Below are positions 1 to 64,000 of a DNA stretch of 64,000 nt, one piece after another. The translations under genes were made by a program, and so were the position numbers. Under the pieces are notes generated by a model, which saw only the letters and a list, made by a program, of their open reading frames with translations, did not search any database and was not told where the DNA came from. Source of the DNA: a phage; the sequence record PZ445427.1; one strand, given 5' to 3'. Within the stretch, counting starts at the first letter, position 1. Each line of letters opens with the position of its first letter.

Positions 1-63
1 GTAAAATCACCTGTATCTGGATTATACTCGAAAAGTTCTTTGAGCTTATCTTGTGTTATCATT

Positions 64-1410
64 TTATGCCTTAAATACTTCCTGGGCTAATCTAACTGCT
101 TTCTCCGGAGTCATAGTAATAGTTTTCCACGCATTATTGCGATACACGGCCATACGTCCAGAAGCCTGTCTTAAACCAGTACCTCCTTTCATAATTAGAT
201 CTACAACAATCGGATCTAGCTTTCCGTCAACAATACGTTGAACGCGGCCTGCTAACTGTTCTATGAGAGATTCATTATTAATGAGACTTCCCATTATTAA
301 ACAAGACAGCTCGTTAAGAGAAATACCTTCTGAGAAGATACTCTGAGCTGCTGCAAGCACACAGGGTCCGCCCTCCGCTACATCTTTCTGGATTCTCAAT
401 CGGTCATCCAAAGGAGTTGCACCTATAATCTCATAGGTTGTAACACCACGTTGTGCGAGAGCTTCTAATATTGTTTGGATTAGTTCCGTCCTATCACTTA
501 CAAAGAGAACCTTATGCCCCATAGACACATATAAATGTGCTAGGTTTATAATAGTTTCCCGATATTCAGGATGATTATATACATCATTAGCACGTAGTGC
601 CCACGGTACGTTCTGGTTTCCTGATAATTCTACAGGCACGGAGTACCTATGGATTGTGGGTGGAACAGTATTATTAACCGGAGGACTAAAGATCTTATAT
701 CCAAAGAAGTCTTTGAACATAACTTGTAGCCCATCTTTACGTTTTAATGTACCTGATAGACCGATCTTGTAGCGAGCACATGAGATCTCTAGGAAATTAG
801 TGAAAGTTGTAGCTACACAGTGGTGAACTTCATCAACTATAACAGTACCGAATACCTTAGAAAGATTATTCGCATGTTTGTTCACTGTTTGTATATTACT
901 GACCACGATTGGTGGATCAATGTTATACTTTCCAGAACCTATAATACCCGGCTCGAATCCAAACCATTTACGAACTTCTGCAGCCCACATTTCACGAATG
1001 GATGTGTTAGTGCAGATTACCAGAGTTTTCTGGCCAAACTTATATGCAAGAGCTAGAGCTAGGATAGTTTTACCAAATCCAGGCTTACCATTAATAATAC
1101 AGGTATCATCGCACTCTTCATATATAGGAAGCTGATCTTCTTCACGTAGCTTGAACTGAGGTTCTGGTATTTCTACCGGAGCTAATGTGCGTTTATCAAC
1201 TAATTCGTATTTTACTCCCTTAGCATCTAGCAAATCCAGACGCGTAATGGGAATCCACTTAATCTCTTTAGCAACAACACCACTATTCTTATACATAATA
1301 GGGTATTTACTAGTCATTGTCTCGATGTGGTAAGTGGTTTGTTTACTACAATAATCCCAGAGTTCATCATCGGGCTTGAAATAGGCTTTATTAGATATAA
1401 CAACCTTCAT
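64..1410 (-). CDS. SF2 DEAD/DEAH-type DNA helicase (T5 D10-like)
   Basis: 448-aa ORF; Walker A GKPGFGKT and DEVH-type box (IVDEVHH); lies next to the polymerase gene. Confidence 0.8.
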   Translation of the reverse strand: MKVVISNKAYFKPDDELWDYCSKQTTYHIETMTSKYPIMYKNSGVVAKEIKWIPITRLDLLDAKGVKYELVDKRTLAPVEIPEPQFKLREEDQLPIYEECDDTCIINGKPGFGKTILALALAYKFGQKTLVICTNTSIREMWAAEVRKWFGFEPGIIGSGKYNIDPPIVVSNIQTVNKHANNLSKVFGTVIVDEVHHCVATTFTNFLEISCARYKIGLSGTLKRKDGLQVMFKDFFGYKIFSPPVNNTVPPTIHRYSVPVELSGNQNVPWALRANDVYNHPEYRETIINLAHLYVSMGHKVLFVSDRTELIQTILEALAQRGVTTYEIIGATPLDDRLRIQKDVAEGGPCVLAAAQSIFSEGISLNELSCLIMGSLINNESLIEQLAGRVQRIVDGKLDPIVVDLIMKGGTGLRQASGRMAVYRNNAWKTITMTPEKAVRLAQEVFKA

Positions 1411-1904
1411 AATTTTATTCTAAGTCTAGGAATTTCAGGCTCCTCTTGATGGACTTGATAAATAACAGGGCTATTATTTACCAGAATATAGCTTATATAA
1501 GCTGGAACATAGGATAGCACGAATGGATATGGGACTTTAGCCACATAGCATTGATACTTTCCATTATAAATTCTTGCAGAATGCAGAACTTTAGACGTGA
1601 TAACATCGTAGAACGTAGTTTTCTTCCAGTTAATGAGATTTCCATCAGAATCTATGAACTGGCTACGCTTTGACCCAACTAATTGGGACAACATTGATAT
1701 TCTACCACGAATAGGATAGAGCTTATAAGGTAATTCTTTCCGCTTCTCAAATAAGGCTAACCTACGTTGAGAGAATGTGCCAGGCAACTCCCTGTTATCT
1801 AGCACATATTTATTATATCTTGTTGTAATTACGGAATAATCACCTTCCTGCTCAATTGATACAAATGCCCGTAAAGCATATACGGGCAATTTGAAATCAA
1901 GCAC
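1407..1904 (-). CDS. hypothetical protein (165 aa)
   Basis: ORF overlaps both neighbours by a few nt (operon-like coupling); no motif recognised. Confidence 0.45.
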   Translation of the reverse strand: MLDFKLPVYALRAFVSIEQEGDYSVITTRYNKYVLDNRELPGTFSQRRLALFEKRKELPYKLYPIRGRISMLSQLVGSKRSQFIDSDGNLINWKKTTFYDVITSKVLHSARIYNGKYQCYVAKVPYPFVLSYVPAYISYILVNNSPVIYQVHQEEPEIPRLRIKL

Positions 1905-4464
1905 CTAAAATCCTTTTCACATTATCCAGATCTTTACATACAGCAATAAACTTATCATCCTTGTACTTGCTGTGGTCTGGATGCTCTTTATCCATTGCAG
2001 CTAACTTCTTATACTCGAAATCTGCATCGAGTAATACACCCTTAACATAACGAGTATATTCATCATCATCAATACAAGCGATTGATGGGTGCTGTTTCTT
2101 CATCTTACCACAAGAGTAGTCACGAGAACCACCTTTCTCAGAATCAGAATCAATACCGATTGGGCAGCCAGGGATACTAATACCACGATCCTTCTGGATG
2201 TTACGAATCAGAATCTCGTTATACTGATCAATCAGATCTTCACGTACAATAGCAACCACGGAGTCGTGAACCAACATGACAATCTTCATCTCTTTTCCTA
2301 GACCCAGGGACAGGATTTCTTCATCAGCATCAATAGCACCTAACAACAGGCTATCAGAAGATGCAGACTGAATGATTGCGTTAAATCCAGAACGGATTTC
2401 TTCACCCTGAACACCACGATCTTCGGAGTGGATATTGTGCAGACGACGCTTACGACCAAAGTGACTATAGATGAATCCAAAGTTCTTGATCTGATCGTGG
2501 CACTTATCAATCCAACGCTTAAGCTGAGGGAACTGACCGAAGTAAGTTTCGATATAGTCCTTCGCATCTGCAACGGTACATTCAACAAACGGTTCGCCTG
2601 TCTTAGCGGCCTGTTCCAGAAGAGCTTCGTTAACAGAGTGAGCGACTTTAGCTGGGCCAGAACCATACAGAATACCGAAGGTAATTGCCTTAGCAGCCTG
2701 ACGCAGAGCTGGGAACAACTTCTTAACATCACGCGGTTCACAGGTCAGTTTAAATACCATGTGTGCGATGTTTGAGTGGAAGTCAGGGTATTTATCAGGC
2801 TCATTCTTCATGTTGATAAATACTTGTTGCATATTTCTGTCACCAGACAGAACAGCAGCATAATAAACTTCCGCAGTTGTTAAGTCCCATGCGATTACAC
2901 GATATCCAGGAGGAGCTACTACACAACCCTTGATAATAGATTCATCACGTGGTAGCTGTTGCAGGTTCAGCTTACCAGAAGAACTCAGACGACCAGAAGT
3001 AGTCATATGTTCATGGAAACCAGTACGAATGCAACCATCTGCATCAATGCTCAGAAGAATCTTCTCAACATAAGTAGAGATCAGCTTAGTCAGCTTACGA
3101 ATCTCTAGCAGAGTCTTAGCAATTGGATGCTGAGTAGCCAGTTCGTTCAGAGCTTCTGCGTTTGTAGAATCTGCACCTGTATCTGTCAGCTTACCAGTTG
3201 GAGTCAGACCAACATAATCAAATAAAAGAACACGGAGCTGCTTAACAGAGTTAGGGTTAAATGCTTCGTTCTGGTCTTTTTCTAGCTGAACGACTTCTGG
3301 ATAAGTATACAGTTTCTCACGAGCCTTGTTCAGATTGTGAGTTAGCTGATACTGAGCTTCTTTCAAGCGATCAACAGAAATCGGTACACCACGATCTTCC
3401 ACACGTTGCAAGAATACACAACCAGGCATCAGAACGTCATAGTATAGACTGCAAAGCTTTTCATTCTTCTCAATTTTCGGTAAGAAGAAGTTATGCAGAC
3501 GCAGAGTAGCATCGGTATCTTTTGCAGCATAAGGCCACATAATATCAAATGGAATCAGATCATAGCTGAAATCTTCTTTCTTGATCTTATGTGCTTTGCA
3601 ATAATCCTCCTTGAACTTATCCAGTTCAAAGTCATAATCACCCATGTCAGTATACTTCATAGCCAGAGATTTCAGGCCGTGAGTACCACGACGTTCATCA
3701 AGAACATAGTGTTGTAACATGGTATCGTGAAGTCTACGCTCTTTATGTGCTTTCTCAAAGGAAAGTCCTAGATGATAGGAGTAAAAGTGCATATCAAACT
3801 TCAAGTTATGAAAAACGATCTGATGATTCTTGCTATCCAGAATTTTCTGGAGATAATGTACAGCTACTTCGGTGATACTGTCAGAGTCAATATAGACACC
3901 CTGATACTCTTGGTGAGACATAGAAACACCAAGCAGATAACCATCACGAGCATACAGAGCCGAGGTTTCGGAGTCGAATGCGATAGGCCCGATAACCATG
4001 TTATACACCATCTTGATGTATTCTTCAGCTTCATCTGGATCAGTAATAGGACGATAGTCACCGGCTTTTGCAATCTTCTCACGACCATTAATAATGTCGT
4101 GAATACTTTCTACAGTTGCTTCAAAGACCGGTTTCATTTCAGGCTTAAAGTGTAGCTGAGCTGGACTGATACTTGCAATCCAGTTGGCGTAGCCACCATG
4201 CTCTACACGTTTACCAGTATAATCACCGATACCTTTCTTACCTGCGAAATACAGGAAAGGTTCAGCACCAACTAGTACCACAAAATCGTAATCGTTCGGA
4301 TCGAACGGGTTATCTGGAGTTCCGATTGTAATATGCTTTTTCAGCAGACGACCAGATAACTTCTCGTTACACATATGGAATACATCAACTTCCTCACCAT
4401 AGAGTTGGAAGTGTTTATCATAACGAGTGTTATTTAGAGCTTTATCAACTACTGCAATTTTCAA
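1897..4464 (-). CDS. DNA polymerase, family A, with 3'-5' exonuclease domain
   Basis: 855-aa ORF; exo motif FDSETS; pol motif B RQAAKAITFGILYG; motif C LVHDS; length as recalled for T5 DNA polymerase. Confidence 0.95.
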   Translation of the reverse strand: MKIAVVDKALNNTRYDKHFQLYGEEVDVFHMCNEKLSGRLLKKHITIGTPDNPFDPNDYDFVVLVGAEPFLYFAGKKGIGDYTGKRVEHGGYANWIASISPAQLHFKPEMKPVFEATVESIHDIINGREKIAKAGDYRPITDPDEAEEYIKMVYNMVIGPIAFDSETSALYARDGYLLGVSMSHQEYQGVYIDSDSITEVAVHYLQKILDSKNHQIVFHNLKFDMHFYSYHLGLSFEKAHKERRLHDTMLQHYVLDERRGTHGLKSLAMKYTDMGDYDFELDKFKEDYCKAHKIKKEDFSYDLIPFDIMWPYAAKDTDATLRLHNFFLPKIEKNEKLCSLYYDVLMPGCVFLQRVEDRGVPISVDRLKEAQYQLTHNLNKAREKLYTYPEVVQLEKDQNEAFNPNSVKQLRVLLFDYVGLTPTGKLTDTGADSTNAEALNELATQHPIAKTLLEIRKLTKLISTYVEKILLSIDADGCIRTGFHEHMTTSGRLSSSGKLNLQQLPRDESIIKGCVVAPPGYRVIAWDLTTAEVYYAAVLSGDRNMQQVFINMKNEPDKYPDFHSNIAHMVFKLTCEPRDVKKLFPALRQAAKAITFGILYGSGPAKVAHSVNEALLEQAAKTGEPFVECTVADAKDYIETYFGQFPQLKRWIDKCHDQIKNFGFIYSHFGRKRRLHNIHSEDRGVQGEEIRSGFNAIIQSASSDSLLLGAIDADEEILSLGLGKEMKIVMLVHDSVVAIVREDLIDQYNEILIRNIQKDRGISIPGCPIGIDSDSEKGGSRDYSCGKMKKQHPSIACIDDDEYTRYVKGVLLDADFEYKKLAAMDKEHPDHSKYKDDKFIAVCKDLDNVKRILGA

Positions 4465-4526
4465 ATTTAGTCTCCTTTTGGTAAGTAAGTATAACTTCAG
4501 TGTTTCTTCTCTAACTTACCAATATA

Positions 4527-5417
4527 TTATACCAAATCTTTGAGCGATTCGGCAACTAAAATTTCAATACGTTGAGCCAACATATCGATCTCTTCTTTAT
4601 TTAAATCACCCGGGTCTTTACCTTCTGGAAGAAGGAAGTTACCAATTACAGGTGATAAACGTGTTTTTGTACGAATTAGCTTCGCCAATGCTTGCGCAGC
4701 TTTATTACCAGAAGCATCGTTATCTAGCAAGATAACTACTACTCTTACTCCAGCAATAATGTAAGGGCTGAATTTATCAGCAACGTTATCAGGTGTGAAC
4801 TGATGTGTACCAAAACAGCAAGAAGCATAATCCACACCGTTATCTTCTAGGTTTAACATATCAAAGATACCTTCAACTAGAACAAGAACTGGTGTATTAT
4901 ATCGTACGGGGAAAATCGGTGGTGAAACTTGTTTTGGTTTTACTAAGTATTTAGGAGGGGCAGAACTGTTTATAGAACGTCCCAGGAATAGGATATTGCG
5001 TCCAACAGCATCTGTTATTGGGAATACAATTCTGCCTTCCCAGTCTGCTTGATGTTGGAAAGCAAAATATTTCTTCAAGGTCTTAGAACTGATACCTCGG
5101 AAATCACCTTCGAAAAGGTAAGCAGATTCAGGAATTGCAAGATTCGTAGATCCATTCCTAATCTCTGAAATCTTTTTACGTACTTGTGACAATCTTGGTG
5201 ACTGTCTGTACTGAGTCTCATTAAAATAATGGTAAATGCTCGGTATTCCTCTACCGAAGCCACAACTCAAGCAATGCATAATTCCTGATTCAGGATCAAT
5301 ACGCAAACTTGGGTGTTTATCATCATGATCTGGATTGAGACAACAGATGAGGATATCCCCACCTGTGTCTTTGTATTCAATGCCTTTCAGATCAAGTAGT
5401 TCTGTTATTCTACTCAT
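4527..5417 (-). CDS. DNA primase (CHC2 zinc finger + TOPRIM)
   Basis: 296 aa; Cys/His cluster HCLSCGFGRG; TOPRIM-like LVEGIFDMLNL and VILLDNDASG. Confidence 0.8.
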   Translation of the reverse strand: MSRITELLDLKGIEYKDTGGDILICCLNPDHDDKHPSLRIDPESGIMHCLSCGFGRGIPSIYHYFNETQYRQSPRLSQVRKKISEIRNGSTNLAIPESAYLFEGDFRGISSKTLKKYFAFQHQADWEGRIVFPITDAVGRNILFLGRSINSSAPPKYLVKPKQVSPPIFPVRYNTPVLVLVEGIFDMLNLEDNGVDYASCCFGTHQFTPDNVADKFSPYIIAGVRVVVILLDNDASGNKAAQALAKLIRTKTRLSPVIGNFLLPEGKDPGDLNKEEIDMLAQRIEILVAESLKDLV

Positions 5418-6886
5418 ATATCGCTGGCCTGTTCACCTGTTGAATTTTCAGCTTTGTCTTTCTTAGCACGTTTAGGTTGAGCTGGTTTATCCTTTTCAAT
5501 AGGAATAACGAACTCAGCTTCCATTTGCGCAATATCTTCCATTGCTAGGTTGGTAGTGTTATCCATTCGCAGAGTTTCCCAGTTCATCTTAGGCATAAAC
5601 TTCACACTATCAGAGGAACGAGTCTTAACGAAGTCAAACATAATAGCACCTTGACCGTTATCAGCTTTTGCAGCATTAAGATTAGCAGCCATATCTGCGG
5701 AATCAAGAATCCCTTTAGACATACGCGTTCTACCATCTTGGTCAATCTGGTAAGGGGCAACACCAGCCACGTTATGTTTCTGGCAGATAGATTTGAAAGA
5801 TGAACTAACAACCATCTGTTCTTTCCAGTCATACATATCAATGGTCTTTGAATCTGGAAGTCTTGTTTGGTTAATATAGTCTAGAAGAGCTACAGTAACC
5901 TTATCACCATACTTAGCAACTAGTTTATTTAATTCTACATCAACCGTCGTAATAGACAGTTCAGGATCGTAAACGATGATCATAGGAGTGTGAAGCTCAT
6001 AGCCTTCAAGGAGTTTACTTTCCATATCATAGAAGTCACTCATTTTAGCCATAGTGTATTGCTTAACGAAGTTATCGAAAAGCTCTTCACCACCATTAAA
6101 CATCCTAGCCCTAGTTCTGGCTAATCTCAACAGAGCAGCACCTTCAAGAGTGTTATTACGCATTGCTAATGCAGATACTCCAGCTAACATAGCCAGATTA
6201 CGTCTAAACACTTCGTGCTCTTTCATCTCAATTGAGAAATATGGAGCAATGTCTCCATTCAAATATTGCTGAACCTGTATGTTTGAACAGATAATGGATT
6301 TACCAGTACCACGCCAACCACCAAGCAGTAACGTTTCTGTGCGAGCTAAACCAATTTGAGCGTCGAACTCATTACAAATACCAAGAGCGATCAAGTTCAG
6401 TTTGGTATCTTCTTCTCTCTGGAAAATACGCATTGTGTCTGCGTTGAATACCTTTCCAGTATTCGTTACTTTCTCTTCTAATTTTAAGTGAAGGGAGGCA
6501 ACTCGGTTGAGAATTTCTCCCTGATCCAGCATTGTTAAATCTTGAAGCACGTCTGTTTCTAGAAGTTTCAGGAATAGATCCTGCGTATATTCAGCTTCTA
6601 GGACTTCAAGTGCCTGTTCCATGCTCACTTCTGGAATTTGAGTGTTAGCTAAGACGACAAGAGCTTGAGAAAGGCGGGCGTTCCTATTGGCCTCAAGCAT
6701 CAGTGCGTCAATGGACGGCATTGCGTTATATTTCTTATAATAATTCTGGACGGCTTGGTAAATTGAGGAGAAAGCGTCATTAAAATGATCTTTATGCAGT
6801 TTTGAGAATGTTTCCAATGCTACTTGCTTCTGTTCAGAAGCGAGAAGCATCTTCAACACTACAGCTTGCACGTTAAACAAGGTCAT
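5414..6886 (-). CDS. DnaB-like replicative helicase / RecA-fold ATPase
   Basis: Walker A GGWRGTGKS; start placed at internal ATG (6886, SD AAGGAGA) because the upstream ATG at 6937 sits inside a terminator hairpin. Confidence 0.6.
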   Translation of the reverse strand: MTLFNVQAVVLKMLLASEQKQVALETFSKLHKDHFNDAFSSIYQAVQNYYKKYNAMPSIDALMLEANRNARLSQALVVLANTQIPEVSMEQALEVLEAEYTQDLFLKLLETDVLQDLTMLDQGEILNRVASLHLKLEEKVTNTGKVFNADTMRIFQREEDTKLNLIALGICNEFDAQIGLARTETLLLGGWRGTGKSIICSNIQVQQYLNGDIAPYFSIEMKEHEVFRRNLAMLAGVSALAMRNNTLEGAALLRLARTRARMFNGGEELFDNFVKQYTMAKMSDFYDMESKLLEGYELHTPMIIVYDPELSITTVDVELNKLVAKYGDKVTVALLDYINQTRLPDSKTIDMYDWKEQMVVSSSFKSICQKHNVAGVAPYQIDQDGRTRMSKGILDSADMAANLNAAKADNGQGAIMFDFVKTRSSDSVKFMPKMNWETLRMDNTTNLAMEDIAQMEAEFVIPIEKDKPAQPKRAKKDKAENSTGEQASDI

Positions 6887-6918
6887 TCTCCTTTGCACGC
6901 TTTCGTGCCTTCTAAATG

Positions 6919-6950
6919 CAAAAAGGGGAAGGAGCATAGCCCCCTCCCCT
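6919..6950 (-). terminator. rho-independent terminator (minus strand)
   Basis: minus-strand GGGGAGGGGGC-TAT-GCTCCTTCCCC hairpin followed by T-run, just after stop of the 6969..7736 gene. Confidence 0.6.
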
Positions 6951-6968
6951 TAGGTTTAATTTACCAGA

Positions 6969-7736
6969 TTATTCAGCAGCCGCAGCTTTTGCATCCAGTT
7001 TAGCACGCTTAGCGGCACCATCATAGTCCTTAGCAACCAGACCACGACGAGACAGCATAGATTTAACACCGCGCTCAGACTTACCAGTTTTCTCAGCGAT
7101 CTCAGCAACAGTCATGTTAGCCAGATCCAGACCTTCTAACAGATCTTCACGAGTTTTAGCACTTGAAGTTTCCTGTACCGGCATAGCAGCGATACGACCT
7201 TCACGAAGCAGGCTCAGAGCTTTACCACGAATCTGCTTAATATTGCGACCGAAGTGAGCAGCGATAGCTTCAATAGTAGCACCAGCAACAACCTGATTAA
7301 CGAAATCAGTTTCTTCGTCAGGAGTGAAGGAACGAACAGCAGCAGCTTTTTCAGTTGGCTTAACAGAAGCGGTCATTTCCAGACTCAGGATCTTACCCTG
7401 TACCTGCTTAGCACCGAACTGACCACCAGCTACAGCAGCAGCGATTTCAGCGTAAGTATACTGACCAGCATGAGCGTTCAGGAAATCAACTAGTTCAGCT
7501 TCCTGCTCAGGAGTCCACGGGGATTTCTGTACTTCGTTAGCTTTCTGTACTTCGAAACCTTCTTTACGCAGCTTAGAGCCAACAGAGCGAGCGGTAACGT
7601 CTTTGCCAGTCTCGGTAGCCAGTTCAGCAGCGATAGCAGCTACTTGTTCTTGAGAGATTACAGCAACACCCAGAGCAGTGGCTTTTGCTTTCAGAGACTC
7701 GGTTACACCTTCTACGTTCCAGTTCAGTTTAGACAT
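6969..7736 (-). CDS. Ala-rich protein with repeated HTH-like units, putative DNA-binding regulator
   Basis: 255 aa; repeated segments resembling helix-turn-helix (e.g. MTVAEIAEKTGKSERGVKSMLSRRGL). Confidence 0.45.
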   Translation of the reverse strand: MSKLNWNVEGVTESLKAKATALGVAVISQEQVAAIAAELATETGKDVTARSVGSKLRKEGFEVQKANEVQKSPWTPEQEAELVDFLNAHAGQYTYAEIAAAVAGGQFGAKQVQGKILSLEMTASVKPTEKAAAVRSFTPDEETDFVNQVVAGATIEAIAAHFGRNIKQIRGKALSLLREGRIAAMPVQETSSAKTREDLLEGLDLANMTVAEIAEKTGKSERGVKSMLSRRGLVAKDYDGAAKRAKLDAKAAAAE

Positions 7737-8511
7737 TATTATTTTTCTCCAATAGTTCTTTAATCGACAGGATTTCTATCCCATTCGTTTCGGCTTTCTT
7801 ATAAGATGAGGAAGAACGTTTTGATTCATCCTCACAGATTAGGTATTTGACGTCTTTGGTAACGGACTTCTTGACCGTATATCCTAGACTTTCTAAATAG
7901 TTTGTTGCATCCGTTCGATTTGCAAAGTCTTGCAAAGATCCGGTAATACAGACCGTGATTCCATTTGGCTGGGCAACTAAATCATCTGTAATGATGATAT
8001 CAGCTTTAGCACCTCGAATACCAGTTGAGAATTTCCACGGTAGTTCAATAACATCCTTGCCTTGTGGGGAATTTAGCCAGGTTTTGTAATTTTCTCCAGC
8101 CTTGCCGTCAGCCTTCACATCGTGGAAGCTAGTGCAATTTTGGGACAGTTTCTTTGCTGCAACCTCTCCAATAAGAGGAATTCCTAAAGAACCGAGAACT
8201 GAACCAAAGTCAATGTCTCCGCGAACCTTAGTATTTAACTCGCTAATCAACTTAGCGGCAACCTTGCTACCCACAGCTCCTACCAAATCTTCTTCGGTCA
8301 GGTAAAACAGTTCTGAGATCTTAGTCAGCTCCAGCTTCTCAATAGTTTTCGGGCCAAAGCCCTTTAACTTCATTTTTGTGCAGAAGTTCTCGATTAACTT
8401 ACTTGATTGCGCTGGACAGTTGGACTTATTCCTACAGAATAATTGCCCGTTGACAAGATCTAGCTTAGAACCACAAGAGGGACATTGTGTTGGAATTTCG
8501 ATTTTCATCAA
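7729..8511 (-). CDS. NAD-dependent DNA ligase, C-terminal part (Zn finger, HhH, BRCT-like)
   Basis: 260 aa; Cys4 cluster CPSCGSK...CRNKSNC; HhH-like LKGFGPKTIEKL; separate ORF from the adenylation domain. Confidence 0.75.
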   Translation of the reverse strand: MMKIEIPTQCPSCGSKLDLVNGQLFCRNKSNCPAQSSKLIENFCTKMKLKGFGPKTIEKLELTKISELFYLTEEDLVGAVGSKVAAKLISELNTKVRGDIDFGSVLGSLGIPLIGEVAAKKLSQNCTSFHDVKADGKAGENYKTWLNSPQGKDVIELPWKFSTGIRGAKADIIITDDLVAQPNGITVCITGSLQDFANRTDATNYLESLGYTVKKSVTKDVKYLICEDESKRSSSSYKKAETNGIEILSIKELLEKNNNV

Positions 8512-8538
8512 ATTTCTTCCTTATCAATTTATATAAAT

Positions 8539-8567
8539 ATTATAGCAAGTATTTAAGCATTTAGCAA
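8539..8567 (-). promoter_or_regulatory. promoter cassette (minus strand) inside the ligase split
   Basis: minus-strand TTGCTA-N17-TATAAT plus conserved leader ATTTATATAAATTGATAAGGAAG directly upstream of ATG 8511. Confidence 0.6.
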
Positions 8568-8710
8568 CTACAATTTTAACTAACTTTGCTTACCCTCGCC
8601 ATAACTTTCTATCCCTCAACTGAATGATAATAGTATATACCTAAGCGGCGAAAATGTCAATAACCACTTTATAATTCCGACATGGTAAACGGGTAGCAAA
8701 GGGTTACGAA

Positions 8711-9682
8711 TTAGTCGTATACTCGCTCTACTATACAAGGGATTACACCACCAGCACGAATCACTCGAATCTGGCAACCGATCTCTAAATCGAGAGCGTT
8801 AATATAATCAACGTTATTAAGAGTTGCTTTAACGATTGTGGCATCATCAATAATCACCGGTTCGAAATAACCAACTGGAGTTACTTTACCAGAAGCCCCT
8901 ACTTGCCATTCAACTTTAACAAGTGTGGTAATTTCGCCTTCTTCATCCTCTTTAATAGCAAATGCACCACGAGGAAATTTATTAGTCCAACCTTCACGGA
9001 AGAATTTGTTGTTATCATTAATACGAACAACTTTACCATCCGTCGGAATCCACTTAAAGAAGGAACGAACATTAACAACTGTCAAGAAGTTCTCATTCTC
9101 TAGCCAAAGCATATCTTTTAAATAGGCTTCTGTAATACCGACTGTTTCCGCTGAACACTGGATACCATATGCAACGAAGATTAAACCACCTTCACCAATA
9201 CGTTGCATGAAATCATCGCTGTCTTTCAGGTTAATAGCACCCGAAGCGTAGTTACGTTTGTTCTCTACTTCTTTAGTAATGAGAACTTCACCAGTGATTT
9301 GAGTTGGTACTTTTTGGGAAATAGTTTTGGGGATGTTTAGCATTTTAACATTATGCGTTACATCATTCCCTAGAATACCGTTACCACGAGTTAACGCTTG
9401 AACAAATTCACCATTAATATATAACAGAGAAATTGCACAGCCATCTAACTTATCAGTTTCAACCTGACCTAATGGATTGAATGGAGCTTTATCACCACGA
9501 CCGTAATAGACTTTCTGCAAAGAATACATACGATACAAGTGAGGAATATCACCTTTCGGTCCGATTTCTTCCTCTAGTGGGAATCTTTTAATCAGACGAT
9601 CATATTCTTCATCGGAAATAAGACTCATTCCCTGGTAGTACGCTTCTTGACAACGTTTGATAAAGTCTTTTACATTATTCAT
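8711..9682 (-). CDS. NAD-dependent DNA ligase, N-terminal adenylation domain
   Basis: 323 aa; adenylation lysine motif KLDGCA; OB-fold region follows. Confidence 0.8.
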   Translation of the reverse strand: MNNVKDFIKRCQEAYYQGMSLISDEEYDRLIKRFPLEEEIGPKGDIPHLYRMYSLQKVYYGRGDKAPFNPLGQVETDKLDGCAISLLYINGEFVQALTRGNGILGNDVTHNVKMLNIPKTISQKVPTQITGEVLITKEVENKRNYASGAINLKDSDDFMQRIGEGGLIFVAYGIQCSAETVGITEAYLKDMLWLENENFLTVVNVRSFFKWIPTDGKVVRINDNNKFFREGWTNKFPRGAFAIKEDEEGEITTLVKVEWQVGASGKVTPVGYFEPVIIDDATIVKATLNNVDYINALDLEIGCQIRVIRAGGVIPCIVERVYD

Positions 9683-9875
9683 CGTCTGCGATTTCCATTT
9701 TGAGTTCTTTATTATACTGAGCAGCCATACCAGCTAAATCAGCAGCTTCTTTTAACCACGCATCTTTGTACGCTTTCTGGTTTGGAGTGCCAATATTGTC
9801 CTGATAATTGATCTTTGCTATGGAAAGCAAATTAAGTTTTGCTTGAATCTTTGGAAGTGTTATTGTCATTGCCAT
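9675..9875 (-). CDS. hypothetical small protein
   Basis: ORF to 9893; first ATGs lie in the conserved leader, so start placed at ATG after GAGAGG. Confidence 0.4.
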   Translation of the reverse strand: MAMTITLPKIQAKLNLLSIAKINYQDNIGTPNQKAYKDAWLKEAADLAGMAAQYNKELKMEIADDE

Positions 9876-9904
9876 AATTGATCCTCTCATCAATTTATAT
9901 AAAT

Positions 9905-9933
9905 ATTATATATGAAAACTGAGTCGAAAGCAA
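9905..9933 (-). promoter_or_regulatory. promoter cassette (minus strand)
   Basis: minus-strand TTGCTT-N17-TATAAT followed by ATTTATATAAATTGATGAGAGG leader. Confidence 0.6.
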
Positions 9934-9960
9934 GTACATTTATAAAGAAAAAGCCAAGAA

Positions 9961-10269
9961 CTAGGCATTCTTGGCTTTGAGTTCTTCAGCTCGTTTCTGT
10001 ACTTCATGCAAGACCTCGGATTCACTGAGGATTTGCGTAAAAGCGTAGAATAGCTGTGACGTAGTTTCTAGGGTATAAGGAAAAGAGAAGCCGGATTTCG
10101 TTGGAAACCACTCTCCAGTAATATCTTGGAGCCAGTAACGAATTCCCATGTATAGATTCCCACGAAATTCAGATACGGTTAGTCTTACTTGTTCTCCCTC
10201 CTTCTCCCAAAGCATGATGGACTGGTCGTCAACGTGTCCTTCATAGTTTTGATTTACCTGATCGCTCAT
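9961..10269 (-). CDS. hypothetical protein (102 aa)
   Basis: clean ORF in gene-dense minus-strand block. Confidence 0.5.
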   Translation of the reverse strand: MSDQVNQNYEGHVDDQSIMLWEKEGEQVRLTVSEFRGNLYMGIRYWLQDITGEWFPTKSGFSFPYTLETTSQLFYAFTQILSESEVLHEVQKRAEELKAKNA

Positions 10270-10319
10270 TTACATATCCCAAATACACAAAAAGCCCCAT
10301 ATAGGGGCTAATTGGTTTC

Positions 10320-10616
10320 TTATCGGCCTACTGGAGAAGCACGATCTAACTCTGACTGGAGGCTCGTCACACGGCGAACTTTCGCAACAGGAATGAAACG
10401 GAAGCTATCGTTAGTACGAGAGAAAACGAGGATTTCATCTTCTTTCGGCTTACGGATGCGCTCACGTTTAATACGCTCAGCCAGGTATTTATCCTGAGCT
10501 GGATCAAATTCCATCGTACCCTGAAGGTACGTGGTTCCTTTCTGACGAAGTTTTTCGTAATGAAGATAAAACTCACCAAATTTTTCGCATTGAGCAATAA
10601 TTTCAGCTTTATTCAT
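10320..10616 (-). CDS. hypothetical protein (98 aa)
   Basis: clean ORF; basic C-terminus. Confidence 0.5.
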   Translation of the reverse strand: MNKAEIIAQCEKFGEFYLHYEKLRQKGTTYLQGTMEFDPAQDKYLAERIKRERIRKPKEDEILVFSRTNDSFRFIPVAKVRRVTSLQSELDRASPVGR

Positions 10617-10652
10617 AACTGTATTCCTTGTGTTGGTGGATTTATCTAAGAA

Positions 10653-11063
10653 TTACTTAGTGATAGCTCGGATAGCTTCTGCCAGATGAGCAGCTGCTTT
10701 ACCGGTCAGCTTGTCGATGATTGCGTCGTCCAGGAAGTCCGGTGCTAAGCCAGCATCAGAGAATGCAGAGCGAAGATCGGAGTGAGCCTGAGCTTTGGAA
10801 GTACGAGAACCACCAGAAGCTTTTTCTCCAGTAGATGCGTTTGATTTAGAAGTAGAGCCAGCAGCTTTCTTGATATACAGACCTGCTTTGGTCAGCTTCA
10901 TACGGAAACCGTTCGGAGTTACACCATTTTCCTGAGCAATTTCGCTAACAATTTCCATGCTAACGCCCGGACGCTCATCTTCTGGGAATTGCTCCATACG
11001 AGCAACGTAGTCGGAAGACATTTTTTCGAACAGTTCATCAGTCCACTGAGTTGGAGTAGTCAT
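10653..11063 (-). CDS. hypothetical protein (136 aa)
   Basis: ORF with SD AAGGAAA upstream; promoter cassette at 11122-11150. Confidence 0.5.
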   Translation of the reverse strand: MTTPTQWTDELFEKMSSDYVARMEQFPEDERPGVSMEIVSEIAQENGVTPNGFRMKLTKAGLYIKKAAGSTSKSNASTGEKASGGSRTSKAQAHSDLRSAFSDAGLAPDFLDDAIIDKLTGKAAAHLAEAIRAITK

Positions 11064-11121
11064 ATTTTTCGATTTCCTTAATTAAGAATTAAACAGAATA
11101 GTTCTTTCAAACTATGAGAAT

Positions 11122-11150
11122 ATTATATCAAGAATTACAGGATTAAGCAA
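11122..11150 (-). promoter_or_regulatory. promoter cassette (minus strand)
   Basis: minus-strand TTGCTT-N17-TATAAT. Confidence 0.55.
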
Positions 11151-11170
11151 CTGAAATTTTTCAGTAACTG

Positions 11171-11425
11171 CTACACATCTAGTTCAACGATCTCCCAATC
11201 GTCGGCCAGAGCTTCGTCTAGAGTTAGCTCAGTGGTTTTCCACGATGCATCGTCTAGCGTGAGTTTAGTACGCCCATCTTTAGACCACCACCAAGTAAAT
11301 TCTATAATGTCGTTATTATCAACATCTACTTTGATGATAGTGGTAGAATAAGTATTATTTTCCCAGCTATCTCGCTGGAGATATTTTACGTCTCCAGCTT
11401 TTAACAGATCAGTTAGTTTACTCAC
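11171..11425 (-). CDS. hypothetical protein (84 aa)
   Basis: ORF overlapping upstream gene stop (translational coupling). Confidence 0.5.
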   Translation of the reverse strand: MSKLTDLLKAGDVKYLQRDSWENNTYSTTIIKVDVDNNDIIEFTWWWSKDGRTKLTLDDASWKTTELTLDEALADDWEIVELDV

Positions 11426-12122
11426 GGCGTTTTCCTTTCTCTTTATCGAGTTTCAGTGCAGCTTTAACAGCTTCATTAACCAACGTGATAACTTCTTCAC
11501 GGCTCCATTTAAAGCCAAGAGCCTTAACATCAACTCCCAGCTTTTCCAGATGTTTAACAGAAGCTAATTCGTAGTGCATATAGTGAACGTTCTGTTGTTT
11601 ACCTTCTGATAACAACCAAACACGGTAGCAGCCAACTGGGTTAGTCATTGCTTTCTTGATTTCACCAATACACTGATAGCCAGGAACCCAAACAAGTTCA
11701 CCAACTTCAAATTCTTCTGCCATTGCATCATCAGGAATCAACGGAGGATTCAATGGATCAACAATATCGTTTAAACGAAGTAGAGCACCATAACGTTCCA
11801 GAACAGATTTAATCATCGCTACAGAACGATAGTTACGATCAGCAATTTCTTCAAAAGAATCACCAGAAAGATACTGTTCAATTACGTTTGCAAGCTCAAC
11901 CCCCTCAATCAGTGTTCCGCGCTTCTTCTTTTTCATTTCCGCAACTTGAACCTGACGATCTCTCCATTCCTCGATCATTCGTTCCATAGTTGGGTTAGAA
12001 GAAACGCCGAGCATTTCACATGCTGCTTTCTTAGTACCACCATTCTCCAGATGTTCAATAACCTTTTTAAAGGTTTCATCAGGGATTTCATGGATAAGTT
12101 TCTTTCTACGAGAACCAGCCAT
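11418..12122 (-). CDS. putative HTH DNA-binding protein (234 aa)
   Basis: N-terminal HTH-like TKKAACEMLGVSSNPTMERM; promoter cassette immediately upstream. Confidence 0.5.
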   Translation of the reverse strand: MAGSRRKKLIHEIPDETFKKVIEHLENGGTKKAACEMLGVSSNPTMERMIEEWRDRQVQVAEMKKKKRGTLIEGVELANVIEQYLSGDSFEEIADRNYRSVAMIKSVLERYGALLRLNDIVDPLNPPLIPDDAMAEEFEVGELVWVPGYQCIGEIKKAMTNPVGCYRVWLLSEGKQQNVHYMHYELASVKHLEKLGVDVKALGFKWSREEVITLVNEAVKAALKLDKEKGKRRE

Positions 12123-12153
12123 ATTTAAACTCCTCTCTCAAATTTATGAATCT

Positions 12154-12182
12154 ATTATACAGAAAAATTTTCCTAAAAGCAA
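12154..12182 (-). promoter_or_regulatory. promoter cassette (minus strand)
   Basis: minus-strand TTGCTT-N17-TATAAT plus AGATTCATAAATTTGAGAGAGGAG leader ending at ATG 12122. Confidence 0.6.
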
Positions 12183-12190
12183 ATAAATTT

Positions 12191-12424
12191 TTACGATTCT
12201 TTGAGCAAAGAAGCAAGTTCAGCATAGACTTTATCTAACTCAAAGCCAATGCGAAGAGACACACGAGTCTTCCGTTGTTTAAGTAACCATATGGAGACGT
12301 TAGGGATGCCAGCGAGACGAGGTGGTACAACCCTACATAGTTTCTCCGCAGTATCGTAAACAGAAGTTTTACGTTCTTTTACGGGAAACTTCCTTGTTTC
12401 CCACTTTTTATTCTTCGCTGTCAT
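12191..12424 (-). CDS. hypothetical small protein
   Basis: ORF to 12475; start moved to ATG 12424 (MTAKNKK) to limit overlap with upstream gene end. Confidence 0.35.
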   Translation of the reverse strand: MTAKNKKWETRKFPVKERKTSVYDTAEKLCRVVPPRLAGIPNVSIWLLKQRKTRVSLRIGFELDKVYAELASLLKES

Positions 12425-15198
12425 TTCTAGCCCCCAATTCAGCAAGAGCTTCCTCATGCATCTGACGTTCTTCATCTGTCATAAACTTAACTGGAATCGG
12501 CATACATTCGATCTTACAGTAAGTTCTGTACCAGTCCACAATCTTTTCCGTATCCAGATCTTTACCGATACCCATCATGCCAAGATACATACGAGCATAT
12601 TTTGGGTTAGCGCTCTGACCTGTCTTAAGGAAGAAATCCTTCTTCTTATTCTTAAGAGCTTCGATAAACGGTTTGATTGTTACGTTTGAACACTTTTTAA
12701 TATCTTCCCAGAACATGTCGTGCATCTTATGGAAGAATGCAGCTCTATCGTTTGGTTTATCCTTGATATACTGTTCAACGTGTTCCACTGTTACATCTTT
12801 AATAGAATCCAGATGATAATAGCGAACCAGAAGTAACTTGGCTTCATAGGCATCTGCATGACGTGGTGCACAATATTCAGGAGTTGAGTGCAAAATAGCT
12901 TTGATTCGCTCTTCTGTATACTCTTTTCCTGCACCTTCGATAGTTCCCCAGCTTTCGCTGAAAATATCGATAGTTGCACCCTGATCAAGCAGATAATAAC
13001 GCAAAGTACTAGTATAGTTTCTAGATTCCAGCTCACGACGACGTGCGTACAGTTGTTGGGCTAACTCAATCCAACCTTCGTCAATATTATATTGCTCGGA
13101 ACCCGCAGAAAATCCACTCGTAGATTTATCAATAAAATAATAAATGTTCTGAGCACCACGGTCGCGCCTGATTGCTTGAAAACGCATGTTTGGCGCTTGG
13201 TTTGAGGTTCGAGTGATAACAAATACGTTATCAAAATAGTTAAAGTCAACACCACTTGTTACAGATGGACTACATAATAAACAATCAATCTGTTGATCAA
13301 TTAGCTCATTAGTTGTATAATCCAGAATACGACGGATATCTACATCAGACGTAGAGTTTGAGTGAATTTCTTTAACTAACGCACCTGTATTACGACGTAA
13401 TGCCATTCCCTTTTCATTCAGTTCATCCGGTCCACAGTCAGATACTAGGATTGATTTCTCACCCATCTCTAGAGATGTTTGAAGTGCAACCCAAATACTG
13501 GATTCGTCAGGGAATTCATAAGCGTGAGCTTTCGCCAGCATTTTACGGTGGTGATTATAAAATGCGACTGGTTTATCAAAATCAATCAAAGAACCATAGG
13601 CTTCAATCGTTTCTGCACTGATATCACCATCAGATAAGATCACCGTTTTAGCAGTAATAAGAATATCGCGAAGAACCTGTATACATTCACGACGGTTTTT
13701 AACAACCGGAGCGAATAACAGATCATTCATTACTGCGTCACATTCATCAATAAAGATCGTATCAATCTGACCCACAAAGCTCTTGAACTTATGGATAGAG
13801 TGAATAGTTGAAGACATACGATCAATGGCACCACGTTTGAAGTTCAGCATATCAACTGACTTATCATACTGACCAGCACTGAATTTCTTCGCGTTTGAAG
13901 ATACAAGTGCCCTAGTATTCGTGATTGCAATAAAGTTTCCTGGAAGAACACCTGCATCTAGCCACTTAGTTACTGCTGTGGTTTTACCTGTACCAAGACT
14001 TGCCTTAACAAATGTTAAATGTCCTTTTGGTGGTACAATGTTAATTTTCAGGTATGGAACTTCTGGTGGAGAATCTGTATCCAGACGTTTTAATGGTACG
14101 CCTTTTAAGTTGGGCGGAATCTCACGTTTGGAGTTATTTACAAAGGCTTTGAGAGCCTGCTTACGACCGTTATTAAAGTAATCTTGAATATTACGACTAT
14201 TATCTTTAGTTGCAATATATTCAGATAAAGCTGGTTTAATCTCACGTTCTAACCACGTAAAGTCAACACCATCTTCTAACGCTCTGTGATAAAGTTTTGG
14301 GATAATACGCAGGTACACCCCATCCTCAGCTTCTTCTAGTTCGCTGATGGTTTCTTCCACTTTATCAGATGCAGCCTTCTTGCCTTTAATTTGGTCAAGT
14401 AAGGAGTAGAATTCTTCTTTAAACTCACCTCTAGTTGTTTCAAAGTCAACTAGGTTATTGGGTAGATTCACTTTCGAACCCTTAACATACACAAGACGTG
14501 GTTTATTCTCCGCTTTAAACGGATCGACTATACCATCATCAAATAAGGGATCTGCGAAATAGTGAAGCTGAACAGAAGAATAATAAGCTAAGTCAGCAAT
14601 ATCAAAGCCATACTTTTGCTTACTACTGTCATTGATGGATGTAAATAAGAATTTTAATTGCCCCTGCGTTACCTTGACATTAGATTCTAGCATTAAGTGC
14701 ATTCGGATACCTGGTTTTAATCCAGCCGAAGACGATGCATGAGCAATAAACCCTGCATCAAGAGGAAACATATCCTCACTAATACTATTCAACATCTTAA
14801 TAATATGACGTGCCATGCCAACAAGATTAAACTTGTCATAGCCACCAGTATCTACAATACCATCCACGTCCATAGCGATAATATGACTAGGATTGGATAC
14901 GTTAAAGTTTCCTCTGGTACGACGCACATTATCTTTTGGGGCTAGACATTTACCACGAATAGCTACAATATGCGGGTCTTTGGTAAGACGACGCATGATA
15001 GGTAACATTTCAGCAAGGTTTTGCGGGTCAAGTTCTTCAAGTACATCAAATTTGAAGGGCATGGAAGCTGGTTTACCTTCTGGATGCTCTTTAGAGAATC
15101 GCTTTGCAAAGGTGTAATCTTCCACTTTGATCTCTTTCCAGATGCCAGTGGCTTTATCTCTGGAAAATCCTGCGTGACCTTGTAGGATTGAGAACACA
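12408..15198 (-). CDS. large P-loop NTPase, putative replication-origin-binding helicase (T5 D2-like?)
   Basis: Walker A GTGKTTAV and helicase-like motifs; ORF runs to 15320 but GTG 15198 has AGGAG 6 nt upstream and the N-terminal extension looks non-coding. Confidence 0.6.
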
Positions 15199-15693
15199 AC
15201 AATACTCCTATGTTGGTTATTCGGATATCTTTCTTTAGGACTATTCAAAAGAATAGAACAACTATTACTACCATTTACACAAACATTAATCATCATCAAG
15301 CAGTATGAATAAGTTATCATACCTCAGTGCTGCGCTCTCTTAACTCTTATCCAGATCAGAACCTAGGTCATTGGCCGCTAAGCCGATTCTGATTGCCCTC
15401 ACTATCCTATTGGTAGGTGGCTACTGGACGTGTCACCATTCGCTGCTCTTTTCGTTCGCACCCCCATATAAAGCTCTGCCTATATAACGAGCTAAATATG
15501 CACGGTTTGGATTTACCTTTCCGAATTCAGGGTACGCAGATCACTTAATTGATAATTAACTAATGCAGTATAAACACTAGTAATAGTTAAAACAACCCTT
15601 AATGGGGCAGCCTAACTGTTCCGTATTGCGGATTGTAAACAAGAAAAATTAGCAAAATCAATTTTTACTAATGTCTCTCAATTCAATATAAAT

Positions 15694-15722
15694 ATTATAT
15701 CAAGATTTTGAGCATCCTGCAA
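15694..15722 (-). promoter_or_regulatory. promoter (minus strand) about 490 nt upstream of the large NTPase gene
   Basis: minus-strand TTGCAG-N17-TATAAT followed by the conserved ATTTATATTGAATTGAGAG leader but no nearby start codon. Confidence 0.5.
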
Positions 15723-15813
15723 GTAAAATTTTTCCGAAGGTGCTATCAGTGTCTTTGAGCACAGAGAAAACCGAGCCAAAATGACTCGGTAATCAGGATT
15801 GGACTAATGAAAA

Positions 15814-16209
15814 TCAATCATCATTTAGGCCTGGAACATAGATCCCAATGCGATTTAATTGACCTTTAGCTTCTTCGAGAATATCTTCGGTGTACTCCCA
15901 AATATCATCTTCTACTTGCAAAAGATAAGGGGATTCACCAGTTTCGGGGTCACGTGTAATGGCTAAGCCACGTGGATGGAATATAGAGAAGTTGAGGGCA
16001 ACAATCAAGCCCATACTGGACAATTCATTCCAGTCAGCTTCCCAACCATCATCTTCATCTTCGTCCACAAAGACACCTACACTAGGGTCTGTTACAGAAG
16101 TAAACGGAAATGTTACACTAACCTTGTCAACCCCCAACCAACGTGCAAGGAGCCCTTCAGCACGCTCTACCAAACTAGGATCTATCTGACGCCAAAATAC
16201 TTGTTCCAT
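15814..16209 (-). CDS. hypothetical protein, paralog of 16219..16647
   Basis: 131 aa; shared blocks MGLIVALN..F.P and GE.P...V...GW.Y with neighbour. Confidence 0.5.
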   Translation of the reverse strand: MEQVFWRQIDPSLVERAEGLLARWLGVDKVSVTFPFTSVTDPSVGVFVDEDEDDGWEADWNELSSMGLIVALNFSIFHPRGLAITRDPETGESPYLLQVEDDIWEYTEDILEEAKGQLNRIGIYVPGLNDD

Positions 16210-16218
16210 TCTGCCTCC

Positions 16219-16647
16219 TTAAGCAGTTAAACCTGGGATCATATACCCGAAACGACGAAGTTTCTGAATCCCCTCATTTACTTCTTCGGGCGAATATGAC
16301 CAGCCCTCACGTTCATTTACCTGGAAAGCAGGAGCTTCACCAGTGCGATAGTTTACAATAAGACGGTGATTTGCAGGCATAAACAGCTTATGGTTCAAGG
16401 CAAAAACCAGACCCATTTCATCGAGTTCTTTCCAGTCTACAATTTCTTCTACTCCCTCACCTAAATCCACGCTAACTCCAATACATGGAGCTTCCTCTAG
16501 TGGGCCTTTAAAGGATAGGAAGATATCGTTATTCTCACACCAAATCTTAAGCAGATTGATGGTTTCATTATACATACCATTAGGGAGAGAACGCCAGAAG
16601 TTGAGGAGCATAGGGTTTACCTCTTTCATGAAAAGATTATCGAACAT
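16219..16647 (-). CDS. hypothetical protein, paralog of 15814..16209
   Basis: 142 aa; tandem duplicate. Confidence 0.5.
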   Translation of the reverse strand: MFDNLFMKEVNPMLLNFWRSLPNGMYNETINLLKIWCENNDIFLSFKGPLEEAPCIGVSVDLGEGVEEIVDWKELDEMGLVFALNHKLFMPANHRLIVNYRTGEAPAFQVNEREGWSYSPEEVNEGIQKLRRFGYMIPGLTA

Positions 16648-16649
16648 AT

Positions 16650-17165
16650 TTACACCTTAAGTTTCTGAAGAGCCTTACACATTTCAAGATCTGGACTAAA
16701 CTCCAGCATATAGCTGATAGCATTTAAATCTTGAAGGTTTATTCCAGTCCTGCCATTTACAATAACAGTAGGGAATTGGTACATCATAGCACCAGCATCA
16801 TCTAGGACACACCAATGCTTGAGCTTATATTTTTCGACGAAACGTAAAACAGAATTACCCCGAGATAAACCACCTCCAGTAAAATCTGTTGTACCAAGGA
16901 AACGATCGATCAAACCGAGTCCGGTCATAATCTGAACGTTCTCCATTTCATTTCGTACAGAAAACCATGAAGAGACCCCAACAATCATTATTGGGGAGGG
17001 TTTAAGAAAGTTCTGAAAAGCCTGGAGTAATGGCTTATAAACCCAATCACTGCCAAAGAACAGCTTTTCACTGTCTGGAGCATGATGGTGAGAGATGCTC
17101 GAATTGAGCACCCCATCAATATCCAGGAAAATCACAGGAGTATTACTTATTTCCACCAGTAGCAT
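16650..17165 (-). CDS. HAD-superfamily phosphatase-like protein
   Basis: N-terminal motif I IFLDIDGVLN (DxDG[V/T]). Confidence 0.5.
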   Translation of the reverse strand: MLLVEISNTPVIFLDIDGVLNSSISHHHAPDSEKLFFGSDWVYKPLLQAFQNFLKPSPIMIVGVSSWFSVRNEMENVQIMTGLGLIDRFLGTTDFTGGGLSRGNSVLRFVEKYKLKHWCVLDDAGAMMYQFPTVIVNGRTGINLQDLNAISYMLEFSPDLEMCKALQKLKV

Positions 17166-17328
17166 CCCACGTCCAGACTTTAACTTCCTCAGTAAAAGGA
17201 ACCGGAACCTTCAATTCACCTTTACCCCACATAACAGATAGGAACAGAGAATAAATGGTAATCATACCGATTAGGTTGACAAACCATACTAGACCTTTCC
17301 AGATACCCTTAAAAATCTTCTTTATCAT
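17143..17328 (-). CDS. small membrane protein (61 aa)
   Basis: hydrophobic core LVWFVNLIGMITIYSLFLSVMW. Confidence 0.35.
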   Translation of the reverse strand: MIKKIFKGIWKGLVWFVNLIGMITIYSLFLSVMWGKGELKVPVPFTEEVKVWTWDATGGNK

Positions 17329-17540
17329 TCGTTCTCCTCTAGGAACGCTTTATGTTCCGGTGTGTCGATATAGATTACACAGAAATCATCTGACATATAA
17401 TCCATTTCCCACAACTCTTCACGATAGCACCATGTTTTATCTGGCCATACAATTATATCATCAGGGTGTCTTTTAGGCGATTTGTAAAATCGGGGGTCTG
17501 ATCCCATATCTCCCATTTTACCCTTATTAGGATGCGACAT
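17325..17540 (-). CDS. hypothetical protein (71 aa)
   Basis: ORF in frame-coupled operon. Confidence 0.4.
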   Translation of the reverse strand: MSHPNKGKMGDMGSDPRFYKSPKRHPDDIIVWPDKTWCYREELWEMDYMSDDFCVIYIDTPEHKAFLEENE

Positions 17541-18369
17541 AAATAGTTCCTTCCATAAAGGCTTCTACTTGACCAATGAAATGCTTGTTACCAAAAACTT
17601 CGGCAGCTCCAGCCCGCCATACAGTAACACCACGTTTCTCATATTCAAGCTGTTCATCATAGCGAACTTGAGGGTTAACAACCATCATCTTAGTTCCACG
17701 ACATACAGCAGGGAATAGTTCCCAGTTGAAGTCAATCACTTGGTTGCTACAACCTACCACAATAACCATATCATTACTAGTAAGCGTATCAAACAGGTTA
17801 ATCTGACCCATATACCACGGAGCCGTCTCACCAAAGAATGTTACGTTTGGTTTTACCCATTCGTAATCTTCAGGGGCAATCGCAGTATACCCAACATCTT
17901 CGATGATTTGATTGCGACCCTGACGATAGATCACCTCTTTCAAGTACCCGTGAGCGTGAATGATTTCATCACGAGGGATACCAGCACGTTCCAGAAGGTC
18001 ATCAACGTTAGTAGTGAAGTTCTTCACGCTATCCGCATCATAACGCTGGAACCATTCTGCAATTCGCAGATGGGCAATGTTAGGCTCAACAGTCTGTAAT
18101 TCCTGACGACGCATGTTGTAGAACTCATGAGTCTTGAGATACAGATCGTTACCATCTTCATCAATGCCAGGGAAACGAGCACTGAAGTAGTTAGGATCAT
18201 CTTCACCACAGAAGCGACGGAAGCCAGCTTCAAAGTTAGGCAAGCTACATACTTCCTCTAGATCGTACTCATCCCACAAGGATTTCCCACTAGCAGTATC
18301 AGTACGGAAAGCACGAACACCACTATCTACACTCAAACCTGCACCACTAACAACGATTAGTCTACGCAT
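17527..18369 (-). CDS. Sir2-family NAD-dependent deacylase-like protein
   Basis: N-terminal VVSGAGLSVDSGVRAFR resembles Sir2/CobB GAGIS..SGI..FR NAD-binding motif. Confidence 0.65.
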   Translation of the reverse strand: MRRLIVVSGAGLSVDSGVRAFRTDTASGKSLWDEYDLEEVCSLPNFEAGFRRFCGEDDPNYFSARFPGIDEDGNDLYLKTHEFYNMRRQELQTVEPNIAHLRIAEWFQRYDADSVKNFTTNVDDLLERAGIPRDEIIHAHGYLKEVIYRQGRNQIIEDVGYTAIAPEDYEWVKPNVTFFGETAPWYMGQINLFDTLTSNDMVIVVGCSNQVIDFNWELFPAVCRGTKMMVVNPQVRYDEQLEYEKRGVTVWRAGAAEVFGNKHFIGQVEAFMEGTIYVAS

Positions 18370-18563
18370 TATACGATTCCTTGCTTGAATCCTTCGATGA
18401 TATTTTGGAGCAGAATTGCTTCTTCTGGGCGAACCTTCTCTTGCTTAATAAGTATATCCAAACCAGCAATACAGGTAGCTACTCCAGCATTATACCCAGC
18501 ATTCCACTGCTCCATGAGCATATTTTCTAAATTACTTTTTAGATTCTGATTCAAGAAGTCCAT
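18369..18563 (-). CDS. hypothetical small protein
   Basis: internal ATG with GGAGG 7-11 nt upstream; overlaps upstream gene. Confidence 0.4.
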   Translation of the reverse strand: MDFLNQNLKSNLENMLMEQWNAGYNAGVATCIAGLDILIKQEKVRPEEAILLQNIIEGFKQGIV

Positions 18564-18735
18564 AAAGTTTTTCCTCCAATTCCATAATACGATTTTCGTA
18601 AGAAGCACGCAGCTTCTCGATGGACAAAGCACGAACTGTAACTTCATCTGAATTGATCGCTAGCTGAGCTAGATCTTCTGTTTCCATACGTCCGTTGTAA
18701 ATTAAGCGATATTTAAGATGTTTTACGTTTTTCAT
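18532..18735 (-). CDS. hypothetical small protein (67 aa)
   Basis: ORF. Confidence 0.4.
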   Translation of the reverse strand: MKNVKHLKYRLIYNGRMETEDLAQLAINSDEVTVRALSIEKLRASYENRIMELEEKLYGLLESESKK

Positions 18736-18744
18736 TCTTGTTCC

Positions 18745-19026
18745 TTAGTTCTGTACTGTAAATTCATTCTTATCACAGTGAGCATAATAATACCCATACA
18801 TACGATAAATTTTAACAGCCTTAGTAGATCCTTTGGATTCTTCATAATCAATCCAGAGCCACTTGTCTTTACCTACATAATGTACCCGAAACTTCTTAAC
18901 TTTCTTATCATTCCATGTTGCAACAACACGACGATAATCAAATCCGCCTAACCAATCGAGAGCCTTACGTTCATCACTAGGCTCTCCAAGATGTGAAACA
19001 TCTACTTTAGGAAGCAATTCGCTCAT
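18745..19026 (-). CDS. hypothetical protein (93 aa)
   Basis: ORF with promoter cassette upstream. Confidence 0.5.
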   Translation of the reverse strand: MSELLPKVDVSHLGEPSDERKALDWLGGFDYRRVVATWNDKKVKKFRVHYVGKDKWLWIDYEESKGSTKAVKIYRMYGYYYAHCDKNEFTVQN

Positions 19027-19054
19027 AGCTTTCTCCTCTCAAATTTATAAATCA

Positions 19055-19083
19055 ATTATACATAAGTTTTAGCTCGAAAGCAA
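19055..19083 (-). promoter_or_regulatory. promoter cassette (minus strand)
   Basis: minus-strand TTGCTT-N17-TATAAT plus TGATTTATAAATTTGAGAGGAG leader. Confidence 0.6.
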
Positions 19084-19124
19084 ATAAAATAAAAGCCAGG
19101 TCGACTAGCAACCTGGCTGATTCA

Positions 19125-20999
19125 TTATTTAGCGCGAATGTCCTGATGTTTCACTCGACCCATAACCTCATGTTGTTTGCCTGGGTTAAATGGACGAGCA
19201 CCTGGATTTCCAAGATATCCGCAAACTCGACGAGTTACCTCAAGAGTCTCAGGATCATGATTGCCACAAATTGGGCATTTGAAACCATCCTCAGAAGCTA
19301 TAGTTTCACCCAAGAACCCACATTCCCCACAAGAGTCTACTGGAGTATTAATACCGAAGTAATGAACTTTACTTGCAGCATAGTTAATAACCCATTCCAG
19401 TGCATCAGGGAATCGTTTCATATCCGGTAATTCCACATAGGAAATGCACCCACCAGAAGCAATAGGAGTAAAGTTAGACTCATAATCAAACTTCACATTT
19501 GGAGCAACCTTACGTTCTACATCAAGGTGATGGGAATTAGTGTAATATCCTTTAGCCAGAATATCTTCATGCTCTGGGAAATACTCACGGTCTAGGCGAC
19601 AGAAGCGATCACATAGAGATTCAGATGGTGTAGCATACAGACTATACCCTAATTGAGTCTCTTCCTTCTTCTGATCAGCACGATCACGCATGTATTGTAG
19701 CACACGTTGAACGAACTTGATACAAGACTCAGACATTGTATCTACATCTTTACCAAACATGAGTTGCAACATTTCGTGGCAGCCAATATATCCTAGGGAT
19801 ACAGAAGCACGCTTGTAGAAATGATCAAATACATATTCATCTGGCCCCAGACGTAATCCAAAGGCTCCTGACATATAGAGGATGGGCGCAGCTTTAGCTT
19901 GAATGTATTTTAAGCGATCAACCCTCCACTCCAATCCTTTTAACGCGGTATCCACACGCAGCTCAAGCAGATCGAAGAATAGATCAATATTTCCTTCCGC
20001 TTCGATAGCAATTCGAGGAAGGTTCACAGAAACAACACCTAAGTTATTACGGCCAGAAGTTTCACCATCTTCCGCAGCAGCTAGGAATGAACGACAGCCC
20101 ATAGAGACTTTGTAGTCACCAGTAACTTCTACAACCTTATCATAACTGATATAGTCAGGATACATACGTTCAGCAGTACATTTCATAGCTAACTTCTTGA
20201 TATCATAGTTAACATCACCAGGTTTCATGTTAACACCATCACGAAGTACAAATACCAGTTTAGGGAAGATAGCTGTACGTTTATTAATACCCAAACCATC
20301 CATACGCACTTCTAAGATTGCTTTCTGTACAAGACGTGCTTCCCAAGAAGTTCCTAGACCAAAACCAAAGGTAATAAATGGACTCTGACCATTAGAGTTG
20401 AACATCGTATTGATCTCATACTCTAGACCCTGACAGGCATCGTAAACTTCCTTCTCAGTCATTTCCGTAGCCATTACAGATGCTTTAGCTTCATCCTTAG
20501 TCCAACGTTTTGCAAACGCATGATTCTTATCATAAGACTTACGAACATAAGGAGCCAATACTTCATCTAATCGGTCTACAGAAGTACCACCATATTGATG
20601 TGAACTAACCTGAGTGATAATCTGAGCTGTGATAGCAGCCGCAGTAGTAATAGAGTTTGGCGTACTGATTTCAGCATTACCAACCTTCATACCGTTTTTC
20701 AACATATCTTCCAAAGCAACCAGGCAACAGTTAGTCATACCTAACGCAGCGTAATCAGCATCATGGAAGTGAATATCACCAATCATGTGAGCATTTCGAA
20801 TCTGGATTGGCATTTCTTCCAGAATCAGATATTTACTCAATTCCCCTGCAAGCATGTCCCTTTGTGTAGGGAAACGTTCTGAGGGCTTATTGGCATTATT
20901 AAACAGCAGCTCTTCATCTGCTGAACCTTCGATAATTTCTTTGCAGTTTCGAATCAAGGACTGCATTCCTTTATACTTTAGTTCTTCATTGCGATTCAT
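19125..20999 (-). CDS. nrdD: anaerobic ribonucleoside-triphosphate reductase (class III RNR)
   Basis: 624 aa; C-terminal Zn-ribbon CGECG...CPICG and glycyl-radical motif RVCGYLG. Confidence 0.85.
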   Translation of the reverse strand: MNRNEELKYKGMQSLIRNCKEIIEGSADEELLFNNANKPSERFPTQRDMLAGELSKYLILEEMPIQIRNAHMIGDIHFHDADYAALGMTNCCLVALEDMLKNGMKVGNAEISTPNSITTAAAITAQIITQVSSHQYGGTSVDRLDEVLAPYVRKSYDKNHAFAKRWTKDEAKASVMATEMTEKEVYDACQGLEYEINTMFNSNGQSPFITFGFGLGTSWEARLVQKAILEVRMDGLGINKRTAIFPKLVFVLRDGVNMKPGDVNYDIKKLAMKCTAERMYPDYISYDKVVEVTGDYKVSMGCRSFLAAAEDGETSGRNNLGVVSVNLPRIAIEAEGNIDLFFDLLELRVDTALKGLEWRVDRLKYIQAKAAPILYMSGAFGLRLGPDEYVFDHFYKRASVSLGYIGCHEMLQLMFGKDVDTMSESCIKFVQRVLQYMRDRADQKKEETQLGYSLYATPSESLCDRFCRLDREYFPEHEDILAKGYYTNSHHLDVERKVAPNVKFDYESNFTPIASGGCISYVELPDMKRFPDALEWVINYAASKVHYFGINTPVDSCGECGFLGETIASEDGFKCPICGNHDPETLEVTRRVCGYLGNPGARPFNPGKQHEVMGRVKHQDIRAK

Positions 21000-21028
21000 T
21001 ATACCCTCCTTCTCTAACTAAGACTACT

Positions 21029-21057
21029 ATTATAACTCATTCGAAGGCGGATGTCAA
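21029..21057 (-). promoter_or_regulatory. sigma70-consensus promoter for nrdD (minus strand)
   Basis: minus-strand TTGACA-N17-TATAAT; differs from the reiterated TTGCTT-type cassette. Confidence 0.6.
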
Positions 21058-21084
21058 CAATATTTTACTATAACATTCTGTAAA

Positions 21085-21098
21085 TTGATCTGAGTCAA
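21085..21098. promoter_or_regulatory. FNR/CRP-like palindrome TTGAT-N4-GTCAA upstream of nrdD promoter
   Basis: TTGATCTGAGTCAA centred about 70 nt upstream of predicted nrdD start site. Confidence 0.35.
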
Positions 21099-21249
21099 AA
21101 AATTTTATTTGCCAACCTCTATTAAAAATAGTATAATCACGCGCCCGTGTACGCGATATAAAATGATTATCTAGTACCACACATCTCCCAATAAAAGCAA
21201 GCAAATTTTTTATTTAAAAGCAATATCATAGGCTTATTTAAAATTGTAG

Positions 21250-21278
21250 TTGCTTTCTCCCGTATATATTGGTATAAT
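21250..21278 (+). promoter_or_regulatory. promoter cassette (TTGCTT-N17-TATAAT)
   Basis: hexamers at 21250-21255 and 21273-21278 upstream of phoH. Confidence 0.6.
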
Positions 21279-21342
21279 ATATTTGTAAGTTGATAAACAA
21301 GATCTTTTTGTTGATCCTCTGTTAGCGAAGTACACTATAGGA

Positions 21343-22104
21343 GTGTTATTTATGGGAAAAGCACGTCAAAAAAGAGAGAACCGCAATGGTTCAAGAAAGC
21401 GTGGCAACAAGTACGAGAGTAACGTAATTCAAGCAGATTTCTCTGGTGATTACGCCAATCCAGTTGCTAAATCCCTAGTTGGTAAAAACCGTGAGCAAAA
21501 ATCATATATCAATATGATCAAGAACAACACAGTGACTGTGGGTATTGGTGAACCAGGTACTGGTAAAACCTTTATTCCATCCGTTCTTGCAGCTCAGGAA
21601 CTCGTAGACATTCACTCAGATATTGAGCAAGTGATCCTCGTGCGTCCGAACGAACCTCTAGGTAAATCTCTTGGTATGCTCCCAGGTGATCTGGCAGAAA
21701 AGCTAGAGCCTTGGTTGGAACCAATAGCCGATGGCATGAAATGGGCAATCGGTGATCACGCCTACAAAGGATATGTCGAACGTCAGAAAATTAAATTCCT
21801 GGCTATCGAACATGCCCGTGGCCGAACTTTCAACAACTCCTATGTAATTGTCGATGAAGCTCAGAATATCTCCGTTGAAGCAATGATCTGTCTCTTGACT
21901 CGTGTAGGACAAGATTGTCGTTTAATTATCTGTGGGGATATAGCGCAGAAAGACATCAAGGGTGATTCAGGTCTAGCACTTCTTATGGAAGTCTATGAGA
22001 AGTATGAAAACTCTCCTTTCTCTATGATCGAACTGATCGACAACGTTCGCTCACCAGAGTCTAAAGCATTCTACGATATCTTTAAGGATATGGGGAAGGT
22101 GTAA
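21343..22104 (+). CDS. phoH: PhoH-like ATPase
   Basis: 253 aa; Walker A GEPGTGKT; Walker B IVDEAQN. Confidence 0.8.
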   Translation: MLFMGKARQKRENRNGSRKRGNKYESNVIQADFSGDYANPVAKSLVGKNREQKSYINMIKNNTVTVGIGEPGTGKTFIPSVLAAQELVDIHSDIEQVILVRPNEPLGKSLGMLPGDLAEKLEPWLEPIADGMKWAIGDHAYKGYVERQKIKFLAIEHARGRTFNNSYVIVDEAQNISVEAMICLLTRVGQDCRLIICGDIAQKDIKGDSGLALLMEVYEKYENSPFSMIELIDNVRSPESKAFYDIFKDMGKV

Positions 22105-22105
22105 T

Positions 22106-22348
22106 ATGGGAAACGTCGTACATCTGCACCGCAAAACTAAGATCCACCGTACTTCACTGAGTGCTGCTAATATGATTACACGTAAGGAAGGGGAAGAAAG
22201 TCCTAAGACTACCCTAGCGTGGAAAATTGTAGCCTCTAATCCAAATCGGCCTTTTAATTATAATGAACTTTCAACATCAGTAGATATTCTTCTGAGGGCG
22301 AATGCGAAAGCAAAAGTAATTAATCAAGCCGAAAAACTAGACTGGTAA
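22106..22348 (+). CDS. hypothetical protein (80 aa)
   Basis: ORF coupled to phoH stop. Confidence 0.4.
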   Translation: MGNVVHLHRKTKIHRTSLSAANMITRKEGEESPKTTLAWKIVASNPNRPFNYNELSTSVDILLRANAKAKVINQAEKLDW

Positions 22349-22469
22349 TATAGAAGGCCTGGGTATGAAAATACTCGGGCCTTTTCTATCAGAAAATTTT
22401 ATTTGCCAAATGACTGAGAATAAAGTAAACTATTTCCTAAATCCTGATAACTACAAAAAGGAAAGCCAA

Positions 22470-24800
22470 ATGAGCCATCGCATAGAAAAAGTAATCAAAC
22501 GTGACGGTACTGTAGAAGACTTTGCTCCTGAAAAACTCAATGGTTGGGCAGTGTATGGCTGCAAAACAGTTGATGTAAGCTGGTCATCCATCACTATGGC
22601 TGCTCAAAAAACTCTACCTAAAGGTGTTGTAGACTCCGACACCCTAATGGATGCGTTAATTAAAGCCGCTGAAGGTCTTATCAAAGATAACCCAGCATAT
22701 GATGTGCCAGCTAAGGAATTACGTCTTGCGCAGATGCGTAAACGTCTATATGACTCCTTCGAGCCTCCTTCTCTGCGTTTCTTCCACGATCATATGGTTA
22801 GTGTTGGAGCTTGGGAAGACATGAGTGCATGGATTAGCGATGATCAGTTTGATGCTCTGAATCAAGTTATCGATCATGATCGCGATCGTTTATTCACCAG
22901 TGGTGGACTGAAACAGTTCTTCGACAAGTATTCCCGTCGTAATATTGCAACTGGTGAAATTTATGAAACCCCGCAGTTTGCCTACATGGGCATGGCAATG
23001 GCGATGTTATCTCAACCTAACTGGACAATCCTAGATGCAATCGACCTCTACAATGCAATGTCGCTCCACAAAATCAACGTTCCTACTCCACCTCTCGTGG
23101 GTCTTAGGAGCAGCGACCGCGGTTTTGCTTCTTGTTGTCTTGTTGATAGTACTGATACCCTCGATTCAATCGACACAGCCGAGCATATCGTCTTCAAAAT
23201 GGTCGCAGCCAGAGCGGGAATCGGGTATCATCTTGAAAGCCGATCAATTGCTGATCCGGTGCGAAATGGGGCATTCCCGCATTCCGGAAAACTGCCATAT
23301 TATCGACACATTGACCGTTCAGTAAAAGCTAACACTCAGCAAACCCGTGGCGGTTCTGCTACTGTGTCTTATCCATACTTCGATCCTGAAATCATTCAGT
23401 TGATGCAGGTTAAGCAGCAACGTGCTACAGACGAGAATAAAATCGATAAGATGGATTATTCTCTGAGCTTTAACAACCTTCTGTTAAAACGTTACCTGAA
23501 AAACGAAGATATTACGCTAATGTCCTACTTCTACGCACCAGAAGTTCATGAAGCGTTTTATGGTGAAGATGAGGCTAAGTTTGAAGAAATCTACGTGGCA
23601 GCGGAGAAACGTGTGGCATCTCTTACAAAGACCGACCACGAAGGAAAAACAATTCCAGCAGCTCCTAGAATCTCTGCAAAAGAAATCCTAGATACTTGGT
23701 TACGTATCCGTATGGAAACAGGGCGTATGTATGCTCATCACATTGGTGAATCTAACCGTCATGGTAACTTCCTTGACCCGATTCGTATGACCAACCTTTG
23801 TGTTGAAATTACTCAGCCAACCCGTCCATTCCATCACATTACGGAACTGTATAAAACCCAAGATCAGTTAGACGATATGCGTCCAGAAGATATTGGTGAA
23901 GTATCTCTGTGTAACTTAGGTGGTGTTGTACTAGGCCGCATGGAATCTCTGGCTGAATGGGAGAAAACTTGCTACATCCTTCTGAAATTCGTTGATACAA
24001 TCATCGAGATTCAGGATTACCCATTCCCAACTATGGAATACACGGCTAAGAAACGTCGAAACGTTGGTATTGGCCTGATGAACGCAGCAGGTGCAATGGC
24101 AGCAGAAGGTTTGGCTTACGAAGGTGTTGAAGCTCGTAACTGGATTCACCGTGAAGCTGAAAAACTGTCTTACTTCCTGCACAAAGCATCTGTACGTCTG
24201 GCTAAAGAACAAGGTGCATGTGACTGGTTTAATCGTACTAAGCCATCCAAAGGAACTCTGGTAATCGACACGTACAAGAAAACTGTTGATGAACTGGTAA
24301 CCGTAGGTCTAGAAATGGATTGGGAATCTCTGCGTGCAGATATCCTGAAATACGGTATGCGTAACTCTGTTCTGACTGCTCAGATGCCGGGTGAAAGTTC
24401 CTCTGTACTGCTAGGTGTTACTAACTCTATTGAACCACCTCGTAAGATTGTATCTATCAAGGGTAGTGCAGTGAATAAAGTAATTGCAATTGCTCCAGGT
24501 GCAACCGATTGGGATACATTAATGAGCTATAAACTGGCTTATGATGTAGATCGTATCGAGTGGATCAAATGGGTAGCAACCATGCAGAAATTTTTCAGTC
24601 AGTCTATCAGTACGAATATGTACTATGACTACACCAAGTTTGAGAATGAAATCATTCCTGGTCCAGTAGTAGTTCGTGATTTCATGACTGCTGTTAAGTA
24701 CGGTTGGAAAACTTGGTACTACGCTAACTTCAACACTGAAAATGGTGGTGGAGCTGGTGAAGAAGCAGCAGGTTGTGCATCCGGTGGTTGTAACCTATAA
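22470..24800 (+). CDS. nrdA: ribonucleoside-diphosphate reductase alpha subunit (class Ia)
   Basis: ATP-cone KRDGTVEDF at chosen start; catalytic-site region EVSLCNLGG; ORF extends to 22365 but upstream part looks like leader. Confidence 0.85.
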   Translation: MSHRIEKVIKRDGTVEDFAPEKLNGWAVYGCKTVDVSWSSITMAAQKTLPKGVVDSDTLMDALIKAAEGLIKDNPAYDVPAKELRLAQMRKRLYDSFEPPSLRFFHDHMVSVGAWEDMSAWISDDQFDALNQVIDHDRDRLFTSGGLKQFFDKYSRRNIATGEIYETPQFAYMGMAMAMLSQPNWTILDAIDLYNAMSLHKINVPTPPLVGLRSSDRGFASCCLVDSTDTLDSIDTAEHIVFKMVAARAGIGYHLESRSIADPVRNGAFPHSGKLPYYRHIDRSVKANTQQTRGGSATVSYPYFDPEIIQLMQVKQQRATDENKIDKMDYSLSFNNLLLKRYLKNEDITLMSYFYAPEVHEAFYGEDEAKFEEIYVAAEKRVASLTKTDHEGKTIPAAPRISAKEILDTWLRIRMETGRMYAHHIGESNRHGNFLDPIRMTNLCVEITQPTRPFHHITELYKTQDQLDDMRPEDIGEVSLCNLGGVVLGRMESLAEWEKTCYILLKFVDTIIEIQDYPFPTMEYTAKKRRNVGIGLMNAAGAMAAEGLAYEGVEARNWIHREAEKLSYFLHKASVRLAKEQGACDWFNRTKPSKGTLVIDTYKKTVDELVTVGLEMDWESLRADILKYGMRNSVLTAQMPGESSSVLLGVTNSIEPPRKIVSIKGSAVNKVIAIAPGATDWDTLMSYKLAYDVDRIEWIKWVATMQKFFSQSISTNMYYDYTKFENEIIPGPVVVRDFMTAVKYGWKTWYYANFNTENGGGAGEEAAGCASGGCNL

Positions 24801-24809
24801 TAAAAACAA

Positions 24810-24836
24810 GGAGATCTTCGGGTCTCCTTTTTCTTT
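24810..24836 (+). terminator. rho-independent terminator after nrdA
   Basis: GGAGATC-TTCG-GGTCTCC hairpin followed by TTTTTCTTT. Confidence 0.6.
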
Positions 24837-24846
24837 GAAATTTTAC

Positions 24847-24875
24847 TTGCTAATCGCTACCAGATTTGCTATAAT
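24847..24875 (+). promoter_or_regulatory. promoter cassette (TTGCTA-N17-TATAAT)
   Basis: upstream of nrdB. Confidence 0.6.
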
Positions 24876-24906
24876 ATTCCTGAAATAGTGAGAAAGAGGA
24901 AAATCA

Positions 24907-26052
24907 ATGACTACTTTACTAAACCTGAATTGGGATCATACTAACGCTGACCTTTTCCTGGGCGATTCTCTTGGTATCGCAGATTACGTTCGTGTAGCAC
25001 ATCCTGAACTTGAGCGTCTAGCACTTCTGCAACGTTCTCAATTTTGGACTGAAACTGAAATCAGTCTGGAAGCTGATAAGAAACAATGGCCAAACCTCCC
25101 GCGTGATATCCAGGAAATTACTCTCCTGAACTTAGCATGGCAAACTCAAACAGATTCTTTCATTAGTCGTGCTCCTGAGGCAGCTATTATGCCACTTGTA
25201 AGCCGTCCTGAATTGGAAGGTATGCTCAAGCAGTGGAGCTACTTCGAAGATCTACATAGCCGTGCGTATAGTAACATTATTCGTAACGTTCTGACTGACC
25301 CAGCAGAATTTATTGATTCTGTAACTAAAAACCAAGAAGCATTTGCACGTATCGCAGATTCTGTTGAACTGTTTGATGAATTGTATCTGTTAGGTCAGTA
25401 TTTCCTTGCAGTACGTGATCATCAGGGTGATAATACTTATCCAGAAACTGAGTTCCCTGAAGTTAAACGTGAAACTCAGGCTAAGCTGTTAGATGCTTAC
25501 TTTGCAATCTACGGTCTGGAAGCAATGCAGTTCTACGCATCTTTTGCATGTACCTTTGCTCTAGCAGAGAACGATATTCTGCAAGGTATTGCCAAGAACC
25601 TGCAACTAATTGCTAAAGATGAAGCTCTGCACACTCAAATGTCTAAAGCTATCATCCAGATTATGTTTCAGCAGTTTGATAAAGATCTGGTAGATGAAGC
25701 ATTAGCTAAAGCACCAGCACAACTCCTAAAAACTCTGAAAACTGAGATTGAATGGGGTCACTTTATCTTTAAAGGCCGTAGTCTGATTGGTTTGAACGCA
25801 GAACTGCTTGAAGAATATCTTTACTTTGTAGGACGTAACGCATTTATGCATATTGGTGTAGAATGGCCAAGCCACTTACCTGTAATTACTAAGAACCCTA
25901 TTCCGTGGATTATGAACTGGTTGGATACTACGTCTTTACAACCTGCTCCGCAAGAGATTCAGATTGGTGCGGCATACCGCGTAGGTCAGGTCACAGAAAC
26001 CTCTGCTGATACTCTGAAAGATCTTGGCAACGAATTTGAGGGTATGTTCTAA
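24907..26052 (+). CDS. nrdB: ribonucleoside-diphosphate reductase beta subunit
   Basis: 381 aa; di-iron ligand region (EALHT, helix with E/H pairs); follows nrdA. Confidence 0.85.
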   Translation: MTTLLNLNWDHTNADLFLGDSLGIADYVRVAHPELERLALLQRSQFWTETEISLEADKKQWPNLPRDIQEITLLNLAWQTQTDSFISRAPEAAIMPLVSRPELEGMLKQWSYFEDLHSRAYSNIIRNVLTDPAEFIDSVTKNQEAFARIADSVELFDELYLLGQYFLAVRDHQGDNTYPETEFPEVKRETQAKLLDAYFAIYGLEAMQFYASFACTFALAENDILQGIAKNLQLIAKDEALHTQMSKAIIQIMFQQFDKDLVDEALAKAPAQLLKTLKTEIEWGHFIFKGRSLIGLNAELLEEYLYFVGRNAFMHIGVEWPSHLPVITKNPIPWIMNWLDTTSLQPAPQEIQIGAAYRVGQVTETSADTLKDLGNEFEGMF

Positions 26053-26582
26053 TGATAGCAGCAATCTATGCAACTGGGCCGAATGGGGAGTTCGGCCTCA
26101 ACGGTAAACTCCCTTGGGGTTCTTTCAAAGAAGAACTAGATATCTTCTACGCTACTTTGGATTCTCTAGCACCTGATAATATTATTGTAGGAGCAGGAAC
26201 TTGGTTAGCCTTCCCTGAGACTCTGCAAAAAAGAATACTAGGAGATTCTGACCTATTTATTTATGCAAATAGACCACTACCTAACTCTGTAGGATCAGCC
26301 ACACGCATAAGTAACATTGGATACAGTCTACCTGATTTCCTCAAGGAAGAAGTAACTGTAGTATTAGGGGGAGCAACTCTGCTTCTTGAAATGTATGTCA
26401 AAAATCATCTAGATATGGCGTATATCTCTACTATTACTTCAGCTACACCATTATCTGCTGATGTACATCTGCATCATCACATTACTTTAACTAATTCAAT
26501 GGCAACTAGAATGGACTATGTAGCAGGACAGAATGCAGATAAAACACTTTCTTTCTTACAAGAATTGGTGATATTTAAATGA
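26052..26582 (+). CDS. dihydrofolate reductase
   Basis: 176 aa; N-terminal [15 protein letters not shown] pattern; coupled to thymidylate synthase gene. Confidence 0.7.
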
Positions 26583-27433
26583 GGCAATATATTGAAACTG
26601 GAAAACGTATTCTAGAAGAGGGTGTATGGGTAACGAATCCTAGAACAGGGGTTCGTTGCCTAACTATTATTGATGCAGACTTTACCTTTAACGTAGGAGC
26701 AGGAGAACTGCCGCTAGTAACTACTCGTAAAGCATTTGCTAAACAAGCAATAATGGAAATGATCGGATATCTCCGTGGGTACGACTCAGCAGCACAATTC
26801 CGCGCTATTGGTGTTAATACATGGAATGCTAATGCAAATGAAAATATTGCCTGGCTAGGTAATCCATTCCGTAAAGGCGAGGATGATATGGGACGAGTCT
26901 ATGGTGTTCAAGGACGTCATTGGACTAATTCTGATGGTATGGTATTTGATCAGTTAGCCAAAGTCTATCATAATTTGAAAAGAGGGATTGACGATCGTGG
27001 AGAAATTTTAACTTTTTGGAACCCTGGGGAATTTCGTAAAGGATGCCTACGTCCGTGTATGCATACCCATCAATTCTCTATTTTAGGTGATACACTATAC
27101 CTAAACTCTTTCCAGAGGTCTAATGATTTCTTGCTGGGCCAAGTATTTAATATGGTGCAATGTTATGCACTTCTAGCTATTATGGCACAGATTACAGGTC
27201 TTAAGCCAGGTATTGCTCGTCAAAAGATTATCAATCTTCATATCTATGAAGATCAGTATAATGTTCTGATGGAGCACAAGCAATTCGATCGTAAACCTTT
27301 TGCATCTCCTACTTTAGAAATCAATCCAAATATCCAAACTTTGGATGATGTATTAACGTGGGTAAATAAGGATGATTTTACTGTTCGTGGCTATGAACAC
27401 CATCCTGCTATTGCATACCCATTCACAGTCTAA
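26579..27433 (+). CDS. thyA: thymidylate synthase
   Basis: 284 aa; ThyA-like blocks incl. catalytic Cys region [10 protein letters not shown] and [13 protein letters not shown]. Confidence 0.9.
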
Positions 27434-27440
27434 TTCAAAT

Positions 27441-27463
27441 AGCCCTTCGGGGCTATTATATTT
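27441..27463 (+). terminator. UUCG-tetraloop hairpin / terminator
   Basis: AGCCC-TTCG-GGGCT followed by ATTATATTT. Confidence 0.5.
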
Positions 27464-27472
27464 AAATTTCAT

Positions 27473-27501
27473 TTGCTTACTGAGTGAAATTCAAATATAA
27501 T
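27473..27501 (+). promoter_or_regulatory. promoter cassette (TTGCTT-N17-TATAAT)
   Basis: overlaps the 5' end of ORF 27484; real start likely ATG 27526. Confidence 0.6.
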
Positions 27502-27525
27502 ATATTTTATAAATTGGAGACACTT

Positions 27526-27780
27526 ATGGGACTCTTTAAAAAGAAAGTTTATTTAACACAAAGTCAAGAACGCAGGTTCTTAGCTCTGTCTCAGTATTAC
27601 CATTTACCTTTCGATCATTTCATAGAACGGGCGTTAGAACAATTCCTAGAAAAGGAATTAAGGGCAATTAGACCTGAACCGCCAAGAGCACCAAATGATG
27701 CACAGAGAGGTCATCCACGTATCCCACCTATGCCGCCAGTTCCACCAGCGACTAGGGTCATTATAGAAGGTGAAAAATAA
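27526..27780 (+). CDS. hypothetical protein (about 85 aa), Pro-rich C-terminus
   Basis: ATG after GGAGACAC; upstream ATG 27484 lies inside the promoter. Confidence 0.45.
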   Translation: MGLFKKKVYLTQSQERRFLALSQYYHLPFDHFIERALEQFLEKELRAIRPEPPRAPNDAQRGHPRIPPMPPVPPATRVIIEGEK

Positions 27781-28049
27781 TGTCTATTCTTTTATCTGCT
27801 TTAGAAGCAAAACAAAATACTATTGCTAGTATTAAAAAGGAAGTAATTGACTTAGAGTCACTTATTGCCGTAGAGATTGACAAAGCCATCAAAGATAAAG
27901 AATTTAACTGTCACATCCAGGGATTGACTGAATATTCAGAAAATGCTAGAAATAGCGTCATGCAAAAACTTAGCAAACTAGGTTATGTTGTGGAAGCTAA
28001 GTATGAGCAACGTGAAGGTTTTTGGCTTGAAATTGATTGGAGCAAATAA
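27780..28049 (+). CDS. hypothetical protein (89 aa)
   Basis: ORF coupled to neighbours. Confidence 0.45.
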   Translation: MSILLSALEAKQNTIASIKKEVIDLESLIAVEIDKAIKDKEFNCHIQGLTEYSENARNSVMQKLSKLGYVVEAKYEQREGFWLEIDWSK

Positions 28050-28525
28050 TGTCGGTTTTCCACATATATACAGATGGTGCATGTAAGGGCAATCCTGGTT
28101 TAGGTGCGTGGGGATTCGTTGTCTATAATGATAATGATGATCGTATTGGCTCTAAATCTGGCTTCAGCCATAAAACTACTAATAACGAAATGGAACTTAC
28201 TGCAATTGTTGAAGTTCTTCGTTGGTCTACTAAGAAAGATAATCGTCCAGTAATTATCTACACTGATTCTGCTTACTGCAAAAATGGTATGGAAAGCTGG
28301 ATGTGGTCTTGGCAGAAGAAAGGATGGAAGAAAGGAGATGGTGAAACTCCTCTTAATCTAGAACTCTGGCAAGAAGCGTTTAAACTAACTCAACAGTATA
28401 TTAATTTCCATGATACTAACCCAACCTTTGTTAAGGTTAAAGGTCACTCAGGTATTCGTGGTAATGAAGAAGTTGATGCTCTATGCAATACTGTAATTAC
28501 TGAGCAAGAACTTGCTGAGATGTAA
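28037..28525 (+). CDS. ribonuclease H
   Basis: 162 aa; RNase H-like N-terminus IYTDGACKGNPGLGAWGF and downstream acidic/His residues. Confidence 0.8.
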   Translation: MEQIMSVFHIYTDGACKGNPGLGAWGFVVYNDNDDRIGSKSGFSHKTTNNEMELTAIVEVLRWSTKKDNRPVIIYTDSAYCKNGMESWMWSWQKKGWKKGDGETPLNLELWQEAFKLTQQYINFHDTNPTFVKVKGHSGIRGNEEVDALCNTVITEQELAEM

Positions 28526-28545
28526 TAAATAATTTAAAAATTCAC

Positions 28546-28574
28546 TTGCTTAAAGCCCTCGAATTTAGTATAAT
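28546..28574 (+). promoter_or_regulatory. promoter cassette (TTGCTT-N17-TATAAT)
   Basis: followed by leader with GAGGAGGG SD and ATG 28602. Confidence 0.6.
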
Positions 28575-28601
28575 ATTCGTATTGAAAGTGAGGAGGGCTT
28601 T

Positions 28602-28880
28602 ATGCGAATTTACAACTCAAATTCATTAGGATTTAAACCTTTGAGAAAACGCGCACAATCTCCGCGTCAGATCAGAAAGGCAAATATTGGTGAGCCAGAA
28701 ACTAGGCTTCCACCACCTCCGGAGCAGCGTCTAGTTTATCTAGATGAAGAATTAGCCGAAAGGGAACGCAAAGCTCAAGAAGAAATTGAGCGCAAGAAAC
28801 TGTGTACTGCTCCTGCATATAACAAGGGTGGTTATCAGTACGTTTCCAGTGAGGAACAAGCTAAGATGATCGGCAGATAA
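28602..28880 (+). CDS. hypothetical protein (92 aa)
   Basis: ORF after promoter cassette. Confidence 0.45.
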   Translation: MRIYNSNSLGFKPLRKRAQSPRQIRKANIGEPETRLPPPPEQRLVYLDEELAERERKAQEEIERKKLCTAPAYNKGGYQYVSSEEQAKMIGR

Positions 28881-28896
28881 TTTTTAAAAAATTCAT

Positions 28897-28925
28897 TTGC
28901 TAAACGCTTCAAAATTTCGTATAAT
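28897..28925 (+). promoter_or_regulatory. promoter cassette (TTGCTA-N17-TATAAT)
   Basis: upstream of 28964 gene. Confidence 0.6.
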
Positions 28926-28963
28926 ATATCTCATAAATTGATCAACAAAAAGGAAAACAAATA

Positions 28964-29479
28964 ATGGCTAAGCAGAAAAACGCAAAAACTCAGGCAGCTC
29001 CGGCAGTTAAAACTTTCGCTCAGACCGAAGCCAATCGTAAGGCTCGTCTGGAACGTCATCTGCGTAAGCATCCTACTGATGCTCAGGCTCAGACTGCCCT
29101 GAAGTCTGCGGCTCCGGTTCGCCAGAAGCCGAAGGCCAAGAACTCTACTCGCGCAACTGCTAAGCAGATTGTGTTCATCAAGGATGAAGGTCATAAGTCT
29201 GTACCGGTAACTCTGAGCTTTAACGGCGGTGCTGAGATGTTCGCCCGCAACGGTATGGCTCTGAAAGACTACGAAAAAGCAGTCAATCAGAAGCGTAAGC
29301 CAATGGCTGACGTAATGCGTGAATCCCGTGGACAGTTTGGCTCCGTTAAACCGAATATTTTCGGTGTAGAGTATAGCCGTGACAACGTTCGCGCTCTGTG
29401 CTACGGTATCGGTATTAAGTTTACTGGTGCTTCTGATCGTAAATCCGCTAAACCTACTCGTAAGCGTAAAGCGAAGTAA
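28964..29479 (+). CDS. highly basic Lys/Ala-rich protein (171 aa), probably abundant early protein
   Basis: codon usage shifts to CTG/CGT/GCT-rich; antisense ORF 28931..29503 judged spurious. Confidence 0.6.
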   Translation: MAKQKNAKTQAAPAVKTFAQTEANRKARLERHLRKHPTDAQAQTALKSAAPVRQKPKAKNSTRATAKQIVFIKDEGHKSVPVTLSFNGGAEMFARNGMALKDYEKAVNQKRKPMADVMRESRGQFGSVKPNIFGVEYSRDNVRALCYGIGIKFTGASDRKSAKPTRKRKAK

Positions 29480-29487
29480 TGATTGAT

Positions 29488-29501
29488 GGGGCGAAAGCCC
29501 C
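29488..29501 (+). other. GNRA-tetraloop hairpin GGGGC-GAAA-GCCCC
   Basis: perfect 5-bp stem with GAAA loop right after stop codon; no T-run. Confidence 0.5.
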
Positions 29502-29540
29502 ATATACTAACTCTTTCTCTGACTAATTAAGGATATTTTT

Positions 29541-29756
29541 ATGTTCTCTAAGAAACCACGTTCCGTTACTGAAATCGTTGCTTCCTTTACCACTATTACT
29601 GATGAACTTCAAGCTCGTATTGAAGCTGACCAGAAAACTGCTGCTGATATTCAGAAACAGCAGGAAGAACTCGCTCTGAAACTGGCTGAAACCAATAAGA
29701 GTGAAAAATCTGCTCAAACTATTAAGGAAAATATCCTTAAACTGCTGGGCAAGTAA
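29541..29756 (+). CDS. hypothetical protein (71 aa)
   Basis: ORF with host-like codon usage. Confidence 0.5.
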   Translation: MFSKKPRSVTEIVASFTTITDELQARIEADQKTAADIQKQQEELALKLAETNKSEKSAQTIKENILKLLGK

Positions 29757-29765
29757 TTTAAATCA

Positions 29766-29788
29766 GGGGGCGAAAGCCCCTCTTATTT
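29766..29788 (+). terminator. GNRA-hairpin terminator
   Basis: GGGGC-GAAA-GCCCC followed by TCTTATTT. Confidence 0.5.
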
Positions 29789-29797
29789 GGAGAAACT

Positions 29798-30010
29798 ATG
29801 CGTAACTTCGTTGCAAAGAATGATTTTAACCGTGCTAGCACTCACAAGTCTGCTAGAGACTACACTCGTCTTTCTAAACATGAGCTTCTAGAAGAAATCA
29901 TGGAAGAAAACTGGGATGTTAGTGAAAATGGAACAGACCTGTTTGAAGAAGAGGAACTTCCTCTGAAAGACCCCAAACAGTGGGAGTCTATTAAAGAGAC
30001 AGCTCTTTAA
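29798..30010 (+). CDS. hypothetical acidic protein (70 aa)
   Basis: ORF. Confidence 0.5.
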   Translation: MRNFVAKNDFNRASTHKSARDYTRLSKHELLEEIMEENWDVSENGTDLFEEEELPLKDPKQWESIKETAL

Positions 30011-30040
30011 TAGTTTTCTACAACAATAAAGGACATAATT

Positions 30041-30742
30041 ATGAAATTCAAGCCCTTTGGTATGCTGGACATTGAATCTCTAGGTACTCCAGGAAATTGC
30101 GGTACTACTCATATTGCAATGCCTTCTTTCGCTTTTGTAGCGATGCACGGAATTGATAAAGATCCTGATCTGGTATTCGTTACTCTAGACGTTCAAGATC
30201 AGCTTAATGCGGGTGCTAAGGTAACTGCCTCTACTATTGCATTCTGGATGGATCAAGCTAAAAACAGTCCATCTGCGCTCCATATTATGGAGGCTCTAAA
30301 TGGTCGTAATCCTAAACTGATTGCCTTCCGTGATGGTAAGCATCACTGCACTAATGACGTAGGCTCTAATTATGCTGCCTTCTCTATGGCTCAGAACATT
30401 ATGGAATTGTCTCTAGGAGATAATGCTCTGTATTACGGCAATGGCCCAGAGTTTGATATGACAATCTACTCTGCAAATACGTTCCATGCCGGAACCCATG
30501 AAGAAATAGTTCCGTGGAAATTCTGGAACTTAGGTAACGTTCGATCTTTCCGTAATCAGTGGATGCAAGCTGGTTATAGCTATAAAGATCTAGAAGCCGA
30601 AGGTGCTAGCTGGGCAAAAGCTAAAATGGAAAAGATGGACACCATTCGTTATGGAATCTATCCTGTGAAGCATGATCCAGCATTCGATGCTTTAGTTGAA
30701 AGTTATTGTGTAGCCGTCATGATCGAAAAAATCAAAATTTGA
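30041..30742 (+). CDS. hypothetical protein (233 aa)
   Basis: ORF with SD AAAGGA. Confidence 0.6.
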   Translation: MKFKPFGMLDIESLGTPGNCGTTHIAMPSFAFVAMHGIDKDPDLVFVTLDVQDQLNAGAKVTASTIAFWMDQAKNSPSALHIMEALNGRNPKLIAFRDGKHHCTNDVGSNYAAFSMAQNIMELSLGDNALYYGNGPEFDMTIYSANTFHAGTHEEIVPWKFWNLGNVRSFRNQWMQAGYSYKDLEAEGASWAKAKMEKMDTIRYGIYPVKHDPAFDALVESYCVAVMIEKIKI

Positions 30743-30743
30743 T

Positions 30744-30772
30744 TTGCTTTCAGCTCCAAAATTCTGTATAAT
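30744..30772 (+). promoter_or_regulatory. promoter cassette (TTGCTT-N17-TATAAT)
   Basis: -35 begins right after upstream stop. Confidence 0.6.
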
Positions 30773-30812
30773 ATATTCATAAATTTGAGAGAACAACAAA
30801 AGGAAAACAATT

Positions 30813-30995
30813 ATGCCAGTATCTAAAAACGTCCGTAAAAATGGTAAAGTAGCAAAACGTAACCTGGGTCTGCGTCGTATGGCTGAACGTCAGTCCGGCA
30901 TCCAGAAAATCTTTAACGTACTGAATCGCGCCAATCCGAATATTGATAACAGTTCTGATACTGTTCTGCGCACTCTGCTCGCAATCGGTCTGTAA
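30813..30995 (+). CDS. small basic protein (60 aa)
   Basis: ORF after promoter cassette. Confidence 0.5.
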   Translation: MPVSKNVRKNGKVAKRNLGLRRMAERQSGIQKIFNVLNRANPNIDNSSDTVLRTLLAIGL

Positions 30996-31049
30996 TAGAC
31001 CGTTTTTAAAACAAATTCAAATCTCAAACTTCATATAAGGAAGCAAATA

Positions 31050-31688
31050 ATGACTACTCGTATCTCTAAAACTCGTGCTCTGGCAACTATCAAGTCTCTG
31101 GAAGCTAAAATCCGTAAAGCTACTGAACAACAGCTTTTGATTGCTGTTGGTGAAGGTAAAGACAAGAATCAAGTTGTCGTTGGTGCTGCAATCGAAGTAG
31201 ATGCTCTGTCTACTCGTATTAAAACTGATTTCCAGTCTCTGCTGGATATGATGACCCAGCGTGATCATCTGAAAGCAGCGCTGATCAAGAGCAATGCTGA
31301 AACTGTTGTAGAGATCGGTTCCCGCTCTATGACTGTTGCGGAAGCAATCGAAGCTAAGCGTTCTATGGAACTCAAAGCTCAGTTGCTGGCTAACATGCGT
31401 AAGCAGTTCCATGCTGCTACTGTTAAGTTTAACACTCAAAAGGCTCAGTTTGATGCCAAGTATGAGCGTTTGCAGGATACCATGGCTACCCGTGACAAGA
31501 AGACTTCCGAGGATGAAGTTAAGATGCAGCTTAACCTGCTGGAACTCAAGAACACTCCGTTCCTGATCGATCCGCTGGAGCTGGAAAAGCTGATCAAGCA
31601 ACACGACGAAGAGTACCAGGACTTTGCAACCAACGTTGACTTTGTTCTGTCTGAGTCCAACGCCTCTACTTTTATCGAAGTAGAGTAA
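31050..31688 (+). CDS. hypothetical protein (212 aa), predicted helical
   Basis: ORF; three overlapping antisense/alternative ORFs judged spurious. Confidence 0.6.
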   Translation: MTTRISKTRALATIKSLEAKIRKATEQQLLIAVGEGKDKNQVVVGAAIEVDALSTRIKTDFQSLLDMMTQRDHLKAALIKSNAETVVEIGSRSMTVAEAIEAKRSMELKAQLLANMRKQFHAATVKFNTQKAQFDAKYERLQDTMATRDKKTSEDEVKMQLNLLELKNTPFLIDPLELEKLIKQHDEEYQDFATNVDFVLSESNASTFIEVE

Positions 31689-32072
31689 TAATTTAAAAGA
31701 CTAGTAAATCGGTAGACGAAAGCCCAAGCATCTTACCTCGCAGCAGCGGTTGAAATACGAGGTTAAATAAGACCGCTGACCATACTATAAAGTATAATCT
31801 ATTGGAGATTATGTTTATTACATCAGACATTTAATCTGACACGTAAAAACAAAAGGTCGTTGGTAGTACCAACACAACTTCAAAGATCAACGCTCAAGTA
31901 TGAAAGCTGAAAAGTTAAAAGCACTCAAACTTCTAACCTTCTAAAGCTAAAAGATGCAAAGTATTCGTTGATGATTCAAACCCTAGATCAAAGGTACATG
32001 GCTCATAAGATATGGCCTGTGGCGCCTCTAGGCTGTTTATCGGTTTACTAGTCTCTCAATTTAAAAATGTAT

Positions 32073-32101
32073 TTGCTAATTAGTTTAGTTTTCTATATAA
32101 T
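32073..32101 (+). promoter_or_regulatory. promoter cassette (TTGCTA-N17-TATAAT)
   Basis: ends a 440-nt ORF-free segment. Confidence 0.6.
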
Positions 32102-32131
32102 ATATTTTTAAATTGATGAGACGAGGCTATT

Positions 32132-32449
32132 ATGATTTTTCATATTCTGATTGATGATGTGCGTAACCTTCATGGAATGGACATTATCATTCGAACCCCC
32201 GAAGCCGCTGTTGAGTTTCTGAATAAAACCGATACCACAGGTCATTTCGTTTATATGGATAACGATCTGGCTGTAGATGGTATGGAAGGTTATCAAATTC
32301 TTCGTTTACTCCTAGAATTTGGTCAGAGACCCAAGAAAGTGGTACTAGTAACCTCGAACCCAGTAGCTAAAGAGACCATGCGTAATGATCTCTTAGACGA
32401 AGGGTATCAAGAAAGCCCTAATCGTATTGAGTACGATTGGCCGGAGTAA
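32132..32449 (+). CDS. hypothetical protein (105 aa), receiver-domain-like fold suspected
   Basis: ORF; weak pattern only. Confidence 0.45.
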   Translation: MIFHILIDDVRNLHGMDIIIRTPEAAVEFLNKTDTTGHFVYMDNDLAVDGMEGYQILRLLLEFGQRPKKVVLVTSNPVAKETMRNDLLDEGYQESPNRIEYDWPE

Positions 32450-32454
32450 ATAAA

Positions 32455-32904
32455 ATGAAGGCAGCTTTGCTTTTAATAGCTGCCCTAACCTATAGCTTCA
32501 ATAGTCATGCGACCTACGACTCAAAGCAGATTGATTGCATTGCAAAAAATATCTACTTCGAAGCACGAGGTGAGGGCACTAAAGGAATGATCGCAGTTGC
32601 ACAGGTTACTAAAAACCGTGTTAACTCTGGTACTTTTCCTGATTCTTACTGTAAAGTAGTATATCAGTCTAACCAGTTCTCTTGGGTGGCCAAGAGACCA
32701 AAAGTTGATAAAACCGATGAGGCTTGGCAAGTTGCTAAGAATTTAGCTAGAGTGATATACTACGTTGATTTACCACAAGATCCAACACATGGAGCGTTAT
32801 ACTTCCATAGTGGTAAAGATAAACCGTACTGGACAAAGAAGTTTAAGAAAACAACGAAGATTCAAGGCCATACGTTCTACAAGCCTGTGGTTAAGAAAAC
32901 TTAA
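32455..32904 (+). CDS. SleB-like cell-wall hydrolase with signal peptide
   Basis: signal-like MKAALLLIAALTYSFNSHA; block NIYFEARGEG...AVAQVTKNRV typical of Hydrolase_2 family. Confidence 0.55.
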   Translation: MKAALLLIAALTYSFNSHATYDSKQIDCIAKNIYFEARGEGTKGMIAVAQVTKNRVNSGTFPDSYCKVVYQSNQFSWVAKRPKVDKTDEAWQVAKNLARVIYYVDLPQDPTHGALYFHSGKDKPYWTKKFKKTTKIQGHTFYKPVVKKT

Positions 32905-32912
32905 AAATTCGA

Positions 32913-32941
32913 TTGCTTAAAGCCTTAAATTTCTGTATAAT
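32913..32941 (+). promoter_or_regulatory. promoter cassette (TTGCTT-N17-TATAAT)
   Basis: followed by conserved leader and ATG 32973. Confidence 0.6.
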
Positions 32942-32972
32942 ACTTTCATAAATTAATGAGAGGAAGCGAAAT

Positions 32973-33143
32973 ATGAAATCAGTTGTAATTATTGGTGTTA
33001 ATACTCGTGGTATCCGTACTACGAAAACAGTTAAAACTACTAACGTTGCTGAAATTACTACAAACCCTAAGAAGTTTGATTTCGCTAAAGTCTCGGCAGT
33101 TATGACAGAACAATCTTTTAACCAAGCACTGGGAATTAAATAA
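32973..33143 (+). CDS. hypothetical small protein (56 aa)
   Basis: ATG after GAGAGGAAG; stop overlaps next start (TAATG). Confidence 0.4.
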   Translation: MKSVVIIGVNTRGIRTTKTVKTTNVAEITTNPKKFDFAKVSAVMTEQSFNQALGIK

Positions 33144-33586
33144 TGGAAGAGAATATTCTAAATGTTTTGCGTAGGGCTTTGCAGGAATCTAAGGTTGATG
33201 GTTCTGATAAAGAAGTAGCTAAAAGCTACCAGACCATAATCGGAGATCTTCAGCGTGTTGATAAAGACTTCATTACTTCTGAACAGTTTGTATCTTATCT
33301 AAAAGCTCAACTGAAAAGCATTAATCAGACGAAAGCTAAACTTCACGGTCAAGACCTTGATAATTATAGCTTGCAGTCTGCTCAGTATGAGTATATACTG
33401 AACAAATGGCTACAACAGTATCTGCCGCCTCAGTTATCTGATTCTGAGATTCGCAAATACTTTGCAGAATTAGTTAAGTTGAACCCTGGGATTACAAAAG
33501 GTATGCTGATGAAAGCGATTAAGGAAGAGTTTCCTGGTCGTTACGACGGTGGCATTGCTGCTCAGGTTGCTGGCGAATTTAATTAA
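33143..33586 (+). CDS. YqeY/GatB-C-terminal-domain-like protein
   Basis: 147 aa; blocks YLPPQLSDSEIRKYF and C-terminal GxxKGxLMKAIKEE...G resemble YqeY family. Confidence 0.45.
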   Translation: MEENILNVLRRALQESKVDGSDKEVAKSYQTIIGDLQRVDKDFITSEQFVSYLKAQLKSINQTKAKLHGQDLDNYSLQSAQYEYILNKWLQQYLPPQLSDSEIRKYFAELVKLNPGITKGMLMKAIKEEFPGRYDGGIAAQVAGEFN

Positions 33587-33594
33587 AAATTGAT

Positions 33595-33623
33595 TTGCTA
33601 AACGCCTCAAAATTCTGTATAAT
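33595..33623 (+). promoter_or_regulatory. promoter cassette driving an ORF-free region
   Basis: TTGCTA-N17-TATAAT at 33595-33600/33618-33623; no start codon within normal distance. Confidence 0.6.
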
Positions 33624-33629
33624 AGATTC

Positions 33630-34482
33630 ATAAATTAGAGAACAGCGAGCCGATTACGCTGAGTGAGTTTAGTGATTCCTACTAGGATAGCTATTCCACT
33701 GAATAGAGTCGGTGAGTTGGAGACTAGTAAGTACTCTGAGAGAGGCTACGAGCTAACGCTTATTGCTATTGATAGGGAACTGAAAATCTGCGGAAAACTC
33801 GGGAGCTGTCCCGAAATCTCGTAAACTCTTCTCTAGTTTATGTTAGTGGGGTGTCGAACTGACTTATGTGATAACACTGCCGTCCTAGTATAAACGGTAA
33901 TATCAAACCGTAACTGGTGGAAGATGCAGGTTCGAATCCTGCGGTCGGAAAGAATCAGATAACTCGGGCTTATACCGGATAAGCATTCGCTGCTGGAGTA
34001 CATACTATGACGGTTCAGGAGGTACGCCACCTGATCAGTATTAGGTTAGAATCGAAACAGCTAAACCACGAGGAAACCTGACGGCCTCAACCAAACTCGG
34101 AACTCGGGATCACTGCCTAGTGTGTGCCCCGTTTAACCTGAGACTAGGCATCCAGCTTCGCATCGAAAATCGGAGGTGCGATTCTAACAGACCGCGTGAA
34201 TATGAGAGTGGGAAACGCTGACATGAGAGATGTCACTAATGGTGCCCAATAGTACAGGTAATTCGCGATAATTCCTGTTGAGCGGCAGCAGTAGGCTGGG
34301 AGTCATGACCTAAGCCTAACCGAGTTCTTCACATACGGAGAACATAACCACAAAGTCACCCTGACTTAAACTGGAAGATATTGTCTGACGGAAGGGCTGC
34401 AGAGCTTAATCTGAGGGGGCTGACCCTACCTACCGTCGGGTATCTTTAAGAGCTTTTATAAGAGTTCTTAAAAATACCTAAA
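33630..34482 (+). ncRNA. candidate large structured non-coding RNA (about 850 nt), class unknown
   Basis: no plus-strand ORF >=60 aa; balanced composition unlike AT-rich spacers; hairpins (e.g. GCCTAGT...ACTAGGC); three AACTCGGG repeats; internal partial tRNA copy. Confidence 0.45.
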
Positions 34483-34557
34483 CGGGGTGTAGTCTAAGGG
34501 ATAGGCAGGAGTCTTCTAAATTCCTTTATGCAGGTTCGAATCCTGTCACCTCGGCCA
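34483..34557 (+). tRNA. tRNA-Arg (anticodon UCU)
   Basis: acceptor CGGGGTG/CACCTCG; anticodon stem GGAGT/ATTCC with loop CTTCTAA; T-arm GCAGG-TTCGAAT-CCTGT; CCA encoded. Confidence 0.7.
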
Positions 34558-34583
34558 ATTTTATTAACTGCTAGGAAAATAAA

Positions 34584-34784
34584 GTGAAAACACGATATAT
34601 AGTAAAAGTAGTAGGTGAACATTCACAAGTAAATACCACCGATGTTACAGCGCTAGCATTTGAAGTAGTCTCCGGTATAGTCATATTTCATAACGGAGAT
34701 ATCAAAGCTCCTGAATTTGCTGTGGATGCTAGCCTGTTTATTTCTGCAACTAAAGTAACTGTAGTAGCTAACTCTTCTAAATAA
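34584..34784 (+). CDS. hypothetical protein (66 aa)
   Basis: ORF with SD AGGAAAATAAAG. Confidence 0.4.
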   Translation: MKTRYIVKVVGEHSQVNTTDVTALAFEVVSGIVIFHNGDIKAPEFAVDASLFISATKVTVVANSSK

Positions 34785-34795
34785 TAAGGAAATAT

Positions 34796-35740
34796 ATGTT
34801 TACTAAAAACACTAAAGAACTGACTTCCGATCAAAAAGTAATTCGTACTATTAAACGTTGGGGTGTTGGTGCTGTAGTTGGTCTTGGCGCTCTTATTCTG
34901 GCTCTCAATTCCTACACAGTTGTTCAGGATGGTACTGTTAAGACTCAAACCTTCCTGGGTAAAGTTAGCCCGAACCCTGTACTGCCAGGCTTCCATATTG
35001 TTAACCCATTTGCTTCTTTTGATACTTTTAGTACGAAAGATATTTCTATGAAACTGGATAAACTTCAGGTTCCTAGCCAGGATAAGTTTAAGTCTACTGT
35101 TGACATTACCGTTATGTTGCAGTTTGATGGTGCTAAAGCTCCTATGAACCGTGTTAACGCAGGTACTCAGGATCAGGCTCTGAACAAGTACGTTGAAGAG
35201 AAGATGCTATCTACGATTCGTGAGTTTGGTAAGTCTGTACCAAAAGCACAAGATCTGTTCGACGCTAAGATTCAGGCTCAACTGCAAACTGCTATTCAGC
35301 AAGAAGTAGAGGAGTATGCGCGTCCTTATGGTTACACCGTTAAGCAAGTATTCCTTCAGGATATTACTCTGCCACCGGTAATCATGGAACAGGTACAGAA
35401 CACCAAAGTTCGTGAAGAACAAGTTAACGCTGCAAAAGCTGAACTGGCTCGTGTTGAACAAGAAGCACAACAGAAAGTTAAGCAAGCTGAGGCAGATCGT
35501 TCTGCTCGTGAAAACATGGCAGTAGCTAACGAACGTGACGCAGATGCTAAACTGTACGCAGCTAAGAAAGAAGCTGAAGCTAACGCCGCTCTGCAACGTA
35601 CCATTACTCCTGAAATGATTCGTTGGAAGCAGCTGGAAGTTGAAATGCTTCGTGCTGAAAAATACCAAGGTGGTGTACCGCAGACTGTTGTTGGTACTGG
35701 CTATGATGGTCAAATGATCATGGATATGCGTAACAAGTAA
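34796..35740 (+). CDS. SPFH/band-7 (HflK/C-, prohibitin-like) membrane protein
   Basis: 314 aa; N-terminal TM helix, SPFH-like core, long Ala/Glu/Gln-rich coiled-coil tail. Confidence 0.65.
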   Translation: MFTKNTKELTSDQKVIRTIKRWGVGAVVGLGALILALNSYTVVQDGTVKTQTFLGKVSPNPVLPGFHIVNPFASFDTFSTKDISMKLDKLQVPSQDKFKSTVDITVMLQFDGAKAPMNRVNAGTQDQALNKYVEEKMLSTIREFGKSVPKAQDLFDAKIQAQLQTAIQQEVEEYARPYGYTVKQVFLQDITLPPVIMEQVQNTKVREEQVNAAKAELARVEQEAQQKVKQAEADRSARENMAVANERDADAKLYAAKKEAEANAALQRTITPEMIRWKQLEVEMLRAEKYQGGVPQTVVGTGYDGQMIMDMRNK

Positions 35741-35763
35741 TAGTTACACGTAATCTTCGAACC

Positions 35764-35798
35764 AAGCCCGCGTTTCCTCCGAGAGCGCGGGCTTTTCT
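35764..35798 (+). terminator. rho-independent terminator
   Basis: GCCCGCG...CGCGGGC hairpin followed by TTTTCTGT. Confidence 0.6.
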
Positions 35799-35814
35799 GT
35801 ATTTAAGACAAAAG

Positions 35815-35850
35815 AAAAGCCCCTTACCTTTCGGCAGGGGCTTTGTTTTT
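35815..35850. terminator. bidirectional terminator between convergent transcription units
   Basis: GCCCCTT...AGGGGC hairpin flanked by T-runs on both strands. Confidence 0.6.
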
Positions 35851-36057
35851 GGTTTAGAACCATATACTCTTGTTACAGCAACCACCCATACGGGAGACCA
35901 ATCTTGACTGAAAATCTACTCTAGGGGGCAGGATAAGAGTAGGCTTAAAGGCAAACGGATTGAACACCGGTATTTGCGTAAACATTGCTGGAGAGCAACA
36001 ACGTGCTACAGGCATTGGGCAGCATGATGTAGGTTTTCTACAACACATATAAACTCC

Positions 36058-36477
36058 TTAGGATTTCTCCCCATTTTGCGCTTTTGCAACTTGACTTTGA
36101 CAGAAACTATTAAACTTACCCATAAGTGAAACAAGTTGCTTCCCATCCTCTGTTTTAGCGAAGTCTTCGAAAAGGGCTAGAACAGCCTGTCCTTCCGCAG
36201 ATACCTGCGGTTGTTGGGTTTGTTGAGTCATCTGCTGCTGTGGTTGCATTTGCTGAGGCATCATCTGCTGAGGCACCATTTGTTGCATTTGCATTTGCGG
36301 CTGCATTTGCATCTGGTTGATGTTTCCCTGCGGGTTTTGCAGGGAATTTTGCATTTGCTGTGCTTCTGCCAATCTCTGTTGCAACTGTTGTAAGTAGGGG
36401 TTATCCAGCCCCGGAACGGGCTGCTGGGAGCCCATACTTTGATTAAATCCGTTGTTCACAAAACCATATTTACTCAT
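36058..36477 (-). CDS. Gln/Met-rich low-complexity protein (139 aa)
   Basis: about 40% Q in central region (QMQPQMQMQQMVPQQMMPQQMQPQQQ); structured C-terminus. Confidence 0.55.
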   Translation of the reverse strand: MSKYGFVNNGFNQSMGSQQPVPGLDNPYLQQLQQRLAEAQQMQNSLQNPQGNINQMQMQPQMQMQQMVPQQMMPQQMQPQQQMTQQTQQPQVSAEGQAVLALFEDFAKTEDGKQLVSLMGKFNSFCQSQVAKAQNGEKS

Positions 36478-36499
36478 GATGGGCTCCTCCCCTTAATTA

Positions 36500-37495
36500 T
36501 TAAGCCGGCAGTTTAGCCTGCAGACCAGCCAGAGTCTGAGTGATAGCACCAAGACTTACAGCGATTTGGTTGATTACCTGACCGTTAGCACCGCTACCCT
36601 GAGCGATAGCTTCACGCAGACGGCATTCGTTCAGTTCGTCCTGAATACGCGCAGTAGTTACACCAGCGATTGCAGACTGAAGTTCACAGCAGCATTCAGC
36701 GATCTGACGTTCCAGAGCGTTCTGGTTAGCACAAGCCTGAGCAGCTACAGCAGCGAACTGGTTGTTAGTCTGGATAGACTGAGCAAACATGATCTGAGCG
36801 GTATCGAACTTGTCTTGAGCACGTGCGATCTGGTTAGCAGCGAAAGCTTGATCCATTTGACGAGAAAGATCGAACTGACCCTGAATAACATTACGAGTTT
36901 CCTGACAGATCTGGTTGGACAGGTTAGCACCAGTACCGTAGATCGTAGTCAGAAGCTGTTGAGTACTAGCAGCTTGAGCAGCTCCTACACCATTTACTGC
37001 ACTCAGAACAGCACCAGTACCCTGATTAGCTTCAGTACGAGTAGTGTTGATTGCAGCTAGAATACTTGCAGTATCCTGGTTAGAAAGGATCGCATCCACA
37101 GCAGTTCCCTCAGCGGCAACACCAGCACCGCGGCCAAAACCACCGAAACCACCGAATCCGCCTGTTAATAGAGCACCGATTAGGATAGCTCCGAATAGAC
37201 CCATACCTTCACCACCGAAAGCACCATTAGCAACTGCTGGGTAACCACCCATTAGGCCAGGGAAGCCACTAGTGAATACGTTTACTGGTTCTTGCATTTT
37301 ATGTTTTCCATGTTTATGACAATGTTCATCATCGTCATCTTCTTCATCATTTTCATCGTGTTCACGATGTTCTTTTTCGTAGGCCTTGACCTTCTCCCAC
37401 TTTTTCTTGTCTGATTCTTCGTGACGACGCAGTTCTGCTGCTACGCCAGCGACCGTATCAGGACTCTTAGCTACTTCTTCTGTCATTTTTGACAC
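36500..37495 (-). CDS. membrane protein with His/acidic N-terminus and glycine-zipper segment (331 aa)
   Basis: HREHDENDEEDDDDEHCHKHGKH; Gly-zipper GGFGGFGGFGRG with hydrophobic stretch; Ala/Gln-rich C-terminal half with CCCELQ. Confidence 0.55.
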   Translation of the reverse strand: MSKMTEEVAKSPDTVAGVAAELRRHEESDKKKWEKVKAYEKEHREHDENDEEDDDDEHCHKHGKHKMQEPVNVFTSGFPGLMGGYPAVANGAFGGEGMGLFGAILIGALLTGGFGGFGGFGRGAGVAAEGTAVDAILSNQDTASILAAINTTRTEANQGTGAVLSAVNGVGAAQAASTQQLLTTIYGTGANLSNQICQETRNVIQGQFDLSRQMDQAFAANQIARAQDKFDTAQIMFAQSIQTNNQFAAVAAQACANQNALERQIAECCCELQSAIAGVTTARIQDELNECRLREAIAQGSGANGQVINQIAVSLGAITQTLAGLQAKLPA

Positions 37496-37547
37496 CTCCT
37501 AGTATATAGAAAATGTGTGTCTCTTTGATCACTCATCCATATCATAT

Positions 37548-37576
37548 ACTTTACATTACCCCAGCGAAAATGTCAA
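37548..37576 (-). promoter_or_regulatory. sigma70-like promoter for the 37495..36058 operon (minus strand)
   Basis: minus-strand TTGACA-N17-TAAAGT, then AGGAGGTG SD and ATG 37495. Confidence 0.5.
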
Positions 37577-37692
37577 GGGGTCTTTAAAAATTGCCCCCGG
37601 ATTTTTAGTGGGGTAACAATTTCTGGACTTCACCACTCACCTGCTACCCTTAAGTGCCCTGCGATTTTCCACTAAAAAGTTTAAAAATTCGA

Positions 37693-37721
37693 TTGCTTGA
37701 ATGCTAAATTCTCTGTATAAT
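37693..37721 (+). promoter_or_regulatory. promoter cassette (TTGCTT-N17-TATAAT)
   Basis: leader AAATTTGAGAGAGGAATCAAAT then ATG 37752. Confidence 0.6.
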
Positions 37722-37751
37722 ATATTTATAAATTTGAGAGAGGAATCAAAT

Positions 37752-38807
37752 ATGATTAAGACTGGTCTAGTAATTGGTAAGTTCGCACCATTAACGCGTG
37801 GTCATATTAACCTAATAAACACAGCAGCAACTATGTGTGAACGAGTTATTGTTGTAGTTAGTCATGATAATCGTTGGCTGGATAAGCAGAACACACGTGA
37901 TCAGGAAGTATTACAGTTAAAGAATCGACTTCGTTGGTTAGAACAAACTTACGCGGATATTGAGCACATTTCGGTAGAGTACATTATTGAAGATGATATT
38001 CCTGAATATCCGAATGGTTGGCCGGAATATGCTAGAATCCTTAATGAAAATTACGGACATTTGCCTGAGATCACCATTTTCTCTAGCGAACTAGACTATG
38101 ATGCAGAATATAAGAAATATCTGCCGAAGTTTGGTCATTATATTGTAGATTCTGATCGGACTCGTGTTCCAATCTCAGCTACAATGATTCGTAATGATCT
38201 TATGAAGTATTGGGAGTTTCTTCCTAGCGTAGTTCGTAAAGATTACGTGCGTAAGGTTGTAATCATTGGGACTGAAAGCTCGGGAAAGACTACTTTAACA
38301 AAATACCTTGCGAAGCTATACAACACTTCGTGGGTAGAAGAATATGGCCGAACGTATTGTGAAGTTGATCTAGTTGGTAACGAAAATCTACTTACCAGTG
38401 AAGATTATAGTAAAATTGCGTTCAGACACAAAGAGCTAGAGTTTGAAGCAGAACGTACTGCAAATAAGATCATGTTTGTGGATACAAATGCTTTTATTAC
38501 TGAGTTCTACCACAGACTTTATGAACATCGTAAGAATCCTGTGGTTACAGCAATTGCAAAAGAAGAACATTACGATTTAGTAATTGTTCTAGCGCCTACT
38601 GTTAAGTGGGTAGATGATGGTTTACGTATTAACTCCGATCGTTCAATTACTTCTGAACTGTTCGAGCAGATGAAGAAAGAATTTCCAAATCAGTTCCCTG
38701 AAGGGCGTACTGTTTACATCGACTCCCCGGACTACAAAGTTCGTATGGACGAAGCAGTAAACGCAGTAGACTGGCTGATTCATCACTTTAACGTTGGAGA
38801 GTTTTAA
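37752..38807 (+). CDS. NadR-like bifunctional NMN adenylyltransferase / ribosylnicotinamide kinase
   Basis: nucleotidyltransferase motif GKFAPLTRGH; Walker A IIGTESSGKTTL (compare NadR GGESSGKS); start at internal ATG after SD. Confidence 0.7.
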   Translation: MIKTGLVIGKFAPLTRGHINLINTAATMCERVIVVVSHDNRWLDKQNTRDQEVLQLKNRLRWLEQTYADIEHISVEYIIEDDIPEYPNGWPEYARILNENYGHLPEITIFSSELDYDAEYKKYLPKFGHYIVDSDRTRVPISATMIRNDLMKYWEFLPSVVRKDYVRKVVIIGTESSGKTTLTKYLAKLYNTSWVEEYGRTYCEVDLVGNENLLTSEDYSKIAFRHKELEFEAERTANKIMFVDTNAFITEFYHRLYEHRKNPVVTAIAKEEHYDLVIVLAPTVKWVDDGLRINSDRSITSELFEQMKKEFPNQFPEGRTVYIDSPDYKVRMDEAVNAVDWLIHHFNVGEF

Positions 38808-38808
38808 T

Positions 38809-39486
38809 ATGACTAACTATCTTGTAAATGACTTTAAAAACTGGAAACCTTTGGAATATCTGTGGCTGTTTATAGCAGTCGCCTTTATTAGTTTAGCAAA
38901 CTATAATGGTACAGCTCTAGATTGGGCTACTGCAATAACCAATGTGGTTTGTGTTATTCTGGTTGCAAAAGGACGTGTTTCCAACTATATTTGGGGCTTA
39001 GTGGGTGTTCTTACATATGGTATTACAGCTTTAAACGCAGATCTTTATGGTAACGCTGCACTAAACCTGCTATACTACGTTCCTATGCAGTTTTATGGAA
39101 TGTACTTATGGCATAAAAATAAGCCAAGTAATCTGCCAGATGTTCCAACTAAGGTTCTGACTAAAGCCCAAGCTCTGCTGACTCTAGGGATTCTAGCAGT
39201 AGCCACGTTAGGGTATGGTAGTTTCTTAGCTACTACGGCTGATCCATTCCCAATGTTGGATGCATTTACTGCGGTAGGTAGTGTGATCGCTATGTGGCTT
39301 ATGGTTAAGCAGTATGCCGAGCAGTGGCTGATCTGGATTGCTATTAACATTGGTACTGTGTACATTTGGCTTGTAACTGCTCAATCTACAGGTGCATCTT
39401 ATGCAATCCTAGCAATGTGGCTAGTATTCTTAGGTAACTCTATTATGGGAGCCTATAAAGGATACTTTGTACGCGTTAACAAATAA
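38809..39486 (+). CDS. PnuC-like nicotinamide riboside transporter
   Basis: about 225 aa polytopic membrane protein with W-rich helices; immediately follows NadR-like gene. Confidence 0.6.
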   Translation: MTNYLVNDFKNWKPLEYLWLFIAVAFISLANYNGTALDWATAITNVVCVILVAKGRVSNYIWGLVGVLTYGITALNADLYGNAALNLLYYVPMQFYGMYLWHKNKPSNLPDVPTKVLTKAQALLTLGILAVATLGYGSFLATTADPFPMLDAFTAVGSVIAMWLMVKQYAEQWLIWIAINIGTVYIWLVTAQSTGASYAILAMWLVFLGNSIMGAYKGYFVRVNK

Positions 39487-39494
39487 AGTAGTTA

Positions 39495-39520
39495 TAGCCC
39501 TCGCTTAGAGGGCTATTATA
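39495..39520 (+). terminator. rho-independent terminator
   Basis: TAGCCCTC-GCTTA-GAGGGCTA hairpin followed by TTATAC. Confidence 0.5.
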
Positions 39521-39533
39521 CAGAAATTTTCAC

Positions 39534-39562
39534 TTGCTTTATATAGAAAATTTCTGTATAAT
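39534..39562 (+). promoter_or_regulatory. promoter cassette (TTGCTT-N17-TATAAT)
   Basis: upstream of 39593 gene. Confidence 0.6.
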
Positions 39563-39592
39563 ATATTTATAAATTTGAGAGAGGAATCAAAC

Positions 39593-39889
39593 ATGAAACG
39601 CATTGTACTTGCATTGACTCTAGTATCTACTTCTGTATTTGCTGTTCCACAACAGGAACTTTGTCAAGTTCAGGTTTGTAATAAGTTAGAACGATTTACT
39701 TTGGATATTTGGTCACACATTAAAGATAATATGGGTGAACAGTGTTTTGATATTGTTCTGCCAAAAGAGCAGGCTGTTCCTGGTGCTGTTCTTAGCTCAG
39801 AGTCACGTTGGTGGCAGGGTTCTTCTATCAACCCAACTAAGAAGTCAGTGACACGTATCAAACAGGTATATCAGTGCAATGTTCAGTAA
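39593..39889 (+). CDS. secreted small protein with signal peptide (98 aa)
   Basis: MKRIVLALTLVSTSVFA signal-like N-terminus; 4 Cys. Confidence 0.5.
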   Translation: MKRIVLALTLVSTSVFAVPQQELCQVQVCNKLERFTLDIWSHIKDNMGEQCFDIVLPKEQAVPGAVLSSESRWWQGSSINPTKKSVTRIKQVYQCNVQ

Positions 39890-39897
39890 AATTTCAC

Positions 39898-39926
39898 TTG
39901 CTTAATGCCGAAATTTTCTGTATAAT
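39898..39926 (+). promoter_or_regulatory. promoter cassette driving tRNA operon
   Basis: TTGCTT-N17-TATAAT; first tRNA starts about 15 nt after predicted TSS. Confidence 0.6.
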
Positions 39927-39940
39927 ATATTCATAAATTT

Positions 39941-40034
39941 GGAAGATTAACCCTAAAGGTAAGGGAGCTGTTTGCTAAACAGCCAGTAACTGTGGAGACA
40001 CGGTGTGCCAGTTCGAATCTGGCATCTTCCTCCA
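39941..40034 (+). tRNA. tRNA-Ser (anticodon GCU), class II
   Basis: acceptor GGAAGAT/ATCTTCC; anticodon stem GCTGT/ACAGC loop TTGCTAA; long variable arm; T-arm GCCAG-TTCGAAT-CTGGC; CCA encoded. Confidence 0.75.
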
Positions 40035-40039
40035 AATTT

Positions 40040-40117
40040 GGTTCTCAAGCTCATTTGGTATGAGCCGTCGCCTCATAAGCGAAAGGTAGGTAGGTTCGAA
40101 TCCTCCGGGAGCCACCA
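40040..40117 (+). tRNA. tRNA with anticodon CAU (Met or Ile-lysidine type)
   Basis: acceptor GGTTCTC/GGGAGCC (2 G-U); anticodon loop CTCATAA; T-loop TTCGAAT; CCA encoded. Confidence 0.6.
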
Positions 40118-40134
40118 ATTAATTAGGAGACTAT

Positions 40135-40320
40135 ATGTCTAGATTCTACGAAATGAAGAAAGCATTAGAAGAATGTCGGTGTAAGGACTGTCATGGTGGT
40201 GGTAGGCAGGATGATGCAGAACCTGGGGATATTTTCTGTAGAGAATGGGAATGTCCTACATGTAAAGGTACTGGTATCAACCCTGAATATGCAATTTGTC
40301 TAGACATTGAGCGAGGCTAA
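40135..40320 (+). CDS. small Zn-ribbon protein (61 aa)
   Basis: CxxC...CxxC (CRCKDC / CPTCKG). Confidence 0.5.
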   Translation: MSRFYEMKKALEECRCKDCHGGGRQDDAEPGDIFCREWECPTCKGTGINPEYAICLDIERG

Positions 40321-40660
40321 GATGGATATTTTTACTACTCCGGCAATAAACCTTTTAGGTGTTGGCTTGTTCCAAGCTACGGTGTATCGTACCGATGATT
40401 CTACTGATGTGGTAACGTTCATCGTACCTGAGTTCTTCCTAGAAAAGTTCTTTGAAGAGTTTGAGCAGTTCCGTGAAGAACACAATGCTCATTCCGATAT
40501 GGAAGATCTAGCAGCTATGTTCCCTGCGGTTTACGGCTATATCTTTGAAGGTAATGGCCTAGATCTTAATAAATCTGAACTCGTTGAACTTAATTGGGGC
40601 ATCAATTTTGAGGTTGGCTCTCCATTCCCTCGATATTTCCAGGGTTTAGAGATTCGCTAA
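40307..40660 (+). CDS. hypothetical protein (117 aa)
   Basis: ORF. Confidence 0.5.
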   Translation: MSEAKMDIFTTPAINLLGVGLFQATVYRTDDSTDVVTFIVPEFFLEKFFEEFEQFREEHNAHSDMEDLAAMFPAVYGYIFEGNGLDLNKSELVELNWGINFEVGSPFPRYFQGLEIR

Positions 40661-40668
40661 GATTACAT

Positions 40669-40745
40669 GGGGGTGTAATCGAATTGGCATAGGTACTGGA
40701 CTTAAAATTCAGGTTTTGTGGGTTCGAATCCCACCACCCCTACCA
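40669..40745 (+). tRNA. tRNA, anticodon UAA (Leu-type anticodon but class I length)
   Basis: acceptor GGGGGTG/CACCCCT; anticodon stem CTGGA/TTCAG loop CTTAAAA; T-arm GTGGG-TTCGAAT-CCCAC; D-arm not resolved. Confidence 0.5.
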
Positions 40746-40896
40746 AATTAAGGAAATAAAATGAAAGCTATTAAGAAAGCACTACGTAAATTTATGTACT
40801 GTCGTTTCCATAGTATTAAGGCTTCAACTAATGGTACGACTTACGATCGCTATGATCCTAAGTTTGGCTTACATTCTAAATAACTGGAGATAATAA

Positions 40897-41103
40897 ATGG
40901 CTAATCCTGAAATTACTGCACAGCGCTTTATGCTGAAAGGTATTATTGCTGAAGCAGGCATGACAGAAGAAGTTGCAGATTTTCAAAAGCAGTTCCTAAA
41001 TATTCTCACTCAAGCCAAAGAGCTAGGAGAGAAAGAACATGGCGCGGCTATTATGGCAATCACATTGGTTGGGCTTGATCTGGCAGAAGAATCAGGAGTT
41101 TAA
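40897..41103 (+). CDS. hypothetical protein (68 aa)
   Basis: ORF. Confidence 0.45.
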   Translation: MANPEITAQRFMLKGIIAEAGMTEEVADFQKQFLNILTQAKELGEKEHGAAIMAITLVGLDLAEESGV

Positions 41104-41133
41104 CTCCTCCAAGCAGAAATTTTAAAAATGTAC

Positions 41134-41163
41134 TTGCTTTTTACTTAAGATTTCTGCTATAAT
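41134..41163 (+). promoter_or_regulatory. promoter cassette (TTGCTT-N18-TATAAT)
   Basis: upstream of 41194 gene. Confidence 0.55.
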
Positions 41164-41193
41164 AGTTATATAAATTGATGAAGGAGTTAACGA

Positions 41194-41469
41194 ATGTCAA
41201 AACGTGTTACTTCAACTGGTGTTGAAAGTGCTGTTTGTAAATCCTGGGGTGGCTGGGAAGGTGAGATTGAATGGCTTTATTTCTACGATGTAGAACTTCT
41301 GCCGGAAGTCAAAGCTAAATGTGTGGAAGCTGGTATGGCTCCTGATGCAAAGGCTGATATCGAAATCACCATGACTAAGCTAGAAGGTCGTGTAATTACG
41401 CTCAATGATGATTATGAAGAAGTGTTCGAGCTTCCATTCAAACTGAGTGTCACTCCTAGCTTCGAGTAA
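41194..41469 (+). CDS. hypothetical protein (91 aa)
   Basis: ORF after promoter. Confidence 0.5.
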   Translation: MSKRVTSTGVESAVCKSWGGWEGEIEWLYFYDVELLPEVKAKCVEAGMAPDAKADIEITMTKLEGRVITLNDDYEEVFELPFKLSVTPSFE

Positions 41470-41505
41470 CTGATATAGCACTGAGCAAGTTCTTTAAAAT
41501 TTGAC

Positions 41506-41534
41506 TTGCTCAGTCCTTCAAAACTTGATATAAT
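41506..41534 (+). promoter_or_regulatory. promoter cassette (TTGCTC-N17-TATAAT) driving tRNA-Tyr
   Basis: hexamers 41506-41511 / 41529-41534. Confidence 0.55.
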
Positions 41535-41599
41535 ATTTATCTAATTTGGAAACATATTTAAAAGTGTTTAAATGAGAATTTTTGAATACTTCTAAATAT

Positions 41600-41687
41600 G
41601 GGCGTTTATTCCGTAAGTGGTAGCGGAGGGGATTGTAAATCCCTGGTCATTGCGACTCGAGTGGTTCGACTCCATTAACGCCCACCA
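41600..41687 (+). tRNA. tRNA-Tyr (anticodon GUA), class II
   Basis: perfect acceptor GGGCGTT/AACGCCC; D-stem TCCG/CGGA; anticodon loop TTGTAAA; long variable arm; T-loop TTCGACT; CCA encoded. Confidence 0.75.
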
Positions 41688-41704
41688 AATTAAAGGTAAA
41701 GGAT

Positions 41705-42196
41705 ATGTATATTGATCGGATAATTCAAGAAGCTGCAAATAGGGGTATTATACAGTTGGGTTCACCCGCTGATATAAATAAAGATCTAATATTAGAAAGC
41801 CTCACATTTGGTACAGCTAACTTTGGTCGCGATAGTAATCGTCGATATAGCTTGAAGTTATCTGCACTATCTTTTATCAAGTATAACAAAAGTATTGGAG
41901 AAAAATCCAGCTGTGGTTTTATTTACGCAATAACTAACCCAGCTTGGGATAACTATGTAAAAATTGGTATGTCTTCTGATCCTAAAACAAGATTAAGAAA
42001 TTACCAAACCTATTCTCCTTTACGTGATTATAAGTTAATACATTGGTCATTCTGGTTTAATGCTAGAGAAGCGGAGAAAATGCTTCATAATAGCTTTCCT
42101 GAACGGCTTAACGAATGGGTAGTGTTAGACAGAGGTGTAGACGAAATACTTTCCGAGTTTAACAATTTATCCAATAAGCAATTTAAGTCCTGTTAG
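41705..42196 (+). CDS. T5orf172/GIY-YIG-like domain protein (putative homing-endonuclease-type)
   Basis: 163 aa; block GFIYAITNPAWDNYVKIGMS...RL..Y resembles GIY-YIG/T5orf172 core; 3' end overlaps tRNA-Glu by about 10 nt. Confidence 0.55.
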   Translation: MYIDRIIQEAANRGIIQLGSPADINKDLILESLTFGTANFGRDSNRRYSLKLSALSFIKYNKSIGEKSSCGFIYAITNPAWDNYVKIGMSSDPKTRLRNYQTYSPLRDYKLIHWSFWFNAREAEKMLHNSFPERLNEWVVLDRGVDEILSEFNNLSNKQFKSC

Positions 42197-42263
42197 ACAA
42201 ACTGGTAAAGTCACTACCCTTTCAAGGTAGGATTTGCGGGTTCGATCCCCGCACAGGACGCCA
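42187..42263 (+). tRNA. tRNA-Glu (anticodon UUC)
   Basis: acceptor GTCCTGT/ACAGGAC; anticodon stem CTACC/GGTAG loop CTTTCAA; T-arm GCGGG-TTCGATC-CCCGC; CCA encoded. Confidence 0.7.
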
Positions 42264-42272
42264 ATTTCTGCA

Positions 42273-42348
42273 TTCCTAGAGTGTTACTGGACAGCATGTC
42301 GGTCTCCAAAACCGTACGGTCTAGGTTCGAGTCCTAGTAGGTTTGCCA
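42273..42348 (+). other. tRNA-like element with Trp-type anticodon arm (CCA); possible degenerate tRNA
   Basis: anticodon arm CGGT-CTCCAAA-ACCG and T-arm CTAGG-TTCGAGT-CCTAG are canonical, but acceptor pairing is only 5/7. Confidence 0.35.
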
Positions 42349-42354
42349 ATATTT

Positions 42355-42429
42355 GCACCTTTAGCTGAGATGGATTAGCGCTTGCCTGAAGAGCTTGAGA
42401 GGTTCGTTCAATTCGAACAGGGTGCACCA
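42355..42429 (+). tRNA. tRNA, anticodon probably GAA (Phe); CUG not excluded
   Basis: acceptor GCACCTT/AGGGTGC; D-stem GCTG/TAGC; anticodon loop CTGAAGA with weak stem; T-arm GTTCG-TTCAATT-CGAAC; CCA encoded. Confidence 0.55.
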
Positions 42430-42448
42430 ATTAATCAATATAAGGCTT

Positions 42449-42829
42449 ATGGAAACAAAAACGTGTAATAAGTGTGGAAATACATTTCCCTTGAGTACGG
42501 ACTACTTCTTTAAAAGTGGTAAGCAAGTCTCAGGAAAACAAAAATGGAAACCTATGTGCAAACAATGCGAAAGTATATCTCGTATTGAATACTATAATAA
42601 TACAATTGCCGAGGTTTTTCCTGACTTACATTGTGCTATTTGTGGGTATAACAAGTGTCCACAGGCGATTGATTTCCATCATTTAGAGCAGGATGATAAA
42701 GAGTTTAATATTAGTGAAGCTAGACGGGGTACGTTTAACAAAGAAAAACTAATAGAAGAGCTTGAGAAATGTGTACCTTTATGCTGTAGGTGTCACAGAG
42801 AATATCATGCTGGAGTTATTGAGCTTTAA
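42449..42829 (+). CDS. HNH homing endonuclease
   Basis: HNH motif DFHHLEQDDKEFN...CCRCHREYH with Zn-binding Cys pairs; start placed after upstream tRNA. Confidence 0.75.
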   Translation: METKTCNKCGNTFPLSTDYFFKSGKQVSGKQKWKPMCKQCESISRIEYYNNTIAEVFPDLHCAICGYNKCPQAIDFHHLEQDDKEFNISEARRGTFNKEKLIEELEKCVPLCCRCHREYHAGVIEL

Positions 42830-42843
42830 ACTGAAAAATGTAG

Positions 42844-42872
42844 TTGCTTAAATCCTTAAAGTTCTGTATAAT
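42844..42872 (+). promoter_or_regulatory. promoter cassette (TTGCTT-N17-TATAAT)
   Basis: upstream of 42901 gene. Confidence 0.6.
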
Positions 42873-42900
42873 TATTATATAAATTGAACTGGAGAACTAG

Positions 42901-43089
42901 ATGAAAGCACCTAAACCGAAATTAGTTAAGTTCGACTGCTGTGACACTGAAATCTTATTTACTAAGTTTGGTGAATTTAAGATGTGTGAATGTGGAACAT
43001 GTGGTTATGATCATGGTGATGGATATTATTGCAGAACCCTCGGGCCTTCTGAACTAATCCACTTCTCATGGCCGGAAAGTAAAGAATAA
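42901..43089 (+). CDS. small Cys-rich protein (62 aa)
   Basis: CC...CEC..C...C pattern. Confidence 0.45.
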   Translation: MKAPKPKLVKFDCCDTEILFTKFGEFKMCECGTCGYDHGDGYYCRTLGPSELIHFSWPESKE

Positions 43090-43091
43090 TA

Positions 43092-43167
43092 CGACCGTTG
43101 GCTGAATGGCTTAGGCGGAGGCCTGCAAAACCTCCTTATGTGAGTTCGAATCTCATGCGGTCGTCCA
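43092..43167 (+). tRNA. tRNA-Cys (anticodon GCA)
   Basis: acceptor CGACCGT/GCGGTCG; anticodon loop CTGCAAA (stem GAGGC/ACCTC with one mismatch); T-arm GTGAG-TTCGAAT-CTCAT; CCA encoded. Confidence 0.6.
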
Positions 43168-43174
43168 AATTTTA

Positions 43175-43257
43175 GGGTCGTTAGCCAAGCGGTTTGGCGG
43201 TGGACTGTTAATCCATGTCGAAAGACAACGTAGGTTCGAATCCTACACGGCCCGCCA
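43175..43257 (+). tRNA. tRNA, anticodon GUU (Asn-type) with unusually long variable arm
   Basis: acceptor GGGTCGT/ACGGCCC; anticodon stem GTGGA/TCCAT loop CTGTTAA; 13-nt variable hairpin; T-arm GTAGG-TTCGAAT-CCTAC; CCA encoded. Confidence 0.55.
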
Positions 43258-43360
43258 TATTCTGTGTAGAGTTAAGTAAACCGGTAGCCAACCAGCTATC
43301 ATTGCTGATATCGAATTCAGTCACAGATACCATTTTTCATTAACAACTGAGGAAATAGAT

Positions 43361-43546
43361 ATGACAACTCGTGCAATTGCTCGACTAGAAGCTGATCGTG
43401 ATAGTCTGATTAATAATATTAAGGTTTGGGATCAAGAAATTGAAAACCAAAAACTGACATTAATTCAAGATATGCAACAACAGAATGCCCGTCGTGAAGC
43501 TCTAAAAGAGGTTGAGGAAGCTATCGAAAAACTCAAAACTGAGTAA
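43361..43546 (+). CDS. hypothetical coiled-coil protein (61 aa)
   Basis: ORF with SD GAGGAAATAG. Confidence 0.45.
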   Translation: MTTRAIARLEADRDSLINNIKVWDQEIENQKLTLIQDMQQQNARREALKEVEEAIEKLKTE

Positions 43547-43554
43547 ATAAATTA

Positions 43555-43632
43555 TGCGATCGGGGCTGGCTTGGTAATGGTACTCCCCTGTCACGGGAGA
43601 GAATGTGGGTTCGAATCCCATCGGTCGCGCCA
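43555..43632 (+). tRNA. tRNA-Asp (anticodon GUC)
   Basis: acceptor GCGATCC/CGGTCGC (6/7); anticodon stem CTCCC/GGGAG loop CTGTCAC; T-arm GTGGG-TTCGAAT-CCCAT; CCA encoded. Confidence 0.65.
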
Positions 43633-43638
43633 AATAAT

Positions 43639-43714
43639 ACATCCATAGCTCAATGGTTAGAGCTACCGCCTCTTAAGCGGAGGGTTCTAGGTTCAAGTCC
43701 TAGTGGGTGTACCA
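43639..43714 (+). tRNA. tRNA-Lys (anticodon CUU)
   Basis: acceptor ACATCCA/TGGGTGT; D-stem GCTC/GAGC; anticodon loop CTCTTAA; T-arm CTAGG-TTCAAGT-CCTAG; CCA encoded. Confidence 0.65.
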
Positions 43715-43794
43715 AACATCAGAGCAGCGTGATGTACTGCAAAGACCCAAAGTCCGGGGTGGACTTCTTGATTCAAAGGAGCAGGCATTAATTA

Positions 43795-43905
43795 TCATTC
43801 TAGCGTGGTGGAGAGGGGACACCAGCTTGCCGAGGGTAGAAGCTCGTTCGATTCGAGTGAAAGAATGGTTCTCGTAAATCCGCACAAGTGATAGTAGGTT
43901 CAAGT
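43795..43905 (+). other. unresolved tRNA-like structured segment
   Basis: contains T-arm-like GCTCG-TTCGATT-CGAGT and GTAGG-TTCAAGT-CCTAC but no acceptor pairing at tRNA spacing. Confidence 0.3.
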
Positions 43906-43927
43906 CCTACCTAGATTGACTCATTAT

Positions 43928-44001
43928 GCGTTCGTAGTTAAAAGGTATAATTTTTGGTTGCCAACCAGAAGTTGAGGGTTCGATTCCCTCCGACCGCACC
44001 A
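43928..44001 (+). tRNA. tRNA-Gly (anticodon GCC)
   Basis: acceptor GCGTTCG/CGACCGC (6/7); D-stem GTTA/TAAT; anticodon stem TTTGG/CCAGA loop TTGCCAA; T-arm GAGGG-TTCGATT-CCCTC; CCA encoded. Confidence 0.65.
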
Positions 44002-44249
44002 AATTTAGGTTTCTGCTTCCTAGAGAACTGACTCCTAGATAAACAAGGCGATGAGTTTCCGGCCGGTTCTAGTCGCTGAAAATCCTCCCGACCAGGTAGG
44101 TGTAAGTAAACGAAAGTTTACTTATTAAGTAAGTCCGACACATCGGCGGGTGTGTTCTAGTACTTAAAGAAGGTCTCGCAAACTTTCTCGCTAGCATGAG
44201 TTGATAGCTCGGTGACTTACCTAATAAGTAAATTTATTAAAAAATGTAG

Positions 44250-44278
44250 TTGCTATTTAGCTTAATTCTCTGTATAAT
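44250..44278 (+). promoter_or_regulatory. promoter cassette driving tRNA-Pro/CAU operon
   Basis: TTGCTA-N17-TATAAT. Confidence 0.6.
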
Positions 44279-44310
44279 ATATTTTATAAAGTGAGTTAAC
44301 AAAGAATATT

Positions 44311-44388
44311 CTCCGTGTAGCTCAGTTTGGCCAGAGCGTTTCGTTTGGGGCGATAGGGTCGGGGGTTCAAATCCTCCCACGGAGACCA
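44311..44388 (+). tRNA. tRNA-Pro (anticodon UGG)
   Basis: perfect acceptor CTCCGTG/CACGGAG; D-stem GCTC/GAGC; anticodon loop TTTGGGG; T-arm GGGGG-TTCAAAT-CCTCC; CCA encoded. Confidence 0.7.
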
Positions 44389-44394
44389 AACAAT

Positions 44395-44472
44395 TGCGGG
44401 TTAGATCTCTGGTAGAGATCGCTAGTCTCATAAGCTAGAAAGAGGTAGGTTCGATTCCTACACCCGCTTCCA
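44395..44472 (+). tRNA. tRNA with anticodon CAU (second copy; Met/fMet/Ile2 type)
   Basis: acceptor TGCGGGT/ACCCGCT (1:72 mismatch, as in initiator tRNAs); D-stem GATC/GATC; anticodon stem CTAGT/GCTAG loop CTCATAA; CCA encoded. Confidence 0.65.
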
Positions 44473-44493
44473 ATTTAATAGAAGGATTTCGAA

Positions 44494-44658
44494 ATGAAAT
44501 TATTTCGTTTAAAAGTAAGTGATCTACGTTCTAGCAAAGATCGTAAGAAGTATCCACTAGCCCATTACGGTAAAGATGAAAATGAAGTGATGGCGGAATT
44601 TGGTATTAATCATCCTTACTTGAAAGTTCACTCTATTAAAGAAGTATACATGTATTAA
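44494..44658 (+). CDS. hypothetical small protein (54 aa)
   Basis: ATG after AAGGATTTCGAA; below 60-aa threshold of ORF track. Confidence 0.35.
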   Translation: MKLFRLKVSDLRSSKDRKKYPLAHYGKDENEVMAEFGINHPYLKVHSIKEVYMY

Positions 44659-44660
44659 AT

Positions 44661-44738
44661 TGACCGTTAACTCAACTGGATAAGAGTACCGAGCTTTTAC
44701 CTCGTAGGTTCTGGGTTCGAATCCCAGACGGTCAACCA
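44661..44738 (+). tRNA. tRNA-Lys (anticodon UUU)
   Basis: perfect acceptor TGACCGT/ACGGTCA; D-stem ACTC/GAGT; anticodon loop CTTTTAC; T-arm CTGGG-TTCGAAT-CCCAG; CCA encoded. Confidence 0.65.
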
Positions 44739-44755
44739 ATTTAAAGGAATTTGTT

Positions 44756-45073
44756 ATGAATATTAACAAAGTTCTAGGAACAATATCAGAAATGTCTGGT
44801 AGAGCTGGAAAACGCTTTACTGAATTATGTATTAAAAATCAAAAAGTACCAGAACATCAATGTCATTATTGTCGAGACTGTGAACAATACCATGAAATGT
44901 GTGTGGTTGAAGATTGGGTCTGGGATCAGATAAGAAAAGAACAATCCAAAGATATTGTTCTATGTTTTACTTGTATGGAACGACGTTTAGGACGTAAAAT
45001 TACTCTTAAAGATCTTAAACATGTTCCCTGTAACGCTCCTTACTTCATTGGTTTTAGAATGGAGAGATTTTGA
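44756..45073 (+). CDS. Cys-rich protein (105 aa)
   Basis: CHYCRDC and CFTC clusters (Zn-binding likely). Confidence 0.5.
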   Translation: MNINKVLGTISEMSGRAGKRFTELCIKNQKVPEHQCHYCRDCEQYHEMCVVEDWVWDQIRKEQSKDIVLCFTCMERRLGRKITLKDLKHVPCNAPYFIGFRMERF

Positions 45074-45206
45074 TGATAATCTGGTTTTACTTAATGAAAC
45101 AAAAAGTCAAGCAGTACAACGTATTTTCTGCTGATTTTACTATTGGAATGTTCTTAGCGGGATTATGTGAGTTTCTGTTTGAAGCCTACATCATAGGAAG
45201 TCTTTT

Positions 45207-45280
45207 GCTCGGTTAGTTTAATGGGAGAACCCCGTCTTTACACGGCGGTTGCGATAGTTCGATTCTATCACCGAGTACCA
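45207..45280 (+). tRNA. tRNA-Val (anticodon UAC)
   Basis: acceptor GCTCGGT/ACCGAGT; anticodon stem CCGTC/GGCGG loop TTTACAC; T-arm GATAG-TTCGATT-CTATC; CCA encoded. Confidence 0.65.
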
Positions 45281-45299
45281 ATTAACTCAAAATAAGGAA

Positions 45300-45659
45300 T
45301 TGCAAATGCAATTATCAAGCAAGGTTCAAGGCTATTTCGGGCATGTAACAATGGAGTTCGCTATCTCTAAAGGTTGGGACTTCGAACAAGATCTAGCTGA
45401 ATTCTACAAAGATATTGATCTGAATGTACCGTACATAGGACTCTCTACTGGTCAAGAGATCACAGAAGGCGATGTGTTCAAGGCAAGTCAAGGTGAGGTA
45501 ACACCTAGTTTTGCCGAGTTCTGGTTAGGTATTACTTTGAAAGAAGATGCACCGGATGGTGGTGTGGTTATGCAGAGTATGCACTCTGGAAGCTCTGACT
45601 ACCTTTTCGTTAGTGACGTTAAGGAAATACAAGAAATCTGCAAAAATGTACTTGCTTGA
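45300..45659 (+). CDS. hypothetical protein (119 aa)
   Basis: ORF. Confidence 0.5.
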   Translation: MQMQLSSKVQGYFGHVTMEFAISKGWDFEQDLAEFYKDIDLNVPYIGLSTGQEITEGDVFKASQGEVTPSFAEFWLGITLKEDAPDGGVVMQSMHSGSSDYLFVSDVKEIQEICKNVLA

Positions 45660-45680
45660 TGCTTAATTTCTTGTTATAAT
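45652..45680 (+). promoter_or_regulatory. promoter cassette followed by about 245-nt leader
   Basis: TTGCTT-N17-TATAAT; next ATG only at 45924. Confidence 0.55.
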
Positions 45681-45923
45681 ATTTATATAAATTGATGGGG
45701 AGAAATCCTCATCAAAGTTCACTAAGGTATTAGCTCGACCTAGGACTGGCTGCCAAAAAGCACGATCCCTACGACTTGGGAGAAGTTCTAGATTAGTCCA
45801 CTAGATTCAGTGGCAACTGAATAGTGTATCGGGTTTGTGAAGAGCGGTTATCCTCTACTGGCTAATGTCTGAGGGTAATACGCACACCGAGCTAATAGCC
45901 TTAGTAAACTAGAAGGAATATCT

Positions 45924-46187
45924 ATGTTTGATCTTAAAGATATGGCTAAGAAACTAATGTCGCAACGTTATCAACAAAGAACCCTCCATAAACGAGTTTC
46001 CGATATGAAGAAACGTTGCAATAATGCTAAGTATTATAATAGTCTTAATAAACTATCTGATGTAGATCTTGCTAAAACTGAAGCAATATATAATCACTTA
46101 GTAGTAGAATCTGATATAGTGAATAAAGATATTGCTAGGCTAGAAGCTCAGATTGTAGCAACTGTTCTCGATATGTATAGAGAATAA
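45924..46187 (+). CDS. hypothetical protein (87 aa)
   Basis: ORF with SD AGAAGGAATATC. Confidence 0.5.
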   Translation: MFDLKDMAKKLMSQRYQQRTLHKRVSDMKKRCNNAKYYNSLNKLSDVDLAKTEAIYNHLVVESDIVNKDIARLEAQIVATVLDMYRE

Positions 46188-46196
46188 ATAAATTTT

Positions 46197-46275
46197 GGGG
46201 AATGGGTCTGCATGGAGTGGACACCTCGCTTGCACCGAGGACATCAGAACGGTTCGATTCCGTTATTCTCCACCA
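46197..46275 (+). tRNA. tRNA-Ala (anticodon UGC), copy 1
   Basis: acceptor GGGGAAT/ATTCTCC with G3-U70; anticodon stem CCTCG/CGAGG loop CTTGCAC; T-arm AACGG-TTCGATT-CCGTT; CCA encoded. Confidence 0.55.
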
Positions 46276-46281
46276 AAATTC

Positions 46282-46357
46282 GGGGTCATAGGTTATTTGG
46301 TTAAACTTACTGCCTTGCAAGCAGTGGAACTCAGTTCAATTCTGAGTGACTCCACCA
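46282..46357 (+). tRNA. tRNA-Ala (anticodon UGC), copy 2
   Basis: acceptor GGGGTCA/TGACTCC with G3-U70; anticodon stem ACTGC/GCAGT loop CTTGCAA; T-arm CTCAG-TTCAATT-CTGAG; CCA encoded. Confidence 0.7.
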
Positions 46358-46376
46358 AACAAATTAAGGAAATAAT

Positions 46377-46595
46377 ATGGTATTCTTAGCAGCCTCTGTA
46401 GTTCTTGCAGCTTTAGCACTAGCTATCTATTTTAGAACTATTAAAGATTTAGCTAAAGAAAAGAAAACTTTCTTTACTGATTATTCTTGGGGCGCTCCAT
46501 ATACCGTCCGCTTTATCAGCTTAGAAGCTATGCTGATAATGGTATTCAGTGGTATAGGTTCCGTTGTTACAGGGTTACTATTTATTTCTAACTAA
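46377..46595 (+). CDS. small membrane protein (72 aa)
   Basis: two hydrophobic helices. Confidence 0.5.
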   Translation: MVFLAASVVLAALALAIYFRTIKDLAKEKKTFFTDYSWGAPYTVRFISLEAMLIMVFSGIGSVVTGLLFISN

Positions 46596-46602
46596 ATAAA
46601 AT

Positions 46603-46683
46603 GGGGATGTGGCGAAATTGGCAGACGCGCTAGATTTAGGCTCTAGTCTTCGGGTGTGGGTTCGAGTCCCTCCATCCCTACCA
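46603..46683 (+). tRNA. tRNA-Leu (anticodon UAG), class II
   Basis: acceptor GGGGATG/CATCCCT; Leu-type D-arm GGCGAAATTGGCAGACGCGC; anticodon stem CTAGA/TCTAG loop TTTAGGC; CCA encoded. Confidence 0.65.
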
Positions 46684-46857
46684 AACATTGGATTAACTCA
46701 TGATGAAAACTCCTATAACTGATATCTGGTTAGCTGTTAATACATTAACTAAAGAGTATGTGTTTATAGAGTATGGTCAGAGGTATGACCAAAAGATGTA
46801 TAATCTCATACTTCCAGTATCCGCTAATGAAGTTTATGATTTAATCCTGAGATCTAC

Positions 46858-46948
46858 GGAAGAGCAAATCGATTAGGTGACGAAAACCGCTTGGAAAGTG
46901 GCTGACTGGTAAAACGGCTTGAGAGTTCGAATCTCTCTTCTTCCGCCA
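46858..46948 (+). tRNA. tRNA-Ser (anticodon GGA), class II
   Basis: acceptor GGAAGAG/TTCTTCC; anticodon loop TTGGAAA; long variable arm; T-arm GAGAG-TTCGAAT-CTCTC; CCA encoded. Confidence 0.55.
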
Positions 46949-46970
46949 AACAACTTACTAGGAAACTAAT

Positions 46971-47327
46971 ATGTCAGAAGTGACAATCTATAATGAAATG
47001 CTTGGCAAAATTTTTACTAGTGTATGCCAAGACCAAGATACTCTTATCTTCATTTGTACTGATGGTAAGAACTATAAGTTTTATCATGAGCAGGACTGCT
47101 GTGAAGATGTTCATATAGATGATATTATTGGTGATTTACATGACCTTTTAGGTTATCCAATCATAGAAGCAGAGGAAGTAATCACACACGCTACAGAAGA
47201 TTGGGATTCAGTAACCCATACATGGTATAAGTTTGCCACAGCTAAAGGCTGTGTAACCGTTAAATGGCATGGTTCTAGTAATGGTTATTACTCTGAATCT
47301 GTAAACTTTGTAATATACGAACAATAG
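46971..47327 (+). CDS. hypothetical protein (118 aa)
   Basis: ORF; stop overlaps start of next tRNA by 2 nt. Confidence 0.5.
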   Translation: MSEVTIYNEMLGKIFTSVCQDQDTLIFICTDGKNYKFYHEQDCCEDVHIDDIIGDLHDLLGYPIIEAEEVITHATEDWDSVTHTWYKFATAKGCVTVKWHGSSNGYYSESVNFVIYEQ

Positions 47328-47415
47328 AAGATAGGACGTAGTGGTACGTAACCGGTCTTGAAAACCGGCCCGCTGTAGTGATATGGTGATGGTTCGACTC
47401 CATTATCTTCTGCCA
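47326..47415 (+). tRNA. tRNA-Ser (anticodon UGA), class II
   Basis: perfect acceptor AGAAGAT/ATCTTCT; anticodon stem CCGGT/ACCGG loop CTTGAAA; long variable arm; T-arm GATGG-TTCGACT-CCATT; CCA encoded. Confidence 0.7.
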
Positions 47416-47560
47416 AATCTTGAAGTATGCCGGAATCGGTAGACGGGGCTTCCTAAAGGGCGTAAGGGGAACATCCACTCCTCATAAGATACCCGAAAAC
47501 GAGGCTGAGATAAATGGTCTATCTCGTGAAGGTTCAAGTCCTTCTGCTTCTTGATATTCA
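47416..47560 (+). other. unresolved tRNA-like structured segment
   Basis: Leu-type D-arm-like CCGGAATCGGTAGACGGGG and T-arm GAAGG-TTCAAGT-CCTTC, but no acceptor or anticodon arm at tRNA spacing. Confidence 0.3.
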
Positions 47561-47773
47561 ATGGCTCAAAGAGTAACGGTGCACCTTTCTAGAGAATTTC
47601 CTGGGCGAGAATCCAGGTGTAATCAACTAGTTGTTAGTGTGATGAGTTTCGGAGAGCCGCCACAATTGAAAATTCGTACTCGTCTTGAGCTTCGTGCAAT
47701 AGAAGATAACTTGATTAGTATTCTAGAAAATGCTATTTGAGGATGGTTTCGCTAACCCTGCGAGTTTTCAATT

Positions 47774-47850
47774 GTGGCTATATCATAATTGGTTAATGAT
47801 CCTGATTGTGAATCAGGCCTATGTGGATTCGAGTTCCACTAGCCACCCCA
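47774..47850 (+). tRNA. tRNA-His (anticodon GUG)
   Basis: perfect acceptor GTGGCTA/TAGCCAC; D-stem TCAT/ATGA; anticodon stem CCTGA/TCAGG loop TTGTGAA; CCA encoded. Confidence 0.75.
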
Positions 47851-47856
47851 AATATT

Positions 47857-47931
47857 GCGTCCTTATTTCAACGGAAAGAATGTAAAGCTACGAACTTTAC
47901 GATCGGGGTTCGATTCCCTGAGGATGCACCA
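47857..47931 (+). tRNA. tRNA-Arg (anticodon ACG)
   Basis: acceptor GCGTCCT/AGGATGC; anticodon stem GTAAAG/CTTTAC loop CTACGAA; T-arm CGGGG-TTCGATT-CCCTG; CCA encoded. Confidence 0.65.
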
Positions 47932-47954
47932 ATTAACTTAAACAGGAAAATAAT

Positions 47955-48156
47955 AATGGCTGATTTCTGTAAAGAATGCTCTATCGATATGTGGGGCAAA
48001 GATACACAAGATCTTTCTGGTCTTATCACTGAAGCCGAGGTTAAAGAGGGCTACGGTGCTGTAGTAATCTGCGAAGGTTGTGGTATTATCCGTGTTGATC
48101 ATGAAGGCAAACGCCTTGAAGAACCTGAGCCAATCGCAACGGTTCCTGTAGAGTAA
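47955..48156 (+). CDS. small Cys-rich protein (67 aa)
   Basis: start placed after tRNAs (ORF 47821 otherwise overlaps two tRNAs); CxxC...CxxC. Confidence 0.45.
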
Positions 48157-48164
48157 AGAATTAT

Positions 48165-48240
48165 TGGGATGTAGATCAATTGGCAGATCGTCGGCCTCTG
48201 ACTCCGAAGGTTCCACGTTCGATCCGTGGCATCCCAGCCA
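48165..48240 (+). tRNA. tRNA-Gln (anticodon CUG)
   Basis: perfect acceptor TGGGATG/CATCCCA with U1-A72 and G73 (Gln-like); D-stem GATC/GATC; anticodon loop CTCTGAC; CCA encoded. Confidence 0.7.
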
Positions 48241-48246
48241 AACAAT

Positions 48247-48322
48247 TGGAGAGTAGTGTAACGGTTAGCACAACGGCCTTTGACTCCGTTAATGGTAGGT
48301 TCGATTCCTCCTTCTCCAGCCA
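48247..48322 (+). tRNA. tRNA-Gln (anticodon UUG)
   Basis: acceptor TGGAGAG/TTCTCCA, G73; anticodon loop CTTTGAC; T-loop TTCGATT; CCA encoded. Confidence 0.65.
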
Positions 48323-48328
48323 ATTTAT

Positions 48329-48403
48329 GCGTGATTAGTTCAGTGGCTAGAATAACTGGCTTCCAACCAGTAGACACGAGTTCGACTCTCGTATCCCGCA
48401 CCA
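48329..48403 (+). tRNA. tRNA-Gly (anticodon UCC)
   Basis: acceptor GCGTGAT/ATCCCGC (6/7); D-stem GTTC/GAAT; anticodon stem ACTGG/CCAGT loop CTTCCAA; CCA encoded. Confidence 0.65.
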
Positions 48404-48419
48404 AATATAAGGAAACGTT

Positions 48420-48662
48420 ATGGACGTTTTTGAGTTTCGTAATAAAAGCCCCAATAGGCGCGTTTTGATTATTGGTGAAACATATCGAGCTTATGAGCAA
48501 GAAGATGGTTCGGTTTTACTAAACGATGAAAAGCAAGGTTATAGCTTTTATCCAGAAGAAACGTATGAAGAATTTCGTACCAAGTTTCTCTTACCAGACT
48601 GGCTAGCAGTAGCCGAGCAACGAGAATCCGAAGATGGCAGAAAACCTAAAATTAAAGGTTGA
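48420..48662 (+). CDS. hypothetical protein (80 aa)
   Basis: ORF with SD AAGGAAACG. Confidence 0.5.
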   Translation: MDVFEFRNKSPNRRVLIIGETYRAYEQEDGSVLLNDEKQGYSFYPEETYEEFRTKFLLPDWLAVAEQRESEDGRKPKIKG

Positions 48663-48785
48663 CAAACAAAAGAAATACGTTGAGGTTGAATTAGGCGAAG
48701 AACGCTTAAAGCTATCCTTCGAGTTTCTTCAGCAGTTGGCGATGACAGTAATGTCTGATAAGTCTCCTGTATTTGAGAAAGAAAT

Positions 48786-48808
48786 CCCGTTGAAATGACG
48801 GGTTTATT
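48786..48808 (+). terminator. hairpin CCCGT-TGAAATGA-ACGGG followed by TTTATT
   Basis: directly upstream of tRNA-Thr; may be terminator or processing signal. Confidence 0.35.
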
Positions 48809-48883
48809 GCTCCTAAAGCATTGCTGGCGATGCAGTTGCCTTGTAAGCATCTGAACCGGGTTCGATTCCTGGTGGGAGCACCA
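48809..48883 (+). tRNA. tRNA-Thr (anticodon UGU)
   Basis: acceptor GCTCCTA/TGGGAGC; D-stem GCAT/ATGC; anticodon loop CTTGTAA; T-arm CCGGG-TTCGATT-CCTGG; CCA encoded. Confidence 0.65.
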
Positions 48884-48898
48884 AATTTAAAAATTCAT

Positions 48899-48927
48899 TT
48901 GCCTTCTCTCTTATTTCTTGTTATAAT
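48899..48927 (+). promoter_or_regulatory. promoter cassette (TTGCCT-N17-TATAAT)
   Basis: followed by AATTAATGAGAGGGAAACC leader and ATG 48958. Confidence 0.55.
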
Positions 48928-48957
48928 ATTTATATAAATTAATGAGAGGGAAACCAA

Positions 48958-49251
48958 ATGAAACGTTATCTTTCTGTCGTATTCCAAACGGGTGGTCAAC
49001 GCTACACTTACGAATTTCCTGAGTCTTGGAAAATCAAAGAGGGTGATCAAGTTGTTGTGTTAACACCTCGTGAAGGCTTCAAAGTAGTAACGGTTAAACA
49101 AGTATTTCCAAAAGATCACGAACCATCTAAGTCTCTTAACTATAAGATGATTCATGGTCTGGTACGAAAAGTACCTAGAACAGAAGTCGAAGTAGATAAA
49201 ACTGGAGAAGCTAAATACCAGTATACCTCTTACTTAGACGAAATGATGTAA
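48958..49251 (+). CDS. hypothetical protein (97 aa)
   Basis: ORF after promoter. Confidence 0.5.
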   Translation: MKRYLSVVFQTGGQRYTYEFPESWKIKEGDQVVVLTPREGFKVVTVKQVFPKDHEPSKSLNYKMIHGLVRKVPRTEVEVDKTGEAKYQYTSYLDEMM

Positions 49252-49252
49252 T

Positions 49253-49328
49253 GCTCCGATAGTTCAAACGGTTAGAACAGGCGACCGATAATCGTCAAAT
49301 CTTGGTTCGATCCCAAGTCGGAGTACCA
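49253..49328 (+). tRNA. tRNA-Ile (anticodon GAU)
   Basis: acceptor GCTCCGA/TCGGAGT; D-stem GTTC/GAAC; anticodon stem GGCGA/TCGTC loop CCGATAA; T-arm CTTGG-TTCGATC-CCAAG; CCA encoded. Confidence 0.7.
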
Positions 49329-49334
49329 AATTAT

Positions 49335-49407
49335 AGTTAGTTGGCAGAGTGGTTATGCACCTCCTTCATACGGAGTGACTACAGTGGTTCAAATCCACTA
49401 CTAACTA
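49335..49407 (+). tRNA. tRNA with anticodon CAU (third copy); CCA not encoded
   Basis: perfect acceptor AGTTAGT/ACTAACT; anticodon loop TTCATAC; T-arm AGTGG-TTCAAAT-CCACT; 3' end followed by CTA. Confidence 0.55.
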
Positions 49408-49779
49408 CTAAACAGAGGATCAGGTCATTGTACCAGATCCTGCTGAGAAGAGAGTCCACATTCTATAAATGGCCGGGCGTGACAGCAGGAAGTAGACTGC
49501 AACTCCATGCTATCCAGGAGTATAAATGTAGAAGCTAGGACTTTAGATAGCCATTGTCTTAGCGTGAGCAATCACGTAGTTGCAACAGACCTGGAAGATC
49601 GCAACGTTAAAATCAAAGTTCCAGTGCTTATTTATCTAATCGAGACCATCAATCTCACCGGAATGCTAGCACCCCAACAGTAGCTAGTGATTAGATAATA
49701 AGCAAGCCTGCCTTCCAGTTTTTATCTTGCTTCTGGGTTAACAAAAAGCTGAGCCAAATTCTAACATCAGGGAGATCTA

Positions 49780-50148
49780 ATGAAAGCATATCAAAGTCTT
49801 AAGTCTGGCGTAATTAACATTGTTCATAACAATCAGATCATTCAACTATATTCTAAAGATGGTGAACTTAAACAGAAAGTTCTAGTCGAAGATCTAGAAG
49901 GTATCACACCTCACTTTGACCCTGAGGCCTTTCGCATTGTAGATGTGGAAGTGGTTCCTCAAGTCGAGGGTGGTCAGCACCTAAATGTCAATGTGTTAAG
50001 CCGTGATCAGCTTTTGGATGCACAGAAACATCCTGAAAAATATCCTCAGTTGACCATCCGTGTCTCTGGCTATGCTGTTCGATTTAACGCATTGACGCGT
50101 GAACAACAGAACGACGTTATTAGTCGTACATTTACTCAGGCGATATAA
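49780..50148 (+). CDS. autonomous glycyl-radical cofactor (GrcA/YfiD-like)
   Basis: 122 aa; C-terminal glycyl-radical signature [25 protein letters not shown]. Confidence 0.7.
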
Positions 50149-50229
50149 TGGGGTTTGGATACGATTTCTCCCAGCTACGCAAGGTAGTCGAGCAAACTCC
50201 ATTTATCTCCCAAGTTTTAGGAGAAATGT

Positions 50230-50529
50230 GTGGATCGAGCATTAAGACGCCATCACCGGCAACGTGTGAAAAACAACCGAAAGAAGTATTGGACAGTATT
50301 CCCTCATGAAGAAAGTCCTAAGCGGTTAGGCATTATTACTACCACGCCTTGCATCTGTTCTTGTTGGATGTGTGGGAATCCTCGCAAATACTATAAGAAT
50401 AGTAAAGCAGGTATGAAAATCTCGGAGATTAAAAAGATGGATGCAATGATTATGGGCACCACCTTTACAGGTGGTATCTCTGATGAATTCGACGGTTTTG
50501 TAACTCAAGATATTGTTGAAATTATCTAA
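50230..50529 (+). CDS. short radical-SAM-like protein, possible glycyl-radical activase (NrdG/PflA-like core)
   Basis: 99 aa; CxxxCxxC (CICSCWMC) preceded by Gly/Thr-rich strand and followed by GGISDE (compare GGEP of activases). Confidence 0.4.
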   Translation: MDRALRRHHRQRVKNNRKKYWTVFPHEESPKRLGIITTTPCICSCWMCGNPRKYYKNSKAGMKISEIKKMDAMIMGTTFTGGISDEFDGFVTQDIVEII

Positions 50530-50537
50530 TTAATAAT

Positions 50538-50575
50538 AAACCCCAGCTATTGAATAAGTAGTCTGGGGTTTTCTT
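50538..50575 (+). terminator. rho-independent terminator
   Basis: AACCCCAG...CTGGGGTT hairpin followed by TTCTTG. Confidence 0.55.
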
Positions 50576-50593
50576 GTATGTAGGATTTTCGAA

Positions 50594-50779
50594 ATGAAAA
50601 TTTTTAAAGTGAACTATAGAGGCCTGTGGTTAGGTGGTACAGCTATTGTTGTTGCGGAAACTGCGGAAGAAGCAATCGAACTGGCTAGAAACCATAGAAG
50701 TTCTATAGAGTTCGAAGATGCGAGGGTAGAAGAACTCCCAAGCAGTGGGGTAGTATACAACGACAACGGAGATTACTAA
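50594..50779 (+). CDS. hypothetical protein (61 aa)
   Basis: ORF. Confidence 0.45.
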   Translation: MKIFKVNYRGLWLGGTAIVVAETAEEAIELARNHRSSIEFEDARVEELPSSGVVYNDNGDY

Positions 50780-50837
50780 TGTTATATTTTGAAGTTCGTC
50801 CACATTAAGTTAATTCAAAAGACTTAATGGAGGTAAT

Positions 50838-51185
50838 ATGAGCCGTACTTATCGTAAACAATCTGGTGATCAGTGGTGGAAATCAAAAGCTAAGTATACT
50901 CAGGAGTACACTCTCCTCAAAGGTAGTGGCTACTGGATTCGAGTTACTTACGCTAAATCCTGGGATGAAGTAGAGCAGGAAATGAAGGAAGCAACTATCC
51001 GCAACGAGAAAAAGGATGGTTACAACTGGGATTCTGTTAGCAAGAATGTTAAGTGGCATTCTAACAAAATGGTTCGTCAAGGGAATCGTCAAGAACTCCA
51101 CCGTGTAATGAGAGATCCAGAAAATTACGACTATAATCGCGACCATGACATGCGTAAGCGTGGTTTATGGTGGTGCTACGACTAA
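50838..51185 (+). CDS. hypothetical protein (115 aa)
   Basis: ORF with SD GGAGGTAATATG. Confidence 0.5.
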   Translation: MSRTYRKQSGDQWWKSKAKYTQEYTLLKGSGYWIRVTYAKSWDEVEQEMKEATIRNEKKDGYNWDSVSKNVKWHSNKMVRQGNRQELHRVMRDPENYDYNRDHDMRKRGLWWCYD

Positions 51186-51191
51186 GGAAAT

Positions 51192-51689
51192 ATGGAAACC
51201 TGGAAAGACATAACAGGTTTTGAGGGTAAATACCAGATATCTAATAAGGGGAATGTCTCTAGTTATTTATCTGGTAAAATTCTCAAACCCCAAGTAAATA
51301 GACAAGGGTATCTTGTCATCAACCTATATTATGAAGTAGGTAAAGCTAGAAAATTTAGGATACACAGACTTGTAGCTGAGCACTTTATACCTAATCCAGA
51401 TAATAAACCCTTCGTTAATCATCTGGATGGTGATAAGTCAAATAATGACGAGGATAACCTAGAATGGAGCACCTCGGAAGAGAATAATAGACATGCCCGT
51501 GAAAATGGTTTAGCTAATTGGGCGAAAGGGGAACAGCATGGTAGGTGTAAACTATCTGATGCAGATATCTTTTGGATAAGAAGTCATTATCAGCCAAGAA
51601 ACCGAGAATTTGGTCAAGCTGCTTTAGCTAGGATGTTCGGTGTAAGTCAACCTCACATATCGTATATAATTAACGGGCATAAAAGGTAA
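51192..51689 (+). CDS. HNH homing endonuclease (NUMOD4-HNH type)
   Basis: N-terminal FEGKYQISNKGNV; HNH region HRLVAEHF...NHLDGDKSNNDEDNLEW. Confidence 0.7.
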   Translation: METWKDITGFEGKYQISNKGNVSSYLSGKILKPQVNRQGYLVINLYYEVGKARKFRIHRLVAEHFIPNPDNKPFVNHLDGDKSNNDEDNLEWSTSEENNRHARENGLANWAKGEQHGRCKLSDADIFWIRSHYQPRNREFGQAALARMFGVSQPHISYIINGHKR

Positions 51690-51705
51690 AAATGAAATAA
51701 TTCAT

Positions 51706-51734
51706 TTGCTAAAGAACCTCTTTATTGATATAAT
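51706..51734 (+). promoter_or_regulatory. promoter cassette (TTGCTA-N17-TATAAT)
   Basis: leader AATTGATAGAGAGGGCTTTGAA then ATG 51766. Confidence 0.6.
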
Positions 51735-51765
51735 ATTTATATAAATTGATAGAGAGGGCTTTGAA

Positions 51766-52047
51766 ATGAAAACTCGCCTAGACTGTGCTGTTCATGTACT
51801 TGAGCATGATATTGTTGGGACTTGTATGTCTTATCATGAAGCAGGTAAAATGATTGTTAAACGTGTTGCTGATGTTTGTAGTTTGAAAATCACCGAAGAT
51901 GAAGCAGACGAACTGCTTGGACAGGCAATAGAGAAAACAGAAATTTTCTTGTGCGATTCTTGTTCTTGGTGGTGTGAAGCTCACGAACATTCTTTCAATG
52001 ATTATGATGTATGCCGTGACTGTAAAGAGGACGATGAAGATGAATAA
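51766..52047 (+). CDS. Cys-rich acidic protein (93 aa)
   Basis: CDSCSWWC...CRDC clusters. Confidence 0.5.
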   Translation: MKTRLDCAVHVLEHDIVGTCMSYHEAGKMIVKRVADVCSLKITEDEADELLGQAIEKTEIFLCDSCSWWCEAHEHSFNDYDVCRDCKEDDEDE

Positions 52048-52339
52048 GTTTATTATTGCTCTGGTAATTTCAGCAGTCAGTTTCGGTTCTCTGGCATCTA
52101 CCAAAGTTTCTATGAAAAATGGTAATGTTAAAGTTCAGCAGAATGGCATTACCACCGAATATGGTAAAGTACGTGATGTAAAAGAACGTAATGGCAAAGT
52201 AGAAATATATACTAATAAAAACTTCTCTACTCCGGCTGTTACTGTTAGTAAACGTGGTGAAATCACTACTCAACGTACTAATAGTTCTGATTCTTTTACT
52301 TGCCGTTATGACTGCGGCTTTGAAGGTGAAGATGAGTAA
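52040..52339 (+). CDS. secreted protein with signal peptide (99 aa)
   Basis: start at MNKFIIALVISAVSFGSLAS; upstream in-frame extension overlaps previous gene. Confidence 0.5.
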   Translation: MNKFIIALVISAVSFGSLASTKVSMKNGNVKVQQNGITTEYGKVRDVKERNGKVEIYTNKNFSTPAVTVSKRGEITTQRTNSSDSFTCRYDCGFEGEDE

Positions 52340-52751
52340 TTTAGACCCTAGAATTAAACATGCAGTTGAAGAAATCCAAGATCAAATCGATGAGGATTTC
52401 ACTGTTTGGTCAAGATTTGGTAATGGTGAAGGTTGTCAGCTTTATAGCATGAAAATGGGTATCTCGATTGAACTTAGTATCAATCCCGAGGGTAACGTAG
52501 AAGCCCAACCCATGTTCAGTGTTCCAGGCTTCTCTGGATTTGTTATGGGCATGAAACTATGTCTACCAAATAAACATCTTTACCGTGTTATCTGTCAGCT
52601 AGAAACAATTAAACATTTCTTGCCAGAAGATAACATTAATGACTACTATCATGAAGTTGTAGCAGCTTACATGATGAAAGAACGCAAACGTCGGAGAGCA
52701 GAACGTGAAAGAGCTAAATCTCAACAGTCTAGTACAGATTCCAGCAACTGA
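52332..52751 (+). CDS. hypothetical protein (139 aa)
   Basis: start at ATG overlapping previous stop (ATGAGTAA). Confidence 0.5.
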   Translation: MSNLDPRIKHAVEEIQDQIDEDFTVWSRFGNGEGCQLYSMKMGISIELSINPEGNVEAQPMFSVPGFSGFVMGMKLCLPNKHLYRVICQLETIKHFLPEDNINDYYHEVVAAYMMKERKRRRAERERAKSQQSSTDSSN

Positions 52752-53001
52752 TGCTGTACTAGACTTCCTCAAGCAGGAACATATTAAGTTCTGGACTAAC
52801 TATGCAGAACAGTACGAAGAAACTTCTAGTGCAATAACATTCGCGGATAAACGAATAGCTGAGTATACAGATCCTAGAGTTAAAAATGGTATGATTACCT
52901 TACCACTTTGGGATGTAATGGAAAAGTTTGGTAAAGATTTGTGCCCAGGTTGTATACCATTGTTTGTTACTATTCTAATTGACGAAAAGGATCTTAAATG
53001 A
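52705..53001 (+). CDS. hypothetical protein (98 aa)
   Basis: ORF; overlaps previous gene by 47 nt in another frame. Confidence 0.4.
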   Translation: MKELNLNSLVQIPATDAVLDFLKQEHIKFWTNYAEQYEETSSAITFADKRIAEYTDPRVKNGMITLPLWDVMEKFGKDLCPGCIPLFVTILIDEKDLK

Positions 53002-53282
53002 TTATCTCTCCATTTGCTTTGTGGTTTGTTATTGGTGCAGTTGTCGCGATTTACAGTCTGATTGATGATCTGTATATCTCTAAAAATAAAGATGTTATTC
53101 TTTATGTTATAAACAAATATCGTCCGCCAGAATTAGCAGAATTTGACGATGAAAAGATGTTCAAATTCATTATGTCAGGTATGCTTATTATGGACACCTT
53201 GTTCGGGCCAGTAGCTACTTATTTCTTCTTCCGTAAAACTCGTAAGATGAAAAAGTTCCGTGCTGAAATGCAGAGCAAGTAA
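52998..53282 (+). CDS. small membrane protein (94 aa)
   Basis: N-terminal TM helix; basic C-terminus. Confidence 0.5.
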   Translation: MIISPFALWFVIGAVVAIYSLIDDLYISKNKDVILYVINKYRPPELAEFDDEKMFKFIMSGMLIMDTLFGPVATYFFFRKTRKMKKFRAEMQSK

Positions 53283-53398
53283 AGAACTCGCGTAGGACCG
53301 AGTTGCGTCACCTGCAACTGTTACGGATAAGGGAGTCGTGCCCCTTAGTGCGGTAAGTGGTGAGTTGGTCGCTGACCTCAACTTTAACTGGAGATATC

Positions 53399-53746
53399 AT
53401 GAGCTTTATTTTATTTATTGTAGCAGCATGGTTTATTATTGGTTTAGGCTATGCTATTGCAGTTATTCGTCATCTGGATGAATATTCTGCTGAATGGTTT
53501 ATTAAGTACCTACGTTTAGACGATCAAGAACACGAGTTCGACAGTGCTGAGGAAAGACAGGCTGTCCAGTCAATGACTCCCAAAGAATGCTTGCTTTACA
53601 TGCGTGTAATTGGTTTCTTTGGACTGTTGGTAGCGGGGCCGCTAGGTCTTACTATTGCTCCCTACAAAGAAGTTGTTGACGACATTAAACTATGGAGAAC
53701 CGCTGGATCGCTACGTCGTGCTAGAGAATTAAGTAAACAAGAGTGA
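53399..53746 (+). CDS. membrane protein (115 aa)
   Basis: start at ATG after GGAGATATC; two TM helices. Confidence 0.5.
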   Translation: MSFILFIVAAWFIIGLGYAIAVIRHLDEYSAEWFIKYLRLDDQEHEFDSAEERQAVQSMTPKECLLYMRVIGFFGLLVAGPLGLTIAPYKEVVDDIKLWRTAGSLRRARELSKQE

Positions 53747-53781
53747 TGATAATCACCTCCTAGCAAGAATAATAATGACAA

Positions 53782-53817
53782 AGCCCAGCCTGCAATTTTG
53801 CGACTGGGCTATTTTTG
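53782..53817 (+). terminator. rho-independent terminator
   Basis: AGCCCAG...CTGGGCT hairpin followed by ATTTTTG. Confidence 0.6.
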
Positions 53818-53831
53818 TAATAAAATTTCAG

Positions 53832-53860
53832 TTGCTCAGATGCCACAAGTATTGTATAAT
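53832..53860 (+). promoter_or_regulatory. promoter cassette (TTGCTC-N17-TATAAT)
   Basis: upstream of 53892 gene. Confidence 0.6.
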
Positions 53861-53891
53861 ATGTTTATAGATTGAGGCAAAAGGATAATTT

Positions 53892-54590
53892 ATGAGAATC
53901 ATTTCAAAGTTCAATGATGTATACGATTTGCAGAATAGTTTATTTGATCCAGATCGTGTCTGGGAGCGTAAAACTGAAGAGCTGCTAGTAAAAGTAACTG
54001 ACGATGTAGAAAAGAATATCGTTCATAATCGTCAGGTGTTTCGTGAGGGTTCCTTATCCTTCCGTGGTGACTTCGAATACTCAGTAAATCCACTGTTTAT
54101 TGCAGGCGAAGTTTACTGGTTACATGAACTGTCCTGCTGGCATCCAGCATTCAGTTTCAAAACGTTCAACATCGATGCTGTGTTCGATAAAATGGAAGAA
54201 ATGGGATTACATGCCCGTTCTTACTTACTAGATAAGAATCGTGGTGATGTTCGTGAAACCATGCGAGATATGTTGGTTGAAGCAAAACCTAAAGCAGAAC
54301 GTATCTTATCTGAACTGCGCGTACCAATTGCATATGTGAAAGGTATTAAGAAGAACGATAACGATGATGTTCGTAACTTCGTAATTCAGACAAACATTCG
54401 TTTCCATCAGTCAGGTATTCCGTGGCAGGAAATTGAAAGTAACTTATACCGTTTACACCAAGTTCTCGAACAGTATATCTTCGGTGTACTAGGAACTGGT
54501 GAGCCTGATATGATTACCGTATCAGATAAAGACAGGTTAGCAGCACATGGATTTGATACAAAAACTTCTTTCAGGAATATGGCAAGGTAA
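53892..54590 (+). CDS. hypothetical protein (232 aa)
   Basis: ORF with SD AAAAGGATAA. Confidence 0.55.
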   Translation: MRIISKFNDVYDLQNSLFDPDRVWERKTEELLVKVTDDVEKNIVHNRQVFREGSLSFRGDFEYSVNPLFIAGEVYWLHELSCWHPAFSFKTFNIDAVFDKMEEMGLHARSYLLDKNRGDVRETMRDMLVEAKPKAERILSELRVPIAYVKGIKKNDNDDVRNFVIQTNIRFHQSGIPWQEIESNLYRLHQVLEQYIFGVLGTGEPDMITVSDKDRLAAHGFDTKTSFRNMAR

Positions 54591-54996
54591 GTGGTATATC
54601 CTGGGAGCTGGTCTTGCGATAGGTATCGGATTCGGTGCTTATCACTTAGTAAATAAGGTTGAAACCCTAGCTGGGGATCTTGCAATTGCGACTAAAAAGA
54701 TCTCCACTCTAGAGACTTCCCTTAATAAGGTGAAAACTGAGAGTGAACTTCGTGAGACTCGAATGAACCAGTATTTCACAATGAATAATATTTCGCAAGC
54801 AGATCTAGACAAAAAGATTAAGCAGTTAGATAAAGCTCTTAGTCGTCAAGATGTTATCGCTGCAAAGCCTGGATTGGTAACATTAATTGCTAAAAAGCAG
54901 AATAAAGAGTTCGAGGAAAGATTAGCATGTTTAACTGGAAACTTGGAGTACTGCTCGCAGCCGCAATCACAATCACAGGCTGTGCAGAAGAAATAA
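54547..54996 (+). CDS. membrane-anchored coiled-coil protein, candidate i-spanin
   Basis: N-terminal TM helix WYILGAGLAIGIGFGAY then long helical periplasmic part; next gene starts inside it. Confidence 0.4.
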   Translation: MDLIQKLLSGIWQGKWYILGAGLAIGIGFGAYHLVNKVETLAGDLAIATKKISTLETSLNKVKTESELRETRMNQYFTMNNISQADLDKKIKQLDKALSRQDVIAAKPGLVTLIAKKQNKEFEERLACLTGNLEYCSQPQSQSQAVQKK

Positions 54997-55280
54997 AACC
55001 AGAGCCATCTCATGAGTTAAAGCAAGCTCATGTTGACTGGCCTAAAGGACTTCAGCCGTGTAGCTTTGATTTCAAATTCGAAAAGAAATTAGCTACAAAT
55101 GGTGAAGATGGCGTAGTAGTTGTTGTACCTTACAAAGATTGGAATGCAAAAGCAAAATGCGAGGAAGCAGTTTACTCTTACATTTCACGACTGACCGGTA
55201 TGGTTTGCTTCTATCGTCAAGATTTACAAGAAAAACGTTGCTTAGTTTACTATCCACCCATTACAAATAGGAAAGATTAA
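54927..55280 (+). CDS. lipoprotein, candidate o-spanin
   Basis: lipobox LAAAITITGC after signal helix; embedded start within previous gene (Rz/Rz1-like architecture). Confidence 0.4.
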   Translation: MFNWKLGVLLAAAITITGCAEEIKPEPSHELKQAHVDWPKGLQPCSFDFKFEKKLATNGEDGVVVVVPYKDWNAKAKCEEAVYSYISRLTGMVCFYRQDLQEKRCLVYYPPITNRKD

Positions 55281-56032
55281 TGTCAGTATTAGTCGGTTTA
55301 CATGGTGAGGCTGGTGCGGGAAAAGATACCGTTGCAGAATTAATGATTGACTGGTGTAATGACACGTTCCCAACGTGTTTATCCCGTCGTTATAGTTTTG
55401 CTAAACCCGTTTACGAACTTGCATCCGTAATCCTCGGGGTAACCCCAGAGTTTCTGGGAGAGCGCAGGGGAAAAGAGATTGACCAATGGTTTACAGTCAC
55501 ACAATCTCAATTGGAGCGAGCTAGAGACGTATGGTTTAAGTATGGTATCGATAAGTTTGAGGACTTCTCGTACGTTTGGCCGATATTTGAAGGAAAATAC
55601 CTTGATCCTCAGCAGTTAATTGGGCAAGCTGATGATGCGCTGTATAGCGTATTTATCTCCCCAAGAAAAATGCTACAGCTTGTAGGTACTGAGTTAGGAA
55701 GGCAGCTGGTGCATGAACGCATTTGGCTCATAATTCTGGAGCAATCCATCGATAAAGACGACCCAGACGTCGCAATCGTTACCGATGTGCGTTTCCCCAA
55801 TGAGGGAGAGCTAATCATGGAAACCAATACTCTAGATATGGATTCCATGCTTATTAAGGTTGAATCTGGTATTACTAATAAGTATCGCATCGAGACAGAT
55901 CATCCGTCTGAAAGCGGTATTCCTGAAAAATACATTTCTCATAAATTTGAGAATACCTTCAACGGACTTGATGCACTTCGTACCGATGTGTACCACTTCT
56001 GTGACTTAGAGCTAGAACCACTAGTTGGATAA
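55280..56032 (+). CDS. deoxynucleoside monophosphate kinase-like P-loop kinase
   Basis: 250 aa; P-loop GLHGEAGAGKDT (compare T4 gp1 GxxRSGKDT). Confidence 0.6.
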   Translation: MSVLVGLHGEAGAGKDTVAELMIDWCNDTFPTCLSRRYSFAKPVYELASVILGVTPEFLGERRGKEIDQWFTVTQSQLERARDVWFKYGIDKFEDFSYVWPIFEGKYLDPQQLIGQADDALYSVFISPRKMLQLVGTELGRQLVHERIWLIILEQSIDKDDPDVAIVTDVRFPNEGELIMETNTLDMDSMLIKVESGITNKYRIETDHPSESGIPEKYISHKFENTFNGLDALRTDVYHFCDLELEPLVG

Positions 56033-56044
56033 TTAAGGATCACT

Positions 56045-56644
56045 ATGACTAATAAGAAAGAAGAAAAGACTAACCTGTTTCACACTGTTCGCCAATCTAA
56101 CGAATATACCTTTTTCTTTGATGAAGAATTAGGCTCACCGGATGAGTATCGTGATCTATCAATGATACTGATGCAGGCTGGTGAAGATGATGAAATTAAT
56201 CTGATGATTAATGGGCCTGGTGGTTACGTTGATACTGCTGCACAACTATCTAACCTAATCGCTAACTGTCGTGGAACGGTTATTGGACACCTGCTCGGTC
56301 CTAGTGCTTCTGCTTACTGCACAATCTTCCTGTCTTGCCATGGTTGGGTTGTACATCCACATGCTACGCTTATGGGACATACGTTCTCTGGCGGATTCTG
56401 TGAGAAAGGTCAAGAAATCAAGAAAGCCTATGAATCTTACAACCAGTTTGTAGAAGATATGATGCTCGATGTTTACTTCCCGTTCTTCTCTATTGACGAG
56501 ATCGAGGACATGGTAAAAGAGAATAAGAATATCTACCTCAACAGCAAAGAAATCAATAAGCGTATTGAAATTTTGGCGAATTATCGCAAAGAGCAATATA
56601 GTAAAGCTCAAGCTCCACATCCAGAAGAACATGGAGAAGTGTAA
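56045..56644 (+). CDS. ClpP/S49-like serine protease fold protein (tentative)
   Basis: 199 aa; LMINGPGGYVD and GPSASA segments resemble ClpP-family cores. Confidence 0.4.
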   Translation: MTNKKEEKTNLFHTVRQSNEYTFFFDEELGSPDEYRDLSMILMQAGEDDEINLMINGPGGYVDTAAQLSNLIANCRGTVIGHLLGPSASAYCTIFLSCHGWVVHPHATLMGHTFSGGFCEKGQEIKKAYESYNQFVEDMMLDVYFPFFSIDEIEDMVKENKNIYLNSKEINKRIEILANYRKEQYSKAQAPHPEEHGEV

Positions 56645-56800
56645 GTAGTTTTAAGCCAGAGTTTAACGACTCTGGCTTTTCTTTTGCCTAAAATTCTTCT
56701 TGACAACGACAAAAAATTATGCTCCAGAAGTGATCTTTAAAAACACGTTGTAATTTTCCTCTAGAATTAGTATAATGGTAATGGTTAGAGGAGGTTACAA

Positions 56801-57457
56801 GTGGAAAAGTTTCTACAACTATTAACGGTACTGCTCCAAGAAGCGAAAGATCCAGCTTCGCTACTAAAACGTCTGCTAACTATCTTAGTTGCTGTCATTA
56901 TTTTCTTGTTTGTAAGTAACACTAGCGAGGTGATGTCATTTTTAAAGACTTTCTCCACGTCTGCGGTTTTACAGGATGTTCAAACCCAAAGGATAGATAA
57001 CTTTCCTAATGTAGCACGAGAAAAGAGCATGGTTCTTTTCTCTCAGACGGGTGCGGATGCTGTTTTTGTAGTCAAGTATAAACCCGATGCTATAAACGAT
57101 TATTCGAACATTATTGCATGGGAAAGCAATGCGCAATTGGATAGGGCTGACTTGGCCGATAAAGCAGTAAACAAGACGTCTGAACTTTATAGACGTCACC
57201 TGGAAGGCTTTAACTACGCTTCGGATTTAAGTGTAAAAGTAAATAAATATATGGGGTCAAATATACCCGCGTTTAAGAACGTTACTTTTAATTACGTCTA
57301 TACTTGTCCGTATTTCAACCTAAATAATATCTATGCTGGATACATAGGTATTGCCTGGAAGGATAAACCCGTAGATACAGCTGACTCGGAACAATTTAAG
57401 GAGTACTTAACAAAGCTTTGCTCACCGCAGCAAAGATCATTAGGTAGATCTATATGA
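56801..57457 (+). CDS. holin-like membrane protein (218 aa)
   Basis: GTG start after GAGGAGG; single N-terminal TM helix LLTILVAVIIFLFV; immediately upstream of and overlapping endolysin. Confidence 0.55.
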   Translation: MEKFLQLLTVLLQEAKDPASLLKRLLTILVAVIIFLFVSNTSEVMSFLKTFSTSAVLQDVQTQRIDNFPNVAREKSMVLFSQTGADAVFVVKYKPDAINDYSNIIAWESNAQLDRADLADKAVNKTSELYRRHLEGFNYASDLSVKVNKYMGSNIPAFKNVTFNYVYTCPYFNLNNIYAGYIGIAWKDKPVDTADSEQFKEYLTKLCSPQQRSLGRSI

Positions 57458-57867
57458 GTTTTAAATTTGGTAAAAATAGCGAAAAACAATTAGCAACTGT
57501 TAAGCCCGAGCTACAAAAGGTAGCTCGTAGGGCTTTAGAACTATCCCCATATGATTTCACAATCGTACAAGGTATTCGTACAGTAGCACAAAGTGCCCAA
57601 AACATTGCTAATGGTACTTCATTTTTGAAAGACCCTAGCAAAAGTAAGCATGTAACTGGAGACGCTATCGATTTTGCACCATATATTAATGGTAAGATTG
57701 ATTGGAAAGATCTGGAAGCATTTTGGGCTGTTAAGAAGGCTTTTGAACAAGCTGGTAAGGAACTTGGTGTCAAACTTCGTTTTGGTGCCGACTGGAATAG
57801 TTCTGGTGATTATCATGATGAGATCGATCGTGGTACTTACGACGGTGGTCACGTAGAATTAGTCTGA
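57454..57867 (+). CDS. endolysin, M15-family L-alanyl-D-glutamate peptidase
   Basis: 137 aa; Zn-ligand motifs H..GDAIDF and DGGHVE; N-terminus MSFKFGKNSEKQL as recalled for T5 endolysin. Confidence 0.85.
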   Translation: MSFKFGKNSEKQLATVKPELQKVARRALELSPYDFTIVQGIRTVAQSAQNIANGTSFLKDPSKSKHVTGDAIDFAPYINGKIDWKDLEAFWAVKKAFEQAGKELGVKLRFGADWNSSGDYHDEIDRGTYDGGHVELV

Positions 57868-57876
57868 TAATAAATC

Positions 57877-57901
57877 AAGGCGGGGTAATTCCCGCCTTTT
57901 A
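57877..57901 (+). terminator. rho-independent terminator after endolysin
   Basis: GGCGGG-GTAATT-CCCGCC followed by TTTT. Confidence 0.65.
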
Positions 57902-57942
57902 AAGCAAAGGGGGCTTTAAAAACTTAATGATAGGAGAAAGCC

Positions 57943-58359
57943 ATGTTTGCAGAACTATTCACCATGATATTACTAGGAATATGGAAAATAAGCCTAGTAG
58001 TTTTCATCTTAATGATAATTCTCACTGTTGTCGCACTAGTTACCCAAAATGATACATTAAAGAAAGTCGTTCATGGGCTAGAGTATATAATTATGGGCAC
58101 ATTCGGCGTTTGCAAATGCAACTGCCAGAGGAATACGAAATATTGTTGGCTTTGGATGGAGTTAGAGAACTGCATCACAGTAGCCCTGGCTGTCTCATTC
58201 GGTATGATTCTTATGGCCCTTACTCTAGCATTGATACCACTGATGTTAGCTGGGGGAGTCACGGCTTATTTCACCCTTTTCTCCCCTATACTTATGTATT
58301 CAATATATCCAATAACTATGTACTTAGTTAGGAAGAGATTCCCACATCAAGCACACTAA
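57943..58359 (+). CDS. polytopic membrane protein (138 aa)
   Basis: several hydrophobic helices; Cys cluster CKCNCQ. Confidence 0.5.
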   Translation: MFAELFTMILLGIWKISLVVFILMIILTVVALVTQNDTLKKVVHGLEYIIMGTFGVCKCNCQRNTKYCWLWMELENCITVALAVSFGMILMALTLALIPLMLAGGVTAYFTLFSPILMYSIYPITMYLVRKRFPHQAH

Positions 58360-58372
58360 TATAAAAAAGTAG

Positions 58373-58401
58373 TTGACTTTCCGCTGAAATTTTTATATAA
58401 T
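58373..58401 (+). promoter_or_regulatory. promoter cassette (TTGACT-N17-TATAAT)
   Basis: upstream of 58435 gene. Confidence 0.6.
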
Positions 58402-58434
58402 ATTTGTATAAATTGAATCAGAGGAGTTTCACAA

Positions 58435-58845
58435 ATGTCAGATCGTTACTATACTCAGATGGCTAACCATTACAATATGGCTCCGTATGAATTGAACATC
58501 GCATTACGTGACCTCGATTCACCAGAGCGTGCAAAACTTGAGAAAAAGGCGGGAATTCGTATGTCTAGCAATGGCAAGAAACTTACTCGTATTGACTTAA
58601 ATACCATGCTAATGGAAGAGCTTGGCGTGAATATTGAAGGTCAGAAGTTGCCTCTCAATGTTCTTGAAACGATGCTGGATATAGTCAAAAAGAAAACCTA
58701 TAAGAAAGTACAAGTACCGGAAGGCAGGCTAAAAGCCCCTTATCAGGCTGCTGTATCTGAGTGCTTAGGTGCTACCTTAGATCTTAGCACTGCAACTGTT
58801 AAAGTGATGAAGGCATTTTTGGAGGCCATTAATAAACATGAGTAA
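58435..58845 (+). CDS. hypothetical protein (136 aa)
   Basis: ORF. Confidence 0.5.
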   Translation: MSDRYYTQMANHYNMAPYELNIALRDLDSPERAKLEKKAGIRMSSNGKKLTRIDLNTMLMEELGVNIEGQKLPLNVLETMLDIVKKKTYKKVQVPEGRLKAPYQAAVSECLGATLDLSTATVKVMKAFLEAINKHE

Positions 58846-59128
58846 ATTAGTATATCTATTAAAGGGATCTACCTGCAATCCGTGCAAAATGTTCGAGCCT
58901 GTATTTGATAAAGTAGTACAGGACTACAGTCTAGAAGTTCATAAAGAGACTGATAACACAGAACTTATGCAGAAATTTGGCGTTCGTCAGGTTCCTGTAG
59001 TAGTTTTAGCAGATCGTCTCCCGAATGGTCGTGTGGAAGCCAACCACATTCTGATTGGTCGTCAGCTTCGTAAAGAAACTATGCACGATGCAATCAAAAA
59101 CTTCCTGGAAGATAATCCAGAAGATTAA
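58838..59128 (+). CDS. thioredoxin-fold protein
   Basis: 96 aa; CxxC active-site-like CNPC near N-terminus. Confidence 0.5.
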   Translation: MSKLVYLLKGSTCNPCKMFEPVFDKVVQDYSLEVHKETDNTELMQKFGVRQVPVVVLADRLPNGRVEANHILIGRQLRKETMHDAIKNFLEDNPED

Positions 59129-59136
59129 TAAATCCA

Positions 59137-59168
59137 ACCCAGATCTTAGCTGATCTGGGTTTTTTATT
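59137..59168 (+). terminator. rho-independent terminator
   Basis: ACCCAGATC-TTAGCT-GATCTGGGT followed by TTTTTATT. Confidence 0.65.
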
Positions 59169-59170
59169 AC

Positions 59171-59199
59171 TTGCTTTCTGCTAAAAATTTTGATATAAT
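59171..59199 (+). promoter_or_regulatory. promoter cassette (TTGCTT-N17-TATAAT)
   Basis: leader AAATTGATGAGAGGAGTATCACA then TTG start 59231. Confidence 0.6.
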
Positions 59200-59230
59200 A
59201 TATGTATAAATTGATGAGAGGAGTATCACA

Positions 59231-59611
59231 TTGAATTACGCATATCTTATAATACATAACAACGTGGTCTGTGGTACTCGTGCTGTAGAGATGGGAATCA
59301 CAGAAGAAAAGTATAAGTCACTGCCTGAAAAGGAGCAAGAATATTATGTTGAGCAAGCTGCTTGGGAATATGCTGAAGTTTATCCCGAAGAACGTGAAGG
59401 CCGTGTTACTATTGTTGTTGCTCTGGGGCTGGTGGGCTGTGATACCGAAGTTGATACAGATCTAGAAACACTTGAAGAATGGGAAGAGCTGGATATTGCA
59501 GAGCAAAATGCTATTATCCGTGAATCTTTCTGGGAAGCAGTAGACTGTCACGTTGTATTTGAGCCAAACGATACAGAAGCTGAAAAACACACTAATTGGA
59601 TGACTCGATAA
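59231..59611 (+). CDS. hypothetical acidic protein (126 aa)
   Basis: TTG start after GAGAGGAG. Confidence 0.45.
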   Translation: MNYAYLIIHNNVVCGTRAVEMGITEEKYKSLPEKEQEYYVEQAAWEYAEVYPEEREGRVTIVVALGLVGCDTEVDTDLETLEEWEELDIAEQNAIIRESFWEAVDCHVVFEPNDTEAEKHTNWMTR

Positions 59612-60474
59612 TGAAAAAAGAATTTAACCTGCATGAAATGTTAGTAGTACCAGATGATGTTAACCTGTTCTTCGTAGGAGATATTCACGGCTGTAATGAT
59701 ATGCTGGAAGATGCTCTTAAACTAGCAGGGTATAAAGAGAAGCGTGATTATGTTGTCTGTGTTGGCGACCTAATTGACCGTGGCCCGCAGAACTTACAGG
59801 TTCTAGCCAAATTCTTATATAACCCACGCTTCCGTAGCGTTCGTGGCAACCATGATCAGTTTATGATTGCTGGTGACTATGCCAACTGGATGTATAATGG
59901 TGGAATGTGGGCAATGAATGATCTGGATACCGATACAATTAAAGGTATCGCAGAAGATATGGCAGTTAAAATGCCAGTATTCATGACTGTACTCCATCGT
60001 GGCAAGAAATACGGTGTTGTTCATGGTGGAATACCATTCCAATATAAAGATGCGGGATTCGATGTACATACACCTAATTGGGACGATATTATTGATCATA
60101 TCGCTGCAAGTGAAAATGATCCTAATGATCATCCTAGTTATTACATTGAGCCATATCTATGGGATCGTGATGTAATTCAGGAAATTGGTTTTCATCTGTC
60201 TAAGCAAGGTGCAGAGCACCCCTATTTCCAGCGTTATACAGGATTTAAAGATGAACTGACTGTGGAAGTGCCAGAAGTTGAAAGTGTAGATTTCGTATTC
60301 CATGGTCACACTGGTGTTCCTTACCCAATTCTGTACAAGAACCGTGTTTATCTCGATACTGGCGGTGTTTTCAACGGGCAGTTGACGGTTGCGCAAGTTA
60401 ATGATGAAGCTGGTAAGATTATGACATTTACCACTGACAAAGATGATAGCTGTGGTGTACAGAGGATTCTATAA
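59596..60474 (+). CDS. Ser/Thr protein phosphatase (PPP-family metallophosphoesterase)
   Basis: motifs GDIHG, GDLIDRG, GNHD characteristic of lambda-PP-like phosphatases. Confidence 0.8.
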   Translation: MDDSIMKKEFNLHEMLVVPDDVNLFFVGDIHGCNDMLEDALKLAGYKEKRDYVVCVGDLIDRGPQNLQVLAKFLYNPRFRSVRGNHDQFMIAGDYANWMYNGGMWAMNDLDTDTIKGIAEDMAVKMPVFMTVLHRGKKYGVVHGGIPFQYKDAGFDVHTPNWDDIIDHIAASENDPNDHPSYYIEPYLWDRDVIQEIGFHLSKQGAEHPYFQRYTGFKDELTVEVPEVESVDFVFHGHTGVPYPILYKNRVYLDTGGVFNGQLTVAQVNDEAGKIMTFTTDKDDSCGVQRIL

Positions 60475-60842
60475 TGGAACGTGAAGAACGTTATGTAGTT
60501 ATAAAGCTGTCTGATATTGAGAAAGCCCTAGAATTAGGGCATATCACTCAGAGTAACTTTACCACTTTGGAACATATCTTGTCCAAACTATGGTATAGTC
60601 GAGCACAACGTGGTAAAGAAGATCTCAAAACCGTCGTGGTAGAGCATGATTGGCCAGAGTACGAAGAAGTCTGGAAAATGCTAGAGAATCGTGTTGGTTT
60701 TGAGCAAGCACGACAGGAAGAACTTGACAAAGGATATCAAGAAGCGAAAGAGCACCATGAGGTTTATGATGAAATATTCAAACTTCGTGGTATTAGTAGT
60801 TATTGTCAGGGTTGGAATAAATATGCGGAGGAAGTTCTGTAA
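60474..60842 (+). CDS. hypothetical protein (122 aa)
   Basis: ORF coupled to neighbours. Confidence 0.5.
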   Translation: MEREERYVVIKLSDIEKALELGHITQSNFTTLEHILSKLWYSRAQRGKEDLKTVVVEHDWPEYEEVWKMLENRVGFEQARQEELDKGYQEAKEHHEVYDEIFKLRGISSYCQGWNKYAEEVL

Positions 60843-61048
60843 TGAAGAGATTACTACTAGTATCAGTACTAATACTAGCTGGATGTGATCCTTATGATAA
60901 TAGTATGAGATTCACCGCAGAAGATACTAGACACTTGTGTGATGTAGCTGGAGGTGAGCTGGATAATTCCAGCATCCAAATTGGACTCACAAAAGGTATA
61001 TTCTACGATAGTTATACTATTACCTCAACTTGTGTAAGGAATAAGTAA
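60842..61048 (+). CDS. small lipoprotein (68 aa)
   Basis: signal + lipobox VLILAGC. Confidence 0.5.
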   Translation: MKRLLLVSVLILAGCDPYDNSMRFTAEDTRHLCDVAGGELDNSSIQIGLTKGIFYDSYTITSTCVRNK

Positions 61049-61638
61049 TGAAAGTTAAATTCTGGTCGGATTTGCACCTAGACCATCCTGGAACTCTTCG
61101 CTTCCGTCCGTGGTTTAAGAACATGAAAGAGCACGATGAATATATCCTAGATACTTTGTCCAAGCACATTGGCAAGCGTACAAAACTTGTATTGCTAGGA
61201 GATATTGCCGTGGGGCGTGAAGGGTTGGCTAAATTGAAGTCGGTTATCCACAATGTGCCTAACCAATTAATCATGGGCAACCACGATGCTGAACGTCAGG
61301 GTCTGCGTATTAAAGATCTTGTAGACGTTTATGATGATATTCAGGCTCTAGGTAAGCAAACAGGTGGTGGCAAGAAGTTTTGGCTGTCACACTGTCCATT
61401 GCACGAAGCAGAACTTCGTGGTAAGCTAAACATTCACGGACATGTGCACACCAATTCTGTGCGTGACCCACGTTATATCAACGTCTCTTTTGAGATGAGC
61501 AAGACTCCTATTCCTCTAGAGGATATTGTGTCTGGCAAGTTCACAAGCTATGATAAAGTGGTTAACTGCACTACTGGTGAAATACTCCAAATCGATGAAG
61601 ATGTGGCGGCGGTATTGAGAGGAGATATCAATGTTTGA
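61048..61638 (+). CDS. calcineurin-like metallophosphoesterase
   Basis: 196 aa; GDIAVG, GNHDAE, GHVH metal-ligand motifs. Confidence 0.6.
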   Translation: MKVKFWSDLHLDHPGTLRFRPWFKNMKEHDEYILDTLSKHIGKRTKLVLLGDIAVGREGLAKLKSVIHNVPNQLIMGNHDAERQGLRIKDLVDVYDDIQALGKQTGGGKKFWLSHCPLHEAELRGKLNIHGHVHTNSVRDPRYINVSFEMSKTPIPLEDIVSGKFTSYDKVVNCTTGEILQIDEDVAAVLRGDINV

Positions 61639-61740
61639 TTTTGATGGCATGGCTCGTGAGATATTTATAGCAATAGGTATAGTAGTTCTTATCTCTTTCT
61701 TTACGGGCCTAGGCTTAGGCCTTTTATTTTAAAACTTCAT

Positions 61741-61769
61741 TTGCTAAAATGCTTAGTTTTCTGTATAAT
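61741..61769 (+). promoter_or_regulatory. promoter cassette (TTGCTA-N17-TATAAT)
   Basis: upstream of 61800 gene. Confidence 0.6.
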
Positions 61770-61799
61770 TACTTTATAAATTGATGAGAAGGAATCAAA

Positions 61800-62231
61800 A
61801 TGCAAAAGATTGATAAAGCACTCTTAATCGCAACAGCAGATAAGTTTGAGCAAGTTAAAGCTACTTTTAAGGCAGTCTTTCAGTCCTATGTTCAAGACAA
61901 ATCGAACCCGATTTCTGAGCGTTTGATGATGTGGGAATGTTTTGCTTGCAATGCTCTGCTAATTTCCGATTATAAGGGAGAAGTATCTGAGGAATTGCAT
62001 GAGATCTTTATTAATGAGGATACTCCACGCTATCAGTTAGTGAACTTCCAAGATCTAGCTGAGCAAGTTATTCCTGATGATCTTTGGGACAAGTATTACG
62101 GTGATCCTGAAGAAGATGGTATGGAACCTGAGAAGTGCATCGAACTGATCTGTAAGGATCACCCTGAAATTGCTGAGAAATTTGAGCTAGTATTTGCTTC
62201 TGAGTTCTCAGGTTTCGTTAACGATTGGTAA
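61800..62231 (+). CDS. hypothetical protein (143 aa)
   Basis: ORF after promoter. Confidence 0.5.
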   Translation: MQKIDKALLIATADKFEQVKATFKAVFQSYVQDKSNPISERLMMWECFACNALLISDYKGEVSEELHEIFINEDTPRYQLVNFQDLAEQVIPDDLWDKYYGDPEEDGMEPEKCIELICKDHPEIAEKFELVFASEFSGFVNDW

Positions 62232-62248
62232 GTAAATAAAAAATTCAG

Positions 62249-62277
62249 TTGCTTTTAGCTTTAAAATTCTGTATAAT
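62249..62277 (+). promoter_or_regulatory. promoter cassette (TTGCTT-N17-TATAAT)
   Basis: leader ATAAATTAATGAGAGAGGAAATTCTA then ATG 62310. Confidence 0.6.
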
Positions 62278-62309
62278 AAGTTCATAAATTAATGAGAGAG
62301 GAAATTCTA

Positions 62310-62561
62310 ATGGAAAACATGACTAAAACTGAAATGGCTAACGTTCTGGCAATTCTCCTCGATATGCAGGGTTTTGAAGGTCAGCTCATGAAGATGTCTA
62401 TTCCGGCAATGAAAAAGATGTATGATTCTCTGAACAAGAATGCTATGGCATTCAACCTTGCAAAACAAGAAGCACGTTTTGCAAAAGAGCATCAGGCAAC
62501 TGCGGAACGTCGTGCAGCATCTTTTGAGCGTGAAGTTAAGCAACTGAAAGGTAAAAAATAA
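62310..62561 (+). CDS. hypothetical protein (83 aa)
   Basis: start after GAGAGAGG; upstream in-frame ATG lies in the leader. Confidence 0.5.
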   Translation: MENMTKTEMANVLAILLDMQGFEGQLMKMSIPAMKKMYDSLNKNAMAFNLAKQEARFAKEHQATAERRAASFEREVKQLKGKK

Positions 62562-62974
62562 TGACTTACGGCCAATTCTTCTATACACTAGGGCTTGGTG
62601 CCCTAGTTTCACTCTGTATTTCGATGGGCACGACGGGCTATATGCTTAGTCAAAGAGATGCAGATCTACCAAAACCAGTAACTAAAGAAGTATACGTTTA
62701 CTCCAGTCCTGAAGTACAAGCAATAGCGGAACGTAATAAAATGCTCGCAGAAGCAAACGTTGCACTTAAACAAACAGAATTAGATGAAGCGTTATCGAAA
62801 TATTCTGGGGTTGAAGTAGTAGATGCCTACAAAATGGAAGACTCAATTGAAGTCAAGCTTCAAATTGAAGAGGGTAAAAGATTCTGTAAAATGAATGATT
62901 CCTCCTTAGTAAAAATTAAGTTTTATGAAACTATAAGCCCCTACATTAAATGTAGTAATGGAGTAACGGATTAA
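62561..62974 (+). CDS. hypothetical membrane-anchored protein (137 aa)
   Basis: N-terminal hydrophobic helix. Confidence 0.5.
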   Translation: MTYGQFFYTLGLGALVSLCISMGTTGYMLSQRDADLPKPVTKEVYVYSSPEVQAIAERNKMLAEANVALKQTELDEALSKYSGVEVVDAYKMEDSIEVKLQIEEGKRFCKMNDSSLVKIKFYETISPYIKCSNGVTD

Positions 62975-63255
62975 TGATTACAGAAATTTTAATTGGATTG
63001 CTGGTTCTCACGACTTTAGCAGCAATTGGTGGAATCATTGGCATTCTTAATGCTAATAAAAATATGGAAGCAATGAAGGCCACCAATAATGCGCTTTGGG
63101 AAAAATATATAGCTGCTGAAAAAGATATCGAAGACACGCAAAGACGTTCAGATCTTCTTAAAGAAAAGCTAAAGAATGTTGAAGCTCTTGTTGGTAACAC
63201 TAAACTTCCTATTAAAGTCCTGCGCGCTCAGGTAATCACGGAGATTAAGAAATGA
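62974..63255 (+). CDS. small membrane-anchored coiled-coil protein (93 aa)
   Basis: N-terminal TM helix then helical segment. Confidence 0.5.
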   Translation: MITEILIGLLVLTTLAAIGGIIGILNANKNMEAMKATNNALWEKYIAAEKDIEDTQRRSDLLKEKLKNVEALVGNTKLPIKVLRAQVITEIKK

Positions 63256-63497
63256 TGTTAATTATCTTAGCTTTTTATCTGGTTATTGTTGGTGTTCTGG
63301 TTACTAAGTATCACACCTGGACTCCAAAGAACGTTGGTAAAGTAGCGCTGTTTGTTCTGCCAGTTCCTATCATCATTGTTGCTATGTTGTTCACGATGTT
63401 GGCAGGTAAAGTGACAAAAACTGATGTAAAACGCATTGTAGACGAACTACAGCAATCTTCTGACCTGATCGAGGATATTCTGAAAGATGAAGCTTAA
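63252..63497 (+). CDS. small membrane protein (81 aa)
   Basis: two TM helices. Confidence 0.5.
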   Translation: MMLIILAFYLVIVGVLVTKYHTWTPKNVGKVALFVLPVPIIIVAMLFTMLAGKVTKTDVKRIVDELQQSSDLIEDILKDEA

Positions 63498-63819
63498 TTT
63501 TAGTGAATTAACCCTGCTGGACGAGTTTCTAGGTTTTGTTACTGAACGTGGGTTTATTAACGTAGACCCCCAGACACTAGAAGTCCTTCAATCTATCCAG
63601 AATAAAACTAAAACAGATCTGGAAGACTTATGGCGACCGCTTTCTGAGTTAACTCCTCTTAATATGAAAGTGATTGTTAAAAATATTGAAACTGGTGAAG
63701 AACGTGAGATGGTTCGTAAAGAACTAGCTAATAGTTATTCTCCAGAGTCCTTAGTGATGCATCATGACGATGAACCAGAAACACTTTGGACAGCCCATTA
63801 CGTTTGGCGTCTACCTTGA
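63487..63819 (+). CDS. hypothetical protein (110 aa)
   Basis: ORF. Confidence 0.5.
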   Translation: MKLNFSELTLLDEFLGFVTERGFINVDPQTLEVLQSIQNKTKTDLEDLWRPLSELTPLNMKVIVKNIETGEEREMVRKELANSYSPESLVMHHDDEPETLWTAHYVWRLP

Positions 63820-64000
63820 TTGATTTAACAACTGTTACGGCAATCTTAATCTTCGGTTTAGTGGTTGCCGTTTTCATAATCATTGAGCAGGCCAAAGTAA
63901 TACGGAGACTTAAAAACAATGCTAAGACTTCTTAGTTCCAAGCTCTCCCAATCCATTTGGGAGTATTTTATAATTCTACCAGCTTTTATGTTAAGTTGTG

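What the first reader, a model, noticed from the sequence alone, without database searches (positions are those of the whole stretch)
7729..9682. NAD-dependent DNA ligase encoded as two separate ORFs with a promoter cassette in the 199-bp gap
Seen in sequence: the adenylation domain (8711..9682, KLDGCA) and the Zn-finger/HhH/BRCT-like part (7729..8511) are separate ORFs on the same strand. The gap is AT-rich and contains a complete minus-strand promoter cassette (8539-8567) ending at the second ORF start. Inference: either a genuinely two-subunit ligase or the footprint of an insertion that split an ancestral gene.
Basis: partly seen in the sequence, partly recalled or inferred. Interest (0 to 1): 0.5.

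Follow-up and report, generated by a model that had tools for sequence, protein, structure and literature searches.

The report
T5-type two-gene NAD-dependent DNA ligase
This is the known ligA/ligB pair of T5-like phages, an NAD-dependent DNA ligase made as two proteins, with the two known T5 early promoters between the genes; it is real but ordinary for this phage family.

Summary
The window is a T5-like Salmonella phage, 100% identical to phage EH4 over this stretch. ORF 8711..9682(-) encodes domain Ia, the adenylation domain and the OB fold. ORF 7729..8508(-) encodes the Zn finger, HhH region and BRCT domain.

The two halves tile E. coli LigA and single-chain phage relatives, meeting at the OB-Zn linker with nothing important missing. 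Both are under strong purifying selection (dN/dS 0.05 and 0.08). No intron or recoding signal was found.

All of this is already on record:
- T5 RefSeq annotates ligA (T5.116) and ligB (T5.117), with promoters P-K28b and P-K28a in the gap.
- PDB entries 9HU3 and 9I5I hold both subunits of the homologous enzyme from Providencia phage PR1.

- The split is present in all 55 fetched relatives.
- The tandem promoters keep a fixed distance from ligB across genera.
- The spot just after the ligA stop is a variable slot. Relatives carry a GIY-YIG homing endonuclease, a NADAR gene or a DprA-like gene there.
- Single-chain relatives of 555-578 aa exist, one of them in T5-like gene order.

Verdict: already known, low interest.

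The parts
8711..9682 (-). ligA: catalytic subunit, 323 aa, with a short domain Ia, the nucleotidyltransferase domain (adenylation lysine K78 in KLDGCA) and the OB fold
   Evidence: ORF list. Pfam PF01653 and PF03120. K78 aligns with E. coli LigA K115, and the C-terminus aligns to about residue 390-393. PDB 9hu3_A matches at E 1.8e-106. dN/dS against T5 is 0.048.
8661..8710 (-). Variable slot between the ligA stop and the upstream promoter. It is empty here. Relatives carry 0-3 extra ORFs at this point.
   Evidence: Most variable gap positions among T5-like phages lie in the first 32 nt after the stop. Insertions at this point: GIY-YIG endonuclease in SP3, a 64-aa ORF in bastian, a 55-aa ORF in PM135, NADAR in Proteus phage Stubb, and DprA-like plus two unknown ORFs in Vibrio phages.
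8632..8660 (-). Upstream sigma-70 promoter TTGACA-17-TATACT, corresponding to T5 'promoter P-K 28b'
   Evidence: Scan, 11 of 12 matches. The T5 RefSeq feature at 66366-66440 maps here through the collinear alignment A1. A promoter at the same distance from ligB is present in Klebsiella, Proteus, Providencia and Vibrio phages.
8539..8567 (-). Downstream sigma-70 promoter TTGCTA-17-(TG)TATAAT, corresponding to T5 'promoter P-K 28a'.
   Evidence: Scan. T5 RefSeq feature 66459-66533. Annotated as a promoter in AKFV33. It is one of 23 matches to the T5 consensus in the window, against 0.01 expected.
8516..8522 (-). Shine-Dalgarno AAGGAAG of ligB, 7 nt before the ATG at 8508
   Evidence: Read from the sequence. 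A ribosome_binding_site is annotated at the same place in Seafire.
7729..8508 (-). ligB: DNA-binding subunit, 259 aa, with a Cys4 Zn finger (C9, C12, C25, C31), the HhH region and a BRCT domain
   Evidence: ORF list. Pfam BRCT and HHH_2. Aligns to E. coli LigA 402-529 and 585-666; PDB 9hu3_B matches at E 1.1e-79. The four Cys are invariant in five genera. dN/dS against T5 is 0.079.
6969..7736 (-). D5 gene. Its start overlaps the ligB stop (ATGTCTAA). It is transcribed together with ligB from the gap promoters.
   Evidence: ORF list and sequence. Annotated as D5 in Seafire and T5. The ligB-D5 order is kept in all genera examined and behind the fused ligase in L066.
6923..6951 (-). Intrinsic-terminator-like hairpin after D5, the probable end of the ligB-D5 transcription unit
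   Evidence: Scan: 13 pairs followed by a T run. A terminator is annotated at the equivalent place in AKFV33.
9904..9933 (-). T5-type promoter TTGCTT-17-TATAATA that heads the transcription unit of the small ORF (9675..9875) and ligA. It is preceded by a terminator-like hairpin at 9950..9978.
   Evidence: Pattern search, sequence, terminator scan.

Best explanation
These are the ligA and ligB genes of a T5-like phage (Demerecviridae). [quoted passage not shown]

LigA (323 aa) carries the chemistry. A short domain Ia recognises NAD+, the nucleotidyltransferase domain holds the adenylated lysine K78, and an OB fold follows. LigB (259 aa) carries the DNA-clamping and recruitment modules that form the C-terminal half of bacterial LigA: the Cys4 Zn finger, the HhH region and the BRCT domain. 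The break falls in the OB-Zn linker, so every domain is intact.

Inferred mechanism: the two proteins associate, on their own or on nicked DNA, to rebuild the LigA clamp. They then seal nicks in the usual three steps: enzyme-AMP, DNA-adenylate, phosphodiester.

The 202-nt spacer is not debris. It holds the two tandem early promoters annotated in T5 as P-K28b and P-K28a. These start a separate ligB-D5 transcription unit that ends at a terminator after D5. ligA is transcribed from its own promoter at about 9.93 kb.

Evolution (inferred): a compact single-chain ligase in an ancestor of T5-like phages was split at the linker by inserted DNA. The position just after the ligA stop is still a landing site for mobile and accessory genes.
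For: Identity of the region:
- 100% identical to Salmonella phage EH4, with 453 related phage records.
- Annotated as ligase subunits A and B in many relatives. T5 itself has ligA T5.116 and ligB T5.117, with promoters P-K28b and P-K28a in the gap.
- The T5 literature lists ligA and ligB as ligase subunits (PMC3632103; PMC4319617).

Domains and tiling:
- Pfam hits and alignments to E. coli and T. filiformis LigA.
- Alignment to single-chain relatives shows A ending and B starting within the roughly 17-residue linker.

Two-chain enzyme:
- PDB 9HU3 and 9I5I contain both chains. Their termini match those of these ORFs. The source is Providencia phage PR1.

Selection and spread:
- dN/dS is 0.048 for ligA and 0.079 for ligB.
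- The genes are split in 43 of 43 IMG/VR loci and 12 of 12 metagenome loci, down to about 41% identity.
- More than 100 clusters of stand-alone LigB-like proteins exist.

Promoters:
- Both found by the scan.
- The last 172 nt of the gap are identical to T5. Only 5 of 167 sites vary among 26 T5-like phages, against 185 of 323 third codon positions in ligA.
- Both promoters keep their distance to ligB across genera.

Fission:
- Fused relatives of 555-578 aa exist. One lies in T5-like synteny.
- A GIY-YIG endonuclease occupies the slot in SP3.
Against: - No activity, complex formation or transcript start was measured for this phage.
- I could not read the 9HU3 entry or find its publication, so the interface and any bound DNA are unknown to me.
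- Neither subunit has an extra tail at the split that could hold the halves together. How they associate is therefore unexplained.
- Promoter function here rests on the T5 annotation and on sequence identity.
- The direction of evolution is not proven. In a poorly resolved NJ tree, four fused forms are nested among split ones. Several fissions, or re-fusions, remain possible.
- The motif IV lysine (E. coli K290) is arginine here. That substitution is shared with PR1 and the fused relatives.
Confidence: 0.9

Rival explanations
1. The halves work independently. LigA alone (Ia, NTase and OB) is a minimal ligase. LigB has become a separate DNA-binding or scaffold protein, perhaps acting with D5, with which it is co-transcribed and translationally coupled.
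For: - ligB and D5 overlap (ATGTCTAA) and share promoters and a terminator.
- The ligB-D5 pairing is universal among the relatives examined.
- No interaction tails are present at the split.
- From my own knowledge, minimal NTase-OB ligases exist among ATP-dependent enzymes; PMC12133292 mentions them.
Against: - Both chains are deposited together in two PDB entries, and chain B is named 'DNA ligase subunit B'.
- ligA and ligB co-occur and sit adjacent in 55 of 55 relatives.
- From my own knowledge of LigA deletion studies, not checked here: fragments lacking the Zn and HhH parts adenylate themselves but seal nicks poorly.
Confidence: 0.06
2. The gap is removed, or bypassed, so that one polypeptide is made, by a group I or II intron, an intein, frameshifting or translational bypass.
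For: Phage genes interrupted by introns and homing endonucleases are common (PMC2988022). The leader RNA of this phage folds better than shuffled sequence, z = -3.3.
Against: - No Rfam family reaches significance in 8300-8950 even at E up to 10.
- No structure is shared across genera: 0 predicted pairs.
- The gap holds two conserved promoters and an SD.
- The ORFs are in different frames.
- The PDB chains end and begin exactly at the ORF termini.
- The gap ranges from 70 to 1374 nt and contains unrelated genes in relatives.
Confidence: 0.02
3. One half is a decaying pseudogene left by a disruptive insertion, and the phage relies on the host LigA.
For: The gene is interrupted, and the host already has a LigA.
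Against: - dN/dS is 0.05-0.08 for both halves.
- The catalytic and Zn-binding residues are intact.
- Both ORFs are intact in 55 of 55 relatives spanning 41-100% identity.
- ligB has its own SD and promoters.
Confidence: 0.02

Closest known systems
Bacteriophage T5 ligA (T5.116) and ligB (T5.117) with promoters P-K28b and P-K28a (RefSeq NC_005859)
   Same: Same genes, order, strand and 202-nt gap. LigA is about 96% identical and LigB about 97%. The last 172 nt of the gap, including both promoters, are identical.
   Different: Nothing of substance. This phage is an Epseptimavirus rather than a Tequintavirus, and it has an extra small ORF upstream of ligA.
Providencia phage vB_PreS_PR1 ligase, PDB 9HU3 / 9I5I (chains 'DNA ligase (NAD(+))' and 'DNA ligase subunit B')
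   Same: Homologous two-chain enzyme, E 1.8e-106 and 1.1e-79. The chain termini coincide with the ORF termini here. It has the same ligA-gap-ligB-D5 layout with two promoters.
   Different: About 55-60% identity. The PR1 gap sequence differs and has an annotated terminator after ligA. I could not read the structure itself.
Bacterial LigA (E. coli 2OWO, T. filiformis 1DGS/1V9P)
   Same: Same domain series: Ia, NTase, OB, Zn, HhH, BRCT. The KxDG lysine, motif V lysine and four Zn cysteines align.
   Different: Bacterial LigA is one 671-aa chain. Here there are two chains totalling 582 aa. Ia and NTase are about 66 residues shorter, and the motif IV lysine is arginine.
Genes-in-pieces made by free-standing homing endonucleases: Aeh1 nrdA split by mobE, T4 gene 39/60 with mobA, phage 25 gene 43 (PMC2988022, PMC3045599)
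   Same: An essential replication enzyme is encoded as two adjacent genes that reassemble as protein. Related phages have the uninterrupted gene. An endonuclease gene occupies the split site in some relatives.
   Different: - The split is ancient and family-wide, not a recent event in one phage.
- No endonuclease is present in this window.
- The split lies at a domain linker, not inside an active site.
- No new interaction tails are present, unlike NrdA-a/NrdA-b.

Membership tests
NAD+-dependent DNA ligase (LigA family) | Nucleotidyltransferase domain with the KxDG adenylation motif | tested here: met
   KLDGCA. K78 aligns with E. coli K115. Pfam PF01653, 2.2e-23.
NAD+-dependent DNA ligase (LigA family) | N-terminal domain Ia that confers NAD+ specificity | tested here: inconclusive
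   Only a weak alignment of residues 2-42 to T. filiformis 11-52. The YY...SDEEYD motif is kept. No Pfam-level hit and no cofactor assay.
NAD+-dependent DNA ligase (LigA family) | OB-fold domain after the NTase domain | tested here: met
   PF03120, 9.4e-22. Residues 214-320 align to E. coli 284-390.
NAD+-dependent DNA ligase (LigA family) | Cys4 Zn finger, HhH region and BRCT domain | tested here: met
   All are on ORF B, aligned to E. coli 402-529 and 585-666. BRCT 1.1e-8. HHH_2 is below the Pfam cut-off. The four Cys are invariant.
NAD+-dependent DNA ligase (LigA family) | All domains on one polypeptide | tested here: not met
   Two ORFs in different frames, 202 nt apart. This is the known T5-type variant.
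NAD+-dependent DNA ligase (LigA family) | NAD+-dependent nick-sealing activity | not testable with these tools
   Needs purified proteins.
T5-type two-subunit ligase (Demerecviridae LigA/LigB) | Adjacent same-strand ligA and ligB genes, split at the OB-Zn linker and followed by D5 and a DnaB-like helicase | tested here: met
   The same layout is seen in five genera.
T5-type two-subunit ligase (Demerecviridae LigA/LigB) | Sequence homology to both chains of the solved PR1 enzyme | tested here: met
   E 1.8e-106 and 1.1e-79, full length.
T5-type two-subunit ligase (Demerecviridae LigA/LigB) | Physical complex of the two proteins | not testable with these tools
   Only inferred, from the two chains being deposited together in 9HU3 and 9I5I.
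T5 early promoters P-K28b / P-K28a | Sequence identity with the annotated T5 promoter features | tested here: met
   The T5 features at 66366-66440 and 66459-66533 map to window 8680-8606 and 8587-8513. There are no differences in the last 172 nt of the gap.
Gene split by a resident homing endonuclease (genes-in-pieces) | An endonuclease gene between the two halves | tested here: not met
   No credible ORF in the window's gap. One is present in the relative SP3 (GIY-YIG, PF01541, 1.1e-5) and in one other phage.
Gene split by a resident homing endonuclease (genes-in-pieces) | Uninterrupted gene in related genomes | tested here: met
   Fused proteins of 555-578 aa. P0106 is 43% identical to LigA and 40% to LigB, in T5-like synteny.
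Self-splicing intron or intein | Ribozyme core, or an in-frame protein-splicing domain | tested here: not met
   No Rfam hit, no conserved structure, and the ORFs are in different frames.

The most novel reading that the evidence does not exclude
The split arose once, when a promoter-bearing or mobile segment landed in the OB-Zn linker of a compact single-chain ligase in an ancestor of T5-like phages. It has been kept because it places the DNA-binding half, together with D5, under its own strong tandem promoters. This lets the phage dose or time LigB separately from the catalytic half, possibly so that the ligase does not seal the programmed nicks in T5 DNA. The position just after the ligA stop remains an active landing pad for homing endonucleases and accessory genes such as NADAR and DprA-like.
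Probability: 0.25. Interest if true: 0.4.

Novelty: already known. Interest (0 to 1): 0.15.

Why it matters
The finding adds little on its own. The split ligase has been annotated in the T5 record and its relatives, and a homologous two-chain enzyme is now in the PDB.

The side results could be useful to people who study how essential enzymes survive fission. The family offers many natural split forms and natural fused forms of the same compact ligase in the same genomic context. It also offers a conserved promoter pair at the break and a live insertion site next to it. That is good material for testing whether fission at a domain linker is neutral or is selected for separate regulation of the two halves.

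Tried and rejected
- **Intron or ribozyme in the gap.** The Rfam scan at E up to 10 gave only noise.
- **Conserved leader RNA.** RNAalifold on nine genera gave 0 pairs. The window's own leader folds at z = -3.3, but the fold is not shared.
- **Leftover endonuclease in the window's gap.** Homology with SP3 resumes about 8 nt after the ligA stop, and nothing endonuclease-like remains.
- **bastian's 64-aa ORF as a remnant of the SP3 endonuclease.** It is not related to it.
- **Mini-ORF MARVSKVS behind the upstream promoter.** It is not conserved in Klebsiella or Vibrio phages, so I do not treat it as a gene.
- **The 53-aa ORF at 8616..8777.** It overlaps ligA out of frame and runs through the promoter, so it is spurious.
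- **Publication behind 9HU3.** Five literature searches failed to find it. A search for 'K28a' also gave nothing relevant.
- **Uniqueness of the gap's conservation.** I asked whether the extreme conservation is unique to the gap. It is not: other patches in the flanking genes are equally conserved.
- **Invalid dN/dS values.** The values for L031 ligB and L034 ligA are invalid because of indels and are not used.
- **Fission history.** The NJ tree of LigB regions is too poorly resolved to count fission events.
Full report
**What is there**

The ORF listing shows two minus-strand ORFs, 8711..9682 (323 aa) and 7729..8511 (260 aa from a TTG, 259 aa from the ATG at 8508). The sequence between them was read directly.

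- The first ORF contains KLDGCA. It hits Pfam DNA_ligase_aden (2.2e-23) and DNA_ligase_OB (9.4e-22).
- The second hits BRCT (1.1e-8) and, below the curated cut-off, HHH_2.

Homologues, the Seafire annotation and PDB chain 9hu3_B all start MKI. The real ligB start is therefore the ATG at 8508, and the spacer is 202 nt.

**Where the window comes from**

The 2.2-kb stretch is 100% identical to Salmonella phages EH4, EH2 and EH5. It matches 453 phage records, nearly all T5-like phages of Salmonella, Escherichia and Klebsiella. [quoted passage not shown]

The T5 reference record has ligA (T5.116) and ligB (T5.117). Between them it has two regulatory features, 'promoter P-K 28b' and 'promoter P-K 28a'. 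Papers on T5 and on phage Stitch list ligA and ligB as ligase subunits (PMC3632103; PMC4319617).

**Tiling on LigA**

- ORF A aligns to E. coli LigA (2OWO) with K78 on K115 and residues 214-320 on 284-390. Three more residues follow before its stop.
- ORF B residue 3 aligns to E. coli 402, and its BRCT part to 585-666.
- The Cys4 Zn finger (C9, C12, C25, C31) is invariant in five genera.
- Domain Ia is short but keeps the YY...SDEEYD motif in a weak alignment to the T. filiformis enzyme.

The break therefore lies in the OB-Zn linker and no domain is lost. ORF A is about 66 residues shorter than the equivalent part of E. coli LigA. The motif IV lysine (K290) is arginine.

**A real two-chain enzyme**

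The best PDB matches are 9hu3_A (339 aa, 'DNA ligase (NAD(+))', E 1.8e-106) and 9hu3_B (248 aa, 'DNA ligase subunit B', E 1.1e-79). Both are also in 9I5I. The chain A sequence is 100% identical to Providencia phage vB_PreS_PR1 by tblastn.

Chain A ends, and chain B begins, at the positions where the two ORFs here end and begin. I could not find the associated paper in the held library. I cannot see the coordinates, so the interface is unknown to me.

**Not a pseudogene, not spliced**

- Against T5, dN/dS is 0.048 for ligA and 0.079 for ligB.
- Rfam finds nothing in 8300-8950 even at E up to 10.
- The ORFs are in different frames.
- RNAalifold finds no shared structure in the leader across nine genera.

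**The gap**

The scan finds two minus-strand sigma-70 sites:

- TTGACA-17-TATACT at 8660..8632, 11 of 12 matches.
- TTGCTA-17-TATAAT, with TG before the -10, at 8567..8539, 10 of 12 matches.

By collinear alignment the two sites fall inside the T5 features P-K28b and P-K28a. AKFV33 also annotates the downstream one as a promoter.

The T5 consensus TTGCT-N18-TATAATA occurs 23 times in the window against 0.01 expected. Blast finds about 15 related cassettes elsewhere in the window.

The last 172 nt of the gap are identical between this phage and T5, although synonymous sites in the flanking genes differ by 20-42%. Among 26 T5-like phages only 5 of 167 sites vary there, against 185 of 323 third codon positions in ligA. 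This block is about 30 times less diverse than the median 60-nt window of the locus. A few coding patches are equally conserved, so it is not unique.

**Transcription units (inferred)**

- ligA follows a small ORF (9675..9875) behind its own T5-type promoter at 9933..9904. That promoter comes after a terminator-like hairpin at 9978..9950.
- No terminator is predicted after ligA.
- ligB overlaps D5 by ATGTCTAA. A strong terminator-like hairpin follows D5 at 6951..6923.

ligB and D5 therefore appear to form a unit driven by the two gap promoters, plus any read-through from ligA.

**Relatives**

- Klebsiella (Sugarlandvirus), Proteus (Novosibvirus), Providencia (Priunavirus) and Vibrio phages all have ligA, a gap, ligB and D5.
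- In 43 of 43 IMG/VR loci and 12 of 12 metagenome loci the two genes are separate. Gaps range from 70 to 1374 nt, down to about 41% protein identity.
- In nearly all of them the two promoters sit with their -10 boxes about 117-127 and 24-32 nt before ligB. Two of the most divergent loci, with 70-71-nt gaps, have a single promoter.
- Extra material always lies between the ligA stop and the upstream promoter.
  - Salmonella phage SP3 has a 213-aa GIY-YIG endonuclease there (PF01541, 1.1e-5). It overlaps the ligA stop and is mislabelled 'ligase subunit A'. A second phage carries the same gene.
  - bastian has a 64-aa ORF and PM135 a 55-aa ORF.
  - Proteus phage Stubb has a NADAR gene, 1.6e-31.
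  - Vibrio phages have a DprA-like gene plus two unknown ORFs.

**Uninterrupted relatives**

A full HMMER search of 1.84 billion representatives with LigB gave 60 hits below 1e-30. More than 100 clusters of stand-alone proteins of about 235-265 aa are among the 150 listed hits. Compact single-chain proteins of 555-578 aa appear among those same hits.

Aligned to these, ORF A and ORF B meet inside the roughly 17-residue linker between '...IIPxI' and 'CPSC'.

One fused protein, P0106 (557 aa), is 43% identical to LigA and 40% to LigB. Its gene lies on an 18-kb metagenome contig. It is followed by a D5 homologue (44% identity, 4e-58), a DnaB-like helicase (5e-58) and a primase, which is the T5 gene order. 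A second fused gene also has T5-like neighbours.

In an NJ tree the canonical long LigA sequences form the outgroup. Most compact fused forms branch near the base of the compact group, but four are nested among split forms. The tree has long terminal branches and no support values, so the number of fission events is open.

**Interpretation**

The best-supported reading is the known one: a two-subunit NAD-dependent ligase whose genes are separated by functional promoters.

The assembly mechanism is inferred from LigA biology and from the co-deposited PR1 chains. It was not shown here.

An ancestral fission is likely, because all other LigA enzymes and some T5-like relatives are single-chain. 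What caused it is unknown. The closest analogues are the genes-in-pieces cases created by free-standing endonucleases in T4-like phages (PMC2988022; PMC3045599). This case differs in that the split is old, lies at a linker, shows no added interaction tails, and has no endonuclease in this genome.

**Verdict**

The finding is real and correctly read, but already known. Interest is low. The comparative details found here are incremental: the fixed tandem promoters, the insertion slot, and the fused relatives in T5-like synteny.

Noticed in passing
It corresponds to T5 P-K28b and is kept at the same distance from ligB in Klebsiella, Proteus, Providencia and Vibrio phages.
   Followed up: yes
window 8576..8602 (-): A mini-ORF, MARVSKVS, sits 9 nt behind a GAGGGA Shine-Dalgarno just downstream of the upstream promoter. 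Providencia phage PR1 has a 9-aa ORF (MADKPDGNE) at the same place, but Klebsiella and Vibrio phages do not. It is probably not a gene.
   Followed up: partly
window 8506..8626 (-): The predicted leader RNA from the upstream promoter folds into a hairpin that pairs GUUAUGGCGAG with the -10 region of the downstream promoter (-26.1 kcal/mol, z = -3.3). No structure is shared across genera.
   Followed up: partly
window 8451..8670: The promoter block plus the first codons of ligB form the longest near-invariant stretch in the 8.7-kb locus among T5-like phages (pi 0.003-0.007 against a median of 0.096). Equally conserved shorter patches lie at 7671-7810, 6716-6835 and 11072-11131.
   Followed up: partly
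whole window; L005 1859-2500; L008 3447-4214: Database mis-annotations. [quoted passage not shown] D5 is labelled 'portal vertex protein' in SP3 and 'endonuclease' in SPLA5b. ligA is labelled 'putative tail protein' in Klebsiella phage Uniso31.
   Followed up: yes
window, 23 sites listed: The T5 promoter consensus TTGCT-N18-TATAATA occurs 23 times against 0.01 expected. Four sites are on the minus strand below 12.2 kb and nineteen on the plus strand above 21.2 kb, which marks a switch in transcription direction.
   Followed up: no
L051 3177-3809; L043 3281-3844; L003 1869-2501: Accessory genes move around the ligase. Proteus phage Stubb has a NADAR gene between ligA and ligB. Vibrio phages have a DprA-like gene there, while in Proteus phage PM135 the DprA-like gene lies upstream of ligA.
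   Followed up: partly
L066 6992-7020 (+): In the metagenomic phage with the uninterrupted ligase, an 11-of-12 sigma-70-like site with an extended -10 lies inside the Zn-finger coding part, about 50 nt past the point where T5-like phages are split. It could be chance, or an internal promoter for the downstream D5 gene.
   Followed up: no
window 9023..9025 (-), LigA residue R220: The motif IV lysine of LigA (E. coli K290 in DGVVIK) is arginine (DGKVVRIN). The same substitution is seen in the PR1 enzyme and the fused compact relatives. The consequence for catalysis is unknown.
   Followed up: no

What the first reader, a model, noticed from the sequence alone, without database searches (positions are those of the whole stretch)
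15199..15810. Long ORF-free region with promoter upstream of the large origin-binding-like NTPase gene
Seen in sequence: about 600 nt without convincing ORFs; a minus-strand promoter (15694-15722) lies about 490 nt upstream of the proposed GTG start at 15198. Inference: candidate replication origin or regulatory leader next to a putative origin-binding helicase.
Basis: partly seen in the sequence, partly recalled or inferred. Interest (0 to 1): 0.4.

Follow-up and report, generated by a model that had tools for sequence, protein, structure and literature searches.

The report
Structured leader RNA before T5 helicase
The ORF-free 616 bases upstream of the D2 replication helicase gene of this T5-like phage are not empty: they hold a terminator, a strong promoter and a roughly 490-base folded leader RNA conserved across T5-like phages, which I found in neither Rfam nor the searchable literature and whose function is unknown.

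Summary
The window is a T5-like phage (Epseptimavirus, 99.9% identical to Salmonella phage beppo). Bases 15198-15813 are non-coding, the minus-strand promoter sits exactly at 15694-15722, and the helicase gene (T5 D2) starts at the GTG, whose first base is 15197, not 15198. ATG 15320 is not the start.

Read on the minus strand, the region contains:
- the terminator of the upstream operon;
- a T5-type promoter with an extended -10;
- a leader of about 490 nt.

The leader folds into two 5' hairpins, then a domain of about 330 nt closed by a long stalk (15259-15589), then a small hairpin before the ribosome-binding site.

The base pairing is supported by compensatory changes across T5, Salmonella, Klebsiella and Pectobacterium phages. 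23 of 103 predicted pairs covary, against 2-4 in slid controls. One 9-bp long-range helix keeps pairing in six different sequence versions. The D2 sense strand folds better than the antisense strand.

No Rfam family matches. No iterons, DnaA boxes or GC-skew turn mark an origin.

Most likely this is a structured leader RNA of the D2 operon. It may act in cis, be excised as a separate RNA, or prime replication; that remains open.

The parts
15760..15790 (-). Intrinsic terminator ending the upstream operon: stem-loop 15790-15770, then a T-tract
   Evidence: Terminator scan found 9 pairs, 5 of them G-C, followed by TTTTCTCTGTG. It is conserved, with a compensatory change in L020.
15694..15735 (-). 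T5-type sigma-70 promoter: A/T-rich upstream tract 15735-15723, -35 TTGCAG 15722-15717, 17-nt spacer, extended -10 TGaTATAAT 15702-15694
   Evidence: Coordinates. Annotated as 'putative promoter' in T5 AY692264 and AKFV33. Conserved across genera.
15685..15689 (-). Predicted transcription start, about 7 nt after the -10 hexamer. Inferred, not mapped.
   Evidence: Position relative to the -10 hexamer. The TTGAGAGA motif follows, as I recall from memory for T5 promoter PN25.
15641..15679 (-). HP1: a 16-bp hairpin at the 5' end of the transcript
   Evidence: RNAalifold helix 1. The same hairpin forms from five different sequences in T5-type, L054, L040, L041 and L038. It contains G-U pairs, which are only possible on this strand.
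15592..15636 (-). HP2: a hairpin with the near-invariant core GGAACAGUUAGGCUGCC (15622-15606)
   Evidence: The core persists in Klebsiella and My1 phages whose D2 is only about 70% identical. L054 has compensatory CGGU/GCCG.
15259..15589 (-). Core domain of about 330 nt, closed by a long AU-rich stalk (P1 15589-15578 pairs with 15270-15259, continued by P2 and P3)
   Evidence: Inverted repeat I1. MFE z-score -4.63. Alifold helices 3-5 carry compensatory changes. The same architecture appears in type B, L054, L040 and L041.
15327..15544 (-). P4: a long-range 9-bp helix with a 2-nt bulge (GUG-AU-CUGCGU at 15544-15534 pairs with GCGCAG-CAC at 15335-15327)
   Evidence: Eight taxa show six sequence versions, all fully paired. 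7 of 9 pairs have changes on both sides.
15355..15393 (-). Hairpin carrying the invariant CUUAGCGG (15382-15375), read as a UAGC tetraloop closed by U-G and C-G. The outer stem covaries.
   Evidence: The motif is found in T5-type, type B, L054, Klebsiella, My1, Proteus and Providencia phages, and in three near-copies in Aeromonas phage TS3, with at least 9 different outer stems.
15300..15325 (-). H3' hairpin. It contains ATG 15320, the spurious alternative start.
   Evidence: Type B, L040 and L041 have a different hairpin here (GUUGCCACCCC type), with a compensatory change in L023.
15241..15256 (-). Small hairpin CUAUUC-UUUU-GAAUAG between the stalk and the ribosome-binding site. No U-tract follows, so it is not a terminator.
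   Evidence: Alifold helix 16. Equivalent hairpins with other sequences occur in L040 and L054.
15195..15209 (-). Ribosome-binding site AGGAG (15209-15205) and the GTG start codon of D2 (15197-15195)
   Evidence: The T5, AKFV33 and Shivani records annotate the same start.
12408..15197 (-). D2 gene: 929 aa, an SF2 helicase annotated as 'replication origin binding protein'. This is the gene the leader precedes.
   Evidence: PHROG 3712, full length. Pfam Herpes_ori_bp matches residues 391-533 only. T5 D2 was characterised as a bipolar helicase (PMC3632103).
15814..16209 (-). Last gene of the upstream operon (131 aa, DUF7415). It marks the upstream boundary of the region.
   Evidence: It is the homologue of T5p105.

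Best explanation
The region is the junction of two early transcription units of a T5-like phage. The upstream operon ends at an intrinsic terminator. A strong T5-type promoter (-35 at 15722-15717, extended -10 at 15702-15694) then starts the D2 operon with a non-coding leader RNA of about 490 nt on the minus strand.

The leader has a conserved fold:
- a terminal 5' hairpin (HP1);
- a second hairpin with an invariant core (HP2);
- a multi-helix domain of about 330 nt, closed by a quasi-continuous AU-rich stalk of about 35 bp;
- a small hairpin just before the ribosome-binding site and the GTG start at 15197.

Shown here: the absence of coding potential, the promoter and its conservation, the strand, the conserved base pairing, and the lack of any Rfam match.

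Inferred:
- the leader acts at the RNA level, in cis, on the D2 operon;
- the 5' hairpins protect the transcript and may hold a factor at the promoter-proximal end;
- the invariant UAGC-loop hairpin is a binding site for a protein, possibly D2 or another replication protein, that sets D2 translation or mRNA life;
- the long stalk is a plausible RNase III site whose cleavage would release the core and leave a short-leader D2 mRNA.
For: Identity of the locus. The region is 99.9% identical to phage beppo, and 536 phage records match it.

Non-coding:
- no sense ORF of 25 aa or more inside the leader;
- the ATG 15320 extension carries stop codons in all relatives examined;
- the N-terminus is conserved from the GTG.

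Promoter.

Fold:
- the minus-strand MFE has z = -4.63, against -2.54 for the plus strand;
- the alignment fold scores -68.8 on the sense strand against -50.8 on the antisense strand;
- 103 pairs are predicted, 99.5% of cells are paired, and 23 pairs carry double changes, against 36-49% paired and 2-4 pairs in slid controls;
- P4 is kept in six sequence versions over about 210 nt;
- the UAGC-loop hairpin has at least 9 different stems.

Selection. Third codon positions in D2 are 60-70% identical between lineages, while the first 90 nt of the leader are 99% identical.

No terminator lies between the leader and D2. The next minus-strand terminators are at 10309 and 9978. A long ORF-free leader precedes the D2 homologue in every Demerecviridae genus examined except L055.
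Against: - No transcript data: the transcription start, read-through into D2 and any processing are all predicted.
- Proteus phages have a second, near-consensus promoter about 35 nt before D2. There D2 can be expressed without the leader, which weakens a purely cis-regulatory role.
- The leader shows no obvious structure that sequesters the ribosome-binding site and is conserved across the variants.
- A domain of 330 nt is much larger than known phage translational operators.
- Independent covariation events are limited in number. Most double changes separate three or four lineages, so cell counts overstate the number of events.
- MFE z-scores of the Vibrio, Aeromonas and Providencia leaders are not significant.
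Confidence: 0.5

Rival explanations
1. Transcript-dependent replication origin. The promoter and its structured transcript would serve as pre-primer or R-loop former, as with ColE1 RNA II, the T7 primary origin or T4 oriF/oriG. The phage family-A DNA polymerase would extend the primer, and D2, encoded next door, would unwind.
For: - A strong promoter is followed by a conserved structured transcript directly upstream of the presumed initiator helicase.
- The first roughly 45 transcribed bases are very AT-rich, at 18-25% GC, as in T4 origins. That comparison rests on established knowledge.
- In T5 the locus lies at about 59.3 of 121.75 kb, near mid-genome.
- T5 replication shows multiple internal bidirectional origins (PMC3632103).
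- The arrangement is conserved across the family.
Against: - The AT-richness of HP1 is not conserved: in Proteus phage HP1 is GC-rich.
- No GC-skew turn lies at this locus.
- Recombitron strand bias suggests that T5 replication is dominated by one direction from a genome end (PMC10055335).
- A conserved 330-nt fold with an invariant tetraloop is not required by an R-loop model.
- There is no evidence for an RNA-DNA switch point.
Confidence: 0.2
2. An independent trans-acting RNA. The long closing stalk would be a processing stalk, as in rRNA precursors. Cleavage would release a stable RNA of about 300 nt that works elsewhere, for example as a ribonucleoprotein scaffold, a ribozyme, or a decoy against a host factor or defence system. 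The D2 leader position would merely supply early, strong transcription.
For: - A quasi-continuous stalk of about 35 bp closes the domain in all variants.
- The size and complexity resemble large non-coding RNAs more than operators.
- Proteus phages carry a separate promoter for D2 downstream of the RNA.
- The core has been swapped between lineages as a cassette while its architecture was kept.
- The same mosaic pattern is seen in Vibrio phage leaders.
Against: - No discrete RNA species has been reported for this locus in the literature I could search.
- The RNA has never been found away from the D2 homologue. The HP2 core motif occurs once per T5-like contig, and the other hits are at chance level.
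- There is no match to any ribozyme or large-RNA family in Rfam.
Confidence: 0.2
3. A classical double-stranded DNA origin: repeated binding sites for the D2 'origin-binding' protein plus an AT-rich unwinding element.
For: - It lies adjacent to the gene annotated as origin-binding protein.
- The motif CTTAGCGG occurs once here, twice in near-copies in Proteus phage and three times in Aeromonas phage TS3.
- An AT-rich stretch lies at 15640-15730.
Against: - No direct or tandem repeats above chance and no DnaA box.
- Only a single copy of the motif in most phages.
- The AT-rich stretch is the promoter plus HP1.
- Abundant G-U pairs and the sense/antisense folding asymmetry point to a single-stranded sense molecule, not duplex DNA or a cruciform.
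- D2's similarity to herpesvirus UL9 is confined to the helicase motor, not the DNA-binding domain.
Confidence: 0.06
4. Part of the region is coding: either the D2 protein starts at ATG 15320 or 15293, as some GenBank records annotate, or a small protein is encoded in the leader.
For: - The frame is open from 15320 in this phage.
- The Sw2 and beppo records use 15320 and 15293 as the start.
- Sw2 also annotates a 33-aa ORF at 15678-15779.
Against: - The extension contains in-frame stops in T5 and in all other lineages.
- ATG 15320 lies inside a conserved RNA hairpin and lacks a properly spaced ribosome-binding site.
- The small ORFs are not conserved between variants.
- The 33-aa ORF overlaps the terminator and promoter and matches no PHROG family.
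Confidence: 0.02

Closest known systems
Lambda N leader and the RNase III-processed leaders of T7 early mRNAs
   Same: A long structured 5' leader sits between an early promoter and the first gene of an early operon. A long duplex could be cut by RNase III and so change translation or stability of the downstream message.
   Different: Those leaders are shorter and simpler, and they lack a 330-nt multi-helix domain with invariant loops. RNase III cleavage here is only inferred from the length of the stalk.
ColE1 RNA II pre-primer, the T7 primary origin and the T4 oriF/oriG R-loop origins
   Same: A promoter-driven non-coding transcript lies next to replication genes. ColE1 RNA II is also a folded RNA of about 500 nt whose structure matters for its function.
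   Different: There is no evidence here for a persistent RNA-DNA hybrid, an RNase H site or a DNA start point. No antisense regulator promoter was found, and the AT-rich element is not conserved in Proteus phages.
Herpes simplex virus oriS bound by UL9
   Same: The neighbouring gene resembles UL9 in its helicase motor. UL9 recognises a hairpin form of its origin, and this region holds a hairpin with an invariant loop.
   Different: There are no repeated boxes flanking an AT spacer. The similarity to UL9 does not cover its DNA-binding domain. The pairing pattern (G-U pairs, strand asymmetry) fits RNA rather than duplex DNA.
Large phage-associated non-coding RNAs (GOLLD, ROOL) and other orphan large RNAs in Rfam
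   Same: A large, complex, conserved fold carried by phages, with unknown function.
   Different: No sequence or structure match to any Rfam 15 family. This RNA always sits as the leader of one particular gene rather than beside tRNA genes.
T4 translational operators (gene 32, gene 43, RegA sites) and HK022 put antitermination RNA
   Same: Replication-gene mRNAs controlled through small RNA structures near the 5' end. Like HP1 and HP2, put consists of two hairpins just downstream of a promoter.
   Different: Those elements are 20-75 nt long. No sequence similarity was found, and no binding partner or antitermination activity has been tested here.

Membership tests
Any described RNA family (Rfam 15) | Score at or above the family's gathering threshold, or at least a low E-value, against a covariance model | tested here: not met
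   The only window hits are tRNAs elsewhere. A permissive scan of 15000-16000 gave a single chance-level hit, Hrs1 at E = 0.41 over the terminator on the opposite strand. Eight distant loci gave nothing in their leaders.
Structured cis-acting 5' leader RNA | Lies between a promoter and the start codon on the coding strand, with no intervening terminator | tested here: met
   Promoter at 15722-15694, start codon at 15197, and no terminator-like site between them on the minus strand. The transcription start itself is predicted, not mapped.
Structured cis-acting 5' leader RNA | Secondary structure conserved through compensatory base changes | tested here: met
Structured cis-acting 5' leader RNA | Demonstrated effect on expression of the downstream gene, through a ligand, a protein or processing | not testable with these tools
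   Needs reporter fusions or phage mutants.
Iteron or DUE-type replication origin (lambda ori, plasmid ori, HSV oriS) | Several repeated initiator-binding sites | tested here: not met
   No repeat family beyond short two-copy chance matches. No tandem repeats in 15199-15813. CTTAGCGG is present once.
Iteron or DUE-type replication origin (lambda ori, plasmid ori, HSV oriS) | AT-rich unwinding element next to the binding sites | tested here: inconclusive
   15640-15730 is 18-25% GC, but this stretch is the promoter plus HP1, and HP1 is GC-rich in Proteus phages.
Iteron or DUE-type replication origin (lambda ori, plasmid ori, HSV oriS) | Replication initiation mapped to the site | not testable with these tools
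   The GC-skew minimum of the window is at about 20-24 kb and follows gene orientation. No replication data are available.
Transcript-primed origin (ColE1 RNA II, T7, T4 oriF/oriG) | Promoter whose non-coding transcript runs through the origin | tested here: met
   Promoter plus a 490-nt non-coding transcript. This feature is shared with an ordinary leader, so it does not discriminate between the two.
Transcript-primed origin (ColE1 RNA II, T7, T4 oriF/oriG) | Persistent RNA-DNA hybrid and an RNA-to-DNA transition point | not testable with these tools
   Requires R-loop mapping or primer-extension on replication intermediates.
RNase III processing stalk (rRNA precursors, T7 early mRNA, lambda N leader) | About 20 bp or more of quasi-continuous duplex RNA | tested here: met
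   Predicted P1-P3 stalk of 12 + 7 + about 12 bp, with small bulges, in types A and B, L054, L040 and L041.
RNase III processing stalk (rRNA precursors, T7 early mRNA, lambda N leader) | Cleavage in vivo or in vitro | not testable with these tools
   Needs Northern blots or 5' end mapping in rnc+ and rnc- hosts.
Protein-coding sequence (N-terminal extension of D2) | Open frame and residue conservation in relatives | tested here: not met
   In-frame stops in 9 of 9 other lineages. Protein conservation begins at the GTG.

The most novel reading that the evidence does not exclude
T5-like phages carry a previously undescribed class of large structured RNA: a core of about 330 nt inside a leader of about 490 nt. 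The core would be excised from the D2 leader through its long stalk and would have a function of its own in starting phage DNA replication or in host takeover. For example, it could act as pre-primer or loading platform for the D2 helicase and T5 polymerase, or as a ribonucleoprotein or ribozyme. Analogous swapped-core leaders would do the same job in the Vibrio and Aeromonas members of Demerecviridae.
Probability: 0.3. Interest if true: 0.75.

Novelty: new member of a known kind. Interest (0 to 1): 0.5.

Why it matters
T5 is a classic model phage whose replication origin and initiation mechanism are still undefined. Its relatives are widely isolated for phage therapy and food safety.

A large RNA fold supported by covariation sits directly in front of the presumed initiator helicase in more than 500 sequenced phages, yet public records annotate the region only as a 'putative promoter' or mis-annotate it as coding. 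Large conserved RNA folds are rare and often mark ribonucleoproteins or catalytic RNAs.

Because T5 is genetically tractable, the function can be tested directly.

On the practical side, the result fixes the D2 start codon, which GenBank records give at three different positions, and removes a spurious 33-aa gene call.

Tried and rejected
- **Rfam.** Gathering and permissive scans of the window and of eight distant loci found nothing in the leaders.
- **Origin signatures.** Direct, inverted and tandem repeats, DnaA boxes and GC skew gave no origin signature.
- **Coding readings.** The ATG 15320 and 15293 extensions, the 33-aa ORF at 15678-15779, other small ORFs on both strands, and a 20-codon ORF in the invariant 5' part (which I read by eye as stopping early in Klebsiella phage) were all rejected.
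- **Covariance model for HP1-HP2.** Abandoned because MAFFT could not put the covarying HP1 arms in register. I used per-sequence folds and an explicit arm table instead.
- **Pattern search.** Searching IMG/VR with the HP2 core found one copy in each T5-like contig plus about 30 hits in unrelated contigs, as expected by chance for 15 specified bases. This gives no evidence for the RNA elsewhere.
- **Metagenome search.** A scan for D2 relatives added only two new lineages, L054 and L055.
- **Distant leaders.** Thermodynamic z-scores for the Vibrio, Aeromonas, Proteus and Providencia leaders were weak, from +1.3 to -2.2. I therefore do not claim a conserved fold there on that basis.
- **Anti-SD idea.** A CCUCCUUA anti-Shine-Dalgarno-like loop next to the UAGC hairpin in L040 and L041 is absent from the window's variant, so I dropped it.
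- **Homing co-conversion.** I considered whether co-conversion from the nearby HNH insertion site explains the 99% identity of the first 90 nt. The differences cluster next to the insertion site and the invariance lies further away, the opposite of a co-conversion gradient.
- **Literature.** Six completed searches found no description of this RNA. The 1976 origin-mapping paper is not in the library.
- **D2 N-terminal domain.** Not pursued. Structure prediction would have needed the costly protein search and does not decide the question.

Full report
**What the window is.** The 1.6 kb around the finding is 99.9% identical to Salmonella phage beppo (Demerecviridae, Epseptimavirus) and matches 542 phage records, including T5 itself. 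The large minus-strand gene below the region is the homologue of T5 D2 (T5p106). It is annotated as 'replication origin binding protein' and has been characterised biochemically as a bipolar SF2 helicase proposed to act in initiation. Its Pfam and PDB similarity to herpesvirus UL9 covers only the helicase motor, residues about 390-533. The gene above the region (15814-16209) is a DUF7415 protein, the homologue of T5p105.

**Checking the observation.** Nothing but short mechanical ORFs lies in 15199-15813, apart from the 5' extension of the D2 frame to ATG 15320. Outside the tRNA cluster this is the largest stretch of the window not covered by an ORF of at least 70 aa.

The extension is not coding:
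- its frame contains stop codons in T5, in the second T5-like lineage (type B), and in Klebsiella, Pectobacterium My1, Proteus, Providencia and metagenomic relatives;
- the protein alignment is invariant from M1-F2-x-I4-L5-x-G7-H8 onward;
- the Proteus-phage ORF opens exactly there with ATG;
- the PHROG profile aligns from residue 1.

GenBank records disagree on this start. beppo uses 15293, Sw2 uses 15320, and T5, AKFV33 and Shivani use the GTG.

It fits the T5 consensus quoted in the AKFV33 record, is annotated as a putative promoter in T5, and is conserved across genera. Upstream of it, at 15790-15770, is the terminator of the preceding operon.

**What is in the 490 nt between promoter and start.** The minus-strand RNA of 15199-15690 folds far better than shuffled controls (z = -4.63). 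The plus strand does so less (z = -2.54). A 21-nt inverted repeat, 287 nt apart, closes a domain.

I collected the homologous regions upstream of D2 from IMG/VR, GenBank phages and metagenomes. Twenty-two distinct leaders from E. coli and Salmonella phages fall into two variants. Type A includes this window and T5. Type B shares the first roughly 100 nt and the last roughly 80 nt almost exactly, but its central roughly 300 nt are only 33-44% identical at the same length.

RNAalifold on this alignment predicts 103 pairs, 23 of which show changes on both sides that keep the pair. On the same structure 99.5% of cells are paired. When the 3' partners are slid by 1-3 columns the figure is 36-49%, with 2-4 double-change pairs. 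No shuffle out of 500 reaches the observed covariation score. The alignment folds to -68.8 on the D2 sense strand and -50.8 on the reverse complement. Many pairs are G-U, which would be C-A mismatches on the other strand. The structure therefore belongs to a single-stranded molecule of D2 sense, most simply the transcript.

**Anatomy (minus strand, coordinates).**
- HP1, 15679-15641: a 16-bp hairpin at the very 5' end.
- HP2, 15636-15592: core GGAACAGUUAGGCUGCC.
- Stalk: P1 (15589-15578 with 15270-15259), continued by P2 and P3. About 35 bp in total, with small bulges.
- P4: GUG-AU-CUGCGU at 15544-15534, pairing with GCGCAG-CAC at 15335-15327.
- A hairpin at 15393-15355 carrying the invariant CUUAGCGG, best read as a UAGC tetraloop on a C-G, U-G stem.
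- H3', 15325-15300: this hairpin contains ATG 15320.
- A small hairpin at 15256-15241.
- The ribosome-binding site.

**Evidence from more distant phages.** Klebsiella phages (D2 about 73% identical), Pectobacterium My1 (68%), a metagenomic contig (67%), Proteus (64%) and Providencia (59%) all have the same layout: terminator, promoter, long ORF-free leader.
- In the first three groups the motifs of HP2, P4, the UAGC hairpin and H3' are recognisable.
- P4 exists in six sequence versions in eight taxa (CUGCGU, CUGUGU, CUACAU, CUGUAU, CUACAC, CUAGAA, each with its matching partner). Every one of its 9 pairs is intact, and 7 of the 9 have double changes.
- The partner arms were picked by requiring full complementarity. 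They nevertheless fall at the same distance (about 210 nt) and in the same conserved context in an independent MAFFT alignment. The chance of such a 9-mer in the search span is about 0.04 per sequence.
- HP1 forms from five unrelated sequences.
- The CUUAGCGG hairpin has at least nine different outer stems. The inner stem also covaries: GGCU/GGCC, GACU/GGUC and GCCU/GGGU.
- Proteus and Providencia leaders show the same general plan in single-sequence folds (a strong 5' hairpin, long-range closure, the motif hairpin). That rests on prediction only.

**Selection.** Between this phage and T5, third codon positions of D2 are 70% identical, and against type B 60-64%. The first 90 nt of the leader are 99% identical in all these comparisons, and the whole leader is 86-99% identical to T5. 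The type A/B core identity of 33-44% is below the neutral level, so the core was probably exchanged with a more distant homologue rather than drifting. Its architecture survived the exchange.

An HNH endonuclease gene is inserted just upstream of the promoter in some relatives. Co-conversion from that site does not explain the invariance, because the differences cluster next to the insertion point and the invariant block lies further away.

**Wider family.** In Vibrio phages (Brizo, JSF10, D243, Pontus, pVp-1, KIT04) and Aeromonas phage TS3, the D2 homologue is again preceded by a sigma-70-type promoter and 650-1,600 nt without credible genes. The Vibrio leaders repeat the same mosaic: about 170 nt including the promoter and two 5' hairpins are nearly invariant, the core is swapped, and the last roughly 25 nt are conserved. 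I could not show homology with the T5-type RNA, and their folding z-scores are not significant. A more distant relative (L055, D2 44% identical) has only a short AT-rich leader with two promoters.

**What it is not.**
- No Rfam 15 family matches the region, in the window or in eight distant loci, even with permissive thresholds.
- There are no iterons, tandem repeats or DnaA boxes.
- The AT-rich stretch coincides with the promoter and HP1.
- The GC-skew minimum of the window lies at about 20-24 kb, where gene orientation changes.
- Six completed literature searches found no description of this RNA.
- T5's origin remains undefined. One paper cites multiple internal origins and another infers mainly unidirectional replication from one end.

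**How it most likely works.** Shown: a conserved promoter, a non-coding sense-strand leader with a conserved fold, and no terminator before D2. The next minus-strand terminators are at 10309 and 9978, so the unit is about 5.4 kb. The rest is inferred.
- I favour an RNA-level role tied to the D2 operon. A terminal 5' hairpin is a standard protection against 5'-end-dependent decay. The invariant loops look like protein-binding sites. The long stalk is a plausible RNase III substrate whose cleavage would both free the core and shorten the D2 leader.
- Against a purely cis-acting role: the RNA is very large, and Proteus phages have their own strong promoter right before D2.
- The two serious rivals are a transcript-dependent origin (promoter, structured transcript and adjacent initiator, a mid-genome position in T5) and an excised trans-acting RNA.
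- I put about 0.5 on the leader reading as stated, 0.2 on each of the two rivals, and little on a duplex-DNA iteron origin or on coding.

**Verdict.** The origin idea has no positive support but is not excluded in its transcript-dependent form.

Noticed in passing
window 15195-15320; GenBank records of beppo, Sw2, T5: Public records give three different starts for the D2/'origin binding protein' gene: 15320, 15293 and the GTG at 15197. Comparative evidence supports only the GTG. Sw2 also annotates a 33-aa gene (15678-15779) that overlaps the terminator and promoter and is probably spurious.
   Followed up: yes
L018, L021 and L035 (for example L021:2451-2546); equivalent to just after window 15650: A 96-nt insertion sits in the leader right after HP1 in some T5-like phages (also suggested for DT57C, SP3, phC17, Kenya-K44 and 26175II by their longer matches). 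It is flanked by a TTTTTCTT direct repeat and folds on its own (-19.4 kcal/mol). No other copy exists in the sequences held. It could be a small mobile insertion or an extra RNA module.
   Followed up: partly
Between window 15735 and 15760 (equivalent sites in L004, L005, L028, L119, L120): An HNH homing endonuclease gene is inserted between the upstream terminator and the D2 promoter in AKFV33, Shivani, 8sent1748, Kenya-K15 and others, but not in this phage.
   Followed up: partly
L032:2935-2965 (Proteus phage): A second, near-consensus promoter (TTGACA-18-TATAAT) lies about 35 nt before the D2 start, downstream of the long leader. A second near-copy of the loop motif (GCCUUAGCCG) lies 86 nt before the start.
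   Followed up: partly
L042, L121-L124 (Vibrio phages); L043; L045: Vibrio and Aeromonas Demerecviridae have ORF-free leaders of 650-1,600 nt before the D2 homologue. The Vibrio leaders have an invariant promoter-proximal block of about 170 nt, swapped cores and a conserved 3' end, mirroring the T5-type mosaic. Several records annotate 30-55-aa 'hypothetical proteins' there.
   Followed up: partly
window 33879-49408: A cluster of 29 tRNA genes (ARAGORN), all on the plus strand, includes two stretches with no ORF of 70 aa or more (42830-44556, which is packed with tRNA genes, and 33587-34687, which has one to two) that I did not examine further for other RNAs.
   Followed up: no
window 15814-16209 and 16219-16647: Two adjacent paralogous genes both carry DUF7415, with two matched stretches each. 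Their function is unknown. They end the operon upstream of the D2 promoter.
   Followed up: no
window 20000-24000: The cumulative GC-skew minimum and an ORF-free gap at 21000-21342 coincide with the switch from minus- to plus-strand genes (the nrdD/phoH divergent region in beppo). This is the only skew turn in the window.
   Followed up: no

What the first reader, a model, noticed from the sequence alone, without database searches (positions are those of the whole stretch)
21029..21098. Consensus sigma70 promoter plus FNR-like palindrome upstream of nrdD
Seen in sequence: nrdD uses TTGACA-N17-TATAAT (minus strand) instead of the reiterated phage cassette, and a TTGAT-CTGA-GTCAA palindrome lies about 70 nt upstream of the predicted start site. 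Established knowledge: host nrdDG is FNR-activated under anaerobiosis and FNR sites fit TTGAT-N4-ATCAA. Inference: the phage anaerobic RNR may be wired into the host oxygen-sensing regulon.
Basis: partly seen in the sequence, partly recalled or inferred. Interest (0 to 1): 0.45.

Follow-up and report, generated by a model that had tools for sequence, protein, structure and literature searches.

The report
FNR-type box upstream of phage nrdD
A T5-like phage carries a conserved DNA motif that matches the binding site of the host oxygen sensor FNR, next to a perfect promoter for its oxygen-sensitive ribonucleotide reductase gene, so the phage probably reads the host's anaerobic signal, although this has not been tested experimentally.

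Summary
Both parts of the observation are in the sequence. On the minus strand, TTGACA (21057-21052), a 17-nt spacer and TATAAT (21034-21029) precede nrdD (20999-19125). The palindrome TTGAC-TCAG-ATCAA (21098-21085) is centred about -69.5 from the predicted start.

The window is a T5-like Epseptimavirus of Salmonella/E. coli. I scored it with a matrix built from 63 ChIP-bound E. coli FNR sites. The palindrome scores 17.3 bits, the best 14-mer in 64 kb and about equal to the host nrdDG FNR site 2 (17.9). The chance of such a site in this intergenic region is about 1e-3.

In six to seven divergent T5-like lineages the TGA/TCA core is invariant, always 27 nt from the invariant -35, while flanks are only 30-55% identical. 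Strong FNR boxes also precede nrdD in unrelated Vibrio- and Aeromonas-phage-like contigs, two with canonical class II geometry. That is 6 of 37 locus clusters against 0.075 expected.

Caveats:
- T5 itself and DT57C-type phages lack the box.
- Most close relatives carry a weaker variant (13.8 bits).
- A 12/12 core promoter should need little activation.
- The start site is unmapped.

Verdict: a probable, apparently undescribed FNR site on a virulent phage. Its regulatory effect is inferred.

The parts
21085..21098 (.). FNR-type inverted repeat, TTGATCTGAGTCAA on the plus strand (TTGAC-TCAG-ATCAA on the nrdD strand). Its centre, 21091.5, is about -69.5 from the nrdD promoter and about -52.5 from the divergent phoH P2 promoter.
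   Evidence: PWM score 17.3 bits, the best in the window and above 52 of 63 ChIP-bound E. coli sites. The TGA/TCA core is invariant in 8 representatives of divergent T5-like lineages.
21052..21057 (-). -35 hexamer TTGACA of the nrdD promoter
   Evidence: Conserved in nearly all T5-like loci, although the spacer diverges.
21029..21034 (-). -10 hexamer TATAAT of the nrdD promoter, 17 nt after the -35. The predicted +1 is near 21022. The discriminator is agtagt, not the ATATT of T5 early promoters.
   Evidence: The ATATT rule for early promoters comes from PMC7472727. The start site is predicted, not mapped.
21062..21066 (-). A-tract (AAAAT) just upstream of the -35, resembling a proximal UP element. 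It is shared with the cassette promoters and conserved across lineages.
   Evidence: Consensus line; cassette listing.
21057..21062 (-). Weak -10-like hexamer TATTGT, exactly 22 nt downstream of the box. This is class II (-41.5) geometry and could be a tandem FNR-dependent start. It is not conserved outside the window and BF23 haplotypes.
   Evidence: (TTTACA-16-TATTGT). The same 22-nt spacing occurs in the class II examples.
19125..20999 (-). nrdD, the class III (anaerobic) ribonucleotide reductase large subunit, 624 aa
   Evidence: Pfam NRDD 1.6e-171 and Gly_radical 8.8e-23.
21109..21137 (+). Divergent promoter P2 (TTGCCA-N17-TATAAT) heading phoH, DUF7430, nrdA and nrdB. The box begins 10 nt upstream of its -35.
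   Evidence: The distance from the box to this -35 varies between 8 and 28 nt among lineages.
21250..21278 (+). Cassette-type promoter P1 for phoH (TTGCTT-N17-TATAAT-atatt)
21352..26052 (+). phoH (21352-22104), DUF7430 (22106-22348), nrdA (22365-24800) and nrdB (24907-26052): the aerobic RNR gene set, divergent from nrdD

Best explanation
The palindrome is a binding site for the host oxygen sensor FNR. It has been kept by selection at a fixed distance, 27 nt upstream of the -35 and centred at about -70, from a strong sigma-70 promoter that drives the phage anaerobic ribonucleotide reductase gene nrdD.

In anaerobic cells the [4Fe-4S] FNR dimer would occupy the box. Through a class I type contact with the alpha C-terminal domain of RNA polymerase, it would raise nrdD transcription. 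It may at the same time hinder the divergent phoH-nrdA-nrdB P2 promoter, whose UP region it abuts.

What is shown: the motif, its quality, its rarity, its conservation and fixed spacing, and its recurrence upstream of nrdD in unrelated phages.

What is inferred: FNR binding, and the direction and size of the effect.
For: Motif quality:
- The site is the top FNR-matrix hit in 64 kb, at 17.3 bits. This is about equal to E. coli nrdDG site 2, TTGAGCTACATCAA, at 17.9 bits.
- That host site is reported as necessary and sufficient for nrdDG activation (PMC10425943).
- The chance of a site this good in the intergenic region is 1.4e-3.

Conservation within T5-like phages:
- The lineages compared are window, BF23, STG2, mar003J3, Klebsiella Sugarlandvirus, NBEco002 and L066.
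- Flanks are 30-55% identical, the half-sites 91% conserved, and the TGA/TCA core 100% conserved.
- Substitutions fall only at the low-information positions of the FNR motif (positions 1, 5 and the spacer).
- The gap to the -35 is always 27 nt, whereas the gap to the divergent P2 -35 varies from 8 to 28 nt.
- The base before TGA is T or A, never G, which is the FNR type rather than the CRP type. The match to the CRP consensus is only 7 of 10.

Recurrence outside T5-like phages:
- 6 of 37 clusters of phage nrdD loci have a box of at least 16 bits within 300 nt upstream of nrdD, against 0.075 expected.
- Two groups show class II geometry: L107 has the box, 22 nt, then TATAAT; L029 and L073 have the box, 22 nt, then TAACCT or TACCCT.

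Biological context:
- No NrdG activase candidate (CX3CX2C motif) was found in the window or in the whole genome of the closest relative. The phage enzyme would therefore depend on host NrdG, which is encoded in the FNR-activated nrdDG operon.
- T5 transcription uses host sigma-70 RNA polymerase throughout infection (PMC7472727).
Against: - The core promoter is 12/12 consensus with an A-tract, so any gain from an activator may be small.
- The -69.5 position rests on a predicted start site. It lies between the canonical class I positions and 5 bp from the host's -64.5 site.
- FNR sites at -61.5 or further upstream are rare among activated E. coli promoters (PMC3688515).
- T5 (4.0 bits) and the DT57C/Gostya9 lineage have the same promoter without a box.
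- Of 296 records matching this region, only 39 are identical to the strong haplotype and about 215 fall in the 90-95% identity band, which fits the weaker ...ATCAT variant.
- In STK8t, the closest relative, the box is only the third-best hit in the genome.
- The count of consensus matches with at most one mismatch shows no window-wide excess.
- In Vibrio phage pVp-1 the box overlaps the -35, which is a repressor-like position. The sign of the effect need not be the same everywhere.
- There is no experimental evidence of any kind.
Confidence: 0.55

Rival explanations
1. FNR binds the box, but its main target is the divergent P2 promoter of phoH-DUF7430-nrdA-nrdB. From about -52.5 it would displace the alpha C-terminal domain from the UP region and lower aerobic RNR expression in anaerobic cells. 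The effect on the already optimal nrdD promoter would be minor.
For: - The box begins 10 nt upstream of the P2 -35 and overlaps its AT-rich upstream region.
- In E. coli, FNR directly represses nrdAB.
- FNR represses ndh from a site at -50.5 (PMC3688515).
- The nrdD core promoter is 12/12 consensus.
Against: - The distance from the box to the P2 -35 varies (8, 10, 17 and 28 nt), while the distance to the nrdD -35 is invariant at 27 nt.
- A second, cassette-type promoter P1 (21250-21278) would still drive phoH and nrdAB.
- In unrelated phages the box sits in class II position for nrdD itself.
Confidence: 0.15
2. The palindrome is a neutral or hitch-hiking sequence. TTGAC resembles a -35 hexamer and is common in this promoter-rich, AT-rich DNA, and the other half-site arose by chance. 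It has no regulatory role in this phage.
For: - There is no window-wide excess of consensus matches with at most one mismatch.
- The box is absent from T5 and DT57C-type phages and weakened in most close relatives.
- A consensus promoter needs no activator.
Against: - The local probability of a site this good is 4e-4 to 1.4e-3.
- The core is as conserved as the -35 and -10 hexamers while the flanks have randomised.
- Substitutions are confined to degenerate motif positions, and the spacing is fixed.
- 6 of 37 nrdD locus clusters carry a strong box, against 0.075 expected.
- No -10 element sits at a usable distance from the TTGAC half-site, so it is not a hidden promoter.
Confidence: 0.15
3. 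The box is the operator of a different protein that recognises TGA-N6-TCA. This could be a phage-encoded regulator or another host member of the CRP/FNR family, rather than FNR.
For: - The conserved core TGA-N6-TCA is shared by the whole CRP/FNR family.
- The closest relative encodes several small proteins annotated only as 'transcriptional regulator' or 'DNA binding protein'.
Against: - This is the only high-scoring copy in the 64 kb. An operator for a phage-encoded regulator would usually recur.
- The flanking T and A (TTGA...TCAA) fit FNR, not CRP (7 of 10).
- No CRP/FNR-family protein is annotated in the relative's genome.
- The same motif precedes nrdD in unrelated phage families that would not share a phage-encoded regulator.
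Confidence: 0.1

Closest known systems
E. coli / Salmonella nrdDG promoter (FNR sites at -64.5 and -33.5)
   Same: It drives the same gene function (class III RNR). The upstream FNR box is of nearly identical quality: TTGAGCTACATCAA at 17.9 bits against 17.3 bits here. That upstream site alone suffices for activation in the host (PMC10425943). The box sits well upstream of the -35.
   Different: The phage has a single box, at about -69.5 rather than -64.5, and no second box overlapping the -35. It has no NrdR boxes (the best match has 5 mismatches in 16). Its core promoter is 12/12 consensus. The flanking sequences show no similarity, so it is not a copy of the host promoter.
Class I CRP/FNR-dependent promoters (activator upstream of -60, contact with the alpha C-terminal domain)
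   Same: A single dimer site lies upstream of the -35 with AT-rich DNA in between. The spacing to the core promoter is fixed across lineages.
   Different: From my own knowledge (Wing, Williams and Busby 1995), the canonical positions are -61.5, -71.5, -82.5 and so on. Here the predicted position is -69.5 and the start site is unmapped. Such promoters normally have weak core elements. FNR class I promoters are rare in E. coli (PMC3688515).
Class II FNR/ANR promoters (box at -41.5)
   Same: This geometry is found upstream of nrdD in other phage contigs: L107, L029 and L073 each have the box, 22 nt, then a TAnnnT hexamer. In the window, a weak TATTGT lies exactly 22 nt after the box.
   Different: In the window the dominant promoter is the consensus one 28 nt further downstream. 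The TATTGT hexamer is not conserved across lineages.
FNR repression from upstream sites (ndh at -50.5; nrdAB repressed by FNR in E. coli)
   Same: The box lies about -52.5 from the divergent promoter that leads to the phage nrdA and nrdB genes.
   Different: The spacing to that promoter is not conserved, and a second downstream promoter exists.
Host global regulator sites on virulent phage genomes (phi29/Nf Spo0A sites, PMC2731898)
   Same: A lytic phage carries binding sites for a host global regulator, so that phage gene expression follows host physiology.
   Different: The regulator (Spo0A), host and purpose (suppression of the lytic cycle during sporulation) all differ. Here a single auxiliary metabolic gene would be tuned to oxygen.
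T5 early-promoter cassette (P25, P26, PN25 type)
   Same: It has the same -10 (TATAAT), the same 17-nt spacer length and the A-tract upstream of the -35. It is read by host sigma-70 RNA polymerase.
   Different: The -35 is TTGACA rather than TTGCTT/A. The spacer is richer in G+C. The discriminator is agtagt rather than ATATT, and there is no ATAAAT downstream block.

Membership tests
FNR DNA-binding site | Inverted repeat TTGAT-N4-ATCAA with intact TTGA...TCAA cores | tested here: met
   TTGAC-TCAG-ATCAA matches at 9 of 10 positions. The only mismatch is at position 5, a low-information position (T 0.71, C 0.19).
FNR DNA-binding site | Matrix score within the range of experimentally bound sites | tested here: met
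   17.3 bits with a matrix built from 63 ChIP-seq-bound E. coli sites (PMC3688515 Table S6). This exceeds 52 of the 63 sites and is the best hit in the 64-kb window.
FNR DNA-binding site | FNR-type rather than CRP-type half-site (T, not G, before TGA) | tested here: met
   The half-sites are TTGA and TCAA in the window. All lineages have T or A at that position, never G. The match to the CRP consensus is only 7 of 10.
FNR DNA-binding site | Conservation across related genomes | tested here: inconclusive
   The core is invariant at a fixed spacing in 6-7 divergent T5-like lineages. It is absent in T5 and the DT57C type, and most close relatives carry a weaker variant.
FNR DNA-binding site | The host encodes FNR, and FNR physically binds the site | not testable with these tools
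   The hosts named in related records are Salmonella and E. coli, whose nrdDG promoters carry FNR boxes (PMC2892513, PMC10425943). Binding to the phage site needs a gel shift or footprint.
Class I FNR-activated promoter | Site centred near -61.5, -71.5 or -82.5 on the correct helical face | tested here: inconclusive
   The predicted centre is -69.5 (-70.5 if the start is one base further downstream). The start site is not mapped. No purine lies 6-9 nt after the -10.
Class I FNR-activated promoter | Sub-optimal core promoter that depends on the activator | tested here: not met
   The core is 12/12 consensus with a 17-nt spacer and an upstream A-tract.
Class I FNR-activated promoter | Expression depends on anaerobiosis and on fnr | not testable with these tools
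   Needs reporter fusions, or RT-qPCR during infection, with and without oxygen in fnr+ and delta-fnr hosts.
Class II FNR-activated promoter | Box centred at -41.5, that is about 22 nt between the box and a -10 hexamer, with no good -35 | tested here: inconclusive
   TATTGT (21062-21057) lies exactly 22 nt after the box, but it is weak, overlaps the consensus -35 and is not conserved. The geometry is clearly met in other phage contigs: L107, L029 and L073.
Sigma-70 promoter | -35 and -10 hexamers with a 16-18 nt spacer, conserved and correctly placed before the gene | tested here: met
   It is the only 12/12 site in the window. The hexamers are invariant across T5-like genera while the spacer diverges. 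The promoter lies 30 nt before the ATG, with an AGGAGG Shine-Dalgarno sequence. The start site is not mapped.
T5 early-promoter cassette | TTGCTT/A -35, ATATT discriminator and ATAAAT downstream block | tested here: not met
   The nrdD promoter has TTGACA, agtagt and no ATAAAT block. About 30 cassette copies are listed. The ATATT rule is from PMC7472727.
NrdR-repressed RNR promoter | Two 16-bp NrdR boxes (acaCwAtATaTwGtgt) about three helical turns apart | tested here: not met
   The best match in 20990-21360 has 5 mismatches in 16.

The most novel reading that the evidence does not exclude
Virulent phages of facultative anaerobes repeatedly place a host redox-regulator site between their divergent RNR promoters. 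The site is an FNR box in Enterobacteriaceae, Vibrio and Aeromonas phages, and an ArcA-type direct repeat at the same position in Proteus and Providencia T5-like phages. One bound host protein would then raise nrdD expression and lower phoH-nrdAB expression. This would copy the host's reciprocal oxygen control of its RNR classes onto an auxiliary metabolic module during lytic infection.
Probability: 0.2. Interest if true: 0.7.

Novelty: new member of a known kind. Interest (0 to 1): 0.55.

Why it matters
If FNR does act here, a strictly lytic phage that shuts off host gene expression would still use a pre-existing host sensor protein to decide how much of an oxygen-sensitive enzyme to make. 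That would make nrdD an example of an auxiliary metabolic gene whose expression depends on host physiology.

It would also explain how T5-like phages, which are common in the gut and in food-chain Salmonella and E. coli, adapt DNA-precursor supply to anoxic niches.

It gives a simple and testable handle, since natural strong, weak and absent box variants already exist. This is relevant to phage therapy in anaerobic body sites.

The enrichment of FNR boxes upstream of nrdD in several unrelated phage families suggests that the phenomenon is general. I found no description of it in the searchable literature.

Tried and rejected
- Mismatch counting. A count of consensus matches with at most one mismatch showed no enrichment (8 found, 5.2 expected). 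I replaced it with a matrix built from ChIP-bound sites.
- CRP site. Only 7 of 10 positions match, and the discriminating base is wrong.
- NrdR boxes. None in the intergenic region. The ACACT-N5-AGTGT palindrome at 21332-21346 is 15 bp, single, and contains the phoH ribosome-binding site.
- Hidden promoter. I checked whether the TTGAC half-site is the -35 of another promoter. No acceptable -10 lies at 16-18 nt: TGTTAT lacks the A at position 2, and TATAGT is 20 nt away.
- Known RNA element. Rfam gave only two sub-threshold chance hits.
- Phage-encoded NrdG or a CRP/FNR-like regulator. No radical-SAM CX3CX2C candidate was found in the window or in the STK8t genome, and none is annotated.
- More T5-like diversity. 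Pattern scans of IMG/VR and of metagenome contigs returned mostly the genomes already held.
- Literature on start-site mapping of the T5 nrdD promoter and on FNR in T5-like phages. Nothing found. Boston and Atlung 2003 is not held. A search for the FNR spacing paper returned noise.
- Annotation check. The BF23 record notes that the nrdD promoter is 'absent in T5 phage'. This is not borne out, because T5 has the same hexamers.

Full report
**What is there.**
Read on the minus strand, the region upstream of the 624-aa ORF 20999-19125 contains, in order:
- TTGAC-TCAG-ATCAA at 21098-21085
- 27 nt of AT-rich DNA ending in an A-tract
- TTGACA at 21057-21052
- a 17-nt spacer
- TATAAT at 21034-21029
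- agtagtc...
- AGGAGG at 21010-21005
- the ATG at 20999

The ORF is a class III ribonucleotide reductase (Pfam NRDD 1.6e-171 and Gly_radical). On the other strand lie phoH (21352-22104), a DUF7430 gene, nrdA and nrdB. The 352-nt intergenic region therefore separates the anaerobic RNR gene from the aerobic RNR genes. The window is a T5-like phage (Demerecviridae, Epseptimavirus). It is 99.6% identical to Salmonella phage STK8t over this stretch, and 445 related records were found, mostly from Salmonella and E. coli.

**The promoter.**
TTGACA-N17-TATAAT is the only 12/12 match in the window. Four sites have at most one mismatch, against 0.83 expected. The two hexamers are retained upstream of nrdD in nearly every T5-like locus examined. 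These include Klebsiella (Sugarlandvirus), Proteus and Providencia phages whose NrdD is only 62-73% identical, and the spacer sequence diverges freely among them. That pattern indicates a functional promoter.

The window also holds about 30 copies of the T5 early-promoter cassette, aaaaatt..TTGCTT/A-N17-TATAAT-atatt.ataaat. Klimuk et al. state that all known T5 early promoters carry ATATT in the discriminator (PMC7472727). One qualification: the A-tract just upstream of the -35 is shared with the cassette.

**Is the palindrome more than chance?**
Counting matches to TTGAT-N4-ATCAA with at most one mismatch gives 8 in the window against 5.2 +/- 2.1 expected. By that measure there is no excess.

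I then built a position weight matrix from the 63 predicted sites that coincide with FNR ChIP-seq peaks in E. coli (Myers et al. 2013, Table S6). With it, the site at 21085-21098 scores 17.3 bits. It is the best 14-mer in 64 kb (the next is 13.8) and scores above 52 of the 63 bound sites. It is about equal to the host nrdDG FNR site 2, TTGAGCTACATCAA, at 17.9 bits. That host site is reported as necessary and sufficient for nrdDG activation (PMC10425943).

A site of at least 17.3 bits is expected 0.12 times per shuffled window. The probability of one in this intergenic region is 1.4e-3, and within 100 nt of the -35 it is 4e-4. The site is not a CRP site (7 of 10 to TGTGA-N6-TCACA), and the region has no NrdR boxes.

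**Conservation within T5-like phages.**
I aligned sequences without gaps on the -35. A box occupies exactly the same position, 27 nt from the -35, in these lineages:

| Lineage | Box sequence | Score (bits) |
|---|---|---|
| Window haplotype | TTGACTCAGATCAA | 17.3 |
| BF23 type | TTGACTCAGATCAT | 13.8 |
| STG2 | TTGACTAAAATCAA | 17.2 |
| mar003J3 | TTGAGCCAGATCAA | 16.6 |
| Klebsiella Sugarlandvirus | ATGATCTAGATCAA / ATGATCCAGATCAA | 18.1 / 16.0 |
| NBEco002 type | TTGATTAAGATCAA | 19.4 |
| L066 | TTGATAAAAATCAA | 18.1 |

Among these lineages the surrounding DNA is only 30-55% identical, which is close to random for AT-rich sequence. In contrast, the TGA/TCA cores are 100% conserved and the ten half-site positions 91% conserved. 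This is on a par with the -35 (98%) and the -10 (100%). The substitutions fall at positions 1 and 5 and in the spacer, which are exactly the degenerate positions of the FNR matrix.

The distance from the box to the divergent phoH P2 -35 varies (8, 10, 17 and 28 nt). The box therefore travels with the nrdD promoter, not with P2.

Against this:
- T5 itself has TTAGCACAGATCAA (4.0 bits).
- The DT57C/Gostya9 lineage has no box, although both have the same promoter.
- A 68-nt query across the box finds 39 records at 99% identity or more, 41 at 95-99% and 215 at 90-95%. The last band fits the BF23-type haplotype.
- In the full STK8t genome the BF23-type box is only the third-best hit.

So the strong box is a minority allele among close relatives. 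The weaker one still exceeds 17 of the 63 bound E. coli sites.

**Beyond T5-like Enterobacteriaceae phages.**
A profile-guided search returned 80 phage nrdD loci, of which 70 were analysed. I clustered them at 80% nucleotide identity, giving 37 clusters. Six clusters have a box of at least 16 bits within 300 nt upstream of nrdD, against 0.075 expected from local composition. Even if related clusters are merged into four independent lineages, the excess remains very large.

The additional cases are:
- Vibrio phage pVp-1, a T5-like phage. It has a perfect TTGATATAGATCAA whose left half is the -35 of a TTGATA-N17-TATAAT promoter.
- L107, related to 130-kb Vibrio phages. It has TTGACTAAGATCAA, then 22 nt, then TATAAT.
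- L029 and L073, GC-rich contigs resembling Aeromonas phages. They have TTGATTTTAATCAA or TTGATCTCAATCAA, then 22 nt, then TAACCT or TACCCT.

The last two groups have textbook class II (-41.5) FNR/ANR architecture and no -35, as expected for activator-dependent promoters. T4-like clusters have no box. Two 'viral' contigs, L079 and L081, encode a host-type NrdD with the E. coli-like N-terminus and carry a 15.4-bit box about 200 nt upstream. They serve as an informal positive control.

**Mechanism.**
All T5 gene classes are transcribed by host sigma-70 RNA polymerase (PMC7472727), so host activators can act on this promoter in principle. With +1 at 21022 the box is centred at -69.5, or -70.5 if the start is one base further downstream. 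No purine lies 6-9 nt after the -10, so the start cannot be refined from the sequence.

This resembles a class I arrangement in which FNR contacts the alpha C-terminal domain. From my own knowledge, the canonical positions are -61.5 and -71.5, so -69.5 is about 2 bp off. It is also 5 bp from the host's -64.5 site. Myers et al. note that FNR sites at -61.5 or beyond are rare among activated promoters.

The main mechanistic objection is that a 12/12 promoter with an A-tract should gain little from recruitment. Two alternatives remain open:
- A weak TATTGT (21062-21057) lies exactly 22 nt after the box, which is class II geometry. It is not conserved outside the window and BF23 haplotypes.
- The box is centred about -52.5 from phoH P2, which leads to nrdA and nrdB. 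In E. coli, FNR directly represses nrdAB, and it represses ndh from -50.5. One bound dimer could therefore favour nrdD and disfavour the aerobic RNR operon. However, the variable spacing to P2 and the presence of a second promoter, P1, weaken this reading.

One supporting piece of context: no NrdG activase candidate (radical-SAM CX3CX2C motif) is present in the window or in the 114-kb STK8t genome, and none is annotated there. The phage NrdD therefore presumably needs host NrdG, which comes from the FNR-activated nrdDG operon. The enzyme is useful only in cells where FNR was already active. This step is inference.

**Comparison with what is known, and novelty.**
The element passes the sequence-level tests for an FNR site: consensus, matrix score and discrimination from CRP. 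It fails one expectation of an activator-dependent promoter, namely a weak core. Its position is inconclusive.

It is not a copy of the host nrdDG promoter. It has one box rather than two, no NrdR boxes and unrelated flanks. Conceptually, the nearest precedent I found is the use of host Spo0A sites by phi29-family phages (PMC2731898).

Full-text searches for T5, T5-like or phage together with nrdD and FNR returned nothing describing this. The library is incomplete, so prior description cannot be excluded. I classify it as a new member of a known kind: an FNR regulon member on a virulent phage.

**Verdict.**

| Reading | My estimate |
|---|---|
| The box is a selected cis-element | about 0.85 |
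| It binds FNR | about 0.7 |
| The effect is mainly repression of the divergent P2 | about 0.15 |
| It has no function | about 0.15 |
| It binds another protein | about 0.1 |

Interest is moderate at 0.55. The idea is testable, and natural allelic variants already exist. It also appears to generalise across phage families.

Noticed in passing
L019:1392-1407, L022:1393-1408 (Providencia phages PR1 and PSTCR5); L031:1413-1428, L032:1393-1408 (Proteus phage Stubb group); L018:1388 and L020:1371 (one mismatch each): T5-like phages of Proteus and Providencia have no FNR box. At the same place, 26-27 nt upstream of the nrdD -35 and between the divergent promoters, they carry a direct repeat TGTTA-N6-TGTTA (TGTTAATAAAATGTTA or TGTTAATATTTTGTTA). 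From my own memory this matches the ArcA-P box consensus. Perfect matches are rare: 10 in 675 kb of all loci held, and 4 of them are these sites. This could be a second host redox regulator wired to the same position.
   Followed up: partly
L107:1404-1417; L029:1380-1393; L073:1380-1393; L075:1077-1090: Strong FNR-type boxes (17.5-20.3 bits) lie upstream of nrdD in unrelated phage contigs related to Vibrio and Aeromonas phages. L107, L029 and L073 have class II geometry: the box, 22 nt, then a TAnnnT hexamer. In Vibrio phage pVp-1 (L075) the box overlaps the -35 of a TTGATA-N17-TATAAT promoter, which looks like a repressor position.
   Followed up: partly
window (whole) and STK8t genome L113-L115: No NrdG activase candidate (radical-SAM CX3CX2C motif) was found in the 64-kb window or in the complete genome of the closest relative, and none is annotated. 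The phage NrdD would then have to be activated by host NrdG.
   Followed up: partly
window 21136-21157 (minus strand), overlapping the -10 and discriminator of phoH P2 (21132-21137, plus strand): A GC-rich inverted repeat ATCGCGTACACGGGCGCGTGAT, followed by TATACTATTT, scores as terminator-like on the nrdD strand. On the plus strand it gives P2 an unusually GC-rich discriminator (cacgcgcccgtg). A CGCG-rich block at this position recurs in distant T5-like lineages. Its function is unknown.
   Followed up: no
window 21332-21346 (plus strand): A palindrome ACACT-ATAGG-AGTGT encloses the phoH Shine-Dalgarno sequence, 6 nt before the ATG at 21352. It might form a translational hairpin. It looks superficially like an NrdR box but is 15 bp and single.
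   Followed up: partly
window, about 30 sites, for example 12182(-), 28546(+), 33595(+), 39898(+), 62249(+): A reiterated T5 early-promoter cassette: aaaaatt.a. TTGCTT/A, a 17-nt spacer ending in ttctg, TATAAT, then atatt.ataaat. It includes a near-exact PN25-like copy at 12182.
   Followed up: partly
L016:732-1500, L025, L066:737-1500; L004:1892-2053: In several T5-like phages an extra ORF sits between the boxed promoter and nrdD. I did not check whether it is a homing endonuclease. Gostya9/DT57C-type phages instead have a 5' leader of about 130 nt, with visible self-complementarity, before a divergent nrdD allele (60% identity). The nrdD upstream region appears to be a hot spot for insertion and replacement.
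   Followed up: no
L076:3306-3319, L077:3772-3785: A 19.7-bit FNR-type box, TTGACCTAGATCAA, sits at the very 3' end of nrdD, just before a hairpin and an RNR large-subunit-like gene. This could be FNR control of the downstream gene.
   Followed up: no
L002 (BF23 record OR083247.1), feature at 49831-49911: The record labels the nrdD promoter 'absent in T5 phage'. However, T5 (NC_005859, L005:3904-3932) has the same TTGACA-N17-TATAAT. What T5 lacks is the left half of the upstream box.
   Followed up: yes
window 21160-21215 (minus strand): A cassette-like aaaaaatttgcttgctt sequence lies on the nrdD strand about 150 nt upstream of the nrdD promoter. In Gostya9 it is followed by a good -10 (TTGCTT-N17-TATGAT), but in the window the -10 has degenerated (TGTGGT). 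It may be a decayed upstream promoter, and the terminator-like hairpin at 21157-21136 lies downstream of it.
   Followed up: no
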